Positions 1 to 64,000 of a DNA stretch of 64,000 nucleotides are shown here, in pieces. The DNA is from Candidatus Latescibacterota bacterium. Its GTDB lineage: Bacteria > Latescibacterota > UBA2968. Where the stretch lies: positions 5,504,001 to 5,568,000 of the forward strand of contig OZ242320.1 in NCBI GenBank assembly GCA_965208125.1, in the 5' to 3' direction. The notes under the pieces were generated by a model. That model ran no database searches and had not been told where the DNA came from. It saw nothing but the letters and a program-made list of their open reading frames with translations. The number at the start of each line of letters is the position of its first letter. Position 1 is the first letter of the stretch. The position numbers were made by a program, and so were the translations under genes.

Positions 1-696
1 GACGCAGGGTTTTGTCGCCCATTTGCCCTGCTTTTGATCTTCCTCCTCGGCGCGAGCCTCGCTCCGGCATTGGGGCATCTACACAACTGGTATTTGTATT
101 TGCCCTCCGCCTTCTTTTGTCTGGGTATCTCGACTATCTGGCTAAATAAAAAACAGACAATTCTCTGCTCTATCTTTGCTGTTCTAATCCTGTATTACGG
201 AGTAATTATCGGGCGCGAAGGCTTTCTCTGGCGCGAAGCTTCGCAAAAGAGCGAAAATGCGATTGCCAAATTAATGCCCCATGCGCGGGCAACCACCGGC
301 ACGTTATTCGTCTGCAACGTACCCTCGGCGTGGACACCTTCCGGTGCGTTCAGTGGCAAACCGCTATTTGCTTATGCACTCAAAAATGCACTCGCCATGC
401 GGTCACCCCAACCATTGCAAGCTGGAATTGTAATGGTAAATCACGTCTGGTTGACTGATGATTTTGCGTGTCGCATTCACAGGACAAATGCGGGTTTTGA
501 TCTGGCAATCGAAAAAGGCGGCTTCTTTTCGTTTCACAACAAGGGACGGGGACAAACACCGCCTTTTGAAATTGCCCAAATGTGGGGACGTGTGGCGGTA
601 CACGCAACCGATTCTCTCTCAGTCGCGCTGAATATGCAACCAGAGGATCGCGTGGTAATTTACAACAAAGGTGAGTTTGAGAAATTGTGGCCGTAA
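1..696 (+). CDS. Hypothetical membrane protein, 5'-truncated by the window edge
   Basis: Open frame with hydrophobic N-terminal segments; stop at 696 just before the next gene. Confidence 0.6.
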   Translation, partial: DAGFCRPFALLLIFLLGASLAPALGHLHNWYLYLPSAFFCLGISTIWLNKKQTILCSIFAVLILYYGVIIGREGFLWREASQKSENAIAKLMPHARATTGTLFVCNVPSAWTPSGAFSGKPLFAYALKNALAMRSPQPLQAGIVMVNHVWLTDDFACRIHRTNAGFDLAIEKGGFFSFHNKGRGQTPPFEIAQMWGRVAVHATDSLSVALNMQPEDRVVIYNKGEFEKLWP

Positions 697-709
697 AAAA
701 GGTGCAATC

Positions 710-3700
710 ATGAAAACTTTCTGGCATAGCATCCCCGCAATCACTTTGCTAATCGCAACCAGCATCGCACACGCGGGAAATGTGCGCGTGGTGGCAACGG
801 GTGAAAACTGGGTAGAAGTTGTGGTGGATGCATCCGATTTCGCCATCACCTCAGAATCTCCTTATGATCGCATAGACGTGCCGGGATGGATGTGGTTGCA
901 CCAGCCGGGGGCACCTGCTGTACCTGTGCGCGGTGCAACACTGGGCATGCCTTATGGCTCTCGTGCGGTCGTTCAAGTGCTTGAGGCAAACTATGAGGAA
1001 ATCGAAGGCCTGGATCTCATGCCCGTGCCACAGATGCAGTTGCTGGGATCTGAACAATATCCGTTTTCGAGATCGATTTATCTGAAGGACGAGACAATTT
1101 ACGACACACCGGGATTTTATCCCGGGGCAGAAGCCGTTGTGGCCCACACAGGCACCTTGCGCGATCAACAAGTCGCGATTCTGTCATTGCGTCCAGTACA
1201 ATACGATCCCGTTCAGCGCAGACTTCGGATTGCGCGACAATTGCGCTTACGCGTGTTATTTGTTGCGGATACAACACGGCCTCCTATTCAGTTCTCGAGA
1301 GAAACAGACGCTTTTGAGTCTGTCTATCAAAAGGGATTACTCAACCCCGAACAGGCGCGCTTTTGGCGCGGGCGGCGCATTCGCGCGACAAAGCGCGTAC
1401 AGGATTGGTACGATCCCACAGCTACGTATTACAAAATCAGAATTTTTGAAGATGGTCTCTACCGATTGGACGCGCGCTGGTTTTCCGAATCAGGCATTGT
1501 ATTATCACCGGGAGATTTGGATCAGTTACAGGTATTTTTAGACGGGGAAGAAATCCCGCTGCTCGTTGAAGATGGTGGAGATGGCGTATTAGATGCTGGT
1601 GATGGGGTGATGTTTTGGGGCGCATATCGGCGCGCGCCAGATCGAGATTTTGAAAGTGATTACGGCAAAGAGCGCGTCTATTTCCTGCGTATTGATCGAG
1701 AATCTGGCTTGCGATATACACGCGCTGAGGACGCATCAACTAACGAGGTTTTGACGCATTTTTTGTCGCGCAAACACGTTGAAATCGATTCGATCTACGA
1801 AGCCCTGGGACATGCGCAAAATGCCAACCGCGATCACTGGTTCTGGCAGCGCACCGCATCCCCGTCGCGCCCGGGCGATATGCCCACAGACGTCGTAATG
1901 CCCGTGCCTTTGCCGGGGCTGGCACGCGAAGCAAGTGGCAACGCACAAATTCGCCTGGGCATGCATTCTTTGACCCTGAACCATAACATAAATCCCGATC
2001 ACTACGCTATCGTACAAATTCAGGATGGTCCTGTCATCGCAGAAGCCCGCTGGGACGGACAGGACGCCTATATCGCGACGGGCATAACACCCGTATCGGC
2101 ATTGTCAGACACAACTTATGTGGTACTGCGAACGCCCGGCGATCCATCATTTCCACTTGAATCGAATCCCTACGTCGATCATGTGTATTTCAACTGGGTG
2201 GAGATTACCTATCCGCGGCGTTTTGAGGCCTTAGATGGTATGCTGCGTTTTAACCCGGGCATTGTGCTTTCGCCCCGCGCAGTCTCCATTGCCAATTTTG
2301 AACACGAGCGGGTTAGAGTTTTGAATTTGGACAAGAATAAAATCGTCGGCACGGTGCGGGGTGACGAGGGGATTAGATTCGAGATAGCTGAAGGCGGCGA
2401 TTTTGTCGCAGTGGATGAAACATCCATAAAAACACCCGAAATCGCAGAACGCGATATCCCTTATGATTTGCGCGGCTTCTCTGGCGCGGATTACGTGATT
2501 ATTGCAGGTGCGGATTTTATGGATGCCGCCGAGCGTTTGGCCGCACATCGGCAGGGGCGGTTATCCACACTGGTGGTCAATGTAGCCGATGTATATGACG
2601 AATTTTCCTTTGGACAAGTCGATGCCGAGGCCATTCGCCGTTTTGTACAATACGGATTTCACACCTGGGAAAAACGTCCAGAGTACGTCTTATTGTTCGG
2701 GGAATTCAGCTTTGATTATCGCAATATATTTGGAGAAAATCGGATCGCGCGTCACAACCTCGTACCGGGCCTGCCCTTTCAATCTCCCAACCGCGGTCTG
2801 GCATTTACCGATGAGTTTTTCGGGCGGGTAGATAATAATTTGTTTATGGATGTACTTGTAGGGCGATTTTCCGTGCGACGCGCGTCGCAGGCCAATACAG
2901 TTGTGCAAAAAGTGATCACTTATGACGAAACACCGCCAGCACAATGGCACAACCGCATCCTGCTAATGGCAAATTGGGACGCACAGGGGGGGACGTACAA
3001 ATTTATCGCGCCGAGTGATACGCTGGCAACAATTACGCACGCTATCGGACTGGAGAATTTCAAAGTGTATCACGATGCAGACACACCGCCCGAACCCAAT
3101 GCCTCATCCCGAGAAGTTATTCGACAGATCAATGAGGGGCGTCTGATTGTAAATTTTATGGGCCATGGCAGTGCTTCATCAATGTCCAAATATTTTGCTG
3201 GAACATTTCAACAAAGGGATTTCAGTTACCTGAGCCAAATTCAAAATGCAGAACGCCTGCCCCTATTTATCGGAATGTCGTGTCTCAATGGACTATACTG
3301 GGACCCACGCATCATTAGTCTCGCCGAAGATATGATCAACAAATCCGATGGCGGTGCAATAGCATACATATCCGCGTCTTCTCTATCATTTATTCGCATT
3401 AACAACCAGCTCAACACAGCACTATTCCGGCACATATTTGAAGATAGCGTGCTGGCTTTCGGGCAGAGTCTCGCACTGGCCAAAAAGGCCGAACTCGAGA
3501 TTCTTCCTTCGAGTGAACTGGGACTGTTGGGGATGAACCTGATCGGCGATCCCGCACAAGAAATCGCGGTGCCGCAAAACCCGGATTTTGTACTTGGCGA
3601 TGCTGCGTTGCAGTTAGACCAGCGAGGTGAACTGACCACAGGAGACTCGGTTCGGGTAACGCTACGCATAGATAATTGGGGCATTTTGCCCGAGCGCAAC

Positions 3701-6388
3701 GTGGATATCATCCTGATTGATCGCAATCTGAGTTCCGCCGTGGTCGATACCCTATTCATGGCGGCTTTACCGCCTTTTGGAATACGCGATAGTGTGACGG
3801 TACTCTGGCGTCTCAACAATCGCGCCGGACGCCATATCTTAGAAGCGATAGCCGACCCAGCCGATGCGATTGTAGAAGGCGATGAAACAAATAATCGAAC
3901 AGAGGTAGAAGTCGATGTCCTGGGTGCGTTATCGGCTGTGCAATTCTTGCCATTGCCGAGTCAAACCGTCGCAAATGCCCAGGTGGTATTGGGTATGCGG
4001 TCTGGGGAAGACCAGTTCCATCTAACAGGAGAATTTGAGCTGACTAGATCTGGCGACTTTCAAGATCCCGCGACAATGCGCTCGGGCAGCGTAGCTGCCG
4101 CCGAAGGCATTATTTTATGGCGCCCAACGGGTTTGCGCGCGGGATCTCATTTTTGGCGTGCCCGATTATCCGATGGACAGACAACAGGCCCCTGGTCCGA
4201 TGTGCGACATTTTGTGGTGACATCCTCTGTACCCGAGCGGCAGGTGGTGTGGCAGCAAGACGGCGCTATTGCACTATCGCGCGGCACAGGCGAAGATGTC
4301 GTGTTATCTGATGACGGTTCCGTGGGACGCACCATGTCTCCACCGCCGATCCGATTCAATGATGCCGAGGCTTCTTTTCTCAGTGAGGGTGTGGCGGGTG
4401 CAGCCGTTTTGTGTACGGACGGAACATACCTGTATGTAAAGCGATTCTATACCCCGACCGACTTCTATCCCGGCAGCGATTTGTTCGCACGCATTGGCAC
4501 GGGATTCAATGGCACGGTAGCAGGTCAAAATTACGGGATCGTGACCGAAACACCTATCCAGGGCATTTCAGCAACATTTCACAGCGATGGGTTTATTTAT
4601 TCCGAACACCGCACAGCGCGCTCTGTGCTGCGTATTTCACCCATCACTGGGCGAATCGATACCGTTGAAGTGCCCGATGGATTACTGGATCGGTTACGGG
4701 GATTGCCCTTTGATGACCATGCTTTAATTACCTCTGATGGTGAGTTTATCCACAACGTGTCTGCAGGTGTCAATGGCATAAAGCGCAGCGGGTGGACCGT
4801 ACGCGTATTTGACCCGGCCAATGCCTGGCGCGTCGTACGGCAATTTACCGTACAGCCAACAGAAACGGGATTTGGATATCTATTTACAGGTGGCGCGATT
4901 GCCGATGGACAGTTTATCTACCTGATCGAATATGGCACGGGATTGACACACCGCGTGCGCGTGGTAGATGCACATACCGGGGCATTTGTGGAAGAATTTG
5001 AAAGCGATCAGGCGCAGACAGATATTTTGGGCGGGCAATTCGATTGGGTGAACAACGCGGTGTGGCTGGGGCAATTGGGCGGGGGCATGGTATATCGATA
5101 TCCGGGGCAGCACTTGCCCGAGTTTGGCACCTTAACATCTGAACCAATTGGACCGGCGAGTGCGTGGCATACAGTAACGACGGCCTTATTGGGCACGGGC
5201 AGAGCCGAAGTAAATTTACTCGGCGAGGTAGATAACAATACGTTTGCTCCATTATCACAATGGCAAAATTTGCCACCGGGAATAATTGATTTGCGCAGTA
5301 CAGGTTTATCCATTCCGCGACTAAAAATTCAGATCAAATTGTACGGAGAAGGATTAAATCCATCTCCCGGCCTGCAAACCTGGACCACGACATATCAGCC
5401 ACTTTCAGATATTGGCCTGAGCAACTTGCGGGCAGAACCTTTTGAAATAACGGAATTGCAACCCGTGTACCTCCATCTCGATGTGCAAAACCGCGGTCCA
5501 TTGGACCTGGCTCTGGGCGCATCTATTGCTTTTTATAGTGGCTCTCCCGCGCTGGGGCGTCTGATAGGGCGCGTGGCTGTGCCCGAAAATAGCCCGCTCG
5601 GACAAATCGTTCCCCTGCGCCTGGTGTGGCAAACCGCACAGTGGGCCGGGCAACACATGATAACGGCTCGTTTGGAAAATTTTCAGGGAGAGTCGATTTT
5701 TCCTGGCCGTGAGATAGCGCTTACAGAGCCAGTGCAGATTGCACCGAGTTCTGACCGCGATGTGCCGACAATTGAAATCGCGGCACTGGATGCCCTCGGC
5801 GAAGTGCGACCAGAAGATTATTTGCCCTCCCAACCGACATTTCGAATTTCCATGCGCGATACAGCGGGTATTGATTTGTCCAGCATTCGCCTGTCGCTTT
5901 CGGGAACAGACGAGGAACAAGAGAGTCATTACGAGTCAGAAAAAATAAAAAACCGCGCTGTTACCCCCATGACACTGTCATTTGTCTATACCCCAAACGC
6001 CCTTGCCGATGGTCGTTATACGCTCAATGTCGAGGCATCTGACAGGCTGGGAAATGGTCCTGCAAAAATTGCAATATCGTTCCAGGTCTCTTCAATATTG
6101 GCGATAGAGAACGCACTGGTCGCGCCCAATCCCGTATCCGACACAGGACATTTTACATTCATCTTATCGCGCCCTTCAGAAGTCACCGTGCGGATTTACA
6201 CCCTTGCCGGACGGCTCGTTCAGAGAATTGAAGAGCCATTTGCACGCGCGGGATACAACCAGATTTTTTGGGATGGGCGAGACGCCGACGGTCATGTGCT
6301 GAGCAACAATACGTATCTGTACACCTTGACCGCAGACAATGGCGAATCGCAGGCGCGGGTTAAAGATAAGTTAATTGTGTATCGATAA
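710..6388 (+). CDS. Large secreted C25-family (gingipain/PorU-like) cysteine peptidase with propeptide, CARDB/Ig-like domains and a FlgD/T9SS-like C-terminal domain
   Basis: Signal peptide from ATG 710; propeptide-like PGAPAVPV; C25 motifs ADYVII, VYDEFSFG, VNFMGHGS (His) and GMSCLNG (Cys); CARDB-like EGDETNN; C-terminal APNP...VRIYTLAGRLV...WDGRD. Confidence 0.85.
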   Translation: MKTFWHSIPAITLLIATSIAHAGNVRVVATGENWVEVVVDASDFAITSESPYDRIDVPGWMWLHQPGAPAVPVRGATLGMPYGSRAVVQVLEANYEEIEGLDLMPVPQMQLLGSEQYPFSRSIYLKDETIYDTPGFYPGAEAVVAHTGTLRDQQVAILSLRPVQYDPVQRRLRIARQLRLRVLFVADTTRPPIQFSRETDAFESVYQKGLLNPEQARFWRGRRIRATKRVQDWYDPTATYYKIRIFEDGLYRLDARWFSESGIVLSPGDLDQLQVFLDGEEIPLLVEDGGDGVLDAGDGVMFWGAYRRAPDRDFESDYGKERVYFLRIDRESGLRYTRAEDASTNEVLTHFLSRKHVEIDSIYEALGHAQNANRDHWFWQRTASPSRPGDMPTDVVMPVPLPGLAREASGNAQIRLGMHSLTLNHNINPDHYAIVQIQDGPVIAEARWDGQDAYIATGITPVSALSDTTYVVLRTPGDPSFPLESNPYVDHVYFNWVEITYPRRFEALDGMLRFNPGIVLSPRAVSIANFEHERVRVLNLDKNKIVGTVRGDEGIRFEIAEGGDFVAVDETSIKTPEIAERDIPYDLRGFSGADYVIIAGADFMDAAERLAAHRQGRLSTLVVNVADVYDEFSFGQVDAEAIRRFVQYGFHTWEKRPEYVLLFGEFSFDYRNIFGENRIARHNLVPGLPFQSPNRGLAFTDEFFGRVDNNLFMDVLVGRFSVRRASQANTVVQKVITYDETPPAQWHNRILLMANWDAQGGTYKFIAPSDTLATITHAIGLENFKVYHDADTPPEPNASSREVIRQINEGRLIVNFMGHGSASSMSKYFAGTFQQRDFSYLSQIQNAERLPLFIGMSCLNGLYWDPRIISLAEDMINKSDGGAIAYISASSLSFIRINNQLNTALFRHIFEDSVLAFGQSLALAKKAELEILPSSELGLLGMNLIGDPAQEIAVPQNPDFVLGDAALQLDQRGELTTGDSVRVTLRIDNWGILPERNVDIILIDRNLSSAVVDTLFMAALPPFGIRDSVTVLWRLNNRAGRHILEAIADPADAIVEGDETNNRTEVEVDVLGALSAVQFLPLPSQTVANAQVVLGMRSGEDQFHLTGEFELTRSGDFQDPATMRSGSVAAAEGIILWRPTGLRAGSHFWRARLSDGQTTGPWSDVRHFVVTSSVPERQVVWQQDGAIALSRGTGEDVVLSDDGSVGRTMSPPPIRFNDAEASFLSEGVAGAAVLCTDGTYLYVKRFYTPTDFYPGSDLFARIGTGFNGTVAGQNYGIVTETPIQGISATFHSDGFIYSEHRTARSVLRISPITGRIDTVEVPDGLLDRLRGLPFDDHALITSDGEFIHNVSAGVNGIKRSGWTVRVFDPANAWRVVRQFTVQPTETGFGYLFTGGAIADGQFIYLIEYGTGLTHRVRVVDAHTGAFVEEFESDQAQTDILGGQFDWVNNAVWLGQLGGGMVYRYPGQHLPEFGTLTSEPIGPASAWHTVTTALLGTGRAEVNLLGEVDNNTFAPLSQWQNLPPGIIDLRSTGLSIPRLKIQIKLYGEGLNPSPGLQTWTTTYQPLSDIGLSNLRAEPFEITELQPVYLHLDVQNRGPLDLALGASIAFYSGSPALGRLIGRVAVPENSPLGQIVPLRLVWQTAQWAGQHMITARLENFQGESIFPGREIALTEPVQIAPSSDRDVPTIEIAALDALGEVRPEDYLPSQPTFRISMRDTAGIDLSSIRLSLSGTDEEQESHYESEKIKNRAVTPMTLSFVYTPNALADGRYTLNVEASDRLGNGPAKIAISFQVSSILAIENALVAPNPVSDTGHFTFILSRPSEVTVRIYTLAGRLVQRIEEPFARAGYNQIFWDGRDADGHVLSNNTYLYTLTADNGESQARVKDKLIVYR

Positions 6389-6400
6389 AGTGAAAGAATC

Positions 6401-7885
6401 ATGAAAGTACTCGTCATAGGTCTGGATTGTGCGGCACCCGAACTGATCTTTCAGCGATTTCGAGATGACATGCCCACCATCGACAACCTGATCCAGACCG
6501 GGATTTACGGCAACCTAAAAAGTACTATCCCGCCCATTACCATTCCCGCCTGGATGAGCATGGTAACGGGCAAAGACCCCGGCACGCTGGGATTTTACGG
6601 GCTTCGCAACCGCGCCGATTACTCCTACAACCGTCTGTCTATTGCCAATTCATCTCTCGTACACGACGACACGGTTTGGGACATCATCTCTGCTGCAGGC
6701 AAAAAAGTAATCCTCGTTGGCGTACCCCAAACCTATCCTCCCCAGCCAGTCAACGGCTGTCTGATCGCCTCTTTTCTCACGCCGAGCAACGACAGTCCCT
6801 ATACCTATCCCGACAGTCTAAAAGCCGAAATCGAGCGCGTATCCGATGGCTATATCATCGATGTACGCGATTTTCGCACAGATGACAAAGCGCGCTTGCT
6901 CAGCGAAATTTACACCATGACCGAAAAGCGATTTCGCGTGACCCGGCATCTCCTGCAAACCCGCGAGTGGGATTTTTGCATGCATGTGGAAATGGGCACA
7001 GATCGCATCCACCACGGATTCTGGCGATTTCTGGATCAAACCCACCGAAGACACGATCCCAATTCCGAATTTGTAAACGCCATCCGCGACTATTACCGCT
7101 ATCTCGATAGTGAAATCGCATCCCTGATTGATCTGGCTGGTACAGATACCGCTATCCTCCTCGTCTCAGACCATGGCGCCAAACGCATTGATGGCGGTAT
7201 ATGCATCAACGAATGGTTGATCCGCGAAGGGTATTTGACACTAAAAAAATATCCCCAGAAGCTCACGGCTTATGAGGATCTCGAAATCGACTGGGCAAAA
7301 ACCACAGCCTGGGGTGCAGGTGGCTATTACGCGCGCATCTTTCTCAACATTGCCGGACGAGAACAAAAAGGCATTGTGCCCCCCGAACAATACAATTTCT
7401 TACGTGACGAACTCTCAAAAAAAATTGCGGACATTCCCGACGACAGGGGCAATCCCCTGCCGACGCAGGTCTTCAAACCAGAAGATATTTACAACACCAT
7501 TAAAAATATCCCACCCGACCTGATCGTCTATTTCGGGGACCTGCACTGGCGTTCTGTTGGCACAATAGGCCATCGCGCCATCCACACCCTCGAAAACGAC
7601 ACCGGGCCAGACGATGCCAACCACGCCCAACACGGCATCTTTATCCTCAAAGACGGTACGCACACAGGCGAAAAATACAATCTGGAAATACGCGACATCG
7701 CACCGACCATACTCGGCCTCATGGACATCCCCATCCCCACCGACATGCAAAGCCAGGCAATAGTCAACGCGCCCTCAACGCCTGCACCATCAGATGCACA
7801 ACCTTCACACACGGACGACGCAGTCTATACAGAAGACGAAAAAAAAGCACTCGAAGATCGGCTCAGAGCACTGGGATATATGTAA
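6401..7885 (+). CDS. Alkaline phosphatase superfamily, type I phosphodiesterase/nucleotide pyrophosphatase
   Basis: Motifs IGLDCA, STIPPITIPAWMS, DRIHH, VSDHG; typical C-terminal EDRLRALGY. Confidence 0.85.
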   Translation: MKVLVIGLDCAAPELIFQRFRDDMPTIDNLIQTGIYGNLKSTIPPITIPAWMSMVTGKDPGTLGFYGLRNRADYSYNRLSIANSSLVHDDTVWDIISAAGKKVILVGVPQTYPPQPVNGCLIASFLTPSNDSPYTYPDSLKAEIERVSDGYIIDVRDFRTDDKARLLSEIYTMTEKRFRVTRHLLQTREWDFCMHVEMGTDRIHHGFWRFLDQTHRRHDPNSEFVNAIRDYYRYLDSEIASLIDLAGTDTAILLVSDHGAKRIDGGICINEWLIREGYLTLKKYPQKLTAYEDLEIDWAKTTAWGAGGYYARIFLNIAGREQKGIVPPEQYNFLRDELSKKIADIPDDRGNPLPTQVFKPEDIYNTIKNIPPDLIVYFGDLHWRSVGTIGHRAIHTLENDTGPDDANHAQHGIFILKDGTHTGEKYNLEIRDIAPTILGLMDIPIPTDMQSQAIVNAPSTPAPSDAQPSHTDDAVYTEDEKKALEDRLRALGYM

Positions 7886-7893
7886 TTAACCAC

Positions 7894-7924
7894 TGTAGGT
7901 GCGGGTTTAAAACCCGCACCTACA
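7894..7924. repeat. GTAG-type REP-like palindrome or terminator between convergent genes
   Basis: TGTAGGTGCGGG-TTTAAAA-CCCGCACCTACA; perfect 12-bp arms; overlaps the PfkB stop codon. Confidence 0.65.
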
Positions 7925-8807
7925 AAAAAACCCGAAAACGCGCGGGCAACGGCGACATTCCACCGTCCTGTGTCGTAACAAAACCGCCAACGGCATTGGC
8001 CTGTTCGGCGCATATCTGCATCGGTGTGCCAGCGAGTAAATGCACGACAAATGCCGCCGTAAAAGCATCGCCAGCACCCACCGTATTCACGACCTGTTGT
8101 CTTTTCCCCACCGCCTGATAAATCCCGCCTTCACTCACAACTCGACATCCCTTTTCTCCCAGCGTCAAAATCACACATTGCAGGTCAAAACGCGCGAGAA
8201 TATCTGTTAAAAAAGCATCCACATCTTCTTCCCCACCCAAATAATCGCGCAGCAGAACCACTTCCTCGTCATTTAACTTCAACACATCAGCGCGTGCTAT
8301 AGACTCTCGCACAATCTCATCAGTGTGATAGTGCTGGCGAAAATTGATATCGAGCACGCGCAGACAATCCGGCGACGACGCATCTAAAAAATTTGTAATT
8401 GCCCGACGGTTCTGCGCCTCGCGTTGCTCCAGTGTACCAAAACACAAGGCGTGAGCAGATTGCGCTATCGGTGCCAATTTTGAGCACCATGTAATCGCAT
8501 CCCACGCCACGCCTTCGACTATTTCATAAGCTGGTTGCCCATCTACGAAGGTCACATCTACAGTACCCGTTGGTCGATGGGCATGCACTTGCATGGCATC
8601 TGTAGCCACGCCTCTTCCGCTTAAAATCTCAAGTGCTGCCTTGCCCCGCGCATCGTCTCCCACACAACTCACCAGGGCAGAACGCGCGCCTAATGCAGCC
8701 GCATGCACGGCAAAATTTGCCGGCGCGCCTCCCAACCGCTCGCCATCGGGAAACACATCCCACAACACGGCGCCGATAGCGACCACGCAAGGCGGATCAC
8801 GGCGCAT
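7920..8807 (-). CDS. PfkB-family carbohydrate kinase (fructokinase-like)
   Basis: GGAPANFA, DINFR, KLNDEE, NTVGAGDAF. Confidence 0.9.
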   Translation of the reverse strand: MRRDPPCVVAIGAVLWDVFPDGERLGGAPANFAVHAAALGARSALVSCVGDDARGKAALEILSGRGVATDAMQVHAHRPTGTVDVTFVDGQPAYEIVEGVAWDAITWCSKLAPIAQSAHALCFGTLEQREAQNRRAITNFLDASSPDCLRVLDINFRQHYHTDEIVRESIARADVLKLNDEEVVLLRDYLGGEEDVDAFLTDILARFDLQCVILTLGEKGCRVVSEGGIYQAVGKRQQVVNTVGAGDAFTAAFVVHLLAGTPMQICAEQANAVGGFVTTQDGGMSPLPARFRVFL

Positions 8808-9790
8808 TACCGCGACACCTTTACAGCCTTCTTTGCAGAAGCCGAACGATAAGCGGCCTCGGACAAGCGGGCGACCTGCAAAGCGAAATCCGGCGGCGAA
8901 TATCCCGCGCCATCGTTGCGGATCAGATCAAAAAATGCCTGATCGGGCGTCGTCTCCTGAATATGCGATGGAATTTCAATTGGTTTGTCATTCAGCAGAA
9001 CCGACTGCACCTGCCATCGGTGTAAATGGAACACCAGACAGCCCTTGCTTCCGTGAATGGCGATCCGCTCATCGTGATGCGCCGCATTGCCAAAGGTATT
9101 CAGCGTACCCGCCCCACCACCTTTGAAACGCACATTAACCACCATATTGGTATCCACAGCTTTTCCCGCATTCTCCGCAAAAGCCGAGACCTCCACAGGC
9201 TCCAATCCCGTAATCCACAACACTGAAGCGACGAGATGGCTACCCGTATCCATAAACATACCGCCCCCCGACAGTTCGGGATCCAAACGCCAACCGCGAA
9301 TACTTCCCCAATTTTGCGTCACATACGCCACCACGCCGCGCAACTCTCCCAGTTCACCCTGCCGAATCAATTCACGCGCATAAACGTGGGGAGCCATATA
9401 ATTGCGCTGGTAGGCCACCACCAGATACAATTTCAATTTATCCGATAAATTGATCAGCGACTTGGTCTGCCGAGACGCAACAGTGAGGGGCTTCTCAACC
9501 AGAACGTGCAACCCCTTTTGCAAAGACAAGCGGGCGTGTTCATAATGCAGCGCGTGGGGCGAACTGATCAGCATGGCATCGAGCGCTTCATTCCGCACGA
9601 GTTGGCGATAATCTTCATAAAACGACATCTCACTGCCCCACGCCTCCATCAATGCTTCCGCCTGGCTCTCGTCTGGATCGGCCACGCCGATAATCTCCAC
9701 GCCACCATCTGCTTTCAAACGAGGCAAATGTGCTCGTTGCATGTTGCCGCCACATCCGATTAAACCGAGCCGAATTTTTTCTTTAGACAT
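8807..9790 (-). CDS. Gfo/Idh/MocA family oxidoreductase
   Basis: GLIGCG Rossmann start, HVLVEKP, GGGMFMDTGSH. Confidence 0.9.
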   Translation of the reverse strand: MSKEKIRLGLIGCGGNMQRAHLPRLKADGGVEIIGVADPDESQAEALMEAWGSEMSFYEDYRQLVRNEALDAMLISSPHALHYEHARLSLQKGLHVLVEKPLTVASRQTKSLINLSDKLKLYLVVAYQRNYMAPHVYARELIRQGELGELRGVVAYVTQNWGSIRGWRLDPELSGGGMFMDTGSHLVASVLWITGLEPVEVSAFAENAGKAVDTNMVVNVRFKGGGAGTLNTFGNAAHHDERIAIHGSKGCLVFHLHRWQVQSVLLNDKPIEIPSHIQETTPDQAFFDLIRNDGAGYSPPDFALQVARLSEAAYRSASAKKAVKVSR

Positions 9791-9830
9791 CGCGCAGAAC
9801 CTCCCGGTTTATAGTAAATAATATTTTTTA

Positions 9831-10637
9831 TTAAGCCGCCGATTCAGCTACCATCGTCACTTCTTTCCGGCCTTCTAATCCTGAAATCACCGGAAATGTA
9901 CGCGATGAATCCTTTCCCCGCGCCATATAACGCACAGTAGGTGGAAAATAGGCGTAGAGTGCCGTATGTCTCGGTCGCGGGGAATGATTGGGGCCAGAAC
10001 CGTGGACACACAAACTGTGAAACAGGAGGGCTGTCCCCGCATTGAGCGGCACCTCAATGGCCTGTGAAGTATCCAAATTTTTTCGATCTGTCAACTTTGC
10101 ATCTTGAGGCCGCGCAATATCGCCCCATTTCTGCATGCCCCACTTGTGACTCTCGGGAATCACCCGAATGCACCCATTCTCTGAACTGGCATCTGTCAAT
10201 GCAATGCTCACCGTGACAAGTGCGGGCGGCTCCATTGGCCAATACGCCGAATCCTGATGAAAACCATGCGAGGACCCGTGAAACGCGGGCTTGAGCATAA
10301 GCGTACTGCGAAACAACAACAAATCGGGTCCAATCAGATTCTGAACCACCGGCACGAGTTTGGAATGTGCAGCCAAATTCTTGAACACATGGGAAAAATC
10401 GCGCGTCTGCTCGATTTTTCGCAACACGGGCAAGCCATCTTGCTCTTTGCCCCTTGCATAAGGCTCGCGCTGAAAACTGCCCGAGCGCTTATCGCCATCA
10501 GTTGCCAAATCTGCTGCCATTACATGCAATTTGTGAATCTCTTCTTCACACTCAGCCAACTCAGGGGAAGACACCACATCTTCAACTACGAGATAGCCCT
10601 GGTCGTAAAAAAATGCTTTCTGTTCTTCAGGCGTCAT
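9831..10637 (-). CDS. Phytanoyl-CoA dioxygenase (PhyH) family 2OG-Fe(II) dioxygenase
   Basis: HQDSAYW, ENGCIRVIPESH, HGSGPN...PR. Confidence 0.9.
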   Translation of the reverse strand: MTPEEQKAFFYDQGYLVVEDVVSSPELAECEEEIHKLHVMAADLATDGDKRSGSFQREPYARGKEQDGLPVLRKIEQTRDFSHVFKNLAAHSKLVPVVQNLIGPDLLLFRSTLMLKPAFHGSSHGFHQDSAYWPMEPPALVTVSIALTDASSENGCIRVIPESHKWGMQKWGDIARPQDAKLTDRKNLDTSQAIEVPLNAGTALLFHSLCVHGSGPNHSPRPRHTALYAYFPPTVRYMARGKDSSRTFPVISGLEGRKEVTMVAESAA

Positions 10638-10668
10638 CTTTATGTCTCCTCAAAAATTGATGAGATAA

Positions 10669-10696
10669 ATCATAATACTATAAATACTTGTGTCAA
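10669..10696 (-). promoter_or_regulatory. Sigma70-like promoter of the PhyH-MocA-PfkB operon
   Basis: Minus strand TTGACA-N16-TATGAT about 30 nt upstream of ATG 10637. Confidence 0.5.
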
Positions 10697-10702
10697 GCAA
10701 AG

Positions 10703-10733
10703 AAAAAGGGCGTCAGTCTGTAACCGACGCCCT
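10703..10733 (-). terminator. Intrinsic terminator after the DUF4249-like gene
   Basis: AGGGCGTC...GACGCCCT hairpin followed by a T-run on the minus strand. Confidence 0.6.
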
Positions 10734-10757
10734 AAAGGTATATTTGTGTAATAATTT

Positions 10758-11690
10758 TTATTGCGAAGGGCGGGGCAGCACCATAAAACCCACCGAATCC
10801 ACAGACGCAGATCCAAAAATCCCTATGCCCCCATCAACGTGAAACAGCGGCCGCTCAAAATTGTCACCTGCCAGGCCGCCAGGCTGAAACGCATTACCAT
10901 CGTCATCTTGAAAAAACTCGGGCACAGAGCGAATCAAATCAAACCAGTTCTTGTCAACCGCATAAATGCGAATGACATGAGGCCCGGCATATGCCACAAT
11001 AAACCAGGGCATACGCAAATTGCCATCTGAGGCTTCCAATGCAGGCGAACTGCCGTATCGATCAAAATTGATTTCGTCAAAAAAATCAGAATTAACCAAA
11101 AAATCCGACGAGCGATCCAGACTTTCAATGGCTATCTGGTAGCCACTGACAGGAAGCGGATCAAATCGCATTTCCAGAAGGCCATCTTGATAGACAACGC
11201 GATTCTCCTGCACATTGCCATCTTCATATCTCTTCAATGGGCGGATGACCTCGAGCGTCTCATCATCTAATAATGCCACCTCTTGAATATCCAATCTGTC
11301 GGGCGTGATCGTCTGTGCTGTGGCTTCCCTGCCCTGTGATCGCACGCGCAGATTATAAGTTGTATTTGGCAAAACGAGCGGGGCATTGGGCGGGGGGCGA
11401 TAAGACCCTGAGGAGAAACCCGAACCCGGACTGTACAAAAACGTCTGTTCCCCCTGAGTAATCACGACCTCGGCATCACCTACACCTGCCCAGCGTTCAG
11501 AATACGCCACGTTTGCTTTTACCGTCTCACTAACCAGCACTTGAGGTAGGGGTTTATCGACAACCAGCAGCGCATCCACAACCAGAACACCCGAAGCATC
11601 GGGACCAAAAAGACTCGACGGATCGCGCTCGGCCTTACATCCCATCAGCGCGATCAGGCAGCCCATCATCAAAACGAAATATTTCATCAT
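10758..11690 (-). CDS. DUF4249-like lipoprotein, partner of the TonB-dependent receptor
   Basis: Lipobox LMGC; C-terminal VDGGIGIFGS; directly downstream of a TBDR. Confidence 0.75.
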   Translation of the reverse strand: MMKYFVLMMGCLIALMGCKAERDPSSLFGPDASGVLVVDALLVVDKPLPQVLVSETVKANVAYSERWAGVGDAEVVITQGEQTFLYSPGSGFSSGSYRPPPNAPLVLPNTTYNLRVRSQGREATAQTITPDRLDIQEVALLDDETLEVIRPLKRYEDGNVQENRVVYQDGLLEMRFDPLPVSGYQIAIESLDRSSDFLVNSDFFDEINFDRYGSSPALEASDGNLRMPWFIVAYAGPHVIRIYAVDKNWFDLIRSVPEFFQDDDGNAFQPGGLAGDNFERPLFHVDGGIGIFGSASVDSVGFMVLPRPSQ

Positions 11691-11697
11691 ACCCCTC

Positions 11698-13920
11698 TTA
11701 AAAATTAAAATTAATCCCCAGCGTTGGCACGATTGGCAACATCTTGATCACATCTGGATCAGACTCATCAAAAATGACAAACCACTCATTGCGCCGATTA
11801 AATACGTTAAACACCTGAACGTAAAACTCCCCGTTCACCTCAAACGCGCGAAACCGCATCTTCACATTTAAATCCAATCTCTGATAAGGCAACAAGCGAG
11901 CACTATTGCGGTCTGAAGGCAGCACCAGGTTTTCTATTTGCCGGTGGGGCACTGCGGGCGAGCGCAATGAATAACGCGCAGATGCAGGAGTAAATGCCTG
12001 CCCCGTGCCATAGACATAATTCGCCCCAAATGACCACCGGCCCAGGCGATAATTGGTCACAAAAGACACATCGTGGCGGCGGTCGTATTTGGGGGGAAAC
12101 GCCTTGCCCTGATTGAGTTCGGCAAATGTGCGGCGCGTCCACCCCAGCGTATAACCTATCCATCCCGTCAATCGTCCGGTGCGGCGCTGTAAAAAGACTT
12201 CGACGCCAGTTGCATACCCGGTTCCCTCACTCACAAACGTATCCTCTACGGTCTTCGCATCAATATCTGCGGCGATGCGATTGTCCAGTACAATCAGATT
12301 CGCCATATCGGTATAATAGGCTTCCACAGTAGCCTGGTAACGCTCGGAAGGTTCCCACTCCACACCTGCCACACTCTGCCAGGACCGTCCGGGTTCTACC
12401 GACTCATCCAGCGGCACCCAGTAATCACCGCCGCTAAACAACTCGGTAGTCACCAACTGCAAATACTGGTGAAATGAACCGCCAGCCGCCTTCCAGCGCC
12501 AGTTGCCCGTCCGGTAGCTCATTGACAAACGCGGCTCGACATGAAAGCGATCACCTGCGCTAAAATAACTGCTCCGCATACCCAGACGAATATCTGTTGC
12601 AGAGCCAGGCTGCCAGTGATCTTGCACATACGCCGATAGCAAATTGGGCTTTTCGCGCAGGTCAAGCTGGTCATCCTGATTAAATTCCTGATTAAATTCA
12701 AAATTGTAATGCGTTGCCAAAAATCCACTACTTAAGGCGTGATCGCGTGCGGCAAACCAATCGATGTCTCCTTTGACCGTAATATCTCGAATGCTGTTGG
12801 CAAACAGAATGCGCGTATCGAGAATATTCAGTTCTGTCTTGCTGGCGTAATGGCTACCCGCCACCACAAAATTGCCAAATAGAGCAGGCGAAAACACATG
12901 CGTCCACTTGCCCAAAAAAGCGGTATTACCCCATCGAATACCGAAAAATGCATCCTCGTCAACATCAAAACTCAGATCATCTCGACCAAAATACCCACTT
13001 ATCTGCACTTTGTCATTATCCGAAAAATCCTGATTGAGCTTGGCATTCAAATCGTAAAAATAATACGTGGGAACATCTGTGTCTTCATTCCGGATGATAG
13101 ACAATAGCGGATCGATATAAGTGCGCCGCCCAGACACCATCCACGATCCTTTTCGGGTTGGGCCTTCGAGCGTCAAACGCGCGGCAATAAGACTTACCCC
13201 TCCGCTGGCATCAAATCCCTTGCGATTGCCGTCCTTATTGTGTACATCGAGCACCGACCCCAAACGCCCGCCATATTTCGCCGGATAAGCCCCTTTGTGC
13301 AAACTCATATCCCGAATGGCATCGGGATTAAACGTAGAGAAGAAGCCAAATGCGTGCGATGGATTGTAAAGCGGCATTTGATCCAACAGAATCAAAGTCT
13401 GATCTGGTCCACCACCGCGGATATAAAGCCCCGAACTGATATCCGACGCGGCCTGAATGCCGGGCAAAAGGTGTAATGAGCGCAAAATATCCGTCTCGCC
13501 AATGGCCGGCATCTCGCGGATTTTTGCCGTTTCTACCTCGACAAAACCCGGCTGAATGCGCTGCTCTTCCTCCTCGCGCTTGGCCTCCACCACGATCTCT
13601 TCCACGACTATTAGCTCGGGTTTGAGTTGCACATCGAGCCGCCTTGTTTCGCCCGCTCGAAAAGTCAGCGTATCCTGAAAACTGATATACCCGATATAGG
13701 AGATAGTCAACACATAGGGGATATCCTCAGGCACCCCTTGAATGGCGTAATACCCATCCACATTGCTCAGTGCACCAATGGGCCTTTCTGACCCTTTTAA
13801 CACCACGTTCGCATAAGGCAGCGACTCGCCATTACTCCGATCCGAAATAAATCCACTCAGCGTTGCCGCCCGAACAGATAATGGCAACAACATCAACAAC
13901 AGCACCCCCAAAAACTTCAT
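11698..13920 (-). CDS. TonB-dependent receptor
   Basis: CarboxypepD_reg-like N-terminus (GESLPYANV), plug LYIRGGGPDQ, YGGRLGSV, C-terminal Phe. Confidence 0.9.
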   Translation of the reverse strand: MKFLGVLLLMLLPLSVRAATLSGFISDRSNGESLPYANVVLKGSERPIGALSNVDGYYAIQGVPEDIPYVLTISYIGYISFQDTLTFRAGETRRLDVQLKPELIVVEEIVVEAKREEEEQRIQPGFVEVETAKIREMPAIGETDILRSLHLLPGIQAASDISSGLYIRGGGPDQTLILLDQMPLYNPSHAFGFFSTFNPDAIRDMSLHKGAYPAKYGGRLGSVLDVHNKDGNRKGFDASGGVSLIAARLTLEGPTRKGSWMVSGRRTYIDPLLSIIRNEDTDVPTYYFYDLNAKLNQDFSDNDKVQISGYFGRDDLSFDVDEDAFFGIRWGNTAFLGKWTHVFSPALFGNFVVAGSHYASKTELNILDTRILFANSIRDITVKGDIDWFAARDHALSSGFLATHYNFEFNQEFNQDDQLDLREKPNLLSAYVQDHWQPGSATDIRLGMRSSYFSAGDRFHVEPRLSMSYRTGNWRWKAAGGSFHQYLQLVTTELFSGGDYWVPLDESVEPGRSWQSVAGVEWEPSERYQATVEAYYTDMANLIVLDNRIAADIDAKTVEDTFVSEGTGYATGVEVFLQRRTGRLTGWIGYTLGWTRRTFAELNQGKAFPPKYDRRHDVSFVTNYRLGRWSFGANYVYGTGQAFTPASARYSLRSPAVPHRQIENLVLPSDRNSARLLPYQRLDLNVKMRFRAFEVNGEFYVQVFNVFNRRNEWFVIFDESDPDVIKMLPIVPTLGINFNF

Positions 13921-14125
13921 TATTGCTCCTTCTAATACTAATCGTATGAATTAACATGGCACGGTTTATTGCCTGCTATAGCAAAGTCGGGGAGCGGGGT
14001 ACAACTGCGCCAGCAGTTCAAAGGATTTCCCGACTACAACGCGCTTACTGTTGGAGCGGCATCCCTGCCGCGATCTCGCTTACTGACCGTCCATAGTGTT
14101 ATAACACTCATCAACGGTCAACGTG

Positions 14126-14584
14126 TCACCAGATACTCCTTTTTGTGGCAACAACTCCTTCGCGCTGGGCAATTAACCGGATGCGCTCTTGAATACGCGC
14201 GAGAATCAATTGTAGCCGATCTCTATCGGCATCTGATAATCCATCATTGCGCCAGGGATCCTCACTGCTTCTTTTTTGCTTGGTCATCTGCACATTGACC
14301 TCATGAGTTAAAAAATCCATCACAACCGAAATGCGCGTGCGCCGCGAAACATCCAAAAAAGTCTGACTGGCATAACTCGACTCGTCGCGCCAGGCCGTCG
14401 TGACCACACCAGCCACGGGATCAACCGTTTCTACGGTATAGCCTTCTTCGTGCAAAATAGTCACGGCGGCATTGGCAAATGCCTCGGGAGAAATTTTTTC
14501 AACTGACCCCGATATCGACACGGGATCAACCACATTGCAACCCAGCGAAAAACCCAACAAAATAAGAATCGTAACGTATTTCAT
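14126..14584 (-). CDS. Hypothetical lipoprotein
   Basis: Lipobox SLGC; GGAGG RBS upstream. Confidence 0.7.
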   Translation of the reverse strand: MKYVTILILLGFSLGCNVVDPVSISGSVEKISPEAFANAAVTILHEEGYTVETVDPVAGVVTTAWRDESSYASQTFLDVSRRTRISVVMDFLTHEVNVQMTKQKRSSEDPWRNDGLSDADRDRLQLILARIQERIRLIAQREGVVATKRSIW

Positions 14585-14804
14585 ACTATCCCTCCAGCTA
14601 AAAGTTCCAGATTATCCGGAAAACCTGCTCGCGTTGAAGACAGACCCCGCACTGCCTCCTAACTGCAACTTCTGTGCCAGATGGACTCAAAACAAAAGAA
14701 AATTATAACATCATTATTTTTAATACGTTACAAAAATTCACCCGACTAAAAATTTTCAAAAATAAATGTAGCAAAAATTCACACTGTGCGTCAATATCAC
14801 AATG

Positions 14805-14840
14805 AAAAAGGCCCCTTCCTTTATGGTAGGGGCCTTTTTT
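14805..14840. terminator. Bidirectional intrinsic terminator
   Basis: AAAAAGGCCCCT...AGGGGCCTTTTTT immediately after the HEPN stop. Confidence 0.8.
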
Positions 14841-14842
14841 GA

Positions 14843-15301
14843 TCATTCCGATAAAACTAAAAACAATTCTACATCGGCTTGTACTGCATTCCAAACATCT
14901 CTCAAGTCCCACACAGGGTTTTGCATTTTATCCCACACCAGGACAAATGTATAAGTATGCCTTGATACATGGCGAAAACCAAGATATGGCTGAAGGCGTT
15001 CTACGGTTGCTCGAGAGATGACAGGCTTTCGAAACTCGGTTTTGCGTCCCATCTGAAGCAAAAGATCCTTGTGCCAGGATTCTCCTGCAGGAATTTGCCC
15101 ATCAACCCGTTTGCCAATTGTCTGAAAAATATTTTCTACACCATTGTAGAAAGATTGCAATACGGCACCAAGGGCTGTATATTCTATCAGCGTTGGCGCA
15201 ATTGATCGAGAAGACTCAATGAGATCATCGTATTCAGAGAGCAATTTTTCAATCTGTTGCAATTCACGCCGCACCAGAACTCGGGTCCGATCATCCAACA
15301 T
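14843..15301 (-). CDS. HEPN (HepT-like) RNase toxin
   Basis: SFYNGVENIF, SWHKDLL and RX4H motif FRHVSRHTY; overlaps the upstream MNT gene. Confidence 0.85.
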   Translation of the reverse strand: MLDDRTRVLVRRELQQIEKLLSEYDDLIESSRSIAPTLIEYTALGAVLQSFYNGVENIFQTIGKRVDGQIPAGESWHKDLLLQMGRKTEFRKPVISRATVERLQPYLGFRHVSRHTYTFVLVWDKMQNPVWDLRDVWNAVQADVELFLVLSE

Positions 15302-15599
15302 GGATCAAAGTCGCTTCGCGTTCAAGAAAGGATGCCAGGTCGGCATCTGAATCCAGGTCTATAAGGTCTGTGACTCGTGTAAGTTCTAAGAGCAGCCTAC
15401 CTTGCAGATTGTAAAATTTATCTGGTGGGCACCCTCTGACGGCAAAGTCGATATCAGACCGGTCAGTGACGCGCCCTTCGGCAACAGATCCAAAGATATA
15501 GATAGATTTACATCCTTCGGACTTCAATATATCCACGCCTTTTTCAATATCTCGCAATATTGTGTCTGACAACTCTGGAAGACTGTCAACAATTGCCAT
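15291..15599 (-). CDS. Minimal nucleotidyltransferase (MNT) antitoxin
   Basis: IFGSVAEG...SDIDFAV (GS-X10-DXD). Confidence 0.85.
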   Translation of the reverse strand: MAIVDSLPELSDTILRDIEKGVDILKSEGCKSIYIFGSVAEGRVTDRSDIDFAVRGCPPDKFYNLQGRLLLELTRVTDLIDLDSDADLASFLEREATLIHVG

Positions 15600-15640
15600 T
15601 CTGTTGCACTCCTTTTACACCGTAAGTACCCATAAAATAA

Positions 15641-15716
15641 TGGAGCCATCCAGCGGATTCGAACCGCCGACCGCCTGATTACGAATCAGGTGCTCTACCA
15701 ACTGAGCTAGGATGGC
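15641..15716 (-). tRNA. tRNA-Thr(CGT)
   Basis: 76 nt, GCCATCC...GGATGGC-T-CCA; anticodon arm CCTGA-TTCGTAA-TCAGG; T-loop GTTCGAATC. Confidence 0.97.
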
Positions 15717-15808
15717 TCTAAGATATAAAAAAATACTGTTCTCGTTCCAGGCGAAAAATACACAAAGCATTAAAAACTGTCAAGAACGAAGAAAAAAAGG
15801 AGGTACCA

Positions 15809-16591
15809 ATGAAATTTGTCGTCGCTGTCGATTGCGAAGGCGTAGCCTGTGGCGTGGGATCGCCTGGCGCATCCCTGAACTCTTCACGGAATTTAGAATT
15901 CGCAAAATTACAGGCCACGCGAGAAGCGGATGCGGCTGTCCGCGGATTATTTGCAGCCGGTGCTGAACAGGTAATTGTATGGGATAATCACAACGGGAGT
16001 TTGAATCTGAATTACGATCTCCTGGACGAGCGGTGTGATATCGCGCTCGGCGTGGGATTTGAACACCGATTTCCCGGCATGAACGAATCATTTGATGGCG
16101 TAGCGCTGGTCGGTTATCACGCCATGGACAATACAATTGACGGCGTGATGTGTCATACCTTTAGCTCGGCGACGTATCAATGGATCAAGATCAACGGACG
16201 AGAAGTGGGAGAGATGGCCATAGACGCGGCCGTTGCGGGAGAGCGAGGGGTGCCCGTCATTTTTGCCTCAAGTGACGATAAGGGAACCGCGGAAGCCGAA
16301 TGTTTTTTCCCCGGCGTCGTCACTGTCACGACCAAGCAGGGGATGGGATGGAATTGTGCGGTGAGCAAACACCCCAAACGGGTGGTAAATGAGATCTATG
16401 AAACAATCCAGAACGCCGTAGCCAAACGCAACGCCATAAAACCCTTTTCATTTTCATCGCCTCTCACCATGGAAGTGCGCTATAAACGGCTCGAATCCGC
16501 GCAGTCGGCCAGCCGTGGATTTTCCGGCGCAGAGCGCGTTGATCCCTATACCGTGAAGCGAACACTGCAATCCATCCAGGATTATTATTGA
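15809..16591 (+). CDS. M55 family metallopeptidase (DppA-like D-aminopeptidase)
   Basis: DCEG, WDNH, VGYHA, HTFS, GEM, SSDD. Confidence 0.9.
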   Translation: MKFVVAVDCEGVACGVGSPGASLNSSRNLEFAKLQATREADAAVRGLFAAGAEQVIVWDNHNGSLNLNYDLLDERCDIALGVGFEHRFPGMNESFDGVALVGYHAMDNTIDGVMCHTFSSATYQWIKINGREVGEMAIDAAVAGERGVPVIFASSDDKGTAEAECFFPGVVTVTTKQGMGWNCAVSKHPKRVVNEIYETIQNAVAKRNAIKPFSFSSPLTMEVRYKRLESAQSASRGFSGAERVDPYTVKRTLQSIQDYY

Positions 16592-16616
16592 GATATGCGA
16601 AAACACAGGAGAAAAA

Positions 16617-18083
16617 ATGAAAATTCTACTCGCGGCCTTCAAACAAGAAACCTCCAGCTTTAACCCCGCGCGCACACCCTACAATATGTTCAACGTGCGA
16701 TTTGGCGATGAACTGCTCGCGCTGCGAGGCAGCAATACTGAAATTGCTGGCGCACTCGACATCTTTGCCGAACGCGAAGACATTGACCTGGTACCCATCT
16801 ATTCAGCATCATCTGTATCCGGCGGGCCAGTCGCCGACGAAGATCTCAACAGACTCATGGACGAACTGCTCACAGGCATTCGCAACCATGCACCCGCAGA
16901 CGGAATGCTCATGGTCTTTCACGGTGCAATGGCCGGTGAAACCGAAGTCGATCCCGAAGGACATGTCCTCACCGAAATCCGCAACATCCTCGGCGATGTG
17001 CCCATTGTCACCACCTTTGACCTGCACGGCATCATCACCGACCGCCTCATCGCACAATCCGATATCATGGTTCCCTTTCACACGTATCCGCACATCGACA
17101 TGTACGAAACCGGACAACGGGGTGCGTGCAACCTGCTCGCTCTTCTCGATGGCGATATCAAACCCACCGTCGCGCATATCCGATTGCCCATGCTCGTGCG
17201 AGGCGACGAACTCATCACCAAAACCGGACGATTTGGTCAGGCCATCCGCTGGTGCCAGGAAATAGAAAATACCGAAGGGGGCCTGGGTAGCGGTGTATAT
17301 ATCGGCAATCCCTTCACCGATGTACCCGACCTGCGCTCCAACGTCATTGTCTTTACCGACAACGATCCCAAACGCGCACAACGCGAAGCCAAACGCATCG
17401 CCCAGTACATGTGGGACAATCGCGACCATTTCACCGCGCCACTCACCGCGATCCCAGACGCCATTCGCCTGGCTGAAGAAACTCAGGGTCTCACCGTCTT
17501 TTCCGACGCTGCCGATGCCACATCTTCGGGCGCATCAGGCGATAGCAATGCCATTCTCAAGGGACTGTTTGAACACAATTACCAGGGCCGCGCACTCCTG
17601 CCCATTGTCGATCCCCCGGCCGTTGAAGCGGCCTTTCGCGCAGGTGTAGGTGCCACCATAACCATACCCATTGGCGGTGCCATTGACAAAGCGCGTTTTT
17701 CTCCCATTGAATGCGAAGTCTATATCCAACTGCTCACCGATGGGGCATATATCACAGGCACGGGCACATCGGGACATGCCGGCAACACGGCTGTGCTCCA
17801 GGCCGGGACTTACAACATCATGGCGACCACGCGCCCGGTCAGTATCATGGACCGCAAAGTCTTTGAATCACGCGGCCTCAACCCGCGAGACTTTGATCTG
17901 GTCGTGTGCAAATCGCCCAACGGCTTTCGCGTTCACTACGAAGAAATTGCCACCCGAATCGTACCTGTTGACGCACCCGGCTCCACAAGTGCCAACTTAA
18001 AAACCCTGCCCTTTACCGAATGCCAGCGCCCTATATTTCCACTGGACGATGGCGTACAACCACCACGAGAAATAGATAGATAG
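16617..18083 (+). CDS. M81 family metallopeptidase (MlrC-like)
   Basis: QETSSF, HGAM, DLHG, TYPHIDM. Confidence 0.9.
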   Translation: MKILLAAFKQETSSFNPARTPYNMFNVRFGDELLALRGSNTEIAGALDIFAEREDIDLVPIYSASSVSGGPVADEDLNRLMDELLTGIRNHAPADGMLMVFHGAMAGETEVDPEGHVLTEIRNILGDVPIVTTFDLHGIITDRLIAQSDIMVPFHTYPHIDMYETGQRGACNLLALLDGDIKPTVAHIRLPMLVRGDELITKTGRFGQAIRWCQEIENTEGGLGSGVYIGNPFTDVPDLRSNVIVFTDNDPKRAQREAKRIAQYMWDNRDHFTAPLTAIPDAIRLAEETQGLTVFSDAADATSSGASGDSNAILKGLFEHNYQGRALLPIVDPPAVEAAFRAGVGATITIPIGGAIDKARFSPIECEVYIQLLTDGAYITGTGTSGHAGNTAVLQAGTYNIMATTRPVSIMDRKVFESRGLNPRDFDLVVCKSPNGFRVHYEEIATRIVPVDAPGSTSANLKTLPFTECQRPIFPLDDGVQPPREIDR

Positions 18084-18084
18084 T

Positions 18085-19155
18085 ATGACACACCTGCTAT
18101 GCCAAATCTGTGGGAAGATCTTTAGCGCCGATACCTTGCAGTGGCGCTGCACCTGCGGAGGCCTCTTTGACCTCCATTTTGAAACTGAACTTTGCGTTGA
18201 CGCACTTCCCCACCGCCCCCCCACCCTGTGGCGCTACCGCGAAGCCATACCCATTGAAGACGATGTCCATATCGTCACCCTTGATGAAGGATTCACGCCG
18301 CTGACACCCATAACCATCACCGGCAAATCCCTTCTCGTCAAACAAGATCACCTGTTTCCATCCGGCTCGTACAAAGACCGCGGTGCAACCGTTTTAATCA
18401 GCCATGCAAAAGCATTGGGCGTTCAGAAAATGGTCGAAGATTCATCGGGCAACGCCGGTGCGGCTGTCGCGGCTTACGCAGCGCGTGCGGAAATTGCCTG
18501 CGACATCTACGTTCCCGACAGCACATCAGCCGCAAAACTCGCGCAAATCCAGAGTTATGGCGCAACCCTTTACAAAATCCCAGGTACGCGAGAGGATACG
18601 GCGCGCGCGGTTCAAGACGCGGCGCAAAAACACTTTTATGCAAGCCATGTCTGGAGTCCCTTCTTCTTTCACGGCACAAAAACATTTGCCTATGAAATCT
18701 GGGAACAACGCAATTTCATCGCGCCAGATACACTCATCATACCAACGGGAAATGGAACGCTACTAATTGGGGCTTACATCGGATTCACAGACCTTCTCAA
18801 ACAGAATTTGATCACCCACCTGCCCAAACTCATCGCCGTTCAATCCGCCCATTGCGCCCCTCTCACACCCAACTGGGTGGACAACTCCTCCGCGACCATC
18901 GCCGAAGGCATCGCCATTGCAGAACCAGCCCGTGCAGCACAGATCATGCAGTGCATTGATAAAACCGAAGGCGACATCCTCACCGTTGACGACGACGAAA
19001 CGCGCAATGCCCAAAAACTAATGGCCGAAATGGGCTTTTACATCGAACCCACTTCGGCCACAGCCATTGCAGCTTATGTGAAATACCCATCTCAAAAAGA
19101 CGAAATCGTCGTCGCTCCCCTCACGGGACACGGTCTAAAGTCTTCGGGAAAGTAG
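18085..19155 (+). CDS. Threonine synthase-like PLP-dependent enzyme
   Basis: PSGSYKDRG, DSSGNAG, PTGNG, LTGHGLK. Confidence 0.85.
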   Translation: MTHLLCQICGKIFSADTLQWRCTCGGLFDLHFETELCVDALPHRPPTLWRYREAIPIEDDVHIVTLDEGFTPLTPITITGKSLLVKQDHLFPSGSYKDRGATVLISHAKALGVQKMVEDSSGNAGAAVAAYAARAEIACDIYVPDSTSAAKLAQIQSYGATLYKIPGTREDTARAVQDAAQKHFYASHVWSPFFFHGTKTFAYEIWEQRNFIAPDTLIIPTGNGTLLIGAYIGFTDLLKQNLITHLPKLIAVQSAHCAPLTPNWVDNSSATIAEGIAIAEPARAAQIMQCIDKTEGDILTVDDDETRNAQKLMAEMGFYIEPTSATAIAAYVKYPSQKDEIVVAPLTGHGLKSSGK

Positions 19156-19171
19156 AGGCTAAAGATCGGTC

Positions 19172-21124
19172 TCAGGGATAGCAGCTAACAAAGATGAGGA
19201 AATCGGCAAAATTAATGGTGCCATCGTTATTCAAGTCCATGCGACCATCAAAGCCAAAGTCTGATGTTTGTTTTTCATAAACCGCAACAAATAACAAAAA
19301 ATCGGCAAAATTCACCGCTCCATCGCCATTAAAATCGCACTGGGCAAGAGGCGTATTATTCTTCGTGTTGTTCACCAATATCACATTATCCAGTATCTCG
19401 ATGCCATTGCCCTCCAGACCGACCACGGAATGTTGAATTTTACAATTTTTCAAGGTCGCGGTGCCGTAATTGCGGATGCCATACCAATCGCCGGCTTTCG
19501 GACGAGATGAATGTTCAGTTATTTGACCTTCAAATGCGATTTGCTGCCCCCCTGACGCATCGGCATTTATCGTTCCGTAGTTCACAATATCGACGCGCAC
19601 TGGATCTGCAATGTCGTGAATATCCCGATTGGGATACGCGCGGATCAGCGTTCCTTCCTCAATCGTCAAGGTCGCACCAGGATACACCACAATATCACCC
19701 ACGAGGTCAATGGTATCTCGCCAGGTAACCGCTTGAAGAATGGGGTAGTGGTGAAAATCGGTATGAGGAATCTCTTTACTGTCATAACTGCCGGTTTCAA
19801 ATTTATTCCAGTTGCTTTTGTGAAACGGTCCCTCGGGAGATTTATTTTGAACAATCGCAGTTATTGGTAGCCAATCCAAAGGCGAATCCACTTCGAGTTC
19901 GCCCCATCTTACTTCGGCCCCCAACCAACTCATGTCTGCAGACAACCCCATATTATGGGCGTTATCTCGATCGGGCGTGGGCAAAAGCACCAAATCATAA
20001 TATTGTGCGAGATCGGGATTTGTATTTTCATCAATCTCGGTACTCAAGACAATCCCACGGTTTGTCAGATGTTCCGTAAGATCAATAAACCATATTCTCC
20101 GGGGATAATCACCACCGGTTGGAAAACTGCCATGGGAACCTGCCCCTATATAAACGACGGGATGCGTGCCCCCTTCTGCCGGAGCAAATTCTTTCTGAGG
20201 ATTGAATTTTCTGCCGCCCTTTTTTATATAACTTAACCCATCACCGTGAAACGAGTAGTTCACGCCAAAAAGCTCTGCCTTAGCGGTATCGCGGTCTGTT
20301 ATAATGACGTCAATGAACGGCCAATCCCCTTCGTGGTTGTTTTTCCAATCATTAAAAGGATAAAAGTAATAATACCGTATTGTAAATTTGTTGTGATATG
20401 CGGGAACACTGCTCTCAATCTGAAAAATATGCGCGTATGCTGTATTCTTAAAATGCTTTCCAGCGTGAGGGTGAATAGTATTTTCATAATGGTAATACCA
20501 GTTTTCCTTGTCATCGCCTTTTTCCTTATTGCCGGGATAGTCAAAATGTGGATCAAAAAAAAGTGCCGAATCTACCTGTGCTATTTGTGCTATCTCTATA
20601 GAACTTATCTTTGCAGAACCTTCCTGTATAGGATCTATTTGGATTGCTGCCTGTACAGGACCTGCCTGGACAGAACGGGTTTCTAACACTTTTAAGACGT
20701 CTAACAATATCGTATCCCGATAAATGAACTCTTTGGGTAAAAAAGCAAATTCATTTTTTGAAAAATCGACTTTGGGAAGCGAATTGAATTTGGGAAACGC
20801 TTTTATTACATCTGAATATTTGTAATTTCCGATATACCCTTGATCGTATTTCCCTTCCGTTGTTCGGCCATAGACTTTCACTGAAAACCAAAGGCTATAA
20901 GCGGATTTCGCGCCCATGATTTCTACGGGTTCGGGGAATATTACTTTGCGACCTGGGTTCTCTGGTTCTTCTGCCAAAATCAAAATTGGAGAAAATTTCT
21001 CGGCGAGCAATTCGTCTTGCGTTTTGCTATCGGCAAGACTCGAAAATACAAAGAACAATATCGTCGCTATCCCTATCCCGTAAGCCCCACTACTGAACAA
21101 GTTTTGTACAAATTGTAAATTCAT
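19172..21124 (-). CDS. Secreted protein with a Vps62/NPP1-like HEGDW domain and a C-terminal dockerin/EF-hand pair
   Basis: KFSPIL, YYYFYPFNDW..NHEGDW, HPVVY...GSHG; two DxNxDGxxNFADF motifs; start taken at ATG 21124. Confidence 0.65.
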   Translation of the reverse strand: MNLQFVQNLFSSGAYGIGIATILFFVFSSLADSKTQDELLAEKFSPILILAEEPENPGRKVIFPEPVEIMGAKSAYSLWFSVKVYGRTTEGKYDQGYIGNYKYSDVIKAFPKFNSLPKVDFSKNEFAFLPKEFIYRDTILLDVLKVLETRSVQAGPVQAAIQIDPIQEGSAKISSIEIAQIAQVDSALFFDPHFDYPGNKEKGDDKENWYYHYENTIHPHAGKHFKNTAYAHIFQIESSVPAYHNKFTIRYYYFYPFNDWKNNHEGDWPFIDVIITDRDTAKAELFGVNYSFHGDGLSYIKKGGRKFNPQKEFAPAEGGTHPVVYIGAGSHGSFPTGGDYPRRIWFIDLTEHLTNRGIVLSTEIDENTNPDLAQYYDLVLLPTPDRDNAHNMGLSADMSWLGAEVRWGELEVDSPLDWLPITAIVQNKSPEGPFHKSNWNKFETGSYDSKEIPHTDFHHYPILQAVTWRDTIDLVGDIVVYPGATLTIEEGTLIRAYPNRDIHDIADPVRVDIVNYGTINADASGGQQIAFEGQITEHSSRPKAGDWYGIRNYGTATLKNCKIQHSVVGLEGNGIEILDNVILVNNTKNNTPLAQCDFNGDGAVNFADFLLFVAVYEKQTSDFGFDGRMDLNNDGTINFADFLIFVSCYP

Positions 21125-21144
21125 AGCTATCTGCGGATAAGCCT

Positions 21145-22536
21145 CTACACCCGCCAGGAAATTTTCTCCCAATCCTCATCATCGCATTGTTGCACGTACT
21201 CGCGCACAATCCGCATCGCATCTTCTGGACTGCCCAAACGATCCATATCCACCCAATTTATCGCATCGCGTTTTGCGACCATCCAGCTTTTCAAAATTTC
21301 AAAAAGGGTACCTGTTTCAAGGTCTGATTCCAATTCCGCAAAAAAGTAGAACTCGTGCAGCGTACGCTCTATCGCATCCCAATCACACAGATCTTTGCGC
21401 GCACGCACCTGGGCAAAAGACGTACTATCCACAACACAAAACAACTCAACGCATTCCTGCTCAGCCGATGGCAGAATCAGCACTATATTTTTTAAATTAC
21501 CCAATTCCGCATCGCGCTTGTGTACATCGAGCTGCGTATTAAACTCTGGCTGGCACAGCGCGATCAATTTCGCCTCGAGCAAAAGCGCTTCAAGCTCAGA
21601 CCCCACCGTCTCCACCTCCATAGACCATATCCGATCCAAAATCTGCTGCGTCTTTTCTGGTCGCTCCAATCGTCTGGCAAAATAACTGCCCACGCGCCTT
21701 CGCAAATTCACCGCCTTGCCCACATAAATCACGCCACCCTCGCGATCCCGCATAATATAAACCCCCGGCAACTCGGGTAACGCGCTCAAAAATGCCGCGT
21801 CAAAAGCATACGCATCAAAATGTATCGGAACGGGATCCGGGTACAACACGGCGGTCACTGCCTCAATAGTATTAAGCCCCTCCTCTTCACACCGTTCCAA
21901 AAGATCCAACAAAATATCGGCCTGCAAACTCGCCTCTCCTTCAGCCCCGCGATCCGACACAAAGGACAGTCCCATAGCAGAAGCCAGATCCTCGACAGAA
22001 TGCAAACGGACATCGGGATAGAAATGCCGCCCCAAACGAAACAGGCAAATCCCGGAATCCACGACATCTTTGCCCATCATCAGACGACTCAGCCTGTTCA
22101 AATCTCTCTTCATTCTGGACCACTGAAACCCTGCAGGAATCGCATCTCTCACTCCTTCGGCATAAGAATCCAAAATTCCCTCCCGATCACCCATGCGAAC
22201 CTGAACTGTGGGAAATAGCGTCTCGTGCCCGCCCATCTGCACCTTGCGCCCTGCGAGTGCATAAACCTCTGCATCCGCAGACGGGACCAGCCCAAAACAA
22301 AAAAAAGAAACCTCCCGCAGGGTCTTACCCTGTCCTGGAGGTCTTAAATACCACAACCCACTGCGATCACATACAAACCGGGAATCATCATCAACAGCCG
22401 CGCGCACCACTTTATCGGCTATGGAGCCGCGTGCGCCGTGTAACCCCATTGCCTCAGAAGCCAGCACCTCTGCGTGTACACCTGTATCGCACTGTTCCAA
22501 AAAAGCGTAGATGCGATCCTTAACAGTCTGGTTCAC
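21145..22536 (-). CDS. GIY-YIG (UvrC/Cho-like) nuclease with a degenerate DnaQ-like N-terminal region
   Basis: LPELPGVYIM...VIYVGKAVNLRRRVGSYF...ELEALLLEAKLI...PEFN. Confidence 0.8.
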   Translation of the reverse strand: MNQTVKDRIYAFLEQCDTGVHAEVLASEAMGLHGARGSIADKVVRAAVDDDSRFVCDRSGLWYLRPPGQGKTLREVSFFCFGLVPSADAEVYALAGRKVQMGGHETLFPTVQVRMGDREGILDSYAEGVRDAIPAGFQWSRMKRDLNRLSRLMMGKDVVDSGICLFRLGRHFYPDVRLHSVEDLASAMGLSFVSDRGAEGEASLQADILLDLLERCEEEGLNTIEAVTAVLYPDPVPIHFDAYAFDAAFLSALPELPGVYIMRDREGGVIYVGKAVNLRRRVGSYFARRLERPEKTQQILDRIWSMEVETVGSELEALLLEAKLIALCQPEFNTQLDVHKRDAELGNLKNIVLILPSAEQECVELFCVVDSTSFAQVRARKDLCDWDAIERTLHEFYFFAELESDLETGTLFEILKSWMVAKRDAINWVDMDRLGSPEDAMRIVREYVQQCDDEDWEKISWRV

Positions 22537-22544
22537 AGTTTATC

Positions 22545-23372
22545 CTATCGGAATTTGCGCGCAATCGCACACAGCCATTCGCCATCGTCGAGCATCTCAT
22601 CAAGCACCAGATTGGCTCTGTCCAGCACCGCACAAAATGCCTCGCGCTCGCGATCCAAAATCCCTCCTAAAATCGCGCATCCTTCGGGATGCAGCCGCTT
22701 TGCCAGTTCTGGAATGAGCGAAAATAAAATACTGCTGATGATATTTGCAACCACCACATCAAAAATCCCCAATACCCTATCGACAGAATACTGCCCTAAA
22801 ACCACCTTTGTATCCACACCATTCAAAATACAGTTGGCTCGGGCATTCTCAATCGCAGCCGCCTCAATATCCACAGCCATTACTTCAGACGCCCCCAGCT
22901 TCACCGCTGCAATACTCAAAATTCCCGATCCCGTACCAACATCCAGCACCCGATCCCCTGATGTTATCTTCTTCTCTAAACCCAAAAGAGCCAGACGCGT
23001 TGTCTCGTGATGCCCGGTGCCAAACGCCATTTGAGGATCAATCGCGATTGTAAAACCGCCCGGAGGATCAGGCACCCTGTCCCACGGTGGACAAATTGCC
23101 ATGCGAGGGGAGGGATAAACCGGTCGAAAAAAAGAACGCCACGACAGTGTCCAATCCGTATCGGACACGGGCTCAAAGCGGCATTTATAGGGCATGAGAG
23201 CCTGTTCTATCTCCGCTTCATTTTGCACCGCCTCAAAATACGCCGTTAAACAAACCCCATCGCTTATATCCTCTTCCACAACACCACAGCAACCCAGCTC
23301 AAACAATTGGGCAGACGCGATTTCAACCCTTGTCTGCGGCAGCACCACAGATACTTGAAAATAAGTATTCAC
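22545..23372 (-). CDS. prmA: Ribosomal protein L11 methyltransferase
   Basis: IDPQMAFGTGHHETT, VLDVGTGSGILSI, VVANI; GTG start at 23372. Confidence 0.92.
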   Translation of the reverse strand: MNTYFQVSVVLPQTRVEIASAQLFELGCCGVVEEDISDGVCLTAYFEAVQNEAEIEQALMPYKCRFEPVSDTDWTLSWRSFFRPVYPSPRMAICPPWDRVPDPPGGFTIAIDPQMAFGTGHHETTRLALLGLEKKITSGDRVLDVGTGSGILSIAAVKLGASEVMAVDIEAAAIENARANCILNGVDTKVVLGQYSVDRVLGIFDVVVANIISSILFSLIPELAKRLHPEGCAILGGILDREREAFCAVLDRANLVLDEMLDDGEWLCAIARKFR

Positions 23373-23376
23373 TTTC

Positions 23377-25329
23377 TCACCACGAATGCGTACGATGGCC
23401 CTGGCCTGGAAACCATATCTGATCGACAAAAAACGACAGCAGCACGCCCAGGGCATGGCCTACGAGCAGGCCCAAAAAAAAGGGACGCAAACGCCGATAG
23501 AGATCCACACCGCCTATGCGTAAAATGATCGATTTGATGCCCCATGCCATAAAAACGGAAAAAACTGAATGCACGGCATGCGTCAGCGGCACAACCATGC
23601 CAATGGGCGCGAGGGGCCACCATGCAAAGCGATAGCGCATCAGACTCACCACGGCAAAAATGCCAATGCCCAACAGCAAAAACAGGGGGCGCTCGCTCTC
23701 CCATTTTTCTTCGCCCTTCAGTGCTTTGACCAGCCCATCATAGGTTCTCGGCGGATAGCGCGTAAATGGAAAATCGTTGAAATTATAAGCCCCGTGCAAA
23801 TAGCCCAGATAAAGCGAATAGGCAATTGCAGCGCCAATACCGATCACAAGCGTCAGTCCAATGCCCACAACCAGCAACTTCTTATTTCTTCCCGCCATAT
23901 CTGCAATGCGCGCCGCATGCACGAGCGGAGGCATAAACATCGCCTTGCTCTGTGAGCGCACCGAATCAACCAGACGCAATGCCGTCAGCGTTGAAGCATC
24001 AAATGATTTGGGTCCAAAAATAAAAGGCAAAAGACCATTGGGCGTCATCGGCATGCTAAAATAAATAACGCCCGTCTCGGCAATCACCCTTGCCGTGCCC
24101 AGATAAGTAATAAAAATACCCAGCGTAAGAGCAATCGCAACAGCCCAGCTAATACCTACAGCCTGGAACCAGAAAATCAGAAAAATCAGACTAAATATCA
24201 GGCCAAACGCACACGCGCGATATGAAAGCATCTCATCTGAATCATCGATCTGCCACCCTCCGCGAAACGCTTTGGCAAACACATCGCGAATGTGGAACCG
24301 CGCCATCCACAATCCAAATAAAACCATCGCCACAAATGCACCCCCAGCTTGTAGCGAGGTCGTCGCATCTGCAGCACTGCCTTTATTGCTCAGATTAATC
24401 CCCACGCGCCTGTAAAACATAACTTGCACGCAGTAAAACAAATAAAATACCCAGATGGAAAACAACACATCCAGGTTGGCAAAATAGGCAAAACCCACAG
24501 TATAAAAATTAAACCGCACATGGATGCGCGGGAAATACACACCCATGGGCATCCACCCCGGTCCCAGGCTTATAACCGGAAATCCGGGTGAAAAATAACT
24601 GATAATATTCCAGGACAGGATGAGAAATGGAATTGCAGCACCAAACAGGAAGAACTTATTCTTTAAAAGAGGTACTCTGTGCTCTGCTTCGGCCAGATCA
24701 CCCGCCGGGTGCAAAATGGGATACGCCAACCGCTCGTGCTCTGCCCATTGCTTGCGCAACATCACCGCCAGACAAATACATCCTACCACAATGGCGGCAA
24801 TAAACGTCATCCAGCCAAACAAAGGCACAAACCACACGCCCCAGGGAATGGGCATGTCCGGACTGGGCAGGCCCTCAAACAACCACTGCATAGCCCCGCC
24901 TTCATTGGAGGGAATCAACCAGTTGGGCAAATACTGGTGAAAATAACTTTCCCACTGATTCTCTGGCGTGGCGAGATAATAGGGAATGGAAATCATGCCC
25001 AAAAAATAACTCGTCAGCCCAAAGGCGGGAACAGCAGCTCCCACCAATCCCATCGCCAGAATCGCCCATACTTCGGTACTCGTCAATGCCCAGGGGGCCT
25101 GCCATCGACGCGCGATTGCATTGCCCAGAGTCAACACCACATAAGGCGCGAACAATGCTATAGGAAAATGTGTGATATTCATACGCGCGGTGTGGGCGAT
25201 ATATTCGACATAAGTATTCCACCCAATCACCAGCAACGCGAGTGCCAGACCCAAAATGATTGACCGCGCAGTCACACCTTCCCGCACAGCGAGTGCATCG
25301 CGATCAACTATTCCCTCCCCAAGTGCCAT
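23377..25329 (-). CDS. DUF6785/DUF6784-like polytopic membrane protein (putative transporter)
   Basis: Many TM segments; RKQWAEHERLAYP, RVIAETG, WPLAPIG, IWFPGQGH. Confidence 0.7.
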   Translation of the reverse strand: MALGEGIVDRDALAVREGVTARSIILGLALALLVIGWNTYVEYIAHTARMNITHFPIALFAPYVVLTLGNAIARRWQAPWALTSTEVWAILAMGLVGAAVPAFGLTSYFLGMISIPYYLATPENQWESYFHQYLPNWLIPSNEGGAMQWLFEGLPSPDMPIPWGVWFVPLFGWMTFIAAIVVGCICLAVMLRKQWAEHERLAYPILHPAGDLAEAEHRVPLLKNKFFLFGAAIPFLILSWNIISYFSPGFPVISLGPGWMPMGVYFPRIHVRFNFYTVGFAYFANLDVLFSIWVFYLFYCVQVMFYRRVGINLSNKGSAADATTSLQAGGAFVAMVLFGLWMARFHIRDVFAKAFRGGWQIDDSDEMLSYRACAFGLIFSLIFLIFWFQAVGISWAVAIALTLGIFITYLGTARVIAETGVIYFSMPMTPNGLLPFIFGPKSFDASTLTALRLVDSVRSQSKAMFMPPLVHAARIADMAGRNKKLLVVGIGLTLVIGIGAAIAYSLYLGYLHGAYNFNDFPFTRYPPRTYDGLVKALKGEEKWESERPLFLLLGIGIFAVVSLMRYRFAWWPLAPIGMVVPLTHAVHSVFSVFMAWGIKSIILRIGGVDLYRRLRPFFLGLLVGHALGVLLSFFVDQIWFPGQGHRTHSW

Positions 25330-25444
25330 CTTGTAATATTTCCTCCCACTTTATATAATCGGGAACATCTGTCTCAAACGTGATGCCCCAATATATATAA
25401 ATACACAGCGGGGAACAATGAGCAATGGTCGAGAAGCGATAAAC

Positions 25445-25476
25445 AAAAAACTCCCGACCTCTTTCAAGGCCGGGAG
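25445..25476 (-). terminator. Intrinsic terminator
   Basis: CTCCCG...CGGGAG hairpin with a T-run on the minus strand. Confidence 0.6.
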
Positions 25477-25502
25477 CAGTCTATTTTCAGCAGTATCCGA
25501 CT

Positions 25503-26141
25503 TTATCTAAAGAACACCGACACGCCACCCCTTACAAAATGACGTTTGATGCGGTCTTCCCCAGCAAATAAGACCGAATACCCATACATCGCGTTCAGAG
25601 CCGTGTGTTTTGACAACACCTGGCGCGTACCTGCGCCACCGCCCAATTCACTGACATTGCCCCATCCCCAAAAATCGCGTGCAGCAAAAGCTTCTAAAAA
25701 CGGAAAGGTGCGCTTTTTAATCTGGAAGGGAACATTCAACCGATAAAAACCCGACACCGAAGATCCAAACCCGTCATCCACCGTCAAATAACGCCCACGG
25801 GCATCTATTGTTGCATTGTCCAGCGCGGGTATTAGATCATCCCGATTGGGAGAATCGAGACCTGCGCGCCGGTCGTATTGTCTATTGCCCGCGATAAAAG
25901 AACCGCCAATTTGATGCCATCGGCTAATCGAATAAGCCACTTGAACTCCAGCGCGATAGAACAAGCTGTTACCTGAAAACCGCACAGACATAATCGGCGT
26001 CACTTCCAACTGTCCCGCGCGAATAGGACCTATATTGACCTCACCTTCACCCTTCTTTTCTTTTTCACCGACCACATCGGCCTGGGCAGATGCGCCCAAA
26101 GCCAACAGCCCGGCGACCGTACACATCAGCCAGTATTTCAT
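25503..26141 (-). CDS. Outer-membrane beta-barrel-like hypothetical protein
   Basis: Signal peptide ending AQA; alternating beta strands; C-terminal GVSVFFR; AGGAGG RBS. Confidence 0.6.
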   Translation of the reverse strand: MKYWLMCTVAGLLALGASAQADVVGEKEKKGEGEVNIGPIRAGQLEVTPIMSVRFSGNSLFYRAGVQVAYSISRWHQIGGSFIAGNRQYDRRAGLDSPNRDDLIPALDNATIDARGRYLTVDDGFGSSVSGFYRLNVPFQIKKRTFPFLEAFAARDFWGWGNVSELGGGAGTRQVLSKHTALNAMYGYSVLFAGEDRIKRHFVRGGVSVFFR

Positions 26142-26323
26142 AGCATCTCCTCCTGAAAGGTTCTCCCCCGGCACTTAGTCTAAAATATCCAAAAGAATCA
26201 CTGCTGTCAATGGCTCTTACTGCATGAACTTTTTGAAAATACGCATGTATTGACTTGACGTACCTTCGTATTCCACATTAATTGTTGCGCTGGCACGCGT
26301 GCCGCATTTTCGAAAGGAATCTC

Positions 26324-27304
26324 ATGGCAAAAAAGGCATTAATCACCGGCATTACGGGACAAGACGGTTCTTATCTGGCAGAACTCCTGCTCGATAAGGG
26401 CTACGAAGTACACGGCATTGTCAGGCGCGTGGCCCTCGAAGACCCCGAACACCGGCTCGGACGCATCACCCACTTGCAACACAAAGTGGAACTCCATCCC
26501 GCATCGCTCGAAAGCTTTCCCAGCATCTACAATGTCGTGCGCATTGTCCGACCCGACGAGTGTTACCACCTCGCAGCGCAAAGCTTTGTCGATACCTCCT
26601 TCAAAGACGCATTCTCAACGCTCAATACCAACATCAATGGCACACACTATGTCCTCGAAGCCCTCAATGAACTCGTACCCAAATGTCGATTCTATTTTGC
26701 CGGATCAAGCGAAATGTTTGGCAAAGCCGAAGAAGTGCCCCAAACGGAAATCACGCGCTTTCATCCGCGCTCGCCCTACGGCATCTCCAAAGTCGCGGGA
26801 TTTGACCTGACCCGAAACTATCGAGAAGCCTATGGCCTGTACGCCGCCAGCGGCATCTTGTTCAACCACGAATCCCCTCGTCGGGGATTTGAATTTGTCA
26901 CCCGCAAAATCACCTCCCATGTCGCACGCATCAAACTCGGGCAAATCGGTCACCTCTCCCTTGGCAACCTCGATGCCAAACGCGACTGGGGGCACGCCCG
27001 CGAATACGTCAAAGCCATGTGGATAATGCTCCAACAAAACGCGCCCGACGACTATGTCATCGCAACTGGTAAAACCCATTCGGTACGCGAATTTTGCGAA
27101 ATCGCCTTCTCACACGTCGGCCTCGACTATCGAGAACACGTTCAGATCGATCCGCGATTCTTGCGCCCGGCCGAAGTCGATCTGCTCATCGGCGATTGCA
27201 CCAAAGCCAAAGACAAACTCAACTGGACTTACGACATCTGCTTTGAAGACCTCGTAAAAGAAATGGTTGACGCAGATCTCAGATTGTTCTCAAAAAATTC
27301 ATAA
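26324..27304 (+). CDS. gmd: GDP-mannose 4,6-dehydratase
   Basis: ALITGITGQDGSYL, PRSPYGISK, LFNHESPRRG, RDWGHA. Confidence 0.95.
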   Translation: MAKKALITGITGQDGSYLAELLLDKGYEVHGIVRRVALEDPEHRLGRITHLQHKVELHPASLESFPSIYNVVRIVRPDECYHLAAQSFVDTSFKDAFSTLNTNINGTHYVLEALNELVPKCRFYFAGSSEMFGKAEEVPQTEITRFHPRSPYGISKVAGFDLTRNYREAYGLYAASGILFNHESPRRGFEFVTRKITSHVARIKLGQIGHLSLGNLDAKRDWGHAREYVKAMWIMLQQNAPDDYVIATGKTHSVREFCEIAFSHVGLDYREHVQIDPRFLRPAEVDLLIGDCTKAKDKLNWTYDICFEDLVKEMVDADLRLFSKNS

Positions 27305-27319
27305 CCCAAGGAGCTTGTT

Positions 27320-28375
27320 ATGTCTCGCATCGGACGCGCCGCAGTCATGAGCGGCGAAAAATTTGAAATACGCGAATATCCCGTTCCCGATCCAGAACCG
27401 GGATCGATTTTGCTCAAACAAGAACTCGCCGGCATCTGCGGCACAGACCTGCACAACTGGGAATATCAGCGATTGCAGGGCGAGATCATTCTCGGCCACG
27501 AAAATGTCGGCATCATCGACAGCCTGGGATCGGGCGTAGAAACCGATTATCTGGGCAATCCCATCGCGCCCGGAGATCGGGTCCTCTTCGCACCCGGCAC
27601 AAATAAGGGCGCATACGGTTTTCTACAAGCCGAAGAAGCCCCCTATTTGCGTGGCGGCTTTGGCGAATACATCTACCTGTGGAACCCCGATTCAGTCGTG
27701 CTCAAAACCGATATGCCCGCCGAAGTTGCGGTCATCACCGAGCCTTTTACCATTGGCGTACACGGCGCAATGCGTTCCGGCTTGCAATTTGGCGACACCG
27801 TCGTCGTACAGGGATCGGGAGCCATTGGCCTGCTCACACTCGTCGCCGCCAAAGTCAGTGGCGCGGGACGGCTCATCATGGTCGGCGGTCCCAAAGGGCG
27901 TCTGGAACTGGCGGAGCGACTCGGCGCAGACCTCACCATCGACATCGCCGACATACCCGACCCCGAAGAACGCACGAAAATTGTGCGCGAAAATACGCCC
28001 CGCGGCGAAGGCGCCGATGTCGTCTTTGAATGCGCGGGATTTTTGCCCGCCATTCCCGAAGGCGTCACATTCCTGCGGCACAGCGGCACCTATGTCGCCA
28101 TGGGCCATTTTGTCGATGTAGGGTCTTTTGACTGCAACCCCAACCAGATGTTTATGCGCCGCAACATGCGTCTCGAAGCCGTGTGGGCAAGCCAGCCCGA
28201 ACACTTTGTGCGCGCACTCCCCATCCTCGAGCGAAACGAATACGCCTTTGCCGACCTCGTCAGCCACACCATACCCATTGACCGCGTAGCCGAAGGATTC
28301 AACGCCCTGCACAGCGGATACCATCTCGACGGCAAAGACACAATAAAAATTGCAATAAAAGGCGGGTTGGTATAA
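27320..28375 (+). CDS. Zinc-binding (MDR family) dehydrogenase
   Basis: GICGTD, GHE, GSGAIG. Confidence 0.88.
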   Translation: MSRIGRAAVMSGEKFEIREYPVPDPEPGSILLKQELAGICGTDLHNWEYQRLQGEIILGHENVGIIDSLGSGVETDYLGNPIAPGDRVLFAPGTNKGAYGFLQAEEAPYLRGGFGEYIYLWNPDSVVLKTDMPAEVAVITEPFTIGVHGAMRSGLQFGDTVVVQGSGAIGLLTLVAAKVSGAGRLIMVGGPKGRLELAERLGADLTIDIADIPDPEERTKIVRENTPRGEGADVVFECAGFLPAIPEGVTFLRHSGTYVAMGHFVDVGSFDCNPNQMFMRRNMRLEAVWASQPEHFVRALPILERNEYAFADLVSHTIPIDRVAEGFNALHSGYHLDGKDTIKIAIKGGLV

Positions 28376-28394
28376 GTTAAACAACACAAAAAAC

Positions 28395-28431
28395 AAAAAC
28401 GGCGATGGAAATAAATCCACCGCCGTTTTTT
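28395..28431. terminator. Bidirectional terminator
   Basis: AAAAACGGCG...CGCCGTTTTTT between convergent genes. Confidence 0.75.
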
Positions 28432-28445
28432 GGTTTAAGGGTTAA

Positions 28446-29570
28446 TCAGAAACTAATCGTGGCACTCACCATCTGCACGGGATCGGTGAAAGCAGTATTG
28501 AAATGCTTGAACGCATAATCGATGCGAACGCCTTTCCCCGCCTCGGTTTTGTAATCAATACCGGCACCGAGCGAATAATCTTCCAGATCGTGATTGTTCT
28601 TATAGCCACCGCGCAGGGAAAACCCCATCGCAGAGGTCGCCTGCTTAAACCGATATTCTACACCGATAAGCGTGCGCTCGTCGAAATCTATCGGACTATG
28701 GATCTCGGTGGCGAGATTCAGATGATGCGGCACAGGGGTTCGTCCAAACAGCGAAACCAGATCGAAGACAAAACCCAGGCGGAACGACCGGGGCAACTCG
28801 AAATGCTCGCGCTGAAACTGAGACTCCCCTCCCGGACTGAAATTCCGCACACTCATAGCAATCACCAGATTCCGGAATCCCGTATTGAAATAGGTCCCGA
28901 TATCCACGGCAAAAGCATTGAGATCATTCGACTGCGTTTGCCGATTGCCAGCGATAAAGACATCAGTCGATCCCAGCCCCTGATGGGCAAAACGCGCCAT
29001 TGCCCCTACTGAAAACCGATCGGTAATCTGGAAACCCCAGCCCGCGGACAGGGCGTAATTCGTCGTGGTAAATGTACCCGTCTCGGTAAATCCCTGGCTG
29101 GCTGGGTCGGGATTGATCGCAGTGCCGTTGATCTCTCCCGCGCTATGCGTGATAAAGCCCACGCCAAAGGTACCCGGTGCATTTGGAATTTTGAAAACCG
29201 CGCCAGCAACCTGGTGATTCGTTTCAAAAATCCACCTGGCATAGGAAAAAAATGCCTGCCTTTCGTGTACAAACCCCAGCAGACCAGGGTTTAGAAACAG
29301 CGCACCCGGCGCATCGCCGATCAAACCCGCGCCCGCATCCGCCATCGCAGCTCGCCGCGCATCTGTAGAAAATCCGAGAAACACAAAACCGCTCTGCGCG
29401 GACTTCACGCCCGAAGGTCTGACTTCTTCCTGATTTGGATAAATGGGTTCTATATCGCGAATCTTTTGACCATCGTCGAGAACCCGGGGATCTTCAAATT
29501 GTGCGTTGGCCTGCACGCCGGACAGAACGAATGCCAGCAGACAGACCCAGATAATATTACGTAAATTCAC
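28446..29570 (-). CDS. PorV/PorQ-family (UPF0164-like) outer-membrane protein
   Basis: FLGFSTDARRAAMADA, FLNPGLL, IDYAF, C-terminal Phe. Confidence 0.8.
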   Translation of the reverse strand: MNLRNIIWVCLLAFVLSGVQANAQFEDPRVLDDGQKIRDIEPIYPNQEEVRPSGVKSAQSGFVFLGFSTDARRAAMADAGAGLIGDAPGALFLNPGLLGFVHERQAFFSYARWIFETNHQVAGAVFKIPNAPGTFGVGFITHSAGEINGTAINPDPASQGFTETGTFTTTNYALSAGWGFQITDRFSVGAMARFAHQGLGSTDVFIAGNRQTQSNDLNAFAVDIGTYFNTGFRNLVIAMSVRNFSPGGESQFQREHFELPRSFRLGFVFDLVSLFGRTPVPHHLNLATEIHSPIDFDERTLIGVEYRFKQATSAMGFSLRGGYKNNHDLEDYSLGAGIDYKTEAGKGVRIDYAFKHFNTAFTDPVQMVSATISF

Positions 29571-29596
29571 AACAGCCTCCTTGTCTGAATGCGAGC

Positions 29597-31813
29597 CTAC
29601 CGAATAACCACGAACTTCTCGATATCGGTTTCGCCCGTGTCGGGATTGGTAATATGCGCGACATACACGCCGCTCACAATGAACTGGTTGTTGTCATTTG
29701 CCATCAGCGGCCACTCCTCGTCGCCCGAACCGGAAATGTGATCAAGCCGCGTGACCAGGTCGCCCTGAAGCGTAAAGATCCGGATAATAGCCCGGGCGGG
29801 CAGATTCACAAAGAGCAACTTGTTGGGCTGCCCCGTGAAGTTAAAACCGCCATCTGACAAATTACCACCCAAAATACTGTAGGGATTGGGCACGACGCGA
29901 ACCTTTGTCAGATCGTCAACAGGAGCCGAAAATGGACTCACGCCATTGCCGAGACCGCGCGTGGCAAAAATACTGCTCTCTTGCCCATCGGCATCCACAG
30001 CCGTCACCGCGTAAAAATACCGCTCGCCGCGCACGACATCTGTGTCGATATAGCTGGTCGCCGTAAGGAGCCCATTGTTGACCGGTATCGGCGGATCGGG
30101 CAAATTGGTCTGATGACCGACCATCTTGTAGAGATTGTAGCCCACGGCATCGGAAACCGCTGACCATTCGATCTCATTTTGCGCGGGACCCGATCTGTAA
30201 GCCACATTGGAAGGCCACGACGGGCCGAGAGGAAGACTCGGCGCAACCCCGATGGGCCACGACACTTCCTTGCCCTGCACAGTGCCGTTGACCGCGCGGC
30301 GATCCCGCCATGCCTGTCGCGCCAGTTCCACGCCCTTCATCAGCGAATCCCGACCGCTATCGAGAAAAGCCTCTTTCTCCTCGAAGGAAATCGAACCATT
30401 GGCCCACTGCGCGCCAACGCGCTTGTTCTCATCTGTATGCGGGCCAGCTATGACCCAGGCTTCTACGATATGAACCCACTCCCCGGGTTTCATATCCCAC
30501 GGTCCCCACGTAATCTGAAATGCCCACATATCGACAGACGTGGGTTTGTGGTCGGGCGCGTCACTCTGGAAAATGCGCTGAGCGCGCGTCGTCCCCGGCT
30601 CTACGATGAAGTCATAGACCTCGGGGCGGGTATTCCCATCTGAAGAGCGCCAGCTGGAGCCTTCAACGCGCTTTATCAAGCGGGGTTGAGAGGATTCAGT
30701 GTTTGGATCTTTGAGAAACCAGTTGTTCGTATCGGACAAATCTTCAAAAGTCGTGGGATTTTGCGAGACGTATAGCCAGACCTTGCCCTTGTATTCGGAC
30801 TCTAAGAACTCGCCAGCCGAGATCCGAGCGGCCTTGGCCAGTTCGAGAGCCTCGTGGCCTTCAGCAGGTGCTGGTTCGCCGCGATCATCGCCATCCGAAC
30901 GATATCCGTCTTTAATCGCCGAATCGGCATCTCTTGCATAGAAAAGCTTTTGCTCGTCGTCGTAAAAATAAAGCTCATCCCATTCGCCGAGCGCACCGAG
31001 ATTTGCCGTGTAGTGGCGCGCACCTATCTCTACTGCGCCCTCATCCCGCACCTCGCCAGCCGGACCCTGTCCACCGCCTCTCTGGATGTACGCGTTTTGC
31101 CCGATATAAAGGTTCTCAAGCACTGGATTTGCCGTGCTCGACTCGGGACTCGGCGCAGACCCGCGCGCACCCACTCTTGAGTCGGGAACATTGGGCGGAT
31201 CGGGACGACCATAACTCCGGATCAGGATAAACATCTCATCCTGCTCTGGACTTTGCCAGGCATAGAGCCTGCGCCGCTCCGTGATACCACCCGCATACCC
31301 CACTTCGAGCGGGATCAACAGATCGGCAGTCAGATCTGGGATCACCTGATCGAGGCGGTCGGGAAAAATCGTCCACAGCGTCTGCGACAAGTTCACGCCA
31401 TCCTGCGTGACAGTTGGCGGCTGATTGCGGTAAATTTTTGGCGTAAGACCATCGCCGAGTTCAAAATGCGTGCGCGTAAAATCCCGCGCGTCTTCCTTAT
31501 AGTCATTTACAAACTTTGTAAATGGCTTGCCCAACAACTCGGGCTGGTCGCCCTGAAATGGCTCAAAATAGGAAGGAACATTAAAATCTCGTACGGCAAA
31601 CTGCCACCACCCATCCATCACCTGCGCATTTACAGTCCTGACGTCGGGATTGGTAAAACCCGTCGCCCGTCCTCCCGGGGAATTCATGACGACAAAATAG
31701 TCGATACTGGGCCAGGACCCCCACATCCTTCCGATCCATTGTGCGCTGGCATCGCTCAATGGCATGAGCAATGCCGCGAACACCAGAAGTGTTGTAAATC
31801 GTCTTTGTATCAC
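29597..31813 (-). CDS. Secreted protein with an FN3 domain and a T9SS-like C-terminal domain
   Basis: FN3-like GYNLY...YFYAVTAVD; VRVVPNPY...LFVNLP...IRIFTLQGDLV...SGVY...KFVVIR. Confidence 0.75.
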   Translation of the reverse strand: MIQRRFTTLLVFAALLMPLSDASAQWIGRMWGSWPSIDYFVVMNSPGGRATGFTNPDVRTVNAQVMDGWWQFAVRDFNVPSYFEPFQGDQPELLGKPFTKFVNDYKEDARDFTRTHFELGDGLTPKIYRNQPPTVTQDGVNLSQTLWTIFPDRLDQVIPDLTADLLIPLEVGYAGGITERRRLYAWQSPEQDEMFILIRSYGRPDPPNVPDSRVGARGSAPSPESSTANPVLENLYIGQNAYIQRGGGQGPAGEVRDEGAVEIGARHYTANLGALGEWDELYFYDDEQKLFYARDADSAIKDGYRSDGDDRGEPAPAEGHEALELAKAARISAGEFLESEYKGKVWLYVSQNPTTFEDLSDTNNWFLKDPNTESSQPRLIKRVEGSSWRSSDGNTRPEVYDFIVEPGTTRAQRIFQSDAPDHKPTSVDMWAFQITWGPWDMKPGEWVHIVEAWVIAGPHTDENKRVGAQWANGSISFEEKEAFLDSGRDSLMKGVELARQAWRDRRAVNGTVQGKEVSWPIGVAPSLPLGPSWPSNVAYRSGPAQNEIEWSAVSDAVGYNLYKMVGHQTNLPDPPIPVNNGLLTATSYIDTDVVRGERYFYAVTAVDADGQESSIFATRGLGNGVSPFSAPVDDLTKVRVVPNPYSILGGNLSDGGFNFTGQPNKLLFVNLPARAIIRIFTLQGDLVTRLDHISGSGDEEWPLMANDNNQFIVSGVYVAHITNPDTGETDIEKFVVIR

Positions 31814-31937
31814 ATTTCTCTCCTATACATTAAGACGTAAACATGAAAAAATTAAAGATGCCCTCCCAGCCCCTCCCCGCACAGGCAAAGCCCGAACGGG
31901 GAAGGAGGGGTAGGTCCCAAGAAATTAAAAGAGCTTC

Positions 31938-34900
31938 TCAGAAACTAAACCTGGCGCCAAACGTAATGTCTCGCCGGTCACTAAAGAGGAGCGAAGGCCG
32001 TCGCATATCCGGGAAATCCAGGACATCGGTACCCGGTCGCTTGCCTTCTTGCAATTTGCCATTTGAATCTACTGTCCAGCCTATTGATTCCATATACGCG
32101 CGGAAGCGGTTGCCAGTATTCGTGCCGGAATATTCAAAGGCCCGACCACCGCCGAAGCTCCCCACGCCTCCTCTGGGCGTGTCTTCGGGCGCAGTCCCAA
32201 AAATGTCGGTGCGATTGCCGCCGCCCAGGGTGTGCGTATTTTTGAAGTTGAGCGGATTGGAAATCTCTATGAACAGCATAGGCGATCCCGGCATATCGAA
32301 CATCTTGGAAATGCGCAGGTGCGCGGCGTATTCATCAACCCACTGCGCGTTGAGTACATTGATCAGCGAAGCATCTGCATTGCCCGGGTTGTAGTTAAAC
32401 CACTCTCCCGCCTCGCGATCGAGGTAGAAACCGAGATTCCAGCCGCCCTTGAGCAGGCGCTGTTCGCCGCCGTAATCGAGGGGCGTTCGGAAATTGCCGC
32501 CCAATTTTATCTGGGGCTTTGCCTTGAATGGCGGCGCAGCATTGTTCGGGCTATTCTCAAGCACGGTTGTCGAAGGCGTTGAAACCGTCTTCGCATCGCG
32601 GATATCTTGCCACGCCGTGTTGCGAACCCGCGCCTGGCGAATATCATAAGACAAGAAACCGGTAAAGAACTGGCCTCGAGTCTTCTGCAACTTCAGCTCC
32701 AGCCCGCGCGCATCAGTCACAAAGGCATTTTGCGTGTTGCGCGGAGCACCAGTGTTAAATGCCCCCCTGATCCGCACGGCAGGCCATGCTTCGTTCTCGC
32801 CATCTTTGAAATAAACCGTTCCAGTCAAAAGATACTGGCCCTGGAAGCTGCGTTCATACCCCATCTCATACTGAATCGTGCGCTCCATCTTCATCCACGG
32901 ATTGCCAAAAAACTCCAGCGACTGTCCCAAACCGCTCTGCGTGCGATACATATCGCGCGTATTCACAATCTGGTTAAAGTGCCCGTAGTTGATGAACATT
33001 TTGCTCAAATCCGTAATCGGATAAGACGCGCCAAAACGGGGACTGAAAGCCCAATCGGTTGGTGGACGCACCTTGCGCACCGCGCGATAAACAGCTTCGG
33101 CATCTCTGCCAAACCACGGGAAATGGGTTTCATTCGGAAGGTCGAAGTAAAGGTCGGGGCGATGCCAATCCAGACGAGCACCCGCGTTGACCACGATATC
33201 GCGATATTCCATCCTGTCCTGGAAAAAGACGCCGCCGAAGATCGGGGTTTTCACAAAATAGTTGTTGTGATCACCCGTTGCGCCGCCCGAAGGCACATCC
33301 GATTCATTGAAAACGCCATCTCCATTGATATCGCCACCGTTGGGCAAGTCCGGATCGCTGCGCCCGGTCCACGGAAAGATCACATCATCCGTTGAACTGA
33401 CGCGCGGGCCTTCGTACTCATCCTTGTAAATGGGATCGCTAAATTCGGGAACTGCGGCTGGCACCATACCCCGGTTTTCGTGCAAATTGAAATGATGCAC
33501 CTGCACACCGGCTTTAATCTGGTGATGCGGGGTAATCTGACTGGTGAAATCAGCCGTAATATCGAGATCATCCATGGTGGACCAGTCGCCTGCACGGCTC
33601 TGACCGCCACCGCCCTGCATTCGGAAAATATTGAGAATATCATTGCCACCGGGCTTGTAATTCCAGCCAAAGGGCGCTTCGTTTAGAACCACGGCACCCC
33701 GCGCTCTGGCCGCATCGGCACTACTCTCGTCAACCTGTTCCATCGAACCATCTGTATGGATAGCCATTGCGGGCGCGTTGGTCAGTTTTTGCGGATGCCA
33801 TTGCGTGGTCCAATCCACATTCCCAAACCGCGCCGTCAAATTGTAAAATGTCTTGGCCGACAAAGTGTGGGTCCAGGAGACCAACCCGTGATTGCGCTCA
33901 ATTAGCATCTTCTGGAATTCGGCAGCGGGCATAAACATGCGCGAATGGAGATAGTTCTCAAAAACCGCCTGCTGTGTGCGCTGTGGCACGCCCACATTAT
34001 TGCCCTGATGGCTCCCGTGCTGGAACCCCCGGATATACTGCACACTCAATTTGGTCGTGGCAGTGGGGGTAAACGTCAGCTTGAGTTGTGTGGTATTGTC
34101 CCGATAAGAAACCGTGGCCACATCAAAGGGATAGGCCATGCGCTCTTTGCGGCTCGACGCCGTGAACCCCACCTTGTCTTTCAAAATCGGACCACCAACC
34201 GTAATATCCCACAAATAATCGTAATCGCGGTCTTCCGGGTTTGCGTTAAACGGACCGTCGGCAAACGGATCATCTCCGTCATGACTCCGATGCTGCCATT
34301 CCCATATCCCCCTGGCCTGCTCAACAGTGGTAATGGGATCGCCACTTACGCCAGCCACCCATTGTTGTCCACCGGCTGTGCGGTTTGCGAGTTCCTGGTT
34401 CCAGCCAATAAAGTCCGGCTCACCATCTCCATTGCGGTCTTCAGTAGGCGTATTGGACTGAAAACGCCCCACATCCCACCAGTTGTCTTCAGAATAGAGA
34501 TTTGGACCAAAATGCTTCTTGCCGGCGGGATTGTACGTGCCTTCTGCCGAAACAAAAAACTGGCTGGGTTCTTTGGTCACAAAGTTCACGACTCCACCGC
34601 GGATATTCCCGTATTCGGCATTAAAACCGCCCGTAAGCACCTGAACCTGCTTGATCGCGGTCTTTGAAAAAGATGTATAAGCGCGCTGATGGCGATTGTC
34701 AGCCGCGGTCACGCCGTCCATATTAAAACCGATGTTCATGGCGTTTTCACCGCGAATGGTAATACCCCATGCATCTTTATCCAAACCCACCTGCGTGGCG
34801 ACCTGATCCCGAATGCGCGCACCAACGGGAATTGTTTCGAGTTGCTCCTGCGTAATCGCCTGTTGTGCATACGATACGTCCATCTGCACGGGATCGAGAT

Positions 34901-35285
34901 CGGCTGTCACCACAATAGCGTCCAATTCGACCGTCGATTCTTTGAGCTGGAAGTCAACCGTTGCAGTGCGGTCTAAAAGCACTTCCACCTCAGTCTTGGA
35001 AACGCTCTGATACCCTACGAGGGAAGCTCGCACTTCGTAAGTGCCCGGCGATACGCGCAAAATGAAATACTCGCCGTTGACATCAACCGTCGCCCCCATC
35101 GTTGTACCCATCACTACGACATTGGCTCCGGGCAACGGCTCGCCAGAATCTGCATCCGTAACGCGCCCGGCGATCTTCCCCGTGGTCTGCGCCTGCAACC
35201 CAACCGGTAAGGCAAGCAACACTGTACACAACAGTGCCACCCAAAATCCCGGCGGGCGAAAAACATCTCTGTAAACGTTCTTCAT
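31938..35285 (-). CDS. Large TonB-dependent receptor
   Basis: GKIAGRV.D...GEPLPGANV, TGGFNAEYG, FSPRFG, C-terminal FSF. Confidence 0.9.
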   Translation of the reverse strand: MKNVYRDVFRPPGFWVALLCTVLLALPVGLQAQTTGKIAGRVTDADSGEPLPGANVVVMGTTMGATVDVNGEYFILRVSPGTYEVRASLVGYQSVSKTEVEVLLDRTATVDFQLKESTVELDAIVVTADLDPVQMDVSYAQQAITQEQLETIPVGARIRDQVATQVGLDKDAWGITIRGENAMNIGFNMDGVTAADNRHQRAYTSFSKTAIKQVQVLTGGFNAEYGNIRGGVVNFVTKEPSQFFVSAEGTYNPAGKKHFGPNLYSEDNWWDVGRFQSNTPTEDRNGDGEPDFIGWNQELANRTAGGQQWVAGVSGDPITTVEQARGIWEWQHRSHDGDDPFADGPFNANPEDRDYDYLWDITVGGPILKDKVGFTASSRKERMAYPFDVATVSYRDNTTQLKLTFTPTATTKLSVQYIRGFQHGSHQGNNVGVPQRTQQAVFENYLHSRMFMPAAEFQKMLIERNHGLVSWTHTLSAKTFYNLTARFGNVDWTTQWHPQKLTNAPAMAIHTDGSMEQVDESSADAARARGAVVLNEAPFGWNYKPGGNDILNIFRMQGGGGQSRAGDWSTMDDLDITADFTSQITPHHQIKAGVQVHHFNLHENRGMVPAAVPEFSDPIYKDEYEGPRVSSTDDVIFPWTGRSDPDLPNGGDINGDGVFNESDVPSGGATGDHNNYFVKTPIFGGVFFQDRMEYRDIVVNAGARLDWHRPDLYFDLPNETHFPWFGRDAEAVYRAVRKVRPPTDWAFSPRFGASYPITDLSKMFINYGHFNQIVNTRDMYRTQSGLGQSLEFFGNPWMKMERTIQYEMGYERSFQGQYLLTGTVYFKDGENEAWPAVRIRGAFNTGAPRNTQNAFVTDARGLELKLQKTRGQFFTGFLSYDIRQARVRNTAWQDIRDAKTVSTPSTTVLENSPNNAAPPFKAKPQIKLGGNFRTPLDYGGEQRLLKGGWNLGFYLDREAGEWFNYNPGNADASLINVLNAQWVDEYAAHLRISKMFDMPGSPMLFIEISNPLNFKNTHTLGGGNRTDIFGTAPEDTPRGGVGSFGGGRAFEYSGTNTGNRFRAYMESIGWTVDSNGKLQEGKRPGTDVLDFPDMRRPSLLFSDRRDITFGARFSF

Positions 35286-35357
35286 GCTCTACCTCCTTTG
35301 GGGGGTGAAAAAACTGTAACGAAAAACCGATATTTTTATGATACTACCTCAGTTGTA

Positions 35358-35386
35358 AGTTTATGGACTCTAATTCCCATTGTCAA
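35358..35386 (-). promoter_or_regulatory. Sigma70-like promoter of the TBDR-CTD protein-PorV operon
   Basis: Minus strand TTGACA-N17-TAAACT; AGGAGG RBS before ATG 35285. Confidence 0.55.
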
Positions 35387-35485
35387 GCGGAAGTTTGCCC
35401 GCTATCTTATGGAAAAAAAAGAAAGTTATAAACTCATATTCGACAAAAAACCCACGGAATCAACCCCTAAACAGGTCCTCACACA

Positions 35486-37036
35486 ATGAAACTCTCCAAC
35501 ATCAACACCACCGACATCATCGACGCAATCCGCCTGGGCAGCCGAATGATGTCCAATGTCTTCAATGCAGACGACAACGACCTGCCCTTCTTCAGTTCCG
35601 AAGTTAGCCCAAATCCACAATTGCGGTTTAGCGGAGTCCACACCGAGTCTCACGTGCCCGGCCGACACCTCAACGCATTGCTCAACGCCGAAGACGCCGC
35701 TGGCATTTCAGTCGATCCCGATGCGATTGAAAAACACGCCAACGCCGCCTTCTTCTCCTACAGCGGACCGGTCGCACTACCCCTCAACCGCACGGAGGTC
35801 AATGGACCTGTCAACGGCTTCACGACCCACAACGTGCGCGAAGGCTTCCACGCTCTGTACCCGCTGGTCAAATACAGAAACTCCGCGCGCGCGCGCGAAA
35901 TCGCCGAAAACAGCATCCGCGACATATTCGAACTATTCGACCCGGATTCGGGTTGGGACTTCAATCGCCTTGAAAATGAGCACGGCATAGAAGTGCGCGA
36001 AAATACCTTTATCACCGGAATCGCGCGATCAATCGGTCCCCTTGTCAAATACTACCGCGCCACAGGCTACGGACCTGCTCTCGAACTCGCCGTAATTCTG
36101 AAAGAAAAAACGACCCGCGAATTCTTCCTCGAATCGGGAGCTTATGACCGCGAGAGCTTCGGACCGCATACCCATTCGACAACCTGCGTCATGTCTTCGC
36201 TCGCACAACTCGCAGACCTTCTCGATGACGCGCGATTGCTCAACCGCGTCAAAGCATTTTACGACAACGGGCTATGGGAAATTCGCGATGAAATTGGATG
36301 GGTAATCGAGAACAGTGGAGATGATGCGAGTCCCGACCGAGGAGAGATCAACAACACGGGCGATATTGTCGAAACAGCCCTGATACTGGGCAGAAAGGGA
36401 TATACCGAATACTTTGAAGACGCCGAGCGCATCACGCGATGTCACATATTGCCCTCGCAATTGCGCGACAACAGCTTCATCGAAGACCCGCCCAATCCGC
36501 ACAACATAGACGGACTTCGCCAGGTCGCAGACCGGCATCTCGGCGGCTTTGGCTTTCCCGCACCTTATGGTCACGCGCCCCTCGGCTTTGAGCGGATCAG
36601 CTTCAATACAGACATCGTAGGCGGGGGCGTCGGCTCACTCTGCGAAGTCCTCCGCGAAGCCGTACGCACCGAATCCTCAATCCACCGGGTAAATCTCCAT
36701 TTCGACCTCGAAACCGAACATATCAAGGTTGAATCACCCTACACAAATGACTGCCTGAGAATCACAATCAAATCCCCCGGTCCCCTGTATGTCCGAATCC
36801 CAACGTGGGTCGATCCGTCCGATATCGCCGTCGCCGAACGCTTCACATGCACCAATGGCTATCTCTTAATATCCCAACCCCAGATCAACACCCCCATCGA
36901 GATACACTTTCCCCTCGCCGAACGCGAAATCTTATTGAAACACCGCACGCGCGACATCAGAGTACGCTTAAAAGGAGACTCAGTCCTCGCGATGGAAAAT
37001 CACGGTGCTGATCTGACCTATTTCGATCCTCTATAG
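35486..37036 (+). CDS. Hypothetical protein, possible six-hairpin glycosidase (GH127-like)
   Basis: HTHS, GEINNTGD, AERI..H, LYVRIPTW resemble GH127/DUF1680-type proteins. Confidence 0.5.
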   Translation: MKLSNINTTDIIDAIRLGSRMMSNVFNADDNDLPFFSSEVSPNPQLRFSGVHTESHVPGRHLNALLNAEDAAGISVDPDAIEKHANAAFFSYSGPVALPLNRTEVNGPVNGFTTHNVREGFHALYPLVKYRNSARAREIAENSIRDIFELFDPDSGWDFNRLENEHGIEVRENTFITGIARSIGPLVKYYRATGYGPALELAVILKEKTTREFFLESGAYDRESFGPHTHSTTCVMSSLAQLADLLDDARLLNRVKAFYDNGLWEIRDEIGWVIENSGDDASPDRGEINNTGDIVETALILGRKGYTEYFEDAERITRCHILPSQLRDNSFIEDPPNPHNIDGLRQVADRHLGGFGFPAPYGHAPLGFERISFNTDIVGGGVGSLCEVLREAVRTESSIHRVNLHFDLETEHIKVESPYTNDCLRITIKSPGPLYVRIPTWVDPSDIAVAERFTCTNGYLLISQPQINTPIEIHFPLAEREILLKHRTRDIRVRLKGDSVLAMENHGADLTYFDPL

Positions 37037-37128
37037 CCGACCCATTCCCGCACTTACAAACGCGAGTTCATGTGTCGGAATAGGCTCGCTGGACTGGGAG
37101 CGCACCCGTTCCACCAGGCTATTCCATA

Positions 37129-37162
37129 TTAATAACGCCAGTCTTCATGAGCGAATAGCGCG
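37129..37162 (-). repeat. Duplicate of the 3' end of the M48/YgjP gene
   Basis: 29/34 identical to 38439-38472 by manual alignment; encodes ALFAHEDWRY* versus APLAHEDWRY*. Confidence 0.8.
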
Positions 37163-37178
37163 AGCATCTTTCGGTAGA

Positions 37179-37526
37179 TCAACTGCTCTTGAATGCGTTA
37201 AGAGCCTCTTTCTGAGAGTCATAGACAGCGACCAACTGATCAAAACGCCCGAGCGCCATAACCTTGCGAATTGGATCCGATAGGGCGCAAACTCCAAATT
37301 GCTTGCCCGATGCCTTAAATTCCCTGGCAAAGATCAGAAAAATCCGAATCCCTGCACTGCTGATAAAGGATACCTGTTCACAGTCCAGGATCAATGCATG
37401 CTCTTCAGGATTAATACCAGATTCCAGGACACTCTGAAATTCAGAAGCAGTGATACTGTCAATAGGACCACTGGGCATTGCAATCAAGACTCCGTCTTTC
37501 CGCTCCCACTTAATATCTATATTCAT
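37179..37526 (-). CDS. STAS-domain anti-sigma factor antagonist
   Basis: GPIDS, LILDCEQVSFISSAGIR. Confidence 0.85.
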   Translation of the reverse strand: MNIDIKWERKDGVLIAMPSGPIDSITASEFQSVLESGINPEEHALILDCEQVSFISSAGIRIFLIFAREFKASGKQFGVCALSDPIRKVMALGRFDQLVAVYDSQKEALNAFKSS

Positions 37527-37597
37527 CTGAATATATCCCCTTGCAGGTAAATGTATTATGATAAAAATGTCGGTTAAAATTATCTGAAAAATGCCCT

Positions 37598-38431
37598 TCA
37601 TCCTGAACTCTGTAGTGAGCCTCGGCGCAGCGTCAACCGCAAGTAATCTTCTGTCGCCTCAAACTCCGGGTCAACGCCGTTTTGCGCCCGCATCAGCGGA
37701 ATGATCTTGTTTCTCACGCCCATGCCGCGCGCATCGGAATAGCTATAGTCCCGCAATGTCTCGGAGATAAGCAAATTGCGGGGAATGCGCTGACCGGCGA
37801 CCATTTTTTCAATTGTCATGCCATTTTGCAACGCACCGGGGCTTGTAATCTCAATGCGATCTGCGTAACAGACCACCTCGATTTGCTCGTACCGCGTCCA
37901 GTCCCGATGCGTAAGCGCGTTGACAATGCCTTCGCGAAGCGCGTCCAGCGGATAGTGCCAACGCCGTTCCCGTCGCATAGATTCATCTACCTGTCCCGCC
38001 TCCTCGGACACGAATGGCCGCATTGCATCGGCAAGACGTTCAATGAGACCCTTTTCCACAAGTTCACGCCCCCCCGACAATACCCGCCAGAGATCGACAA
38101 GCGGTCCTTCAATCACCTGATCGTCAAGAGCCTCATAAGTCTTTTCCTCCCCATCGAAACACATCCAGCGAATACCGGCATGGCGCAACAGGCGGCGCGG
38201 TCGATAGCCGAACAAAATCAACCCGGCGATCGTACATGCAGGCGGGCCATCCTCCCGCTCGACCATAAATCCCAACGCGCAAAGCCGCTCGTTCCACGCC
38301 TCGTCTGTCTCCGGAACATCTCGATCTCCGACAATAACTGTGAGATAATCCGCCAGTCTTTCCCTGCTCAACTCGCGAAGGTCGCTACCAGAAACAGGCA
38401 ATAATTCCGTGATTTTTTTGTACATACCCAC
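37598..38431 (-). CDS. RecG C-terminal/HATPase_c_4-type ATP-binding protein, probably N-terminally truncated
   Basis: YP..ALREGIVNALTHRDW, DRIEITSPGAL, PRN, GMGV; lacks the usual AlbA_2 N-terminus. Confidence 0.7.
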   Translation of the reverse strand: MGMYKKITELLPVSGSDLRELSRERLADYLTVIVGDRDVPETDEAWNERLCALGFMVEREDGPPACTIAGLILFGYRPRRLLRHAGIRWMCFDGEEKTYEALDDQVIEGPLVDLWRVLSGGRELVEKGLIERLADAMRPFVSEEAGQVDESMRRERRWHYPLDALREGIVNALTHRDWTRYEQIEVVCYADRIEITSPGALQNGMTIEKMVAGQRIPRNLLISETLRDYSYSDARGMGVRNKIIPLMRAQNGVDPEFEATEDYLRLTLRRGSLQSSG

Positions 38432-38438
38432 GTTCTAT

Positions 38439-39161
38439 TCAATAACGCCAATCTTCATGAGCGAGCGGCGCGCGATTGAGTGTGTCTCTGTGCAAGCGCC
38501 ACTGGGGCATGAACGCATCCATCAGATCTCGAAACCGATCATTGTGACTCGGCTCAATCAAATGTACCATCTCGTGTACAAGAATGTACGCCAGACACAT
38601 AGTCGGCTTTTTGGCGAGTTCGAGATTTATCCAGATGCGCCTATCTTCCACATTACATGACCCCCAACGGGTCTTCATCCTCTTAATGCGAACCTCGGCG
38701 ACCTTCACACCAATTTTTTCTTCCCATTTGGCGAGCAGTGGGGGCAACTGGTCGCGGAGTTGGCGGCGATACCAGCGATGAAGTATCGCTTCCCGGGCGT
38801 CTCGATTATCCCCCGGGCGAATGCGTAACCCCAGTGTCGCGTTATTAAGCACCTGCACACCCGGACGGCCATCGTGTGCAATCACCTTGAGCCTGTAGCG
38901 TCGCCCTCTAAAATAATGGCTCTCTCCGGTCACAAACTCCCGCTGGGATTGGCGATCCTGCTGCTCAAACTCCAACCGTTTCCGCCGAATCCATCCTATG
39001 CGCGAAATCACAGCCAGCCGCACAGCTTCATCATCGAGGCGCAGCGGAGCAGCCACCCGCACCCGACCACCTGGTGGGTACACACCCACATGGAGATTCT
39101 TGATGTCCTTGCGGACGACCTCTACCGATATCCCGCCTATGTCGATGCGATGGCCTTCCAC
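38439..39161 (-). CDS. M48/YgjP (DUF45) metallopeptidase-like protein associated with type I RM
   Basis: MKTRWGSC, YILVHEMVH, HNDRF. Confidence 0.9.
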   Translation of the reverse strand: MEGHRIDIGGISVEVVRKDIKNLHVGVYPPGGRVRVAAPLRLDDEAVRLAVISRIGWIRRKRLEFEQQDRQSQREFVTGESHYFRGRRYRLKVIAHDGRPGVQVLNNATLGLRIRPGDNRDAREAILHRWYRRQLRDQLPPLLAKWEEKIGVKVAEVRIKRMKTRWGSCNVEDRRIWINLELAKKPTMCLAYILVHEMVHLIEPSHNDRFRDLMDAFMPQWRLHRDTLNRAPLAHEDWRY

Positions 39162-39162
39162 C

Positions 39163-42100
39163 TCAGTAGTCCTGTTGATTCTTCACTATCGCGAAAATCT
39201 GTTCTGCAAGATTTTCGTCATCGAGTTCTGACTTGATTGCTCTGAGGACCTCGCGTTCCTTGAACTTGTTTCCTCGCCAGTCAGCCTTCTTCACACTACG
39301 AATGGCGGAATCTATGGCAAGTGCCTTCGCCGCTTTGATATCCACAAGTGGCTCGGCGTCGTAGGATAGCGCTGAATCTCGCACCTGCAAATTATCGAAA
39401 AGTGCTCGCAGTGCAGCACTGTCGATACTTGAAGGATAGGAGACCTGCGTCTGCGGATTGCTGATCCTCTCAGTCAGCGCGACGATCCGGGACAAGTAAT
39501 CCTTGTAATCTATTGCCTCTTGCTTGCGCTGGAGAATCAGAGCATCCAGCAACTCCGACATCTTCTCATAGTACCTGGGATTGACCGCCATCTCGTCAAT
39601 AATGAGCCGCCGCACATTGTTCTCAACCGTTTCGGCTACGGCCTCGGGATTCTTACGGATACCCTCGGGTAGTGCGTCCAACGCTGCATCGCCGCGCTCG
39701 ACAATCAGTTCCACAAGCGTCAAATCGTCAAAGGTCGAAAGCTCCTCGCTATCTTCTGCGCGGATGTACGTGTCGAGCAAGTGCCGCATCGCTGGCTCGT
39801 ACATCTTCAGATTGATATAGTCACCACTGGCGAGCTTGACCTCCTCGCGCACCTTCTCATAGTGCCCCACTTCGGCCTTGATCTCTCGCACCTCGTCGTC
39901 GGAGTACCCGGCCTCGCGCATCTCATTGGCTATGTTGGCATAAGCCCGCAGATACGCCGCGGTCATTTTGTAGAGGGCTATGCGCCTGGGTTCTTTATCA
40001 TTGACTTGCCCATCGTCGTCAGTAGCACAGAAGAAACGCAAATAATCCGCAGTATCGCGCGGCGGCTCCACCGGCTCGCACAGAGCCTTAATCGCCTCGC
40101 AGGTCTCCTCCAACCGCTCTCTCCCCTGCTGAAGCCGATCCTTCAATAACCCCCTCACATCATCGTTGTCATACCCCTCAAAAGCCTCGCCAGTATAATC
40201 CCTGATTGATCGCTCCAGCGACCGGAACAGATCCTTGTAATCAATGATATAGCCGTATTCCTTGTCCTCACCGTCGAGGCGATTGACGCGGCAGATCGCC
40301 TGGAACAGACCGTGGTCTTGCATCTGCTTGTCGATGTAGAGATAGGTCGCTGATGGTGCGTCAAAGCCAGTCAACAACTTATCGACCACGATCAAAAGCT
40401 TCATCCGTCCCGGCTCATCGACAAAGCGTTTCTTCACTTCCCGCTCGAACTGCCCAACCTTGTTCATCGCTGTGTCTTCCGGTTCGTTAAAATGAGCCGC
40501 GAGCATCTTTCGATAGATGTCGTACTGGCGCAACTTCTCGGTCAACCCCTCGCCGGTCTCTTCGCCTTTGATATCCGCCGGAGCAGGTCTATAAGAAGTC
40601 ACGATAGCGCATTTATCCGCCAAATCAGTCTGCTGAAACATCTGAAAAAAGCGACAAGCCGAATAAATGCTGCCAGATACGAGCATCGCATTACCGTGGC
40701 CACTCTGCAGACGGTCGCGTGTTTCCATATCGAGCAGAATATCTGCGACAATCTTCTGCAGCCGATCCTGCGAACTCAGTACCTGCCGCATCGTACCCCA
40801 CCGTCTTTTGAGCTGCGCCTTCGCCGCGTTGGTCAGCCCTCTGGTTTTAAGCTCGAACCACTGATCAATCCTATCCTGCGAGGTAATATTCTGGTCAATA
40901 TCGCGCGCCTCGTAACGCAAATCCAACACCACATTGTCGCTCACAGCCTCGTCGTACTTATAGGTGTGGATGTACGGCCCAAAGGTCTCGATGCTCCGCC
41001 TCTTGTCGGCTTTGAGCAACGGCGTTCCGGTAAAGCCGATCAGCATTGCGCTCGGTAACACGGTCTTCATTGCCTCGTGGAGTTTCCCAGACTGGGTGCG
41101 GTGACACTCATCCACAAAAACGAATATCTCGCCCTTTGCATGAAAGCCCCTGGGCAAATGCCTGCGAATATCCTCAATAAATGCGTCGATATCACCTTCC
41201 TCTGACGTGCCGAACTTTTGGATCAACGAACAGATCAACCACTCGTCGCCAGCATTGAGCACGCGCACCAGATCAGCACCGCTACTTGTGCGATAAATGT
41301 CTTCGCTGACACCCTTGAAGACCTTTTCAATCTGTTCATCCAGTTCCGTGCGGTCAGTGATAATCAGCACCCGCGAGTCAGTAATATTCTCGCGAATCCA
41401 CTTCGCCAACCAGACCATGACCAGACTCTTGCCACTGCCCTGGGTATGCCAGATAATCCCGCCCTCGCGTCGCTTCACCTGTTCCTGAGCCGCTCGCACC
41501 CCAAAGTACTGATTGTGGCGACAGGTCTTCTTGATCCCCGCATCAAAGACAATGAAGTTATGCACAATATCGAGCAACCGCTCCTTACCACAAAGTTGGC
41601 TCAGTTCCCGCAACAGCGGATTATCCCCAGCATCCGGATGCGCCTCAGCCTCCTTCCAGCGCAACCAGTACTTCTCCGGCGTCTCAATCACGCCATAGCG
41701 CAAACCCTCGGTTTCATTGCCCGCCATCACGAGTTGCACCGTGGTATAAAACGAACGAATGAACTCCTTTTTCTGACTATCGAGATTCTGCCGGATACCC
41801 TCAGTCACAGAGACCGTAGAACGCTTCAGTTCCAACACCCCCAGCGCAATACCATTGACATAGAGCACGAGATCCGGACGTCTGGTATTCTCTGCGGTAA
41901 CCGTCACCTCCTCGGCAATAGCAAAGTCATTGTTGTCGGGATTTTTCCAATCAATCAACCAGATCGTATCGGTATGCTCGCCCACATCCGGCTGCACCTT
42001 CACACCATAGCGCAGCAAACTATAGACCTCTCGGTTGACATCATAGAGCGTCTTACTACCCCCCAGAGCAGCCACCTTGCCCAGCTCAAACAGCACCTTA

Positions 42101-42279
42101 CCGATGATTTTGCTATCGTGCCCCTGCCCCTCAAGCCAGTCGGTGAGCAGTGCCTCCTCAACATTGCGATTATTGTCGCGGTCCTGCCAGTTGCCGAGAT
42201 ATGTATAGCCCAGCGCATCCTTGAAAAACGCAATCACGCGCTTCTGCGTAAGAATCTCCCGTTGTCCGACTTTACTCAT
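39163..42279 (-). CDS. hsdR: Type I RM restriction subunit
   Basis: RPDLVLYVNGI...ELK, WHTQGSGKS, DECHR, FTGTP, LLTGFDAP, QAICRVNR. Confidence 0.97.
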   Translation of the reverse strand: MSKVGQREILTQKRVIAFFKDALGYTYLGNWQDRDNNRNVEEALLTDWLEGQGHDSKIIGKVLFELGKVAALGGSKTLYDVNREVYSLLRYGVKVQPDVGEHTDTIWLIDWKNPDNNDFAIAEEVTVTAENTRRPDLVLYVNGIALGVLELKRSTVSVTEGIRQNLDSQKKEFIRSFYTTVQLVMAGNETEGLRYGVIETPEKYWLRWKEAEAHPDAGDNPLLRELSQLCGKERLLDIVHNFIVFDAGIKKTCRHNQYFGVRAAQEQVKRREGGIIWHTQGSGKSLVMVWLAKWIRENITDSRVLIITDRTELDEQIEKVFKGVSEDIYRTSSGADLVRVLNAGDEWLICSLIQKFGTSEEGDIDAFIEDIRRHLPRGFHAKGEIFVFVDECHRTQSGKLHEAMKTVLPSAMLIGFTGTPLLKADKRRSIETFGPYIHTYKYDEAVSDNVVLDLRYEARDIDQNITSQDRIDQWFELKTRGLTNAAKAQLKRRWGTMRQVLSSQDRLQKIVADILLDMETRDRLQSGHGNAMLVSGSIYSACRFFQMFQQTDLADKCAIVTSYRPAPADIKGEETGEGLTEKLRQYDIYRKMLAAHFNEPEDTAMNKVGQFEREVKKRFVDEPGRMKLLIVVDKLLTGFDAPSATYLYIDKQMQDHGLFQAICRVNRLDGEDKEYGYIIDYKDLFRSLERSIRDYTGEAFEGYDNDDVRGLLKDRLQQGRERLEETCEAIKALCEPVEPPRDTADYLRFFCATDDDGQVNDKEPRRIALYKMTAAYLRAYANIANEMREAGYSDDEVREIKAEVGHYEKVREEVKLASGDYINLKMYEPAMRHLLDTYIRAEDSEELSTFDDLTLVELIVERGDAALDALPEGIRKNPEAVAETVENNVRRLIIDEMAVNPRYYEKMSELLDALILQRKQEAIDYKDYLSRIVALTERISNPQTQVSYPSSIDSAALRALFDNLQVRDSALSYDAEPLVDIKAAKALAIDSAIRSVKKADWRGNKFKEREVLRAIKSELDDENLAEQIFAIVKNQQDY

Positions 42280-42785
42280 CCTTCGTCTCCACTACTTTCC
42301 AATGGCCTCCTCTGGCGGACCCGATCCGTGCAAGGACGCCCATTTGTTTCAGCTTACTGATCTGCCACTCGATTCCCCTTGCCGTAATTTCGAGTTGGTT
42401 CGTCAGTTCCGCTGTGGTGATTGAGGGGTTGGCGGCGATCAGGGCCAAAATTTTCTCCCTAGTTTTTTTGTTCTTGGGTAGTTTCTTGGGTAGTTTCTTG
42501 GGTAGTTTCTTGGGTAGTTTCTTGGGTAGTTTCTTGGGTAGTTTCTTGGGTAGTTTCTTGGGTAGTTTCTTGGGTAGTTTCTTGGGTAGTAGCGCGATTA
42601 GTTTTTAGGATAGTTTTGGGGATAGTGGCACTACCAACAGGGAAATCGGGCACTTGATACGCGGCGGAGAACGGGAACCTCAACCACAGACCGTCGCCGC
42701 CCTGAGCGTTGGCGAATCCGCAGACCCATTTCAGGTATTCGTCTCGCCCGGTCTCTTTCCATTCGATGTTCTGACTCTCGCTCAT
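42272..42785 (-). pseudogene. Internally deleted AlbA_2...wHTH gene with a TTQE repeat and a frameshift at an A7 tract
   Basis: MSESQNIEWK...GFANAQGG is fused directly to DGLWLRFPF. After the repeat, a shifted frame reads REKILALIAANPSIT...RIGSARGGHWKV and its stop overlaps the hsdR start region. Confidence 0.75.
42471..42590. repeat. Perfect 12-bp tandem repeat (TTCTTGGGTAGT)x10
   Basis: Ten contiguous identical units; encodes TTQE on the minus strand. Confidence 0.95.
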
Positions 42786-44308
42786 GCCTCTGTATCCCTT
42801 GTCTTCAGACCTGAAAGAGCAGCCCGTCCCTTGTCCGTTAGCCGATACTTCTGTAATGGGCTACTCGGTTTATCAGGGACAGTCCTTTCCAGCAACTCGT
42901 CAGCCAATAGCCGTCTAAGCTGCTGCTCGAAGCTCCTCGTTCGGGTCGAATATCCCGCGACTATCCACAACTCTCTGCTCGTTGTCGCTTCCCGAACACA
43001 CGCTTGTAGCATGGCAATATCCCTGACTGACAATTCAGCTTGCACCCCAGCTTGCACCCCAGCTTGCACCCCAGCTTGCACCCCAGCTTGGCCTGCAAGT
43101 TCTGCCCGCCAAATCTTCGTTACAAATCCCTGGGGAACAGCGAACTCCGGTTCTGGCAAACCCGCTTTCACACAGCGACGGATCATATCCAGCGTTCCGG
43201 TTCCCATTCGTTCGATATATTCCGCAAGGTACATAGATTCTGCCAGCAAAGGATTGCCGGGTACCGACGTGTGCGCGACTCGCAACTTCTCTAATGTCAA
43301 TGGCGGCGGTAGCTTGCCGGGATTCCAGACCTCCAACCGATCCGCAAAAAGCATGACCTGAACGCTACCATTGTCCGTATAGTCGCGGTGCGCCACTGCG
43401 TTGACAATAGCTTCTGTCACAACTTCTTCGGGAATTTCATAAGTACGGGGAGCGCGAGCACTCTCCGCCCGTGTGCCTATTGACCGATTGATCTTGCTCA
43501 ACACGAAGTCCACCGCCTGGTCAACCAACTCGAATACCGTGCCCTTATAGACCTGGTAGGACGGAATCGGTTTGGCTACCTCTGTCCCGTGAAAGTGGGC
43601 ACATCTGACTTCGGAAGAAATGAGATGCCGCTGAGGCGTCTTTCCGAACAACAACACCGCTGCATTCGTCAACCGCCCGTCGTTCAACAGTTTAAGATGC
43701 TCCAACAACTCCTCGGGAGATGTGTCTTCAGCCAGCGGAAACTGCCTGGCTCTGTGTGCAGTGCGAATAAATCGAATGATTCGCTCAAAATCGAGGTCTT
43801 CCAGCACCGCCTTCGCGCAAGGCGCTGCATCAAATGGCCCCCAGCGGATCAATTCTTTGACTTCCAGGTACTCTACCAATGCCGCATAAAGCCCGGTTAC
43901 CAGTTCTGCCTGGGTATTGAATCGTTTCCGAATTAGCCCTGCCTGCGCCTTACCGATCAATGCCTCCATCTTCGGATGTCGGACGTGATTCTCTGTCCCC
44001 TTCACAAAGATCAGACGATGCACACCCAGAGTGGTCGCGCGGTCAAATTCCCGTTCCGTTGGCGACAACCCTTCCGCGTCCTCTGTTCCATAGTCACTTC
44101 CAAATAACCCCACATAGAGATCGCACCGTTCCACTTCATCCAGATAGAGCGCATCGGGCCGTCGATCCGACGCCGGAACCTCCTCGAACAAGAACACCTC
44201 GAAGAACCGCCGCATCAGCGGATCTCCACGCAGATAATCGCGCAACGCCGCTCGCTCTTGTGCGAACTCTGTTTGTACGCTGCTGATGAAAATGCGAAGT
44301 GGGATCAT
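42782..44308 (-). CDS. DUF4062 + RecG-C/HATPase_c_4 + HTH protein
   Basis: RIFISSVQTEF..ER, DLYVGLFG..YG...SPTEREF; EAIVNAVAHRDY; ERMGTG; C-terminal SPLQKYRLT. Confidence 0.82.
   Translation of the reverse strand: MIPLRIFISSVQTEFAQERAALRDYLRGDPLMRRFFEVFLFEEVPASDRRPDALYLDEVERCDLYVGLFGSDYGTEDAEGLSPTEREFDRATTLGVHRLIFVKGTENHVRHPKMEALIGKAQAGLIRKRFNTQAELVTGLYAALVEYLEVKELIRWGPFDAAPCAKAVLEDLDFERIIRFIRTAHRARQFPLAEDTSPEELLEHLKLLNDGRLTNAAVLLFGKTPQRHLISSEVRCAHFHGTEVAKPIPSYQVYKGTVFELVDQAVDFVLSKINRSIGTRAESARAPRTYEIPEEVVTEAIVNAVAHRDYTDNGSVQVMLFADRLEVWNPGKLPPPLTLEKLRVAHTSVPGNPLLAESMYLAEYIERMGTGTLDMIRRCVKAGLPEPEFAVPQGFVTKIWRAELAGQAGVQAGVQAGVQAGVQAELSVRDIAMLQACVREATTSRELWIVAGYSTRTRSFEQQLRRLLADELLERTVPDKPSSPLQKYRLTDKGRAALSGLKTRDTEA
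43037..43090. repeat. 12-bp tandem repeat (AGCTTGCACCCC)x4.5
   Basis: Encodes the GVQA linker in the DUF4062 protein. Confidence 0.9.
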
Positions 44309-44463
44309 GTTAAAAACCTGTTCGCTAACGAGATCGGGTAGAATCATTGCAGACAACTCAACCGAATTGGGGTACATCGCGCATCGGCTCGCACGGCGGT
44401 ATGTTCAGTTCCACACCACCCAGAGGTGTATATCGATGCATATATAGCGCGTACGAGATAGGC

Positions 44464-44538
44464 TTAGTCCAGCGCATCCTTAAAAAACGCAATCACGCGC
44501 TTCTGCGTGAGGATCTCCCGTTGTCCTACAGTGCTCGT
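44464..44538 (-). pseudogene. Second, truncated copy of the hsdR 5' end
   Basis: Reads (ACG)STVGQREILTQKRVIAFFKDALD* versus HsdR MSKVGQREILTQKRVIAFFKDALG. Confidence 0.85.
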
Positions 44539-44564
44539 ACCTCTATTCCCCTTGCTTTGAAGAG

Positions 44565-44880
44565 ACTCACTTCAGCACCTCCCATCGATCTGCCCTGGCC
44601 GATCCGACATGACGAATGGCACCAGCGGCACGCAGCTTTGTCAATCGGCTTTGAGTAAGGCTATGATTCATTTCAGGATAGTTTTTGAGATAGTTTTTAG
44701 GGTAGTTTCTTGGGTAGTTTCTTGGGTAGTTTCTTGGGTAGTTTCTTGGGTAGTTTCTTGGGTAGAGGCAATACCAACAGGGGAATCGGGCACTTGATAC
44801 TCAGCAGAGAATGGGAACCTCAACCACAGACCGTCGCCGTCCGGTTCCAGCTTCCACCTGATATTCTGACTCTCGCTCAT
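44565..44880 (-). pseudogene. Second internally deleted AlbA_2...HTH remnant with a TTQE repeat
   Basis: MSESQNI|RWKLEPDGDGLWLRFPFS...(TTQE)5, then broken HTH pieces IIALLKAD and KLRAAGAIRHVGSARADRWEVLK. Confidence 0.7.
44707..44766. repeat. 12-bp tandem repeat (TTCTTGGGTAGT)x5
   Basis: Same unit as 42471-42590; the last unit has one mismatch. Confidence 0.92.
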
Positions 44881-45235
44881 GTCGCCTTATTTTTTTAAAC
44901 CTCGGACTGCCTAAAAACTTGCCCTATGAGGTTGTAATCTTCTGACCCCAGACCCTATCTTGCTTAGCCTTCAAACTTGGCCCCTGCTTGGCCCCCGGTC
45001 CCTGACTCTGGCTGCCTCACAACTTGTCCTGTAATTTGACCTACGAAATTATCGTCTTCCGCTTCCCGTAACTATCTTGCACCCCAGCTTGCATCCCAGC
45101 TTGTACCCCTACTTGTATCCCTGTAGCGTTAATGGTGTTAAGTGGCAACGAAAGGATCAAGATGCAGAGGTGTCTAGCTGCCATAGCAGTTCACACGTAC
45201 AGACAATATCCGCGAACTCCGACAATGTACTCAAG

Positions 45236-45904
45236 TCACGCTACCGTGAATGCCAAGAATGTGTGATACAATTTTATCGGTGAAGCCCCATCACGCGGAT
45301 GACAGCTTGTCCAAACCCACGACTCAGCAACGAGACCCGATGGTTTCAAGTTCTCTTTGGAGCGTGATGTGCGGTTCAGATTGTTGTTAATACCAGTGAC
45401 AGCAGCTTTCGCGTCGCCACTGATCAGATATCCGATCATGAATCCGGTAGAGTGATTCCCCGAGTACTTACCCTTTCGGAAGCGATCAATACCTTCCACA
45501 ACGTACTCGCGGCATAGATAAGTATTGTTACCGTCGATACGCTTGCATTCAATGATCGCGTGAGGATCATGCTCACCAAAACGGTCGAATATCTCAATCG
45601 AAAAAATCGGGATATCGGGCCGGCCATCAGGCACCAGTACATCGGGATGAGAACGAGATTCGGTTCCGGGAAGCACTACCATTTTTTTGTCCCTCAGAGG
45701 ACTTCCAGGTTTCAGTGCTCGACGCATACCATCGCGCAGTCGTTCTGTGAGTTCTACTTCGCCGGTGTCCGTATTGACATCCAGTGACCGCAACGCAAGC
45801 CCCCAGCCATCCTCAATCGTTTGTAGGATCGTCGTGGCAATATCACGCTCAAGATCAATGAACTGGCGACCGCTGGTAGCCGAATCGTCAAGGGGCAACT
45901 TCAT
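45236..45904 (-). CDS. Putative PD-(D/E)xK nuclease
   Basis: GRPDI...IIECKRI; ATGA overlap with the upstream methyltransferase. Confidence 0.6.
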   Translation of the reverse strand: MKLPLDDSATSGRQFIDLERDIATTILQTIEDGWGLALRSLDVNTDTGEVELTERLRDGMRRALKPGSPLRDKKMVVLPGTESRSHPDVLVPDGRPDIPIFSIEIFDRFGEHDPHAIIECKRIDGNNTYLCREYVVEGIDRFRKGKYSGNHSTGFMIGYLISGDAKAAVTGINNNLNRTSRSKENLKPSGLVAESWVWTSCHPRDGASPIKLYHTFLAFTVA

Positions 45905-48828
45905 ACAGCGGTTCCCGAGAAGCTTTCAACAATGACCGAGTCTGCGTCTTCCAGTGCCGACACGCCCATCCAATGTCGATGGGCGGCAGGTTTAATGATC
46001 ACGACCTCGTTGCGACCATGTACCCGAAGTTCGCGCTGACCAATTATTGAGTTTGAAAGTGGAACGGCCAGGCGCTCACCGATCCGGTTAAGAACATCTC
46101 TCAGGTCTCCTTCTGATTCTATAACCTCCAACTCAGAAGGTTTCAAAAGTTTAGAGCGATCTTCGAGAACGAATCGCACAACCCGGAGTGGCGCTTGCTC
46201 CGGAAGATCAAAGACTTCAGCACGCATATAGCGTTGATTCGCCGCGGAGAGCCAGACACCTACTGCCGACTGGAATGTGCGTGCATAGTTCGAGACCTGT
46301 TTAATAGTGGCGGCTTCTACAGAAGCATCCCTGCCCGCCTTCCATTGCCAACTGGCACGCACCAGACCATCGCGTGCGACGATGCGGTCAGCCTCGTCCA
46401 TGTCATACAGGTCGAAAACAGCCTCGTCAAGTGCTTGCCAGTTGGAAGCGGATAGAGAACTTTTTTGCATATCCCGAGCAAGCTGCGTTAGGTGTGCGCC
46501 AGAATCGGAACCCAGGGCCGTTGCGAGATCGGGAACCGGCAGGCGTTCGATGTCCCCGAGCTTGATCCACCGCATCCACAGCCTAAAATTGGAGGCGGAC
46601 ATCAGGAAGAACCAGTATGCGAGCGAAGAACTCAGAATGGCGGCGAGCAAGTGAGCGGCATTGTGCCACGCGGCTGGAAATGTCGCACCGAAAAAGGCGT
46701 TCGTGAAGACGGTATCTTGATCAGCAACGGCAACGACAAGGCGAGAGTCGCGGTTCAGGAATTTCTTGACGAGCAGCAGTGGTGCGCGGTAGATGTCATG
46801 CTTGCGCGGCCCTTTGGCCTTTGATTTGTCAAAAAAAGCCAAGTTATCCGGTACGTTAAATGGTTGAAGGTCTCGCGCGTTGAGGAGCGGAAGTCCGCGC
46901 AAAAAACTCGAATCGCCGCTCCGATCACTGAATGTCAACCCGGTACGAAGTGTCGCATCAAGTTCCCCAAGTTGGTCACCCAGCGTTGGATGGCTCGATG
47001 TCAGCCTGTCCAGCAACGAAAGATCGCGACGTGACCCGAAAAACGCAGCTTTCAGAAACTCCGGTTTTCGGTACCAGTCAGCCAACGGCAACGTGATAAT
47101 ATCGCTGGGCAGTATCTCAAAAGAATGGCTTTTTGCTCCAACCGGAGACCAAGGAACCTTCACAGTGGTAATCGCGTCGCGTCGCAATTTCCGATGCCTC
47201 CCAAATAGGACAAACGCGAGCGTTTCGTTTTTTTGAAATAGCCAATCGGAATGGTTTGACAGATTGACCAACGTCACCGGAGACAGTTTCTTGATGAGCT
47301 GCTGCAAAGCGGTCACCCCGGTTTTGTCCAGACTGAAGAATTGGGCAGTGTTCAGAATCAAGCCGAATCGAGTCTTAGCGGTCGCAAGGCGCATAGCCTG
47401 AGAAACGAAGTCCAGACTTTCACCACGAGGTGGAAACGCACCTTTCGGACCGCCTCGGATGTGGCGTGCAGTGGTGGTCGCTCTGCCTCGATAGCCCCAT
47501 GGCGGATTACCGATAATGATGTCGAATTTCCTCGCCCGCCCCTGTCCAGCAGCCAGACTCCCGGCATCCCACGCGTCACCGACGATGAGAGTTTTGCCAA
47601 TCAGCGACTCGAACTTCAGCGTCTGAGACAAATGCGGGTCTGGATCAAGTTCTAGGGCCGCCAGATAAAGACTGAATGCGGCGACGCGCACCGCAGCTTC
47701 ACTGATATCTACACCGTAAATTTGTTGGTGCAGCGTGGAATGGATCAATTCGCGACTCGGCTTGCCTCCGTTAGATTGGAGATTGACCAACCTGCGCAAA
47801 GCTTCGACCAAGAAGACGCCGGATCCACAGGTCAAATCGAGTACGGTTTCCTCTCCAGTGAGTCCTTCCATGGTCTCATCCAGAACCAGAGAAACGAGCG
47901 AAAGTGGGGTGTAGAAAACGCCCGTTTGGGAACGGGTATTAGGATCCGATGGATCCGCGTGAGCAAACTGCTCATAGATTGCGCTTATCAGTTCCACCGG
48001 TATTACGTCGAACTGATAAGGAAAGAGCGTTGTTTGTCTCGACTCGGGATCTACGGCTTCAAGGAAGTCCGCGACTCTGCGGAGGTGTTTGGCCTGCGGC
48101 GCAAATAAGCTTTCTGAAGGAAACATGTCGCCATTGAAGATATCTCGAAGCCAACTGAACAACCGCTTCGTGGCAAGAGGGACACGCAGTATGGAGGCAA
48201 GGGTATGATGGTCGTAATTGCGCTTAAGGAATTGCTCTGTAACAATTTCTCGATCTATCAGGTACTGGGTGAATATCGATCTACAGATCAGCCCTTGAGC
48301 GCCGGAACGGTCCATTCCCAACTCTATGAGGTCACGCTCAAGTACGAAAAGATCGGACAGAAGTTGTCGGCCCACACTGGTCCTGCGATTAACAGCACTT
48401 GTTTGTTGCCAGAACCGTCCCGTTTCCATGGCGAGCCGACCTGCGAACGCATCGAGGTTATTCAACTCATTCTCAATCTTTTGGAATGTCTTCAACCTGT
48501 GCTTGGTCGCATCTCCGGTTTCTCGAGGTCGGCCAAAACCGTTGTAGAGATCAATCCTCTCGGGTGAAATTATCCACAACAGAGGGGCGAAACCCTGGTT
48601 CCAGATTTCTCGGCGCCACCGGGCGACCTGCTCGGCAGATGGAACTTCCGATTCGAACTTAAAATAGACAGTAAGTGCCGAGTCACCGCGCCACAAGGCA
48701 TCAGGGGAAAACTCCCGGGCCTGGCACTTCATACGAGCATCTTGGTCCAGATATACGCCATGCGCTGGCTCGCCATTCTCCAGATAGCCGGTGGCTTCAA
48801 GTACTTCGTGTAGGGATTGGGCGATCAT
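45901..48828 (-). CDS. Eco57I/type IIG-like N6-adenine DNA methyltransferase with a TRD region
   Basis: ISAIYEQF, GVFYTP, LDLTCGSGVFL, IYGVDIS, IIGNPPW; TaqI_C-like AILSSSL. Confidence 0.88.
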   Translation of the reverse strand: MIAQSLHEVLEATGYLENGEPAHGVYLDQDARMKCQAREFSPDALWRGDSALTVYFKFESEVPSAEQVARWRREIWNQGFAPLLWIISPERIDLYNGFGRPRETGDATKHRLKTFQKIENELNNLDAFAGRLAMETGRFWQQTSAVNRRTSVGRQLLSDLFVLERDLIELGMDRSGAQGLICRSIFTQYLIDREIVTEQFLKRNYDHHTLASILRVPLATKRLFSWLRDIFNGDMFPSESLFAPQAKHLRRVADFLEAVDPESRQTTLFPYQFDVIPVELISAIYEQFAHADPSDPNTRSQTGVFYTPLSLVSLVLDETMEGLTGEETVLDLTCGSGVFLVEALRRLVNLQSNGGKPSRELIHSTLHQQIYGVDISEAAVRVAAFSLYLAALELDPDPHLSQTLKFESLIGKTLIVGDAWDAGSLAAGQGRARKFDIIIGNPPWGYRGRATTTARHIRGGPKGAFPPRGESLDFVSQAMRLATAKTRFGLILNTAQFFSLDKTGVTALQQLIKKLSPVTLVNLSNHSDWLFQKNETLAFVLFGRHRKLRRDAITTVKVPWSPVGAKSHSFEILPSDIITLPLADWYRKPEFLKAAFFGSRRDLSLLDRLTSSHPTLGDQLGELDATLRTGLTFSDRSGDSSFLRGLPLLNARDLQPFNVPDNLAFFDKSKAKGPRKHDIYRAPLLLVKKFLNRDSRLVVAVADQDTVFTNAFFGATFPAAWHNAAHLLAAILSSSLAYWFFLMSASNFRLWMRWIKLGDIERLPVPDLATALGSDSGAHLTQLARDMQKSSLSASNWQALDEAVFDLYDMDEADRIVARDGLVRASWQWKAGRDASVEAATIKQVSNYARTFQSAVGVWLSAANQRYMRAEVFDLPEQAPLRVVRFVLEDRSKLLKPSELEVIESEGDLRDVLNRIGERLAVPLSNSIIGQRELRVHGRNEVVIIKPAAHRHWMGVSALEDADSVIVESFSGTAV

Positions 48829-48875
48829 CTATTCCTCACAGCAATACAAATCTAATTGAAAGGTTTTGTTTCATT

Positions 48876-48904
48876 ATTATAGCCACAATGTGCTTGTCAA
48901 TCAA
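48876..48904 (-). promoter_or_regulatory. Sigma70-like promoter of the methyltransferase-nuclease pair
   Basis: Minus strand TTGATT-N17-TATAAT; GAGGA RBS before ATG 48828. Confidence 0.6.
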
Positions 48905-49010
48905 TTAAATCTGCAATTTTGTGTGGTTCTTCGCCAAATTCAGGCTTTAGACTGCTGAAACCCTGTATACTTAGGATACCCAAGCCTGCTGGCATAGAAC
49001 ACCTTCACTT

Positions 49011-49892
49011 TTAATCAGTCAAGGTGTCCTTCTCCATACGTTCGATAAATTGGTTTAAACGCCCCGGTACTCCCCAAGCGTCACTTATCTGTGGATTTGA
49101 CTTCAATGCAGAACGTGCGTAAGAAGAAAGGGATGAATCCCAATAATTAAGGTTCTCAAGAAGATTCATGTTCTTCTTTGCACCTGTGTAGTTATAGGAT
49201 TGCTTAAAGCATTCTACGACTGACTCGGAGATGCGCTTACGAGTTTGCCGATGTTGACAAAGTATGTCAAACAATTCCACTGCTAAAGCCGCAGCAGTCT
49301 TACCATTTCCCTCTATGGCTTGAAAACGTCCGATAAAGCCGTGCGGATCAGCCCCAAGGCGAGCGGCTACAATGAGTAATTGACGCCCCATCGCGTAACC
49401 GATCTCCTGATCTGTCCATTCGCTTTGACGAAACTTTGGATGAAGCAATACGAGCATGCCGTCACACGTCGCCAGTGCAACTTCAATCTCGTCTTGCCAC
49501 TCTCGAGTCGGCTCGATATCGTTGTGTGCCACAAACGACGACACTCCAAATCCAATCAACTCGTTTTGAATTTCGTCAGCGAACTTGCGGTGTTCGGCCA
49601 GATGCGACACGAAAAGACGAAAATATCCCTTAATCCAGAAACTTGGTTCTATTTGCGGGTGCGCTATCCCAAATTCGTAACCCAGATGCCGACCCAAAGC
49701 CAGTAACACATCATCGTCTCCTGTCTCAACCATCTTCATAATGTAGGCCGATCGATTGTTTCCACCCCAAGTGTCGTCCCAAGGAAGATCAAACTGACGA
49801 AGGGTTAGATCAATTAGTGCCCATTCGGCAGTACCGAGACGATGACCAATTTCCTTGATTAGGCGAATGCGATCTGATGGTGTCAATATCAT
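49011..49892 (-). CDS. TIR-domain protein with helical N- and C-terminal extensions
   Basis: LFVSH...FVAHNDI...WQDEI...SEWTDQEIG (catalytic Glu position). Confidence 0.85.
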   Translation of the reverse strand: MILTPSDRIRLIKEIGHRLGTAEWALIDLTLRQFDLPWDDTWGGNNRSAYIMKMVETGDDDVLLALGRHLGYEFGIAHPQIEPSFWIKGYFRLFVSHLAEHRKFADEIQNELIGFGVSSFVAHNDIEPTREWQDEIEVALATCDGMLVLLHPKFRQSEWTDQEIGYAMGRQLLIVAARLGADPHGFIGRFQAIEGNGKTAAALAVELFDILCQHRQTRKRISESVVECFKQSYNYTGAKKNMNLLENLNYWDSSLSSYARSALKSNPQISDAWGVPGRLNQFIERMEKDTLTD

Positions 49893-50128
49893 GCTTTCTA
49901 TGCCTTGCTTTTCTGTATCAAAGACTCAACCCCCTGGTCCAATACATTACCACTATGGCTACTCCGGCTTGCCCAACAGCATACGAACGGTGAGATGTTG
50001 CTGATAAGGCCCTGATTGATGGTGTGGAACTTGTCCTGAAAAATATCACTTTGCCCGATTTCTATTTATCTTATCATTCAATTCTCACTTTGCAACAGAT
50101 CGGGGCAGCATCCGTTTATTAGATCATT

Positions 50129-50632
50129 TTATCGATTTTTCGACTCCCTTTCAATGACCCTTGCCAATTGTTTTTGATTCCACGGTACAACCGAAATCTT
50201 GTTGTCGGTTATAGCTTTTGGAAGCCGTGATGGTGGAGTGTTGCCTTTGTGCATGGCGACGACACCTTTCCCCATGGCAAGGCTCTCTCGTATTTCCCAA
50301 TCCACCCATTTGCTACTGGCGGTGTTGTCCGACACATAAACGACGGTGACAGAGGATTGACGAATACGATCCCGAATGCCCCGCTTGATGTAATCAGCTT
50401 TCTTGCTATCAAAAGGTTCTCGCAGTGACCAGTCATTGAACTCAATGTTGCTGTTTTCGTTTTTAGCCTGACCACGTAGCAAATTGACTTCATCAAGGTC
50501 ATCCGAAGAGAAGCTAATAAAGACATTGCGTTTTTTGCCTCCGTCACGTTCCCTGAGAGATTTTTTAGCACGTTCTTCGAGCGTTCTGAGTTCATTTGGG
50601 GCTAAACCCCGGCCACTGCCACTGCCACCCAT
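50129..50632 (-). CDS. ThsB-like TIR protein (DUF1863/MTH538-type) with an N-terminal MGGSGSG extension
   Basis: NVFISF, FNDWS, IRQSSVTVV...T..SKWVDWEI. Confidence 0.88.
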   Translation of the reverse strand: MGGSGSGRGLAPNELRTLEERAKKSLRERDGGKKRNVFISFSSDDLDEVNLLRGQAKNENSNIEFNDWSLREPFDSKKADYIKRGIRDRIRQSSVTVVYVSDNTASSKWVDWEIRESLAMGKGVVAMHKGNTPPSRLPKAITDNKISVVPWNQKQLARVIERESKNR

Positions 50633-50634
50633 GG

Positions 50635-51231
50635 TTATCTCCTTTCCTTTGCATTGTTAATCTCAACGCATGCTATACACACGCCACAAGGTTCTTCACC
50701 ACCGGCATGACATGAATAGGCTTGTTTGATTCCCCGGTCATTCGCAATTACCAAAACGTCTCGCTTCGAAAACTCAATTAACGGTGTGAGAACAAAAATT
50801 CGCCTGCCCATTGCGATTTCAATCATTCTTTCACATTCTTCCACGAAGCCTTTAGTCTGGTCTGGAAAAAGATGGTCGGCAGGATTGAGTAGGCCAAGCG
50901 CGATGCTATCAGCCTGAACCTTGAAGGCATGGGCTGCTCCTGCCAAGACAAAAAGGAGATTGCGACCTGGCAAGAAGGCATCTTCGTTGATGCGCAAATT
51001 GCTGTCTGTAAGTCCACTCGGGATTGTCTTTCCAAAACCAGACAAATCCATGTAGGTCACTGGCGGTAGGCCGAATTGTTCGTGAAGTCGCTGACAAGCT
51101 ACCCATTCCTTATGTACTCCAAGTTGCCCGTAATCGATAAAGAGGGGAAACAATGTGGCTCCCTCTTCATGGGCCAGAAGACTCATGAGAGTTGAATCAA
51201 ATCCACCAGATACAAGAGTCACAATACCCAT
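50635..51231 (-). CDS. QueC-like PP-loop protein (Cap9-like)
   Basis: LVSGGFDS, DYGQ, FLPGRN, FPD, SC...PCGVCIAC Zn site. Confidence 0.92.
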   Translation of the reverse strand: MGIVTLVSGGFDSTLMSLLAHEEGATLFPLFIDYGQLGVHKEWVACQRLHEQFGLPPVTYMDLSGFGKTIPSGLTDSNLRINEDAFLPGRNLLFVLAGAAHAFKVQADSIALGLLNPADHLFPDQTKGFVEECERMIEIAMGRRIFVLTPLIEFSKRDVLVIANDRGIKQAYSCHAGGEEPCGVCIACVEINNAKERR

Positions 51232-51911
51232 GCCTTAGATTCCTCCTTTGCCACTTTCATTACAATCCAAACTGCAAGGTCGAATTGATCAGGCGAGTAT
51301 CCGAACACCTGGGCGTGTTCAATAAAAGAATCTTCCAGTACTTCGTACTTGCTTAACGTCGAAACTGATTTGAGTGGGGTGTCTGTGAGACCAACCCAAT
51401 TCAAATACGCCAAAACATGTACATCCAGAATCGCAATGTGCTTTGCGTAACCGATGTTGCGGAGAAACAGACTCGCCTGCTTAGGACCCAAACCCGCTAC
51501 CTCAGCGACCAGAACGCGCCGTGCGCTACGAACATCACTGGCACTGTTGAGTAATTTTAGAATTGATCCTCTTGAAGTGTATAGACGTTCTGCTGACCGA
51601 CGAATCTGATTGGCCCGAATACGATAGAATGGATAGCCCCCAGAAAGTGCTGTCACCGTATCCTCTTCATATTGTTCAAAGCATGTGTTTCGTAGTGGTT
51701 GTGATAGCAAACACATACCGTCCATGCGTTCAACAGCCGCGTGAACAGCTTCGAATTTTACCCGGCTACCTAAGATACAGGATACAAGTTCTCGCCATAA
51801 ATCATCTTCGCTGTACTTCTTCCACGAGACTGAGGTACACTCGTCAAGTGTGCTACACACGTCCCGGATCGCTTGTTCAATCGTTGGAAGCGAAAAACTA
51901 ATAATCGCCAT
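51219..51911 (-). CDS. 8-oxoguanine DNA glycosylase/N-glycosylase-like HhH protein (Cap11-like)
   Basis: ELVSCILGS, VAGLGPKQASLFLRNIG, AILDVHV. Confidence 0.88.
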   Translation of the reverse strand: MAIISFSLPTIEQAIRDVCSTLDECTSVSWKKYSEDDLWRELVSCILGSRVKFEAVHAAVERMDGMCLLSQPLRNTCFEQYEEDTVTALSGGYPFYRIRANQIRRSAERLYTSRGSILKLLNSASDVRSARRVLVAEVAGLGPKQASLFLRNIGYAKHIAILDVHVLAYLNWVGLTDTPLKSVSTLSKYEVLEDSFIEHAQVFGYSPDQFDLAVWIVMKVAKEESKAWVL

Positions 51912-51912
51912 G

Positions 51913-52947
51913 CTATTCGTCTCCTTTGCTGGCCTGGATTAGAAAATCGGCTTGTTCGTTAGTTGCGTACTTTTGAATGAACGATTCTACATCTCCAAAA
52001 TGTAGTGCTTCGTATAAGCTTGCCATAAATTTGTGATAGAAACTCAAATTGTGCATCAAGACCGTTTGGATGTACGGTAGTCCAGAGCATTGCCCCCATT
52101 CTGTCTGATGGCGGATCAAGTCCCATTGCTGGAAATGTAAAAGCCTACCTGTTTCATGATCAACAACGGTTTGACACCATTCTAAACCATCGAAACTATC
52201 GGCTCCAGCGAGCGAGTAAGCAATAATCGAAAGGGGATTTCCAGTGCCGAGTAGATGAATCGGACAATATACACCCAGCGCATTGAGGGCCTCTCGGATT
52301 TTCCTTACCGTTCGGGTTCGCTCGATAATACCTTCTCCAAGCTCACGTTCTGGGACAGCCAAAAGTAGGGGGTAAAGCTGCTCTGCCGTTCTGCGGGCCG
52401 CATCCGGTAGCAATGTCGTGTCTCCATGGATTATCGGAGTCACTGTTCTGAAGGCATGTTTCTGATCTCGAATAACACCGGCCACTACATCTTTGGCAAT
52501 TGACTCTGAGGTATTGGGTGGCTGCTGGTTATCATAGCAGAAGCAGAGATGGTGATGGTCAGAACCAGCGATCTCCTGGAACCTCTCCGGATGCCAGTCT
52601 TTATCGTCTTTCCAAAAGCTTTCGTAATTCCCGCTGTCCATGAGGATCACGGCACCGCGTTCCTTGCCTTGCGTCAGCGCGGTATCTATGCGCAAGCGCT
52701 GATCTTCGGTACAATGAGCGATATCATAGGCAGATACCAAAAATAGCGGATAATGGGCTCCGACAAGAAGTTCTACATAATCAACAGGTGAAAGGTTTGT
52801 CTTAACACTCGAAACCGATGGAAAAAAACAGGGCAGTCGAAGGGGTGTCTGTGAGATATATAGCTCCGTGCTTCGATCTATTACCATAGTAATTTCCTTG
52901 GTCGAGTGCACAATTTCATAGCCATTAATAGGCGTTTTCAATGGCAT
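51913..52947 (-). CDS. tRNA-guanine transglycosylase (TGT)-like protein (Cap10-like)
   Basis: P.FFPSVSS, LMDSGNY, IHLLGTG, GADSFDG, HNL. Confidence 0.85.
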   Translation of the reverse strand: MPLKTPINGYEIVHSTKEITMVIDRSTELYISQTPLRLPCFFPSVSSVKTNLSPVDYVELLVGAHYPLFLVSAYDIAHCTEDQRLRIDTALTQGKERGAVILMDSGNYESFWKDDKDWHPERFQEIAGSDHHHLCFCYDNQQPPNTSESIAKDVVAGVIRDQKHAFRTVTPIIHGDTTLLPDAARRTAEQLYPLLLAVPERELGEGIIERTRTVRKIREALNALGVYCPIHLLGTGNPLSIIAYSLAGADSFDGLEWCQTVVDHETGRLLHFQQWDLIRHQTEWGQCSGLPYIQTVLMHNLSFYHKFMASLYEALHFGDVESFIQKYATNEQADFLIQASKGDE

Positions 52948-53017
52948 CCTTGAGGGCGTTTAAGATGAACGAGAGGGGCCACGATGTCCTGGCATCCAAG
53001 AGTCTTTTGGGGTTACA

Positions 53018-53962
53018 TTACTTTGGATTAATTACCACATCTCGGCGTGCGCACCACATAGTGTGTTCACGAGAAATGGTCTCCTCAACCTGCTCTATAA
53101 GTGCGAGAAAATCATCCTCTTTCGTTATATTCGAAGCTACCGTTTCCTGCTCCCCCAGTTCTTGGGCGGCGAGGGAATAAGACTGAGTCAACTCACTGTA
53201 GCGCTTCATCTGACTCCAAGCGATAGCAGAAGCAGCACCGGTCATCAGCAATGGGACCACGTTTACCGGCAAGCTACTTGAAGCAGCCCAAATAATTGCG
53301 AGAACAATGGCAAGAACCTGTAGTACCACAACTGTCCAGAACCAACAATTTTCCTTCCTTGAATTGAACGTGGCTTTATTTGAATACCATATTTTTTGAT
53401 CGCGAAGCCTCGATTCAAGATACATATCCCGCCGTTCATCCACGGATTTCCGGCGCATATCACTCATAAATTGACTAAGGGCCTGAACATCTGGGTCTAA
53501 GCTATGCGCCAAATCTTTTGGGCTAGAAGGTCTCGCCTTTCTTATTTCTTTCAGTCTCTCGATAAATGATTGCTCAGCGGTGCTGTCTTCCTTGAACGGT
53601 GCTGCCTTCATCATGAATCGCCATGTAGCGGTTTTTGTGGACTCAGCAATGGCGCGGCAATCAAACCACACCTTATCGTCCCGACGTACATGGGATACCA
53701 AAGTGAGAATGACTCCAATTACCAGAATGATCGCCAAAACAATACAAGCCCATTTGACGGCTGCGACCGGAACTATCGTCGTAAGGGCAGCACCAACACT
53801 CCCCAAAAGAAGACAACCAATATGGCACTTCTGCAAACAAAGATAACGCCATTGTGCTGAAAGTGAAGCCTGGTCGGCACTCTGGTATAGAGCCGGGAAG
53901 TGCTGGTCCCCAATACTGGAAGATACTGGCTCTTGATGTTTCTTCAGCACATTGGACATCAA
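53018..53962 (-). CDS. SLATT/DUF4231 four-TM protein (CBASS 4TM-type effector)
   Basis: ADQASLSAQ, WFDCRAIAESTKT..WRFMM, Y...RLRDQ..WY, EETISREHTMW; two TM hairpins. Confidence 0.85.
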   Translation of the reverse strand: MMSNVLKKHQEPVSSSIGDQHFPALYQSADQASLSAQWRYLCLQKCHIGCLLLGSVGAALTTIVPVAAVKWACIVLAIILVIGVILTLVSHVRRDDKVWFDCRAIAESTKTATWRFMMKAAPFKEDSTAEQSFIERLKEIRKARPSSPKDLAHSLDPDVQALSQFMSDMRRKSVDERRDMYLESRLRDQKIWYSNKATFNSRKENCWFWTVVVLQVLAIVLAIIWAASSSLPVNVVPLLMTGAASAIAWSQMKRYSELTQSYSLAAQELGEQETVASNITKEDDFLALIEQVEETISREHTMWCARRDVVINPK

Positions 53963-54014
53963 TATCCCCCCAAATATCTGGTTCTATCAAGGAATACTCA
54001 TTTCTTAAAGCTGA

Positions 54015-55286
54015 TTAAACTTCCGTGCGATCTAAGTCCGGCTTGATCAGCCTCACCTGGCCTGTGAGAAGTTGCTGCATCATACCTTGCTTGATAGCGC
54101 GGGCCTTGTCCCTGCGTCGCTCCAACGCGGCGGTCTCGGCGTCTATATCGGAGAGAACGGCAGCAATGGCGCGTTGTTCGTTAAGCTGAGGCAACACAAC
54201 GTTGTAGGAGCTTCGAATAACGCTTGGATGAGCTTTCAGGGTATAATCGAAGACCTTACGTGAATGCTCATTCTGCAGGTGATATGCAAGATAGCGATAG
54301 TCAATGGATGATGTCCTGATACGCATATAACCACAGACATTGGTAACTGAGAATCGGTGTTTGGGTCGATAAAAAAAATGTCCGCCGCCATCAACAGACC
54401 ATGTAATCAGTTCCTCATCGAACATGTAATCGCCATACGAACCAAATAGGCCGTTAAGATGGACAGACGACGAGTAAATTGGGTAATCTCCAGGCTGTCG
54501 ATCAATGTCCTTCTGTGAAATCACCTTACCTCTAAAGAGTTCGATGTCACCTCGTTGTTCTAGTTCCCCGAGACGCTTAGTTTCCCACTTCTCACTGAAA
54601 CCCGGCAGGCGAGTCTTGTCAGTGAGAAGTTGCTGCATAGCGGCCTGCTTGACGGCTCGCTTTTTGGAGATTAGTTCCTCCAACGCGTCAAGCAATCCAT
54701 CCATATCCGACAACACCTCGGCGATGGCGCGTTGTTCGGTAGGAGGTGGAAGAGGAATGTTCAGATAACGGAGTGTTCCCAATGCTATAAACTTCTGAAT
54801 TCCACCGTCTAAGCTGTCTTTCAAATAGGTCTGGAATGACGGTGACGCCATTAAATGGATCAAGAATGTTGGTAGTACTTTTTGCGGCTTTATAAGTGCA
54901 ACATTTTTGATACAGAAATCTGGTTCAAAATCGATTAACACAGTACTCCCAATCGTCCCTATCATGGACATCAGAATGTCATTAAGATCTACCTTTGATC
55001 GCTTGTTGATTCTATCGGCATCTTGCTCCGAAATACATGAAATATTTTCAAGATCAAGGCTACCGTTTACTATATTTTTGGAAGTTATAAGGGGGACACC
55101 TGTACTATAGAATCGGGGGGAATCGTGTGTACCATCTCTAACATCGCAAATTGTCTCGAGTTTTTGAATTGACCATTCTTCCGGAATCATCCCCACCTCT
55201 GTACGCTTGTAACCCACTGGTACCTCTTCCGATAGGGTGTATTCAGCTTCAAGGGCCTTGCCCATTGTCTTTTGTACCTTACTCAC
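54015..55286 (-). CDS. hsdS: Type I RM specificity subunit
   Basis: GYKRTEVGMIPEEW; two TRDs each followed by EQRAIA..LSD.D...MQQLLT. Confidence 0.95.
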   Translation of the reverse strand: MSKVQKTMGKALEAEYTLSEEVPVGYKRTEVGMIPEEWSIQKLETICDVRDGTHDSPRFYSTGVPLITSKNIVNGSLDLENISCISEQDADRINKRSKVDLNDILMSMIGTIGSTVLIDFEPDFCIKNVALIKPQKVLPTFLIHLMASPSFQTYLKDSLDGGIQKFIALGTLRYLNIPLPPPTEQRAIAEVLSDMDGLLDALEELISKKRAVKQAAMQQLLTDKTRLPGFSEKWETKRLGELEQRGDIELFRGKVISQKDIDRQPGDYPIYSSSVHLNGLFGSYGDYMFDEELITWSVDGGGHFFYRPKHRFSVTNVCGYMRIRTSSIDYRYLAYHLQNEHSRKVFDYTLKAHPSVIRSSYNVVLPQLNEQRAIAAVLSDIDAETAALERRRDKARAIKQGMMQQLLTGQVRLIKPDLDRTEV

Positions 55287-55392
55287 AACTTAGAACCGTC
55301 ATGCTGGTAGGTGGCCGAAAAGGTTTCCGATGGCAAATATGGATGTGCCAAACGAAATCACGTTCATATCAGACTGTCTATAGCAAACCAAA

Positions 55393-56347
55393 TCAAGTAG
55401 GAGAAACTCCTATCTGCTGAATAAATTCACTCCACAGACGCTTAGCGGCGTTCTCTGGAGTGATCTGCCCCTGGTCATTTCTAAAGCCTATAGTTAGTAT
55501 TGACGAGATACTGCTTGTAACCGTCCGATTCTATGTAGAAGATGCCATTTGCTATATTGGAGTCAGCGTTTTCCGAGAACGAGTAGGATATATCACCCAA
55601 CCCCATACGGCCGTTCCCGCAATGTATAGTGATGTGCGCTGTACTCTGGTTCCGCAGGCGTGCCCTATTGACGATTGTGCATCCGAACGAACTCGGTCCG
55701 TGAGATACAAAACGCCCGCGCAAATCGTCAATCGTATTGATCAGGTCAATCTGCTGCTGAAAGTAGTCCCGGATGGTCGCAAATGCGGTCTCGCGGAACT
55801 CACTGCGGTCTATTTCGTCGAAATCTTTCTGTATCCGATAAGAAGGAGCCGCTGGCTGTGTGTCCATAGTCCCTCCAGAGAAAGGAGTGTGTTCTGTACC
55901 AGACACAGTATCCCTACGAGTTTCAATAATACGCCGAAGTTCCTGGACGACATCAAGATAGGCACTGTTCTGGTTCATCCACTCGCTGATGGGTTTGCCA
56001 TCGCGTGGCAGCACTTTAAGCTCATGTATCGGTAAAGAAAACCAATCGCAAGGCTCGATAATAATCGCTACAACATGTACTGCACCATCCCTATGGCGCT
56101 CAAGTGCCCGCTTCATTTCACGATTGACGCAATAGTCGGATGCCAGGAAATCCGGACTAACCAGCATCAAGAAGAGATCACAGGACTCAAGCTCCTTGGT
56201 AATCTCGGCATCAATGTTTCCACCCGCGAGAATTTCACGATCAAACCATGCATCAATAAGCCCCTCAAAACGAAGGGGTGCCAAATGGGTGTGTAGTCGA
56301 TTCAGAGCTTCATCATCTCTGTGTGAATATGAAATGAATACCTTCAT
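55393..56347 (-). CDS. TIR-domain protein with a probable frameshift near its 3' end
   Basis: MKVFISYSHRD...LLVSPDFLASDYC-like segment (LMLVSPDFLASDYCVNREM). The frame stops at 55481, but a shifted frame continues ITPENAAKRLWSEFIQQIGVS* to 55393. Confidence 0.8.
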
Positions 56348-56740
56348 TGCATTAATCCTCACTTTAGTATAGAGCTTCTTGCCACGTGGCGTGGCTGACA
56401 TCCTTTCACAGTGATAGACGCATATTTACAGACCGTTTTAATACGCACGAAAAAGGCCATGTAATTTTTTTATCAAGCTATTGAATATACCGAATCTTTA
56501 CGTTTCTGGCAAAGCTGAAACCATAACGGAAGAGCCTCTTATATCCTAAAAAATCATGCTCTTTGAAGTTGTTGATGATCAGGAGGCTAAAACAGTGGGA
56601 TTAACCAGGGGAATATGGGGGAGAAGTCCAGTGACTTGTGAAGTGGAAGGTAGTCCTGTCTCTGGGACGGAGAATATCTGAAGCGCTATCTCGGAAATCT
56701 CAGAGTGACAGGGATCTGACTTGATATGTTGCTGGTTAGA

Positions 56741-57586
56741 CTATGTCTGACACAACTCAGCTATCATCGCCGCATTTTCGCCGAGTTGATCGTTGAATTT
56801 TTGATACATCCCCACCAGAAGAACATCATTGGATTTGATATTTTTAAGCGTAAAGGCAAATTCCTCGCGAATCTGATTTTTGGAGTTAATAGCGCGCCCA
56901 GCAGCGAGAACTTTGAAAGCAATACAAGGCTTATCAGTGCTGCGAATAATGCCACACATGCGGTCACGGTGTTCGCGGAGATAGATTTCACTCAGGGGTT
57001 GATGACCAAATTTTTGTTCAAATTCTTCGCGTGCGCCCTGCAAATAATACAGCGCGGTCATGTAATAGTCGATATCCCAATCCTCTTCCTCAGCAATCTC
57101 AATAATGCGGGGATTGTGTACCGACAACCCGACCATAACACCCGTGTTGCGAATACGCTTGAGAATATCTCGAAGATAATCCAAGCGATTTTCTTGAAAG
57201 CATCGCCCAGCAACACCGCTTCCGTGGGGTGCCATGCCAATGGGATTGTGTTTGGCGGCTTCATCGATCAGTGAGGGATCGTCATACCAGTGTCCCCCTC
57301 TGCTGAGACAAAAGTAATGAATCGTACCTCCCTCATCGCGGTATCGCTGAAGATCGGCTGCCGAACGTTCGGTAAGCGTATTTTGCCAGGCGTTAACACC
57401 CACCTCTTCTGCACGTCGCAAAGTCGCTATAACCTGATCGGATGTATTGGCTTCTTGCTGGTGTTGTGAGAGCAACTGATTGAAATGTGCATACCCGTAG
57501 ATCGGATTATCGCCCATGATGAGACGACTGATCTGATATTGTCCGAATTGAACAGTTGGGAGATTTATCGTGTTTGAGACTGACAT
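56741..57586 (-). CDS. Aldo/keto-reductase-like TIM-barrel hypothetical protein
   Basis: ISRLIMGDNP, GLSVH, AFKVLAAGR, VGMY. Confidence 0.6.
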   Translation of the reverse strand: MSVSNTINLPTVQFGQYQISRLIMGDNPIYGYAHFNQLLSQHQQEANTSDQVIATLRRAEEVGVNAWQNTLTERSAADLQRYRDEGGTIHYFCLSRGGHWYDDPSLIDEAAKHNPIGMAPHGSGVAGRCFQENRLDYLRDILKRIRNTGVMVGLSVHNPRIIEIAEEEDWDIDYYMTALYYLQGAREEFEQKFGHQPLSEIYLREHRDRMCGIIRSTDKPCIAFKVLAAGRAINSKNQIREEFAFTLKNIKSNDVLLVGMYQKFNDQLGENAAMIAELCQT

Positions 57587-57815
57587 GTTATTACTCCTTC
57601 GTTTTACTTAGAAGCTGTTTTAAATTTAATGAAAGGGGGCGTCTGTCGTCAGGGCTCATAGCACGAGAGATTCTGGATTCGGTGTTGTGAATTTGGCAGA
57701 CGATGTCTGCCAAATCTCGGAGCCATCGATGAAACAGGGAATTTCCGAGACAGCGTCGCGGAAATCTCAGGACTGCCCAATATCTGAGAAGATGTCTCAA
57801 AATCGAATGTTTGAC

Positions 57816-60251
57816 TCATAGCACAATCCCCATCTTCTTCAAATGTCCCTCAACCTTCGCGCTGAAATCATCCACCTCTCGCTCCAACTCCGGAAGCGGA
57901 CGGGCATAGCGCTCTTCCAGTTCTTTTATTCGTCCTGTGAGGTGCTGTGTAAGTCGCTGCACCTCTTCCTGAATATCGGCTTGAATACTTGCGAACCACT
58001 TGTCCTCAACCACCAGTGTCTTGATCTCAGCCTCGGTAAGCATTGCGTATCGAGCCAGCACCTTTTGATCCAGCGCGGATTGGCTATCCCTAACAGCCTT
58101 ACTCGCCCTGGACTCAACGCCAATCAACTCCAAGCAGCACGAGAGAGCATCCCGTTCTTCGTCACTATCCGGTTCGTCCCGGATGATCTTAAGCCGCGTC
58201 GTCACCCCGGTTTTGGTAACCTTGCCTTTGTCATTGGTGGCGTCTTGCAACAAACCGTCCTCGCCCGTGTGTTCTTCGACAAATTCCTCCAACTCGCGAG
58301 CAGCAGTCTCTTGATCGGCTTGTAGCACCTCAATCGCAGCCTGATCTATAGCGAAGTAGCGCGCGACAATCAATCCCGGAGGAATCAGATCCATTTTATA
58401 CTTATTCTGCTTAATAGTCAAATCCGGCGTCTCTTTAATCTTCCTTTCCTTGTCCTCAATGATCCCACGCGGTTTGGCAGCCTCAGCCCAACCGTCGTCG
58501 GCAATGAGATACACATCGTCCTGCACAATCTCGTTCCAATAGTCCATCAGCCGCTGGTAAATATCGTAAGTGTCGAGCAACGGCAAATCGGCAAAACGCG
58601 CGAGCAGGTCTTCCGACAGGATGTGGATGATTTCTCTGGGATTAACACCTGTATCAAGCTCCTTGAGGAGCGGATCGTGAGTCTCCCGCCAACCATCCAG
58701 CACAGCCGAGACTTGCGTCATATAGCACTTAAACTCGTCGTGGTCGAGAATCGCATCCTTCACCGTCTCAACCCGAGGCTCGCTATAGCCCGCGCGACCA
58801 TTGCCGATGAATAATGCCTGACGTAGCGAAGGAAAGACCTCCCAATAATCACCCAGCGAGTCCAGATCTCGGTCTGGAATGCCACCATGCAAATGTGCAT
58901 CAAGATCGTGCAAATCTTCCGGCTCGCTGGAGTCAATATAACGCGGAATATTGAGGTTGTAGTCGTTAGCAGGACTGGCAATCTCGGCCATCGGTACCAT
59001 GCGAGAATAGCGCGGCAATTCGGTCTGCTTATTGAACACATCAACAATCCGGTGTATATCCTGCGCGCGCAAGCGGTTCTTATTGCCATCCTTGAGGAAC
59101 CCTTTACTCGCGTCAATCATAAAGAGGCCAGTACGGGCATGGGCATTCTCCTTATCAATAACCAGAATACACGCGGGAATACCAGTGCCGTAGAACAAAT
59201 TGGCAGGCAGGCCGATAATGCCCTTAATGAGACCGCGCTGGATGAGGTTCTTGCGGATATCCGCCTCCTTATTGCCGCGGAACAATACGCCATGCGGCAG
59301 AATGATCGCGCCCTTTCCCCTACTCTTGAGCGACGTAATGAGGTGCAGGAGAAAGGCATAGTCGCCATTCTTTGCCGGAGGGATACCGTATTCAAAGCGC
59401 CCGTACTCATCGTGCTCTGGATTGAGACCACTGGACCACGCCTTGGCGGAAAAAGGCGGATTGGCAACGGCAAAGTCGAAGGTTCTGAGATTATCATAAG
59501 GATTTTTGAAGTACGGAGCAGCCAGCGTGTTGCCATTATATAACTCGGCAGTTGGGTGACCGTGCAGGATCATATTCATCCGCGCGAGCGACCATGTGGC
59601 ATTGTCCATCTCCTGTCCGTATATCGTAATCCCATTCGGGGCCTCATCCGCGGCCTTGAGCAGCAGCGACCCAGAGCCGCAGGTCGGATCGTAAATCGTC
59701 TCGTCCTGACGGGTGTGCGGGCCAATACCCACCACCTTCGCCATAATCCGCGACACCTCAGCCGGTGTGTAAAACTGTCCCTTGCTCTTACCGGACTCGG
59801 TGGCGAAGTGCATCATCAAATACTCGTATGCATCGCCCAACAGATCATCGCCCTCAGCCCTATTACCGCGAAGGTCGAGACCCTCGAAAATGGCGACCAA
59901 CTTCGACAACCGGTCTTGCATCTCCTTACCCGCACCCAGCTTGCTCCCGTCGTTAAAGTCAGCCTGATCAATGACGCCCTGGAGATCATTGGCCTCGGCG
60001 AGTTTACCGATGATTTTGTTAATTTTATCGCCGATCTCCTTGTCGCCCTTCAACTTCACCATATCGGCGAAACTACCCCCATCGGGCACTTCAATGAGCG
60101 CGTCTGGATCGCCTGCGTACCTGTCCGAGATGTATTTCATAAACAGCAGTGTCAGGACGTAATCCTTGTACTGCGAGGCATCCATACCACCGCGCAATTC
60201 ATCGCAACTTTGCCAGAGTGATGAATAGAGTTGGGATTTTTTAACAGCCAT
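57816..60251 (-). CDS. hsdM: Type I RM methyltransferase subunit (long form)
   Basis: GQFYTP, YDPTCGSGSLL, ANPPF, PHGVLFRG, NLNIPRYI. Confidence 0.97.
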   Translation of the reverse strand: MAVKKSQLYSSLWQSCDELRGGMDASQYKDYVLTLLFMKYISDRYAGDPDALIEVPDGGSFADMVKLKGDKEIGDKINKIIGKLAEANDLQGVIDQADFNDGSKLGAGKEMQDRLSKLVAIFEGLDLRGNRAEGDDLLGDAYEYLMMHFATESGKSKGQFYTPAEVSRIMAKVVGIGPHTRQDETIYDPTCGSGSLLLKAADEAPNGITIYGQEMDNATWSLARMNMILHGHPTAELYNGNTLAAPYFKNPYDNLRTFDFAVANPPFSAKAWSSGLNPEHDEYGRFEYGIPPAKNGDYAFLLHLITSLKSRGKGAIILPHGVLFRGNKEADIRKNLIQRGLIKGIIGLPANLFYGTGIPACILVIDKENAHARTGLFMIDASKGFLKDGNKNRLRAQDIHRIVDVFNKQTELPRYSRMVPMAEIASPANDYNLNIPRYIDSSEPEDLHDLDAHLHGGIPDRDLDSLGDYWEVFPSLRQALFIGNGRAGYSEPRVETVKDAILDHDEFKCYMTQVSAVLDGWRETHDPLLKELDTGVNPREIIHILSEDLLARFADLPLLDTYDIYQRLMDYWNEIVQDDVYLIADDGWAEAAKPRGIIEDKERKIKETPDLTIKQNKYKMDLIPPGLIVARYFAIDQAAIEVLQADQETAARELEEFVEEHTGEDGLLQDATNDKGKVTKTGVTTRLKIIRDEPDSDEERDALSCCLELIGVESRASKAVRDSQSALDQKVLARYAMLTEAEIKTLVVEDKWFASIQADIQEEVQRLTQHLTGRIKELEERYARPLPELEREVDDFSAKVEGHLKKMGIVL

Positions 60252-60277
60252 TTTTTAGTCCTCTTACATCAAGCCTC

Positions 60278-61345
60278 TCAATCAAACACCAGCACCGTGC
60301 GCGCCACTTTCCCCTGAACCATATCCTCGAATGCCTCATTGATCTCATCCAGCGGACGGAAGCGCGATATCAACTCATCCAATTTAATCTTTCCCTGCCG
60401 ATAGAGATCCAGAATCCACAAAAAATCAACGCGAGCGCGGGCAGCACCGTGCCATGAACCCATAATCGCACGATCGCGCAAAAGATCTGTACCATCGACG
60501 GATATATCCTCCCCAGTCGGCTGCACCCCCACCACAATCGCGACTCCAGTCGTTCGAACCGACGCAAACGCCTGTCTCACCAGCGCGGGAAACCCGACGA
60601 CCTCAAACGCGTAATCCGCTCCACCGCCCGTAATCTCCATAATTCGCTGAACCGGATCTTCCCTATCCGCATTTATAAAATGCGTCGCCCCAAACTGCTC
60701 CGCCAACTCCAGCTTATACGGCACATTATCCACCGCAATAATCTTCCCAGCCGAAGCGAGAACACCCCCTTGAATAACATTGAGACCGACGCCCCCACAG
60801 CCGAACACAGCCATTGTCGCGCCCGCTTCGACCTTTGCGCGATTCACCACAGCGCCGATGCCCGTAATCACCCCGCAACTGATCAGACACGCTATCCGAA
60901 GATCTGTATCATCCGGCACCTTCACACACGCATCCGCCGCCACAACCGACTGCTCGGTATATGTGGGCCGCCCGTGGTAATAAACCGTCCCATTTTTGGA
61001 AATGCGACTCGGCACACCTCCTTGATGGGTTTCACAAAGCGCCGGACTGCCCTCGCTGCAATTCCGGCAATAGCCGCACATCGCATCGAGAGAGAGAACA
61101 ATCTTGTCCCCAACCTGAACACTGGTCACGCCGGGACCGACCTCTCTAACAACCCCTGCGCCCTCGTGCCCCATAACCAGAGGAAGCCCGCGAGGCTTTA
61201 CATGCCCATCCACATAGTGATAATCGCTGTGACAAACCCCTGCGCCCACAATATCGAGAAGCACCTCTCCCTCATGGGGAGATTCAATATCCACATCTTC
61301 GACAGAAACACGGGTATGGGGTTTGTGGAGAATAGCTGCTTTCAT
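60278..61345 (-). CDS. Zn-dependent alcohol dehydrogenase (class III-like)
   Basis: GVCHSD, GHEGAG, CGYCRNC...C, FGCGGVG. Confidence 0.92.
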   Translation of the reverse strand: MKAAILHKPHTRVSVEDVDIESPHEGEVLLDIVGAGVCHSDYHYVDGHVKPRGLPLVMGHEGAGVVREVGPGVTSVQVGDKIVLSLDAMCGYCRNCSEGSPALCETHQGGVPSRISKNGTVYYHGRPTYTEQSVVAADACVKVPDDTDLRIACLISCGVITGIGAVVNRAKVEAGATMAVFGCGGVGLNVIQGGVLASAGKIIAVDNVPYKLELAEQFGATHFINADREDPVQRIMEITGGGADYAFEVVGFPALVRQAFASVRTTGVAIVVGVQPTGEDISVDGTDLLRDRAIMGSWHGAARARVDFLWILDLYRQGKIKLDELISRFRPLDEINEAFEDMVQGKVARTVLVFD

Positions 61346-61369
61346 TTTTTAACTCCTATGGCTAAAATG

Positions 61370-62662
61370 CTAAAGATCCCGCTCCAAAAGTGCCGCCCAG
61401 GTGAGCAACTCCTCGTCGCAGTGAAACGGGGCGATAAACTGAATACCCAGCGGCATCCCCGAATCGGACGCGCGCCCCGCGGGCAAAGCGATCACCGGCA
61501 TACCCGTGTGGGTCCACGGCAAGTTCATACAGGGATCACCCGTACTCGCCAGTCCTTTCAAAGCCGCGCCCGTCGCTGCCGGACAGGCAAGGAGATCAAC
61601 GCCCTCTGCCTTCATCAAAGACTCCACCTCTTCTCGCAACTGTGTGCGTCCCATTCGCCCCACATCGATCTCAGATTGCGAAAGCGCGCGACCCTCCTCG
61701 ACCAGCGCGCGCGTACCCGCATCATAAGTCGAGGCGTATTTATCGAACCACGGCGCGTGAACCTCTGCCATCTCCCCCTTCATCATATTCCGGTGCCGGT
61801 CATTGATATCGTCAATATCGTCGAGCATCCGCACTTCCACGACATTGTACCCTGCCGTTCTAAGAGCCTGTACCTGCGCGTCGAAATCCGCTCGCGCCTG
61901 TGGTTCTGTCTGATCCAAATAGGGACCCACAGGTATTCCCAACGCAGGTTTCTCCGACCACGTAACAGAATCGCGCCAGCCACCACACAGAACCTCAGCC
62001 GCCATCTCCATACCCGCAACATCCTGCGTAAACATCCCAATCGTATCGACCGAAGGAGAGCAATGAACGAATCCTGAAATATCAATACGCGCATAACTCG
62101 GCTTAAAGCCGACAATTCCGCAAAACGCGGCAGGACGGATAACCGAACCAATAGTCTGCGAGCCGAGCGCGAGAGGGCAATACCCGGCCGCCACCGCCGC
62201 AGCCGAACCACTACTCGACCCACCGGGAGTAAAACCCAGATTCCGCGGATTGCGCGTTAGCCCCGGCTTAAAACACGCGAACTCCGTCGTAACCGCCTTG
62301 CCGAGCACCAGCGCACCCGCCTCCCGCAACGCCTTTAAGCACCCGCCTTCGGGACCCGTGAGAACCTCTGGCGGCACACCAGAACCCGCCCGCGTCTCAA
62401 ATCCCTCAACATGAAAAATATCTTTGACCCCAACCAGAACGCCGAACAGCGGCGGAATCTCACCACCACTCACAAGCTCAGCCACATCACCCAACAGACG
62501 TTGCTGGCGATTCGTCTCTGACAACATCGCCCGGATATCCCCATCCCATTCATCGATGCGTTTGCAGCAGTCCGCAACGTACTCCTGCAAATCCCGTTGC
62601 CCAGAACGCAACTCAGCGACAGTTTGAGCCAGCGGATGCGCCGCTATTTTTTTACTCTTCAT
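61370..62662 (-). CDS. Amidase signature family protein
   Basis: GVKD, TPGGSSSGSAAAV, GSQTIGSVIRPA; ATG at 62662. Confidence 0.92.
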   Translation of the reverse strand: MKSKKIAAHPLAQTVAELRSGQRDLQEYVADCCKRIDEWDGDIRAMLSETNRQQRLLGDVAELVSGGEIPPLFGVLVGVKDIFHVEGFETRAGSGVPPEVLTGPEGGCLKALREAGALVLGKAVTTEFACFKPGLTRNPRNLGFTPGGSSSGSAAAVAAGYCPLALGSQTIGSVIRPAAFCGIVGFKPSYARIDISGFVHCSPSVDTIGMFTQDVAGMEMAAEVLCGGWRDSVTWSEKPALGIPVGPYLDQTEPQARADFDAQVQALRTAGYNVVEVRMLDDIDDINDRHRNMMKGEMAEVHAPWFDKYASTYDAGTRALVEEGRALSQSEIDVGRMGRTQLREEVESLMKAEGVDLLACPAATGAALKGLASTGDPCMNLPWTHTGMPVIALPAGRASDSGMPLGIQFIAPFHCDEELLTWAALLERDL

Positions 62663-62681
62663 TTGTATAACCCCTAAAAAC

Positions 62682-64000
62682 TTACCAACCATTAATCTTA
62701 TGGCCCTGACCGGGAAACCAGATAAAATCCACAATAGCACCGCAGGCAATCGCCGCCAAAAAACCGACCACGAACCCCATAAAAAGCGGCGTATTGCGCC
62801 GGTAACTCTCAAGACCGCCAAAGCGCAAAATCAACGTCTTGCACAACCACACAATAAAAATCGACGAAATACCACTGCGCAAAACATCGGATGCCGAAAT
62901 CGCAAAACCAATGGGATGCAGTGCAATCCCCGGAAAACGGTAGCGAAGCGCGTACAGCCCCAGCGTAAAAATCGCGCCAAACCCCAGCCAACCCAGACGC
63001 ATCCAGTCCGTCTCTAACGCATGACTTCGAATGCGGTTGGCAGTCAAAAGCCACACCCCAATCCCCCCATCGCCCGAGCCATTAAAACTCACACTGCCAA
63101 AATTATAACTCCCCACCGTGTAATTGCCCTGATAAATGATAAACACAAAAACCGCCAGCGCGCCAGCGATAAACGCCATGCCCACAGCAGGCGGCACAAA
63201 CCTTCGATGGCGGAGACTCATTGCCTGTCCAAGACGCGGAATATGCGCCAGCGTTGTCACGCCAATCGTCTTCGCATCGGCAAAAAATGTGTAAGCCAGA
63301 CCCAGCGCCATCGCATGCATCGGCCCAATACCCGTTATCCCCAGAACATGCCAGGTAAAAGCCTGTGCAGTAATCGGCGTTCTCAAATAAATCAGCCCCG
63401 TCTCCACAATAATGCGCGCCAGCCCGAGGTAAAGCACCAGAGTCGCACTCCAAAAAGCCAGCGCAGCCCACCCCGAAAGACCGAGTTCCCAGAAAAACAA
63501 CACACTGAACAGAACACAACCCAGAAAGACAAACACTGCCGTGCGATACGAAAAAAGCTCACCCGAATCATCCACATCGCCCCCGCGCGCATTAAACGCC
63601 TTCCGAAAAACTGCAGACAAATGATCCCGCGCAACCCACAGTCCCCATACCACAAATGCCAGCAAGCCACCAAAACTCTGCCATCCCACGGCCGGATGAT
63701 AAGAACACCACGGATCGGGCGATCCCATCTCAAATCCCAAACGATTCATCAGCCCCACTTGCAACACCATCACCAGATGAAAAAACCAGATGCTAAACAG
63801 CACATTGGACTCTGTAAAATAGCCAAACGCAATCGTCAGGGGATTCGTCTTAAACCGCAGATATGGAAATCCCTCACTGATAAAAATTTGCCTATCAATA
63901 TTGGCCTGAAGCGGCGGAATCAACTCGGTAAACCAGGAAACGATATCCCAGGCAAACACAAAAAAAGCCACAATAAATCCGATCTTAAAACGCGGATTGC
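62682..64000 (-). CDS. DUF6785/DUF6784-like membrane protein, 5'-truncated by the window edge
   Basis: Paralog of 23377-25329: DDSGELFSYR, RIIVETG, LHPIG, IWFPGQGH. Confidence 0.7.
   Translation of the reverse strand, partial: NPRFKIGFIVAFFVFAWDIVSWFTELIPPLQANIDRQIFISEGFPYLRFKTNPLTIAFGYFTESNVLFSIWFFHLVMVLQVGLMNRLGFEMGSPDPWCSYHPAVGWQSFGGLLAFVVWGLWVARDHLSAVFRKAFNARGGDVDDSGELFSYRTAVFVFLGCVLFSVLFFWELGLSGWAALAFWSATLVLYLGLARIIVETGLIYLRTPITAQAFTWHVLGITGIGPMHAMALGLAYTFFADAKTIGVTTLAHIPRLGQAMSLRHRRFVPPAVGMAFIAGALAVFVFIIYQGNYTVGSYNFGSVSFNGSGDGGIGVWLLTANRIRSHALETDWMRLGWLGFGAIFTLGLYALRYRFPGIALHPIGFAISASDVLRSGISSIFIVWLCKTLILRFGGLESYRRNTPLFMGFVVGFLAAIACGAIVDFIWFPGQGHKINGW

Follow-up and report, generated by a model that had tools for sequence, protein, structure and literature searches.

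A five-gene operon inside a split restriction locus

The window, a stretch of 64,000 nucleotides from the genome of a Candidatus Latescibacterota bacterium, holds at positions 50129-53962 an operon of five co-oriented minus-strand genes coding for SLATT, TGT-like, OGG-like, QueC-like and TIR proteins (Table 1). The narrow junctions noticed earlier are exact in the ORF coordinates: 1 nt separates the TGT-like stop (51913) from the OGG-like start (51911), the OGG-like and QueC-like genes overlap by 13 nt (51219-51231), and a 2-nt gap lies between the QueC-like stop (50635) and the TIR start (50632). Promoter and terminator scans returned neither above shuffled expectation. Two start codons may differ from those listed. 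The SLATT protein likely begins at ATG 53959, which is preceded by GGGGGA. The TGT-like protein likely begins at ATG 52887, giving 324 aa, since most homologues are listed at that length, AAGGAA lies 6 nt upstream, and residues 1-20 of the longer frame have a pLDDT of 34; its residue numbers below follow the 344-aa ORF.

Table 1. Features of the operon and its neighbours (positions within the window).
Feature	Position	Strand	Remarks
SLATT gene	53018-53962	-	314 aa as listed
TGT-like gene	51913-52947	-	344 aa as listed
OGG-like gene	51219-51911	-	230 aa
QueC-like gene	50635-51231	-	198 aa
TIR gene	50129-50632	-	167 aa, ThsB-type
TIR N-terminal tag	50531-50632	-	residues 1-34: MGGSGSG tail, helix 12-28, linker
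hsdS	54015-55286		directly upstream of operon
Type IIG restriction-methylase	45901-48828		large gene downstream of operon
hsdR	39163-42279		separated from operon by another TIR gene, the IIG enzyme and two other ORFs

The earlier note had placed the operon between hsdS and hsdR. The first of these is indeed its immediate neighbour, but the other side is occupied by the type IIG enzyme, with hsdR farther off. The operon thus sits within a split type I restriction-modification (R-M) locus, in an island that has a higher AT content than its flanks and is crowded with other defence genes.

A CD-NTase had been found wanting in this island, and its absence extends to the whole genome (5.75 Mb, single contig, 96% complete), in which the SMODS cyclase profile (PF18144) had no match at E<=0.01; two true type IV CBASS cyclases, taken as positive controls, reached 43.6 and 42.7 bits with the same profile. 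A Pfam domain search found no Cap2/Cap3 genes at the locus, and genes for the QatA ATPase, QatB and the QatD TatD-nuclease are likewise absent from it.

The tagged TIR, the SLATT protein and their conservation

PADLOC and HMM searches bore out the domains proposed for the five proteins (SLATT, TGT, Ogg, QueC and ThsB_TIR). The TIR protein matches Pfam ThsB_TIR (3.7e-25) and PADLOC ThsB models (down to 2.1e-16). Its WVDWE motif was correctly read as intact, the catalytic-type residue being Glu113 (codon 50294-50296), and E113, W109 and W112 are invariant across 49 aligned homologues. With the AlphaFold2 model (pLDDT 80.4), the fold search placed a B. cereus TIR (8fz9, 4.2e-09) and EcThsB (8wcf) at the top. 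In this model residues 1-11 have no secondary structure (3-9 fall below pLDDT 50) and a helix follows at 12-28.

The unstructured tail, MGGSGSG, fits the motif M(G/S)G(G/S)GG with which, according to the available text of Wassarman et al. (10.1101/2025.04.06.647259), all type IV CBASS cyclases begin; Gly2 of these cyclases bears an adduct that Cap9 installs and Cap10 binds. The three type IV CBASS cyclases compared here likewise start with MGGSGG followed by a helix. Among the genome's ORFs (first start codon, frames of at least 80 aa), a start of this type is unique to the TIR, and in 75 homologues of the TIR the start reads MGG in 70, GG after GTG in three, MAG in one and MGN in one. We presume the TIR to be both signal synthase and deazaguanylation substrate, with Gly2 as the presumed site of a 7-amido-7-deazaguanine adduct.

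The SLATT protein matches SLATT_3, SLATT_1 and DUF4231 in Pfam (7.2e-34, 9.3e-32 and 1.6e-12) and SLATT_3 and SLATT_1 in NCBIfam (1.1e-40 and 5.2e-32), and contains two long hydrophobic stretches (residues 46-94 and 204-239). It had no PADLOC match and no PDB relative by sequence search. It is a four-transmembrane (4TM), double-SLATT (SLATT_3 plus SLATT_1/DUF4231) protein and an effector candidate.

Relatives numbered 134, and the counts given here cover the 80 loci kept for neighbourhood analysis. TGT, QueC and a strong TIR occur together in 75/80 loci, in the cassette order TGT-OGG-QueC-TIR and across 18 named phyla, with OGG in 71 of the 75. As this four-gene cassette recurs so widely, the operon is more than a chance grouping. 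Only 24/74 loci have a second TIR ORF at a distance of 6 kb or less, and the tagged TIR is therefore normally the sole candidate synthase.

Loss of the cyclase from a type IV CBASS, with an unrelated TIR left in its place and a locus that no longer functions, might account for a genome without a cyclase and for an AT-rich island full of other defence genes. It is contradicted by conservation: the tagged-TIR cassette stands in those 75 loci, and phmmer found no match to three CBASS cyclases in any of the 80. All five ORFs are, moreover, intact with their motifs kept, and the order TGT-OGG-QueC-TIR is unlike the QueC-TGT-cyclase of the three CBASS loci compared. We consider decay scarcely credible, and the conserved arrangement not that of a CBASS that lost its cyclase.

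What the TIR does is a separate matter. NAD+ depletion is a known mode of action of bacterial TIR domains, and the tagged TIR, small and with its catalytic Glu intact, might itself be a killing NADase that the deazaguanylation module releases or activates, SLATT being separate or auxiliary. A single-query phmmer search left 12 of the 75 cassettes without a SLATT match, and neighbours of other kinds, TPR-S/MAP3K_TRAF_bd or Fic for example, stand beside some of them. However, SLATT is linked in the remaining 63, usually directly upstream and co-oriented, and the nearest TIR folds are those of ThsB signal synthases. In type VII Thoeris, moreover, the pairing of a TIR with a SLATT effector, ThsH, is reported as experimentally validated and as signalling through canonical cADPR (available text of 10.64898/2025.12.03.692087). 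A killing TIR is accordingly unlikely, and signalling from the TIR to SLATT is the reading that we prefer.

Ancillary enzymes and their kinship with Cap9 and Cap10

The TGT-like protein is a distant member of its family. The PADLOC TGT model covers almost its full length (PDLC00913, 8e-26), the Pfam TGT match is weak (4e-08, over only 37 residues of the C-terminal piece), and the NCBIfam tgt_general score, 22.5 bits, falls short of the cut-off (47.6). Tblastn identity to four distant plasmid matches was 26.9-40.3% over 20-74% of the query. Its sole PDB sequence match at E<=0.01 is Cap10 (9ntn_A, 5.9e-07); a profile search favoured Cap10 (1.1e-09) over the best TGT (1.2e-03), and the fold search was topped by Cap10 again (9ntn_B/A, 3.8e-13, TMq 0.64). 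Conserved residues comprise the pocket (D104-S105-G106 and D139) and an Asp/His pair, D253/H231, which is invariant and aligns with D248/H226 of Cap10, while a His occupies the position where Cap10 K154 appears to align.

The QueC-like protein matches the QueC models of Pfam (1.6e-32) and PADLOC (PDLC00911, 2.4e-25), scores 107.1 bits against the NCBIfam QueC cut-off of 150.3, and finds QueC 3bl5 (3.3e-12) and Cap9 9nto_B (1.8e-10) in the PDB. It keeps SGGFDS at residues 8-13, as the earlier note had it, together with PGRN and a C-terminal Cys cluster, and has LFPDQ where housekeeping QueC has GYPDC and CBASS has YxDC. It is a candidate Cap9-like ATP-dependent ligase. These active-site differences, LFPDQ and the His at the Cap10 K154 position, mean that chemistry or adduct may differ from those of CBASS. 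The OGG-like protein, with matches to Pfam Ogg-HhH (1.6e-26), NCBIfam N-glycosylase/DNA lyase (97.4 bits, cut-off 183) and PDB 3n0u (4.7e-12, GxGxK...ILD stretch aligned), is probably an Ogg2-type HhH-GPD glycosylase, Cap11-like; it keeps the helix-hairpin-helix Lys144 and Asp163, a pair presumably catalytic, going by Ogg2 enzymes.

Judging by sequence, the QueC, TGT and OGG of the operon are extra, divergent paralogues and not housekeeping enzymes, as they fall below the NCBIfam cut-offs and as the genome carries separate housekeeping genes for QueC (262 bits), PTPS/QueD and TGT (546 bits) at other places. Trees agree, although long branches run through both and a wide distance separates the TIR-linked enzymes from Cap9/Cap10 of CBASS. 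With 37 of the 75 cassette loci included, the QueC tree sets housekeeping QueC apart (support 87) and joins a TIR-linked clade (support 97) to three CBASS Cap9 as its sister. In the TGT tree the split from housekeeping enzymes has support 100, and the CBASS sequences, at the end of a very long branch, arise from within the TIR-linked group. The expected separation from housekeeping enzymes was thus recovered, but nesting within Cap9 was not, and the trees support placing the operon's QueC and TGT on the side of Cap9/Cap10. It had also been proposed that a TIR replaced the cyclase. A tagged TIR and no cyclase are what the locus contains, but as history replacement is conjecture: the gene order differs and the QueC tree gives separate sister groups.

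Alternatively, the three enzymes might serve deazaguanine modification or repair of nucleic acids, either as a Dpd-like module or in support of the flanking R-M genes, and merely adjoin an independent TIR/SLATT Thoeris pair. Such a module would suit an operon that interrupts a type I R-M locus and has a type IIG enzyme beside it, and 30/75 cassette loci have a gene of type I R-M no farther than 7 kb away; the transglycosylase-type Asp/His of the TGT-like protein and the HhH Lys/Asp of OGG would fit as well. Against it, the cassette keeps its order over 18 phyla and its genes in the operon overlap or lie 1-2 nt apart, the glycine tag, a known Cap9 substrate, is carried by the TIR and only the TIR, and the structure nearest to the TGT-like protein is that of Cap10 rather than of a tRNA or DNA transglycosylase. 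PADLOC includes Dpd models, yet its sole matches were PDLC00913 for the TGT-like protein and PDLC00911 for the QueC-like one, which we take to be CBASS ancillary models; the island, moreover, has no ParB-like DpdB or helicase partners. We regard such a module as improbable, and favour action of the three enzymes on the TIR.

Contact between TGT-like protein and TIR was modelled as a complex (TGT-like residues 21-344, own alignments, three controls). It scored 0.58, the best control reaching 0.00, and so passed a mark reached by 58/80 solved complexes and 2/110 mismatched pairs, counts that hold only roughly here because own alignments were used. Passing scores at 0.60 or under came from only 7/80 solved complexes and from both passing mismatches. 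Runs share at least 76% of contacts, with partner pLDDT at least 76. As the structure of a similar complex, Cap10-CdnD, is already available, the score may in part reflect memorisation. The prediction hints that the TGT-like protein may bind the TIR.

Proposed mechanism and closest known systems

We read the operon, with a probability of roughly three in four, as a Thoeris-type TIR/SLATT abortive-infection system whose TIR would be under deazaguanylation control like that of type IV CBASS. The deazaguanine-based control suggested in the earlier note gains support from the tag, the Cap9/Cap10 kinship and the conserved cassette. After removal of Met1, the QueC-like enzyme, with ATP and host-made 7-carboxy-7-deazaguanine, would put 7-amido-7-deazaguanine on the Gly2 alpha-amine of the TIR, a step suggested by the tag together with Cap9 biochemistry. 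The base pocket of the TGT-like protein would bind the modified tail, holding or priming the TIR, and may hand it on by a base-exchange-type reaction through Asp253/His231; the OGG-like glycosylase might undo or limit this step, its role in CBASS being itself only proposed. Upon infection the TIR (Glu113) would convert NAD+ to a cyclic-ADP-ribose-type signal, possibly canonical cADPR by analogy with type VII Thoeris. The signal would make the 4TM SLATT protein assemble and breach the membrane, and the cell would die before phage release. In this operon, protection against phage, the modification of Gly2, the molecule made by the TIR and the activation of SLATT are all inferences.

Type IV CBASS shares with the operon the QueC-like and TGT-like ancillary enzymes, a synthase with an M-G-G-S/G-G tail and helix, and the Cap10 His/Asp pair. 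It differs in that its tagged enzyme is a CD-NTase rather than a TIR, and in that OGG is optional, occurring in about one third of its operons according to the accessible text of 10.1101/2025.04.06.647259, compared with near-universal presence in the TIR cassettes. In type II CBASS and Cap2/Cap3 Thoeris, as far as the sources available describe them, a synthase is also primed by operon-encoded enzymes through covalent modification of a terminal tail; there, however, E1/E2-like enzymes act at a C-terminal Gly, whereas QueC/TGT-like enzymes would act here at an N-terminal Gly by unrelated chemistry. QatABCD, in the available part of PMC13082051, offers a phage defence in which a QueC-family enzyme, QatC, deazaguanylates the N-terminal glycine of its partner QatB; the QatC site is remodelled, while the QueC-like enzyme of the operon resembles Cap9 in retaining the canonical core. 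Type VII Thoeris, too, combines a ThsB-type TIR and a membrane protein bearing a SLATT domain, in the operon the presumed effector (likeness to ThsH being by domain description), but lacks the three ancillary genes between effector and TIR and the N-terminal tag.

The possibility that the system was undescribed no longer stands. Thoeris operons with cap9/cap10/cap11 were reported in December 2025 (bioRxiv 10.64898/2025.12.03.692087, Fig. 6G, S10B), likewise combining a TIR, an effector and QueC-like, TGT-like and OGG-like genes; its authors propose that these systems treat the TIR as type IV CBASS treats its CD-NTase, and give AF3 ipTM values of 0.79 (Cap10) and 0.62 (Cap9) for one example. 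The available text of the preprint presents the operons without experiments and does not say how many there are, how their genes are ordered or what type of effector they encode; it mentions no N-terminal glycine tag, a C-terminal tail being named only for the Cap2/3 type. Relative to that text, the layout is already described, and what the present analysis adds is the tag, the breadth of the family, the near-universal OGG and the clade-specific changes in the active sites.

Gene content and genomic setting

The five genes of the operon are co-oriented on the minus strand, with a 1-nt gap between the TGT-like and OGG-like genes, a 13-nt overlap between the OGG-like and QueC-like genes and a 2-nt gap between the QueC-like and TIR genes. 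These ORF calls on the window bear out the arrangement described in an earlier note, and the Pfam and PADLOC matches of the individual proteins agree with its assignment of the genes as SLATT, TGT, OGG, QueC and TIR.

Features of the operon and the surrounding island, in window coordinates
Feature	Position	Strand	Length	Matches and remarks
hsdM	57816-60251			Type I restriction-modification (R-M) subunit
281-aa ORF	56741-57586	-	281 aa	Adjoins second ThsB gene
Second ThsB-type TIR	55481-56401	-	306 aa	PADLOC ThsB PDLC00420, 1e-59; between hsdM and hsdS
hsdS	54015-55286			Directly upstream of SLATT
SLATT gene	53018-53962	-	314 aa	Pfam SLATT_3 and SLATT_1/DUF4231 (double-SLATT)
TGT-like gene	51913-52947	-	344 aa	Pfam TGT (weak, C-terminal helix only); PADLOC TGT PDLC00913, 8e-26, nearly full length
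OGG-like gene	51219-51911	-	230 aa	Pfam Ogg-HhH, 1.6e-26
QueC-like gene	50635-51231	-	198 aa	Pfam QueC; PADLOC QueC PDLC00911, 2.4e-25, nearly full length
TIR gene (tagged)	50129-50632	-	167 aa	Pfam ThsB_TIR, 3.7e-25; several PADLOC ThsB models
Third TIR	49011-49892	-	293 aa	TIR_2, 8.9e-14; untagged
Type IIG restriction-methylase	45901-48828	-	975 aa	4-nt overlap with a 222-aa ORF without family (pair 45236-48828)
DUF4062 + HATPase_c_4 + Fic-like_C protein	42782-44377	-	531 aa	
hsdR	39163-42279			Type I R-M subunit
YgjP-like gene	38439-39161			After hsdR

Two gene starts deserve comment. That of the TGT-like gene should probably be moved to the ATG at 52887, since most of the listed homologues measure 324 aa, this codon is preceded by AAGGAA at a distance of 6 nt, and the model of the 344-aa ORF, whose numbering we retain, has a pLDDT of 34 over its initial 20 residues. 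For the SLATT gene the most probable start is the ATG at 53959. Its product contains two extended hydrophobic segments, which would accommodate four membrane spans; encoded directly upstream, it is the candidate effector of the operon. Neither promoter sites (11, with 14.0 expected from shuffled sequences) nor terminator sites (9, with 7.5 expected) were more frequent than in shuffles, so that these scans define no transcription unit.

The island has a GC content of 0.44-0.49, against 0.52-0.58 in its flanks. It is framed by a type I R-M system divided over approximately 21 kb (38439-60251), with defence genes nested among its subunits. The operon had been placed between hsdS and hsdR, which holds in a wide sense; hsdR is reached only after other genes, among them the third TIR gene, which follows the tagged TIR gene after 236 nt and was the best match among our eight query proteins in none of 80 related loci. 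No known Thoeris effector was found adjoining the second ThsB-type TIR gene. The 281-aa ORF beside it has no family match in Pfam, PADLOC or NCBIfam and resembles aldo/keto-reductase-like hypothetical proteins in the Atlas; it is not claimed as an effector. Homologues of both proteins occur near the cassette (the TGT-OGG-QueC-TIR gene set) in three of the related loci (L001, L009 and L014).

Absence of a cyclase and kinship with Cap9 and Cap10

The earlier note had seen no CD-NTase in the island, and this extends to the entire genome (5.75 Mb, single contig, 96% complete), in which the SMODS profile PF18144 had no match at E≤0.01; two genuine type IV CBASS cyclases reach 43.6 and 42.7 bits with this profile. 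Nor did phmmer searches with three type IV CBASS cyclases match any of the 80 related loci, contrary to the possibility that homologous operons always include such an enzyme.

A second alternative, that the QueC-like and TGT-like proteins group with the housekeeping enzymes of queuosine synthesis, is contradicted by both profile scores and phylogeny. The QueC-like protein reaches 107.1 bits where the NCBIfam cut-off is 150.3, the TGT-like protein 22.5 bits against a cut-off of 47.6 (tgt_general), and the OGG-like protein 97.4 bits against 183. Housekeeping QueC (262 bits), PTPS/QueD and TGT (546 bits) are present in the genome, far from the island, and from these genes the host could plausibly supply a deazaguanine precursor. 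As regards the Dpd system, none of its partners (ParB-like DpdB, DpdC, helicase/nuclease) was found among the island ORFs. PADLOC includes Dpd models, and the TGT-like protein matches only its model PDLC00913, "TGT".

Comparison with solved structures instead associates the TGT-like protein with Cap10, the TGT-like protein of type IV CBASS. Among PDB chains, Cap10 (9ntn_A) was its sole sequence match at E≤0.01 (5.9e-07), and a profile of 19 of its homologues matched Cap10 at 1.1e-09 versus 1.2e-03 for the best canonical TGT. The best fold matches of its predicted model are likewise 9ntn_B and 9ntn_A (3.8e-13, TMq 0.64), with tRNA-guanine transglycosylases at about 1e-10. The catalytic pair of Cap10, H226/D248, aligns with H231/D253, invariant in the family. 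The residues D104-S105-G106 and D139 are common to 76 TIR-linked sequences (≥95%) and to three CBASS Cap10 proteins, and we infer that D104-S105 and D139 correspond to D73/S74/D122 of Cap10. The apparent counterpart of the base-reading lysine of Cap10, K154, is an invariant histidine (H174) in the TIR-linked family. The QueC-like protein retains SGGxDS, PGRN and the Cys cluster, and around residues 121-125 reads LFPDQ; the corresponding residues are GYPDC in housekeeping QueC and YxD(C/S) in the CBASS proteins. These clade-specific changes, LFPDQ and H174, may mean that the adduct differs or is handled differently.

Quick tree searches covered 37 of the 75 loci with a complete cassette, the window, three CBASS loci and five to six housekeeping genes. 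The QueC tree places the TIR-linked clade (support 97) as sister to Cap9, the QueC-like protein of type IV CBASS, with housekeeping QueC apart (support 87), and the TGT tree separates the housekeeping enzymes with support 100. Thus, of the relationships for which trees had been proposed, the kinship of the QueC-like protein with Cap9 and the distance of both proteins from housekeeping enzymes are recovered. In the TGT tree the three CBASS Cap10 rows fall within the TIR-linked set, beside the TIR-fused clade, a placement which we hold unreliable in view of its long branch (5.57), the quick search and the extra N-terminal domain of those rows.

Complex prediction for the TGT-like protein (residues 21-344) and the TIR, both supplied as alignments, gave a score of 0.58. 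Of 80 solved complexes 58 reached this mark, as did 2 of 110 mismatched pairs, counts that are approximate here, where our own alignments were used. Marks of 0.60 or less were given to only seven of the 80 solved complexes, and to both passing mismatches. The best of three controls scored 0.00, the runs shared at least 76% of contacts and the partner pLDDT was at least 76; a similar complex, Cap10 with CdnD, has been solved, and the score may come in part from its memorisation. The prediction hints that the TGT-like protein binds the TIR.

Conservation of the cassette and of a glycine tag on the TIR

At E≤0.001, a large protein collection contains 1,820 clusters of homologues of the TGT-like protein. 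Scanning one genome per species yielded 134 relatives, the best 80 of which were analysed as related loci (L001-L080). In 75 of these, a TGT-like protein, a QueC-like protein and a strong TIR match occur in this order, and an OGG-like gene is present in 71 of the 75; the neighbourhood suggested by the earlier note, QueC, TGT, OGG and TIR with no CD-NTase, is therefore a recurrent one. Among these best 80 of 134 relatives, the 75 cassettes span 18 named phyla. Three of the five exceptions (L015, L030, L055) are cut off by the end of a contig; in L026 the TGT-like gene is broken, and L029 lacks a TIR in the expected place. In this last locus, an intact QueC-like gene is followed by a 111-aa ORF (8741-9076) with an MGGSGG tag and helix and no TIR domain, beyond which the sequence is high in GC and host-like. 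Either the cassette is truncated here or its tagged partner is a different one. SLATT matches accompany 63 of the 75 cassettes, 27 of them strong (E<1e-20) and resembling the double-domain protein of the window; two of the weaker upstream ORFs (~165 aa) were scanned and proved to be single DUF4231/SLATT_1 proteins. Thirty of the 75 have a type I R-M gene no more than 7 kb away.

The first seven residues of the TIR protein are MGGSGSG. In its AlphaFold model (mean pLDDT 80.4), residues 1-11 are without secondary structure (residues 3-9 below pLDDT 50), a helix spans residues 12-28 and the TIR fold begins at residue 35, with a Bacillus cereus TIR and Escherichia coli ThsB as best fold matches. 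According to the readable text of the Wassarman et al. preprint, the type IV CBASS cyclase loses Met1 and bears 7-amido-7-deazaguanine on Gly2; Cap9 installs this adduct, and the base pocket of Cap10 binds the modified tail. The same text reports that every type IV cyclase has an extended N-terminus beginning M(G/S)G(G/S)GG, and that deletion of the motif or the change G2D abolishes defence. The three type IV CBASS cyclases which we fetched from plasmids start with MGGSGG, followed by a helix-like stretch. Given this published motif, these three cyclases and the MGGSGSG start and helix of the TIR, the latter bears, as judged by sequence, the deazaguanylation handle of the type IV CBASS cyclase. 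The TIR is the sole ORF of at least 80 aa in the genome with GG[GS][GS][GS] after its first start codon; five further genomic matches to the pattern lie 101-531 codons within longer frames.

Across the 75 cassettes, the TIR starts with MGG in 70, with GG after a GTG codon in three, with MAG in one and with MGN in one, such that 73 share a (M/V)GG start; this start always lies approximately 32-41 residues ahead of the first TIR strand. The catalytic-type glutamate (E113 in the window) is invariant in 49 aligned sequences.

At least 24 of 74 loci have an additional, untagged TIR ORF no more than 6 kb from the tagged one. This is an undercount, as the TIR_2-TGT fusion of L075, detected by Pfam, was missed. 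Firstly, such a TIR may be a small separate gene: L001 has a 133-aa untagged ThsB_TIR gene (6631-7032) between its SLATT and TGT-like genes, a position at which the window operon has none. Similar ORFs occur in L003, L006, L008, L013 and L016, among the loci of the clade closest to the window; the domain assignment by Pfam covers the ORF of L001. Secondly, it may be fused, as in L075 (Rhizobium mayense), where a 467-aa protein (6590-7993) carries TIR_2 at the N-terminus of the TGT-like protein and a separate tagged TIR lies downstream. The same fusion is indicated by plasmids of Rhizobium, Agrobacterium and Neorhizobium (H1-H13, tblastn matches to the TGT-like protein): in 12 of the 13, the gene in which the match falls is annotated as encoding a TIR-domain protein. 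Long open frames at this position in L072 and L076-L080 also suggest it. A large proteobacterial group has the tagged TIR and no second one, an argument for the tagged TIR acting as the signal synthase rather than as a mere regulator.

Relation to described systems and significance

The operon is not a type IV CBASS, since it has no cyclase. As CBASS comparators we used three of four distant plasmid matches (H14, H15 and H17, leaving out H16), from Bacillus sp., B. mycoides and Pseudanabaena; in these the order is QueC, TGT-like, cyclase, unlike the TGT-OGG-QueC-TIR order of the cassette. Among 401 genomes of the order to which Rhizobium belongs, the PADLOC TGT model (E≤1e-10) gave four matches, all of which score at the TIR-linked level, with no CBASS locus found among the four. 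The operon shares the tag of the type IV CBASS synthase, but here it is borne by a TIR. With type VII Thoeris (ThsB and the SLATT protein ThsH) it shares a TIR and a SLATT protein in one co-oriented gene string, differing in the three genes which intervene between them.

The closest counterparts are Thoeris operons carrying cap9, cap10 and cap11, reported in a preprint of December 2025 (bioRxiv 10.64898/2025.12.03.692087, Fig. 6G). The shared features are a ThsB-type TIR with a catalytic glutamate, the three ancillary genes and a SLATT candidate effector, and the operon belongs to this recently noted kind. The readable text of that preprint already presents the architecture, as an observation from genomes and not from experiments, together with AlphaFold 3 predictions in which the TIR binds Cap10 (ipTM 0.79) and Cap9 (0.62) as the cyclase does. 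The same text describes TIRs paired with SLATT effectors in type VII Thoeris as making canonical cADPR on infection. By analogy with this system, the TIR of the operon would make an NAD-derived signal that activates the SLATT protein; by analogy with type IV CBASS biochemistry, it would carry a deazaguanine adduct handled by the TGT-like and OGG-like proteins. In CBASS, toxicity rose when Cap11 was deleted. The proposal from which we started, TIR/SLATT signalling under deazaguanine-type control, gains support from the gene set, the tag, the kinship of the enzymes and the conservation of the cassette.

A search of titles and abstracts found no other primary paper on TIR-linked cap9/cap10, and literature searches for a link between SLATT and QueC, or between SMODS, SLATT, TGT and OGG, gave chance word matches only; the accessible portion of a QueC-family survey yielded no mention of TIR. 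As far as the readable preprint text goes, our additions are the N-terminal glycine tag of the TIR, the evidence of how large and widespread the family is, its constant gene order unlike that of the three CBASS loci, the near-universal OGG, the clade-specific active-site changes and the frequent nesting in type I R-M systems. The supplementary tables of both preprints may hold overlapping counts or examples.

Such a breadth invites a broader, if rather unlikely, reading, in which the cassette is the main home of protein deazaguanylation and not a side-branch of type IV CBASS, with a cycle of attachment, transfer and removal serving as an infection switch. The TGT-like enzyme would exchange the base-tagged TIR onto nucleic acid or another target, from which the OGG-like glycosylase would remove it. 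This cycle would fit the breadth of the cassette (at least 75 species-level genomes in 18 named phyla, versus 49 type IV CBASS operons in the cited literature), its fixed order, its near-obligatory OGG and the LFPDQ and His-for-Lys signatures, and, if true, would reveal the target of deazaguanylation.

Protein deazaguanylation was discovered only in 2025. The step at stake lies downstream of it, namely the destination of the base-tagged synthase bound by Cap10 and the role of Cap11. Annotation tools that require a CD-NTase presumably miss loci such as ours or call them incomplete CBASS. The operon family offers a second, independent setting of the same tag, with a TIR and not a cyclase, an almost constant OGG and a simple effector, and comparing the two settings could separate features of the tagging machinery from those of the synthase. 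No longer surprising to specialists, the operon is nonetheless a good experimental entry point to the function of deazaguanylation, in which the glycine tail and helix may act as a portable handle, placing unrelated signal synthases under the same putative control.

Follow-up and report, generated by a model that had tools for sequence, protein, structure and literature searches.

A Gly/Ser-rich leader on a ThsB-type TIR protein is a probable deazaguanylation tag in a Thoeris-like operon carrying type IV CBASS ancillary genes

The gene under study encodes a ThsB-type TIR protein of 167 aa on the minus strand (50129-50632) of the window, by which we mean the whole 64,000-nucleotide stretch of DNA that was analyzed. 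It closes an operon with the order SLATT, TGT-like (Cap10), OGG-like (Cap11), QueC-like (Cap9) and TIR, the features of which are as follows.

53018..53962, minus strand: SLATT_3 + SLATT_1 (DUF4231) membrane protein, 314 aa, the presumed effector (PF18184, 7.2e-34; PF18181, 9.3e-32)
51913..52947, minus strand: Cap10-like TGT-family protein, 344 aa (PADLOC TGT, 8e-26)
51219..51911, minus strand: Cap11-like OGG / HhH-GPD glycosylase, 230 aa (PF22175, 1.6e-26; NF002305, 7.5e-28, below cut-off)
50635..51231, minus strand: Cap9-like QueC-family ATP-dependent ligase, 198 aa (PF06508, 1.6e-32; PADLOC QueC)
50639..50643, minus strand: ribosome-binding site AGGAG, located within the last QueC-like codons, 6 nt ahead of the TIR ATG (read from the sequence)
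50606..50632, minus strand: Gly/Ser-rich flexible tail MGGSGSGRG, TIR codons 1-9, in which Gly2 is the proposed 7-amido-7-deazaguanine acceptor after Met removal
50549..50605, minus strand: amphipathic helix LAPNELRTLEERAKKSLRE, TIR codons 10-28, the proposed docking element for Cap9 and probably for Cap10 too
50531..50548, minus strand: variable linker RDGGKK, TIR codons 29-34, joining the helix to the TIR fold
50129..50530, minus strand: ThsB-type TIR domain, codons 35-167 and stop, with W112-E113 invariant (PF08937, PADLOC ThsB models)

The N-terminus of the TIR protein reads MGGSGSGRGLAPNELRTLEERAKKSLRERDGGKK-R-NVFISF, where NVFISF is the beta-A strand, and codons 1-34 correspond exactly to 50531-50632. 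The Pfam ThsB_TIR model (PF08937) covers residues 38-129 (3.7e-25), and residues 35-159 align with the nearest solved TIR, 8fz9_A (1.8e-12), from residue 3 of that chain. Since both alignments begin after them, residues 1-34 are a true extension, hereafter the leader, and the original observation that about 34 residues precede the beta-A strand is borne out. The PDB entries 8fz9, 6lhy, 9b7d and 8wcf match the TIR protein both by sequence and by fold. Residue E113, invariant in 41 sequences, aligns with the Glu of the W-V-x-Y-E motif in the ThsB structures 6lhy and 9b7d and is presumably the catalytic Glu of ThsB-type TIRs. Homologues of the TIR protein (1,740 at E <= 1e-3) occur in some archaea as well as in many bacterial phyla, and include proteins from cultured Rhizobium and Agrobacterium plasmids.

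The gene junction agrees with what had been described before, that is, a TIR start 2 nt after the QueC stop with AGGAG upstream. The stop codon (TAA, 50635-50637) of the QueC-like reading frame (50635-51231) is separated from the TIR ATG (50630-50632) by the two nucleotides 50633-50634, and the AGGAG sequence ends 6 nt before that ATG. An in-frame TAA is found 9 codons upstream of the ATG with no start codon between them, so a longer form of the TIR protein is impossible. The next ATG in the TIR frame is codon 119.

The Cap9-like protein has Cap9 itself (9nto_B, 1.8e-10) as its PDB match. It scores 107 bits against the NCBIfam QueC equivalog model, the cut-off of which is 150, and a canonical QueC scoring 216 bits against the same cut-off is encoded elsewhere in the genome; the combination of a sub-cut-off score and a separate canonical QueC rules out that the gene in the window is the housekeeping queC. 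Residues S8, G10, D12, S13, R90, N91, D124, C174, C182, C185 and C188 are invariant in 27 sequences of this family. S8, D12 and S13 align with S18, D22 and S23 of the Cap9 SxGxDS motif, F122-P123-D124 align with Y115-Y116-D117 of Cap9, and the four Zn cysteines are kept; the SxGxDS pyrophosphate loop, the base-binding residues and the Zn site are hence all intact. The start of this gene overlaps the 3' end of the Cap11-like gene by 13 nt. For the Cap10-like family profile, the best PDB match is Cap10 (9ntn_A, 1.1e-16, versus 1e-6 for archaeosine TGT), and the invariant residues D104, S105, D139, H231 and D253 align with Cap10 D73, S74, D122, H226 and D248. Cap10 K154 aligns to a non-Lys position of the profile, in a gapped region. 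PADLOC calls the operon proteins with its QueC and TGT models and not with its Qat models, and neither a CD-NTase nor an ATPase or TatD match was obtained with Pfam and PADLOC for the five operon proteins and three nearby ORFs. The gene set recurs at other loci: among 28 loci with a Gly/Ala-2 leader, Cap10 is present in 27, Cap11 in 25 and SLATT in 19. With regard to supply of the Cap9 substrate, the same genome carries, besides the canonical QueC, a QueD-like gene and a QueE-like radical-SAM gene, these two scoring below the curated cut-offs.

The leader is made up of three parts. In an AlphaFold2 model of the TIR protein, residues 1-10 are disordered (pLDDT <50), residues 12-28 form a helix and residues 35-165 the TIR fold. 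The helix is amphipathic, with a hydrophobic moment of 1.65 per residue versus 0.68 +/- 0.33 for shuffled sequences (0.15% of 2,000 shuffles reach 1.65), and its conserved positions are L15, L18, E19, A22, K23 and L26. Linker codons 29-34 show the lowest column conservation in the leader and have no secondary structure in the model. Initiator Met before Gly is removed; Gly2, which removal would expose, is kept in 93% of 29 Cap9-linked TIR sequences and is at least 90% conserved in alignment A1. Starts of the form M[GS]G[GS]G are rare in the genome: of 8,826 ORFs with a length of 100 aa or more when translated from their first ATG, the TIR gene is the only one to have it, whereas among the homologues listed 117 of 120 start with MG[GS]. 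In many phyla the protein sequence of the leader is conserved, and the changes it shows are synonymous and conservative ones. An N-myristoylation-type reading of the MG start was dropped on general knowledge of bacteria, which to our knowledge have no N-myristoyl transferase.

The start of the leader resembles a published acceptor motif. In the available text of Wassarman et al. (2025), the CD-NTase extension of type IV CBASS starts M(G/S)G(G/S)GG, the N-terminal 7-amido-7-deazaguanine (NDG) is carried on G2, and either a G2D substitution or deletion of the motif abolishes defence; the available text of the QatBC paper (PMC13279940) gives 'MGGS' for CD-NTases and 'MGTS' for QatB. The TIR start MGGSGSG fits MGGS and M(G/S)G(G/S)GG, residue 6 being S versus the published G. 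This comparison with CdnD draws on the motif and the peptide as those papers print them; beyond the motif, no sequence homology between the leader and the crystallised CdnD could be detected. A phmmer search of leader residues 1-41 against the PDB (E <= 10) recovered no CdnD chain of 9nto or 9ntn, its sole match being an artificial GSGSG linker (7pno_B, E 0.95).

The association of the leader with Cap9 was assessed across 42 genome loci with TIR relatives. In 30 of them an intact TIR immediately follows a Cap9 gene, and 10 are relatives without Cap9. A start of the form (M/V)GG is present in 26 of the 30 Cap9-linked TIRs and in none of the 10 others (Fisher p = 1.2e-6, for loci that are related and not independent), where the count of 26 takes in two GTG starts and one locus with the Gly run after a second ATG two codons downstream. 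The anticipated conservation of the leader in QueC-linked TIRs is thus observed. The four linked exceptions are L011 (MAG), L017 (Gly2 only), L037 and L038. In the last two, the Cap9-like motif reads SGDIDS (Gly to Asp), the last Zn Cys is replaced by Arg, Cap10 and Cap11 were not detected at the locus, and the TIR keeps the helix while the Gly tail is missing. Second TIRs of related operons were also inspected at 9 loci. Five of them begin right at beta-A (MAK(K/R)KIFVSYD...), none of these five with a Gly-rich leader; three have unclear ORF calls, and one starts MGSSQ..., well upstream of beta-A. Among representatives at 50% identity, an MG start is seen in 0 of 40 TIRs beginning at beta-A, and Gly2 in 35 of 60 TIRs with a 13-60-aa extension. 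Where Cap9 is absent, the same TIR core is found leaderless or with a different leader. Together with the second TIRs lacking a leader, this agrees with the proposal that the leader is a portable element grafted onto a TIR. One candidate Gly-leader TIR without Cap9, L039 ('MQMGGGH...'), would, if started there, share 72 nt with the ORF upstream, and it can also start further downstream; it was counted as unlinked and not MGG; the 295-aa protein encoded upstream of it has no Pfam matches.

A complex of the Cap9-like enzyme and the TIR protein was modelled, as had been suggested originally, and obtained a score of 0.64 (0.64, 0.63 and 0.67 in individual runs), the best of three controls reaching 0.00. 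Among solved complexes 58 of 80 attain this score mark, as do 2 of 110 mismatched pairs, counts that hold only roughly because the analysis used its own alignments. At least 71% of contacts are common to the runs, and the partner pLDDT is 73. The confident TIR contacts are residues 9-10, 15, 18-19, 21-23, 25-27 and 29-30, all of them within the leader. On the Cap9-like side, residues 19 and 109 are among the contacts; in the alignment they correspond to M29 and L104, which belong to the cleft (M29/L104/S135) that experiments have defined as the binding site of CdnD. Docking of the leader helix by its hydrophobic face in the Cap9 cleft that binds CdnD is therefore a prediction supported by the model. 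The original expectation was that Gly2 might enter the active site; residues 1-8, which include Gly2, are not among the confident contacts, a residue left unnamed being uncertain rather than excluded. Because a Cap9-CdnD complex has already been solved, the pass may mirror likeness to 9nto and not binding by the copy in the window.

The closest known counterpart is type IV CBASS (CdnD with Cap9, Cap10, Cap11 and a membrane effector; 9nto, 9ntn), which likewise has QueC-, TGT- and OGG-like ancillary genes and is also associated with SLATT-type effectors. Both conserve the SxGxDS motif in Cap9 and the D/S, D, H and D residues in Cap10, and in both the partner protein begins with MGGS... followed by a Cap9-docking helix, docking in the window being predicted from the model. 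The signalling enzyme differs, being a CD-NTase (CdnD) in type IV CBASS and a ThsB-type TIR in the window. In Cap10, CdnD is clamped by acidic residues of helix alpha1 (E38, D42, D45, D65), which are mostly not conserved in the family of the window, where only E59 aligns; such a difference is expected when the partner is another protein. QatABCD is more distant. It has the ATPase QatA and the TatD nuclease QatD, neither of which was found among the operon proteins of the window, and it does not share the TGT and OGG genes; at 198 aa, the QueC-like protein of the window belongs to the short Cap9 type and has canonical motifs, whereas QatC is extended and remodelled (PMC13082051). That survey of the QueC family does not mention TIR proteins, and it puts the share of Cap9 genes that neighbor a CD-NTase at 67%.

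A link between TIRs and Cap9-11 was found, in the literature searched, only in the preprint of Yirmiya et al. (bioRxiv 10.64898/2025.12.03.692087, Dec 2025), whose Table S1 and Figs 6G/S10 may list the family or the N-terminus. The preprint describes Thoeris operons carrying cap9, cap10 and cap11, with the same gene set as the window (ThsB-type TIR, effector, cap9, cap10, cap11), and AF3 models with ipTM values of 0.79 for ThsB + Cap10 and 0.62 for ThsB + Cap9. It makes the same proposal, namely that these operons treat their TIR as type IV CBASS treats its CD-NTase, and in its text these operons are known from models and not from experiment. The concept is thus already in print as a prediction, to which the operon of the window adds a further member. 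The main text of the preprint contains no N-terminal Gly motif or helix, co-occurrence statistics, or degenerate or leader-swapped variants, some of which its figures or supplements may show. Two other systems in that text are relevant. Type VII Thoeris (a TIR with the SLATT effector ThsH, signalling through canonical cADPR) pairs a ThsB-type TIR with a SLATT membrane protein as the window does, but is a two-gene system without Cap9, Cap10 and Cap11, all three of which the window has. The E1/E2-like Cap2/Cap3 module of type II CBASS and some Thoeris operons follows the same logic, in that ancillary enzymes prime or restrain the signalling enzyme by way of a tag at one of its termini, and this module also serves both CD-NTases and TIRs. 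Its tag is a C-terminal Gly tail with ubiquitin-like chemistry, whereas that proposed for the window, by analogy with type IV CBASS, would be an N-terminal Gly bearing a nucleobase.

The proposal that the leader is a deazaguanylation tag for a QueC-family enzyme is one on which motif, co-occurrence, catalytic residues, docking model and covariation agree, at the level of sequence and modelling. The chemistry on which it was premised stands for Cap9, which conjugates the base to CdnD; for QatC, the available text of PMC13279940 treats conjugation as inferred and not as demonstrated. Very probably, judging by analogy with type IV CBASS, the operon is a Thoeris-like TIR system that uses type IV CBASS ancillary genes, and the leader combines a Cap9 docking helix with a Gly2 deazaguanylation tail. 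The tag reading is well supported computationally, the adduct itself being proposed by analogy. In the corresponding mechanism, removal of the initiator Met would expose the Gly2 alpha-amine of the flexible Gly/Ser tail, and the amphipathic helix would dock in the substrate cleft of the adjacent Cap9-like enzyme. With ATP, Cap9 would activate 7-carboxy-7-deazaguanine, supplied by the host preQ0 pathway, and ligate the base to Gly2, yielding NDG (+176 Da). The nucleobase pocket of the TGT-like Cap10 would bind the NDG tail, holding or possibly transferring the TIR, a step that the OGG-like Cap11 may reverse. Upon infection, the TIR would be released or activated and would produce a signal, expected to be NAD-derived rather than a cyclic oligonucleotide because the signalling enzyme is a TIR and not a CD-NTase; this signal would open the SLATT membrane effector, and the infection would be aborted.

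Alternative readings of the leader were weighed against the same evidence. The leader could be a docking or regulatory element only, for instance an inhibitory scaffold on Cap9 and/or Cap10, with Gly2 free of a nucleobase or Cap9 performing a different reaction. The confident model contacts lie in the helix and not in the Gly tail, and the helix persists at L037 and L038 despite a motif-damaged Cap9 and no Gly tail, from which it follows that binding can outlive catalysis; in addition, the QatC reaction is still unsettled in the available text of the QatBC paper. Docking alone makes it hard, however, to explain the conservation of Gly2 and the Gly run in 26-27 of 30 linked loci versus 0 of 10 unlinked ones. 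The ATP- and base-binding motifs of Cap9 and the base-reading and catalytic residues of Cap10 are invariant, and the same Gly motif is, in the available text of the Wassarman preprint, a proven acceptor in type IV CBASS. We consider a purely docking role rather improbable.

That the leader is a flexible linker or a self-association helix generic to this TIR clade and unconnected with Cap9, its Gly run having arisen by chance of composition or from the tightness of the gene junction, is very improbable, even though Gly/Ser runs are commonplace as linkers, the only PDB match of the leader is an artificial one, and the confidence of the monomer model is low in the leader. The leader tracks Cap9 linkage while second TIRs of the same operons lack it, a start of this kind occurs once among the ORFs of the genome, MG is absent from the 40 TIRs that start at beta-A as opposed to Gly2 in 35 of the 60 with an extension, and the helix residues that are conserved are those predicted to touch Cap9. 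It is scarcely credible that the annotated start is wrong, with translation beginning downstream and the leader being an untranslated or coupling region, a possibility that only the general uncertainty of start calls favors. The AGGAG is well placed, a stop lies 9 codons upstream and a downstream start would have to be as far as codon 119; the leader is conserved as protein across many phyla, and in several loci (e.g. L002, L009, L010, L016, L017, L023) the stretch from the upstream stop to the TIR core contains no start codon other than the ATG before GG. The start is therefore almost certainly the annotated one, as originally read.

Within the preferred reading, in which Cap9 docks on the helix and modifies Gly2, a more far-reaching and on balance unlikely version can be formulated for the later steps. 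Given that the Asp/His catalytic pair and the base-reading residues are invariant in its family, Cap10 might be a working transglycosylase that exchanges a guanine of a nucleic acid, be it a host tRNA or RNA/DNA of a phage, for the N-terminus of the TIR with its NDG tag. If a single polynucleotide came to carry several TIR protomers in this way, they might reach the oligomeric state needed for catalysis, Cap11 might excise the conjugate and so reset the system, and the leader might be a portable cassette for any signalling enzyme, CD-NTase or TIR. Helix binding and tail modification would then be separable, as Methanothrix-type loci suggest. Protein deazaguanylation is a very recent finding, which in the available texts is proven for type IV CBASS CD-NTases only and inferred for QatB. 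A large TIR family represents a second, unrelated enzyme fold with the same acceptor motif, and makes testable both the generality of the tag and the downstream step, including the roles of Cap10 and Cap11 and the target. The output of a TIR, NAD-derived signals, is different and easily assayed, and the natural variants (leaderless, swapped-leader, and damaged Cap9 without a Gly tail) constitute ready-made controls.

Plasmids and viral contigs were also searched for Cap9. A tblastn search of Cap9 against plasmids matched 142 records, and the five of these that were examined contain TIR-linked Rhizobium-type operons and a different QueC trio, with no CD-NTase operon among the five. Scanning viral contigs with the Cap9 alignment returned 44 loci, mostly with ~25-32% identity to Cap9, and these low-identity matches we take to be phage queC. 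A pattern scan of the ORFs neighboring the 44 viral loci yielded no genuine M[GS]G[GS]G start, its sole match, at L055, being spurious. L055 is also the strongest viral match (56% identity) and is, by its ORF listing, a Rhizobium-type TIR operon.

The TIR gene lies at the end of an operon of five tightly packed genes on the minus strand, as delimited by ORF listing, Pfam and PADLOC:

53018-53962, minus strand, SLATT_3+SLATT_1 membrane protein
51913-52947, minus strand, TGT-family protein (Cap10-like)
51219-51911, minus strand, OGG/HhH-GPD glycosylase (Cap11-like)
50635-51231, minus strand, short QueC-family protein (Cap9-like)
50129-50632, minus strand, ThsB-type TIR protein of 167 aa

The TGT and OGG genes are separated by 1 nt and the OGG and QueC genes overlap by 13 nt. 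The TIR start, claimed to lie 2 nt past the QueC stop and behind an AGGAG, is found exactly there, with the AGGAG (50639-50643) placed upstream of the ATG (50630-50632) at a spacing of 6 nt. The reading frame is bounded by a stop nine codons upstream, with no start codon between, and no further in-frame ATG occurs before codon 119. The original prediction had assigned a Gly-rich leader to positions 50531-50632, an observation that is confirmed because this interval corresponds exactly to codons 1-34.

The leader is an N-terminal extension to the TIR fold and consists of three parts. The Pfam ThsB_TIR match begins at residue 38, and the alignment with the nearest solved TIR (8fz9_A, from B. cereus) starts at residue 35 of the window protein and residue 3 of 8fz9_A. 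In an AlphaFold2 model based on a 41-sequence alignment (mean pLDDT 78, pTM 0.71), residues 1-10 are disordered, residues 12-28 form a helix, residues 29-34 a loop and residues 35-165 a confident TIR fold. The helix is strongly amphipathic, with a moment of 1.65 per residue versus 0.68 +/- 0.33 in 2,000 shuffles, 0.15% of which reach 1.65. Across 29 Cap9-linked sequences from many phyla, G2 is kept in 93%, the other conserved leader positions are the Gly/Ser run, L15, L18, E19, A22, K23 and L26, and residues 28-34 are variable.

A search at E <= 1e-3 gives 1,740 homologues of the window TIR, and the 120 best measure 161-184 aa, with 71-100% identity to it. An MG[GS] start is present in 117 of these best 120; of the other three, one has V from a GTG start, one begins MVGG and one is called with an upstream extension. 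Scanning one genome per species with the TIR yielded 42 loci, in 30 of which a Cap9-like gene is immediately followed by an intact TIR; one further locus (L024) is truncated at a contig end and another (L025) is an in-frame Cap9-TIR deletion fusion. Conservation of the leader in QueC-linked TIRs, a check named beforehand, is borne out: an (M/V)GG start occurs in 26 of the 30 linked loci, counting two GTG starts and one locus with the run after a second ATG two codons downstream, versus an MGG start in none of the 10 loci without Cap9 (Fisher p = 1.2e-6, computed over loci that are kin and not independent). The linked exceptions have Gly2 only (L017), MAG (L011) or no Gly (L037, L038). Five of the 10 Cap9-free loci carry another leader (MARQRTIKFPPKRG...) on a core 52-59% identical, and the remainder comprise one HTH fusion, three proteins starting near beta-A and the ambiguous L039. 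None of the second TIR genes in nine related loci has a Gly-rich leader (three ORF calls are unclear); in five of the nine they start directly at beta-A (MAK(K/R)KIFVSYD...), and one begins MGSSQ. Among the 8,826 ORFs of the own genome, an M[GS]G[GS]G start is found once, in the window TIR. In the best 150 of 2,212 50%-identity cluster representatives at E <= 1e-3, 40 start at beta-A, none with MG, and 60 have a 13-60-aa extension, with Gly2 in 35 and an MGG start in 29; another 42 lack a recognisable beta-A near the start and eight have longer extensions. The locus counts, second TIRs, own-genome ORFs and cluster representatives thus indicate that the leader is a modular add-on travelling with Cap9.

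The Cap9-like protein matches Cap9 (9nto_B, 1.8e-10) and canonical QueC structures in a PDB search, and scores 107 bits versus the NCBIfam QueC equivalog cut-off of 150. The SxGxDS loop (S8, G10, D12, S13), R90-N91, D124 and four Zn cysteines are invariant in 27 sequences, with D124 sitting in an F-P-D that is the counterpart of the Cap9 Y-Y-D. Elsewhere in the 5.75-Mb genome there are a distinct, canonical QueC (216 bits) and genes resembling QueD and QueE, and the precursor 7-carboxy-7-deazaguanine (CDG) is therefore plausibly available. For the Cap10-like family profile, the best PDB match is Cap10 (9ntn_A, 1.1e-16), followed by archaeosine TGT (1e-6). Its D104/S105, D139, H231 and D253, all invariant, align with Cap10 D73/S74, D122, H226 and D248; no Lys in the profile aligns with Cap10 K154. 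Of the 28 operons whose TIR leader has Gly or Ala at position 2, 27 encode Cap10, 25 Cap11 and 19 a SLATT protein. No SLATT gene was detected in two of the Cap9-TIR operons (L015 3268-4599, L021 6926-8257), which have an adjoining gene for a MAP3K_TRAF_bd + TPR-S protein (1e-46 to 6e-56) that may serve as effector or sensor instead.

A complex of Cap9 (27-row alignment) and TIR (41 rows) was modelled, and the leader helix is predicted to dock in the Cap9 cleft. The model scores 0.64 (runs 0.64, 0.63 and 0.67) versus 0.00 for the best control. Among solved complexes 58 of 80 attain that mark, and among mismatched pairs 2 of 110, counts that apply only roughly with the own alignments used here. 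At least 71% of contacts are common to the runs, and partner pLDDT is 73. Confident TIR-side contacts all come from the leader (9-10, 15, 18-19, 21-23, 25-27, 29-30) and none from the TIR domain; Gly2 lies outside them. On Cap9, residues 19 and 109 are among the contacts; the PDB-search alignment equates them with M29 and L104 in the cleft that binds CdnD, where, according to Wassarman et al., the triple mutant M29E/L104E/S135K abolishes defence. The score may reflect likeness to the solved Cap9-CdnD complex. The leader is a real feature, and its proposed role as a deazaguanylation tag on a TIR is well supported computationally by linkage, intact motifs and predicted helix docking.

Beyond the observed anatomy, conservation, linkage and intact motifs and the predicted helix docking of the leader system, a mechanism may be proposed by analogy with type IV CBASS as described by Wassarman et al. 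Met1 would be removed from the TIR, Cap9 would adenylate CDG, and the Gly2 amine would attack to give N-terminal 7-amido-7-deazaguanine (NDG, +176 Da). Cap10 would then bind the NDG tail, holding the enzyme inactive or transferring it to a target, and Cap11 may reverse the Cap10 step. By analogy with the Thoeris work, the TIR would make an NAD-derived signal activating the SLATT effector. The window system would work like type IV CBASS, yet it has a TIR in place of the defining CD-NTase and falls outside type IV CBASS because its signalling enzyme is a TIR. The combination of a TIR with Cap9, Cap10 and Cap11 is a known, recently predicted kind of which the operon is an additional member. No experimental test of TIR deazaguanylation was found in the literature, the available text of which, figures and supplements excepted, does not describe the leader anatomy of these TIRs. 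The main interest lies in a second substrate class and in natural controls for what Cap10 and Cap11 do.

Several variants of the operon were identified. In two Methanothrix-type MAGs (L037 6332-7468, L038 6347-7462), close kin that represent one evolutionary event, the Cap9-like loop reads SGDIDS, a Gly to Asp change, Arg replaces the last Zn cysteine, Cap10 and Cap11 were not detected at these loci, and the TIR keeps the helix (EMERLEEMARR...) with the Gly tail absent. This pattern is what a split model, with the helix as docking element and the tail as acceptor, would predict, and the two loci may be a binding-only derivative. Two loci without Cap11 (L006, L017) have shorter Gly runs. In the Cap9-TIR fusion of a Latescibacterota MAG (L025 6248-7324), the junction falls at about TIR residue 56; leader and first TIR strand are deleted, and the fusion is probably a decayed copy. 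The five Cap9-free loci with another leader (L026, L027, L029, L031, L035; e.g. L029 6917-7498) keep WVDWEIRESLAMGK in the 52-59% identical TIR core, and their leader (MARQRTIKFPPKRGKLTIRQIEQ...) is itself conserved; L029 has an IS200-like transposase upstream. On Rhizobium/Neorhizobium/Agrobacterium plasmids (13 records among the matches listed, ~51-54% Cap9 identity) and in L055, a TIR is fused to the Cap10 N-terminus. The order in this variant (L043 3912-8484, L044 3900-7062, L055 2927-7531) is TIR-Cap10 fusion (460-467 aa), OGG, QueC and a Gly-leader TIR (155 aa) starting MGGGGGGNW... or MGGSSTGGW..., with a DUF4231/SLATT gene, a further TIR, a carbohydrate-kinase-like gene and a TRAF-binding/TPR-S protein as neighbours; these variants come from cultured, tractable hosts. 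Another QueC trio, on Neotabrizicola, Cupriavidus and Ralstonia plasmids (L045 4661-7285, L046 3655-6256, L047 4723-6274), comprises a ~443-aa annotated nucleoside 2-deoxyribosyltransferase, a QueC-like protein ~32% identical to that of the window and a 210-220-aa hypothetical protein, which lacks an MG start in L045, the only copy translated.

The operon belongs to a defence island embedded in a type I R-M system (Pfam, PADLOC), where it is flanked by two leaderless TIR proteins:

38439-39161, YgjP-like peptidase
39163-42279, HsdR
42782-44377, DUF4062-HATPase_c_4-Fic_C protein
45236-45904, 222-aa ORF with no family match, beside the N6-methylase
45901-48828, N6-methylase, 975 aa
49011-49892, minus strand, TIR_2 protein, 293 aa, starting MILTPSD..., no Gly leader
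54015-55286, HsdS
55481-56401, minus strand, ThsB, 306 aa (PADLOC PDLC00420, 1e-59), starting MSATPRG..., no Gly leader
57816-60251, HsdM

A full-length orthologue of the window TIR was found in none of 20 same-genus genomes, three of which give distant TIR matches (30-35% identity, beginning at query residue 13-34), and 76%-identical copies are present in 2 of 16 genomes from another family of the same order. This patchy distribution among relatives fits a mobile accessory system. Within the island, ORF translations reveal TQETT five times, with its complement in overlapping frames, at ~44668-44880, which is suggestive of a tandem DNA repeat between genes, and QAGV is repeated four times towards the C-terminus of the 531-aa protein at 42782-44377.
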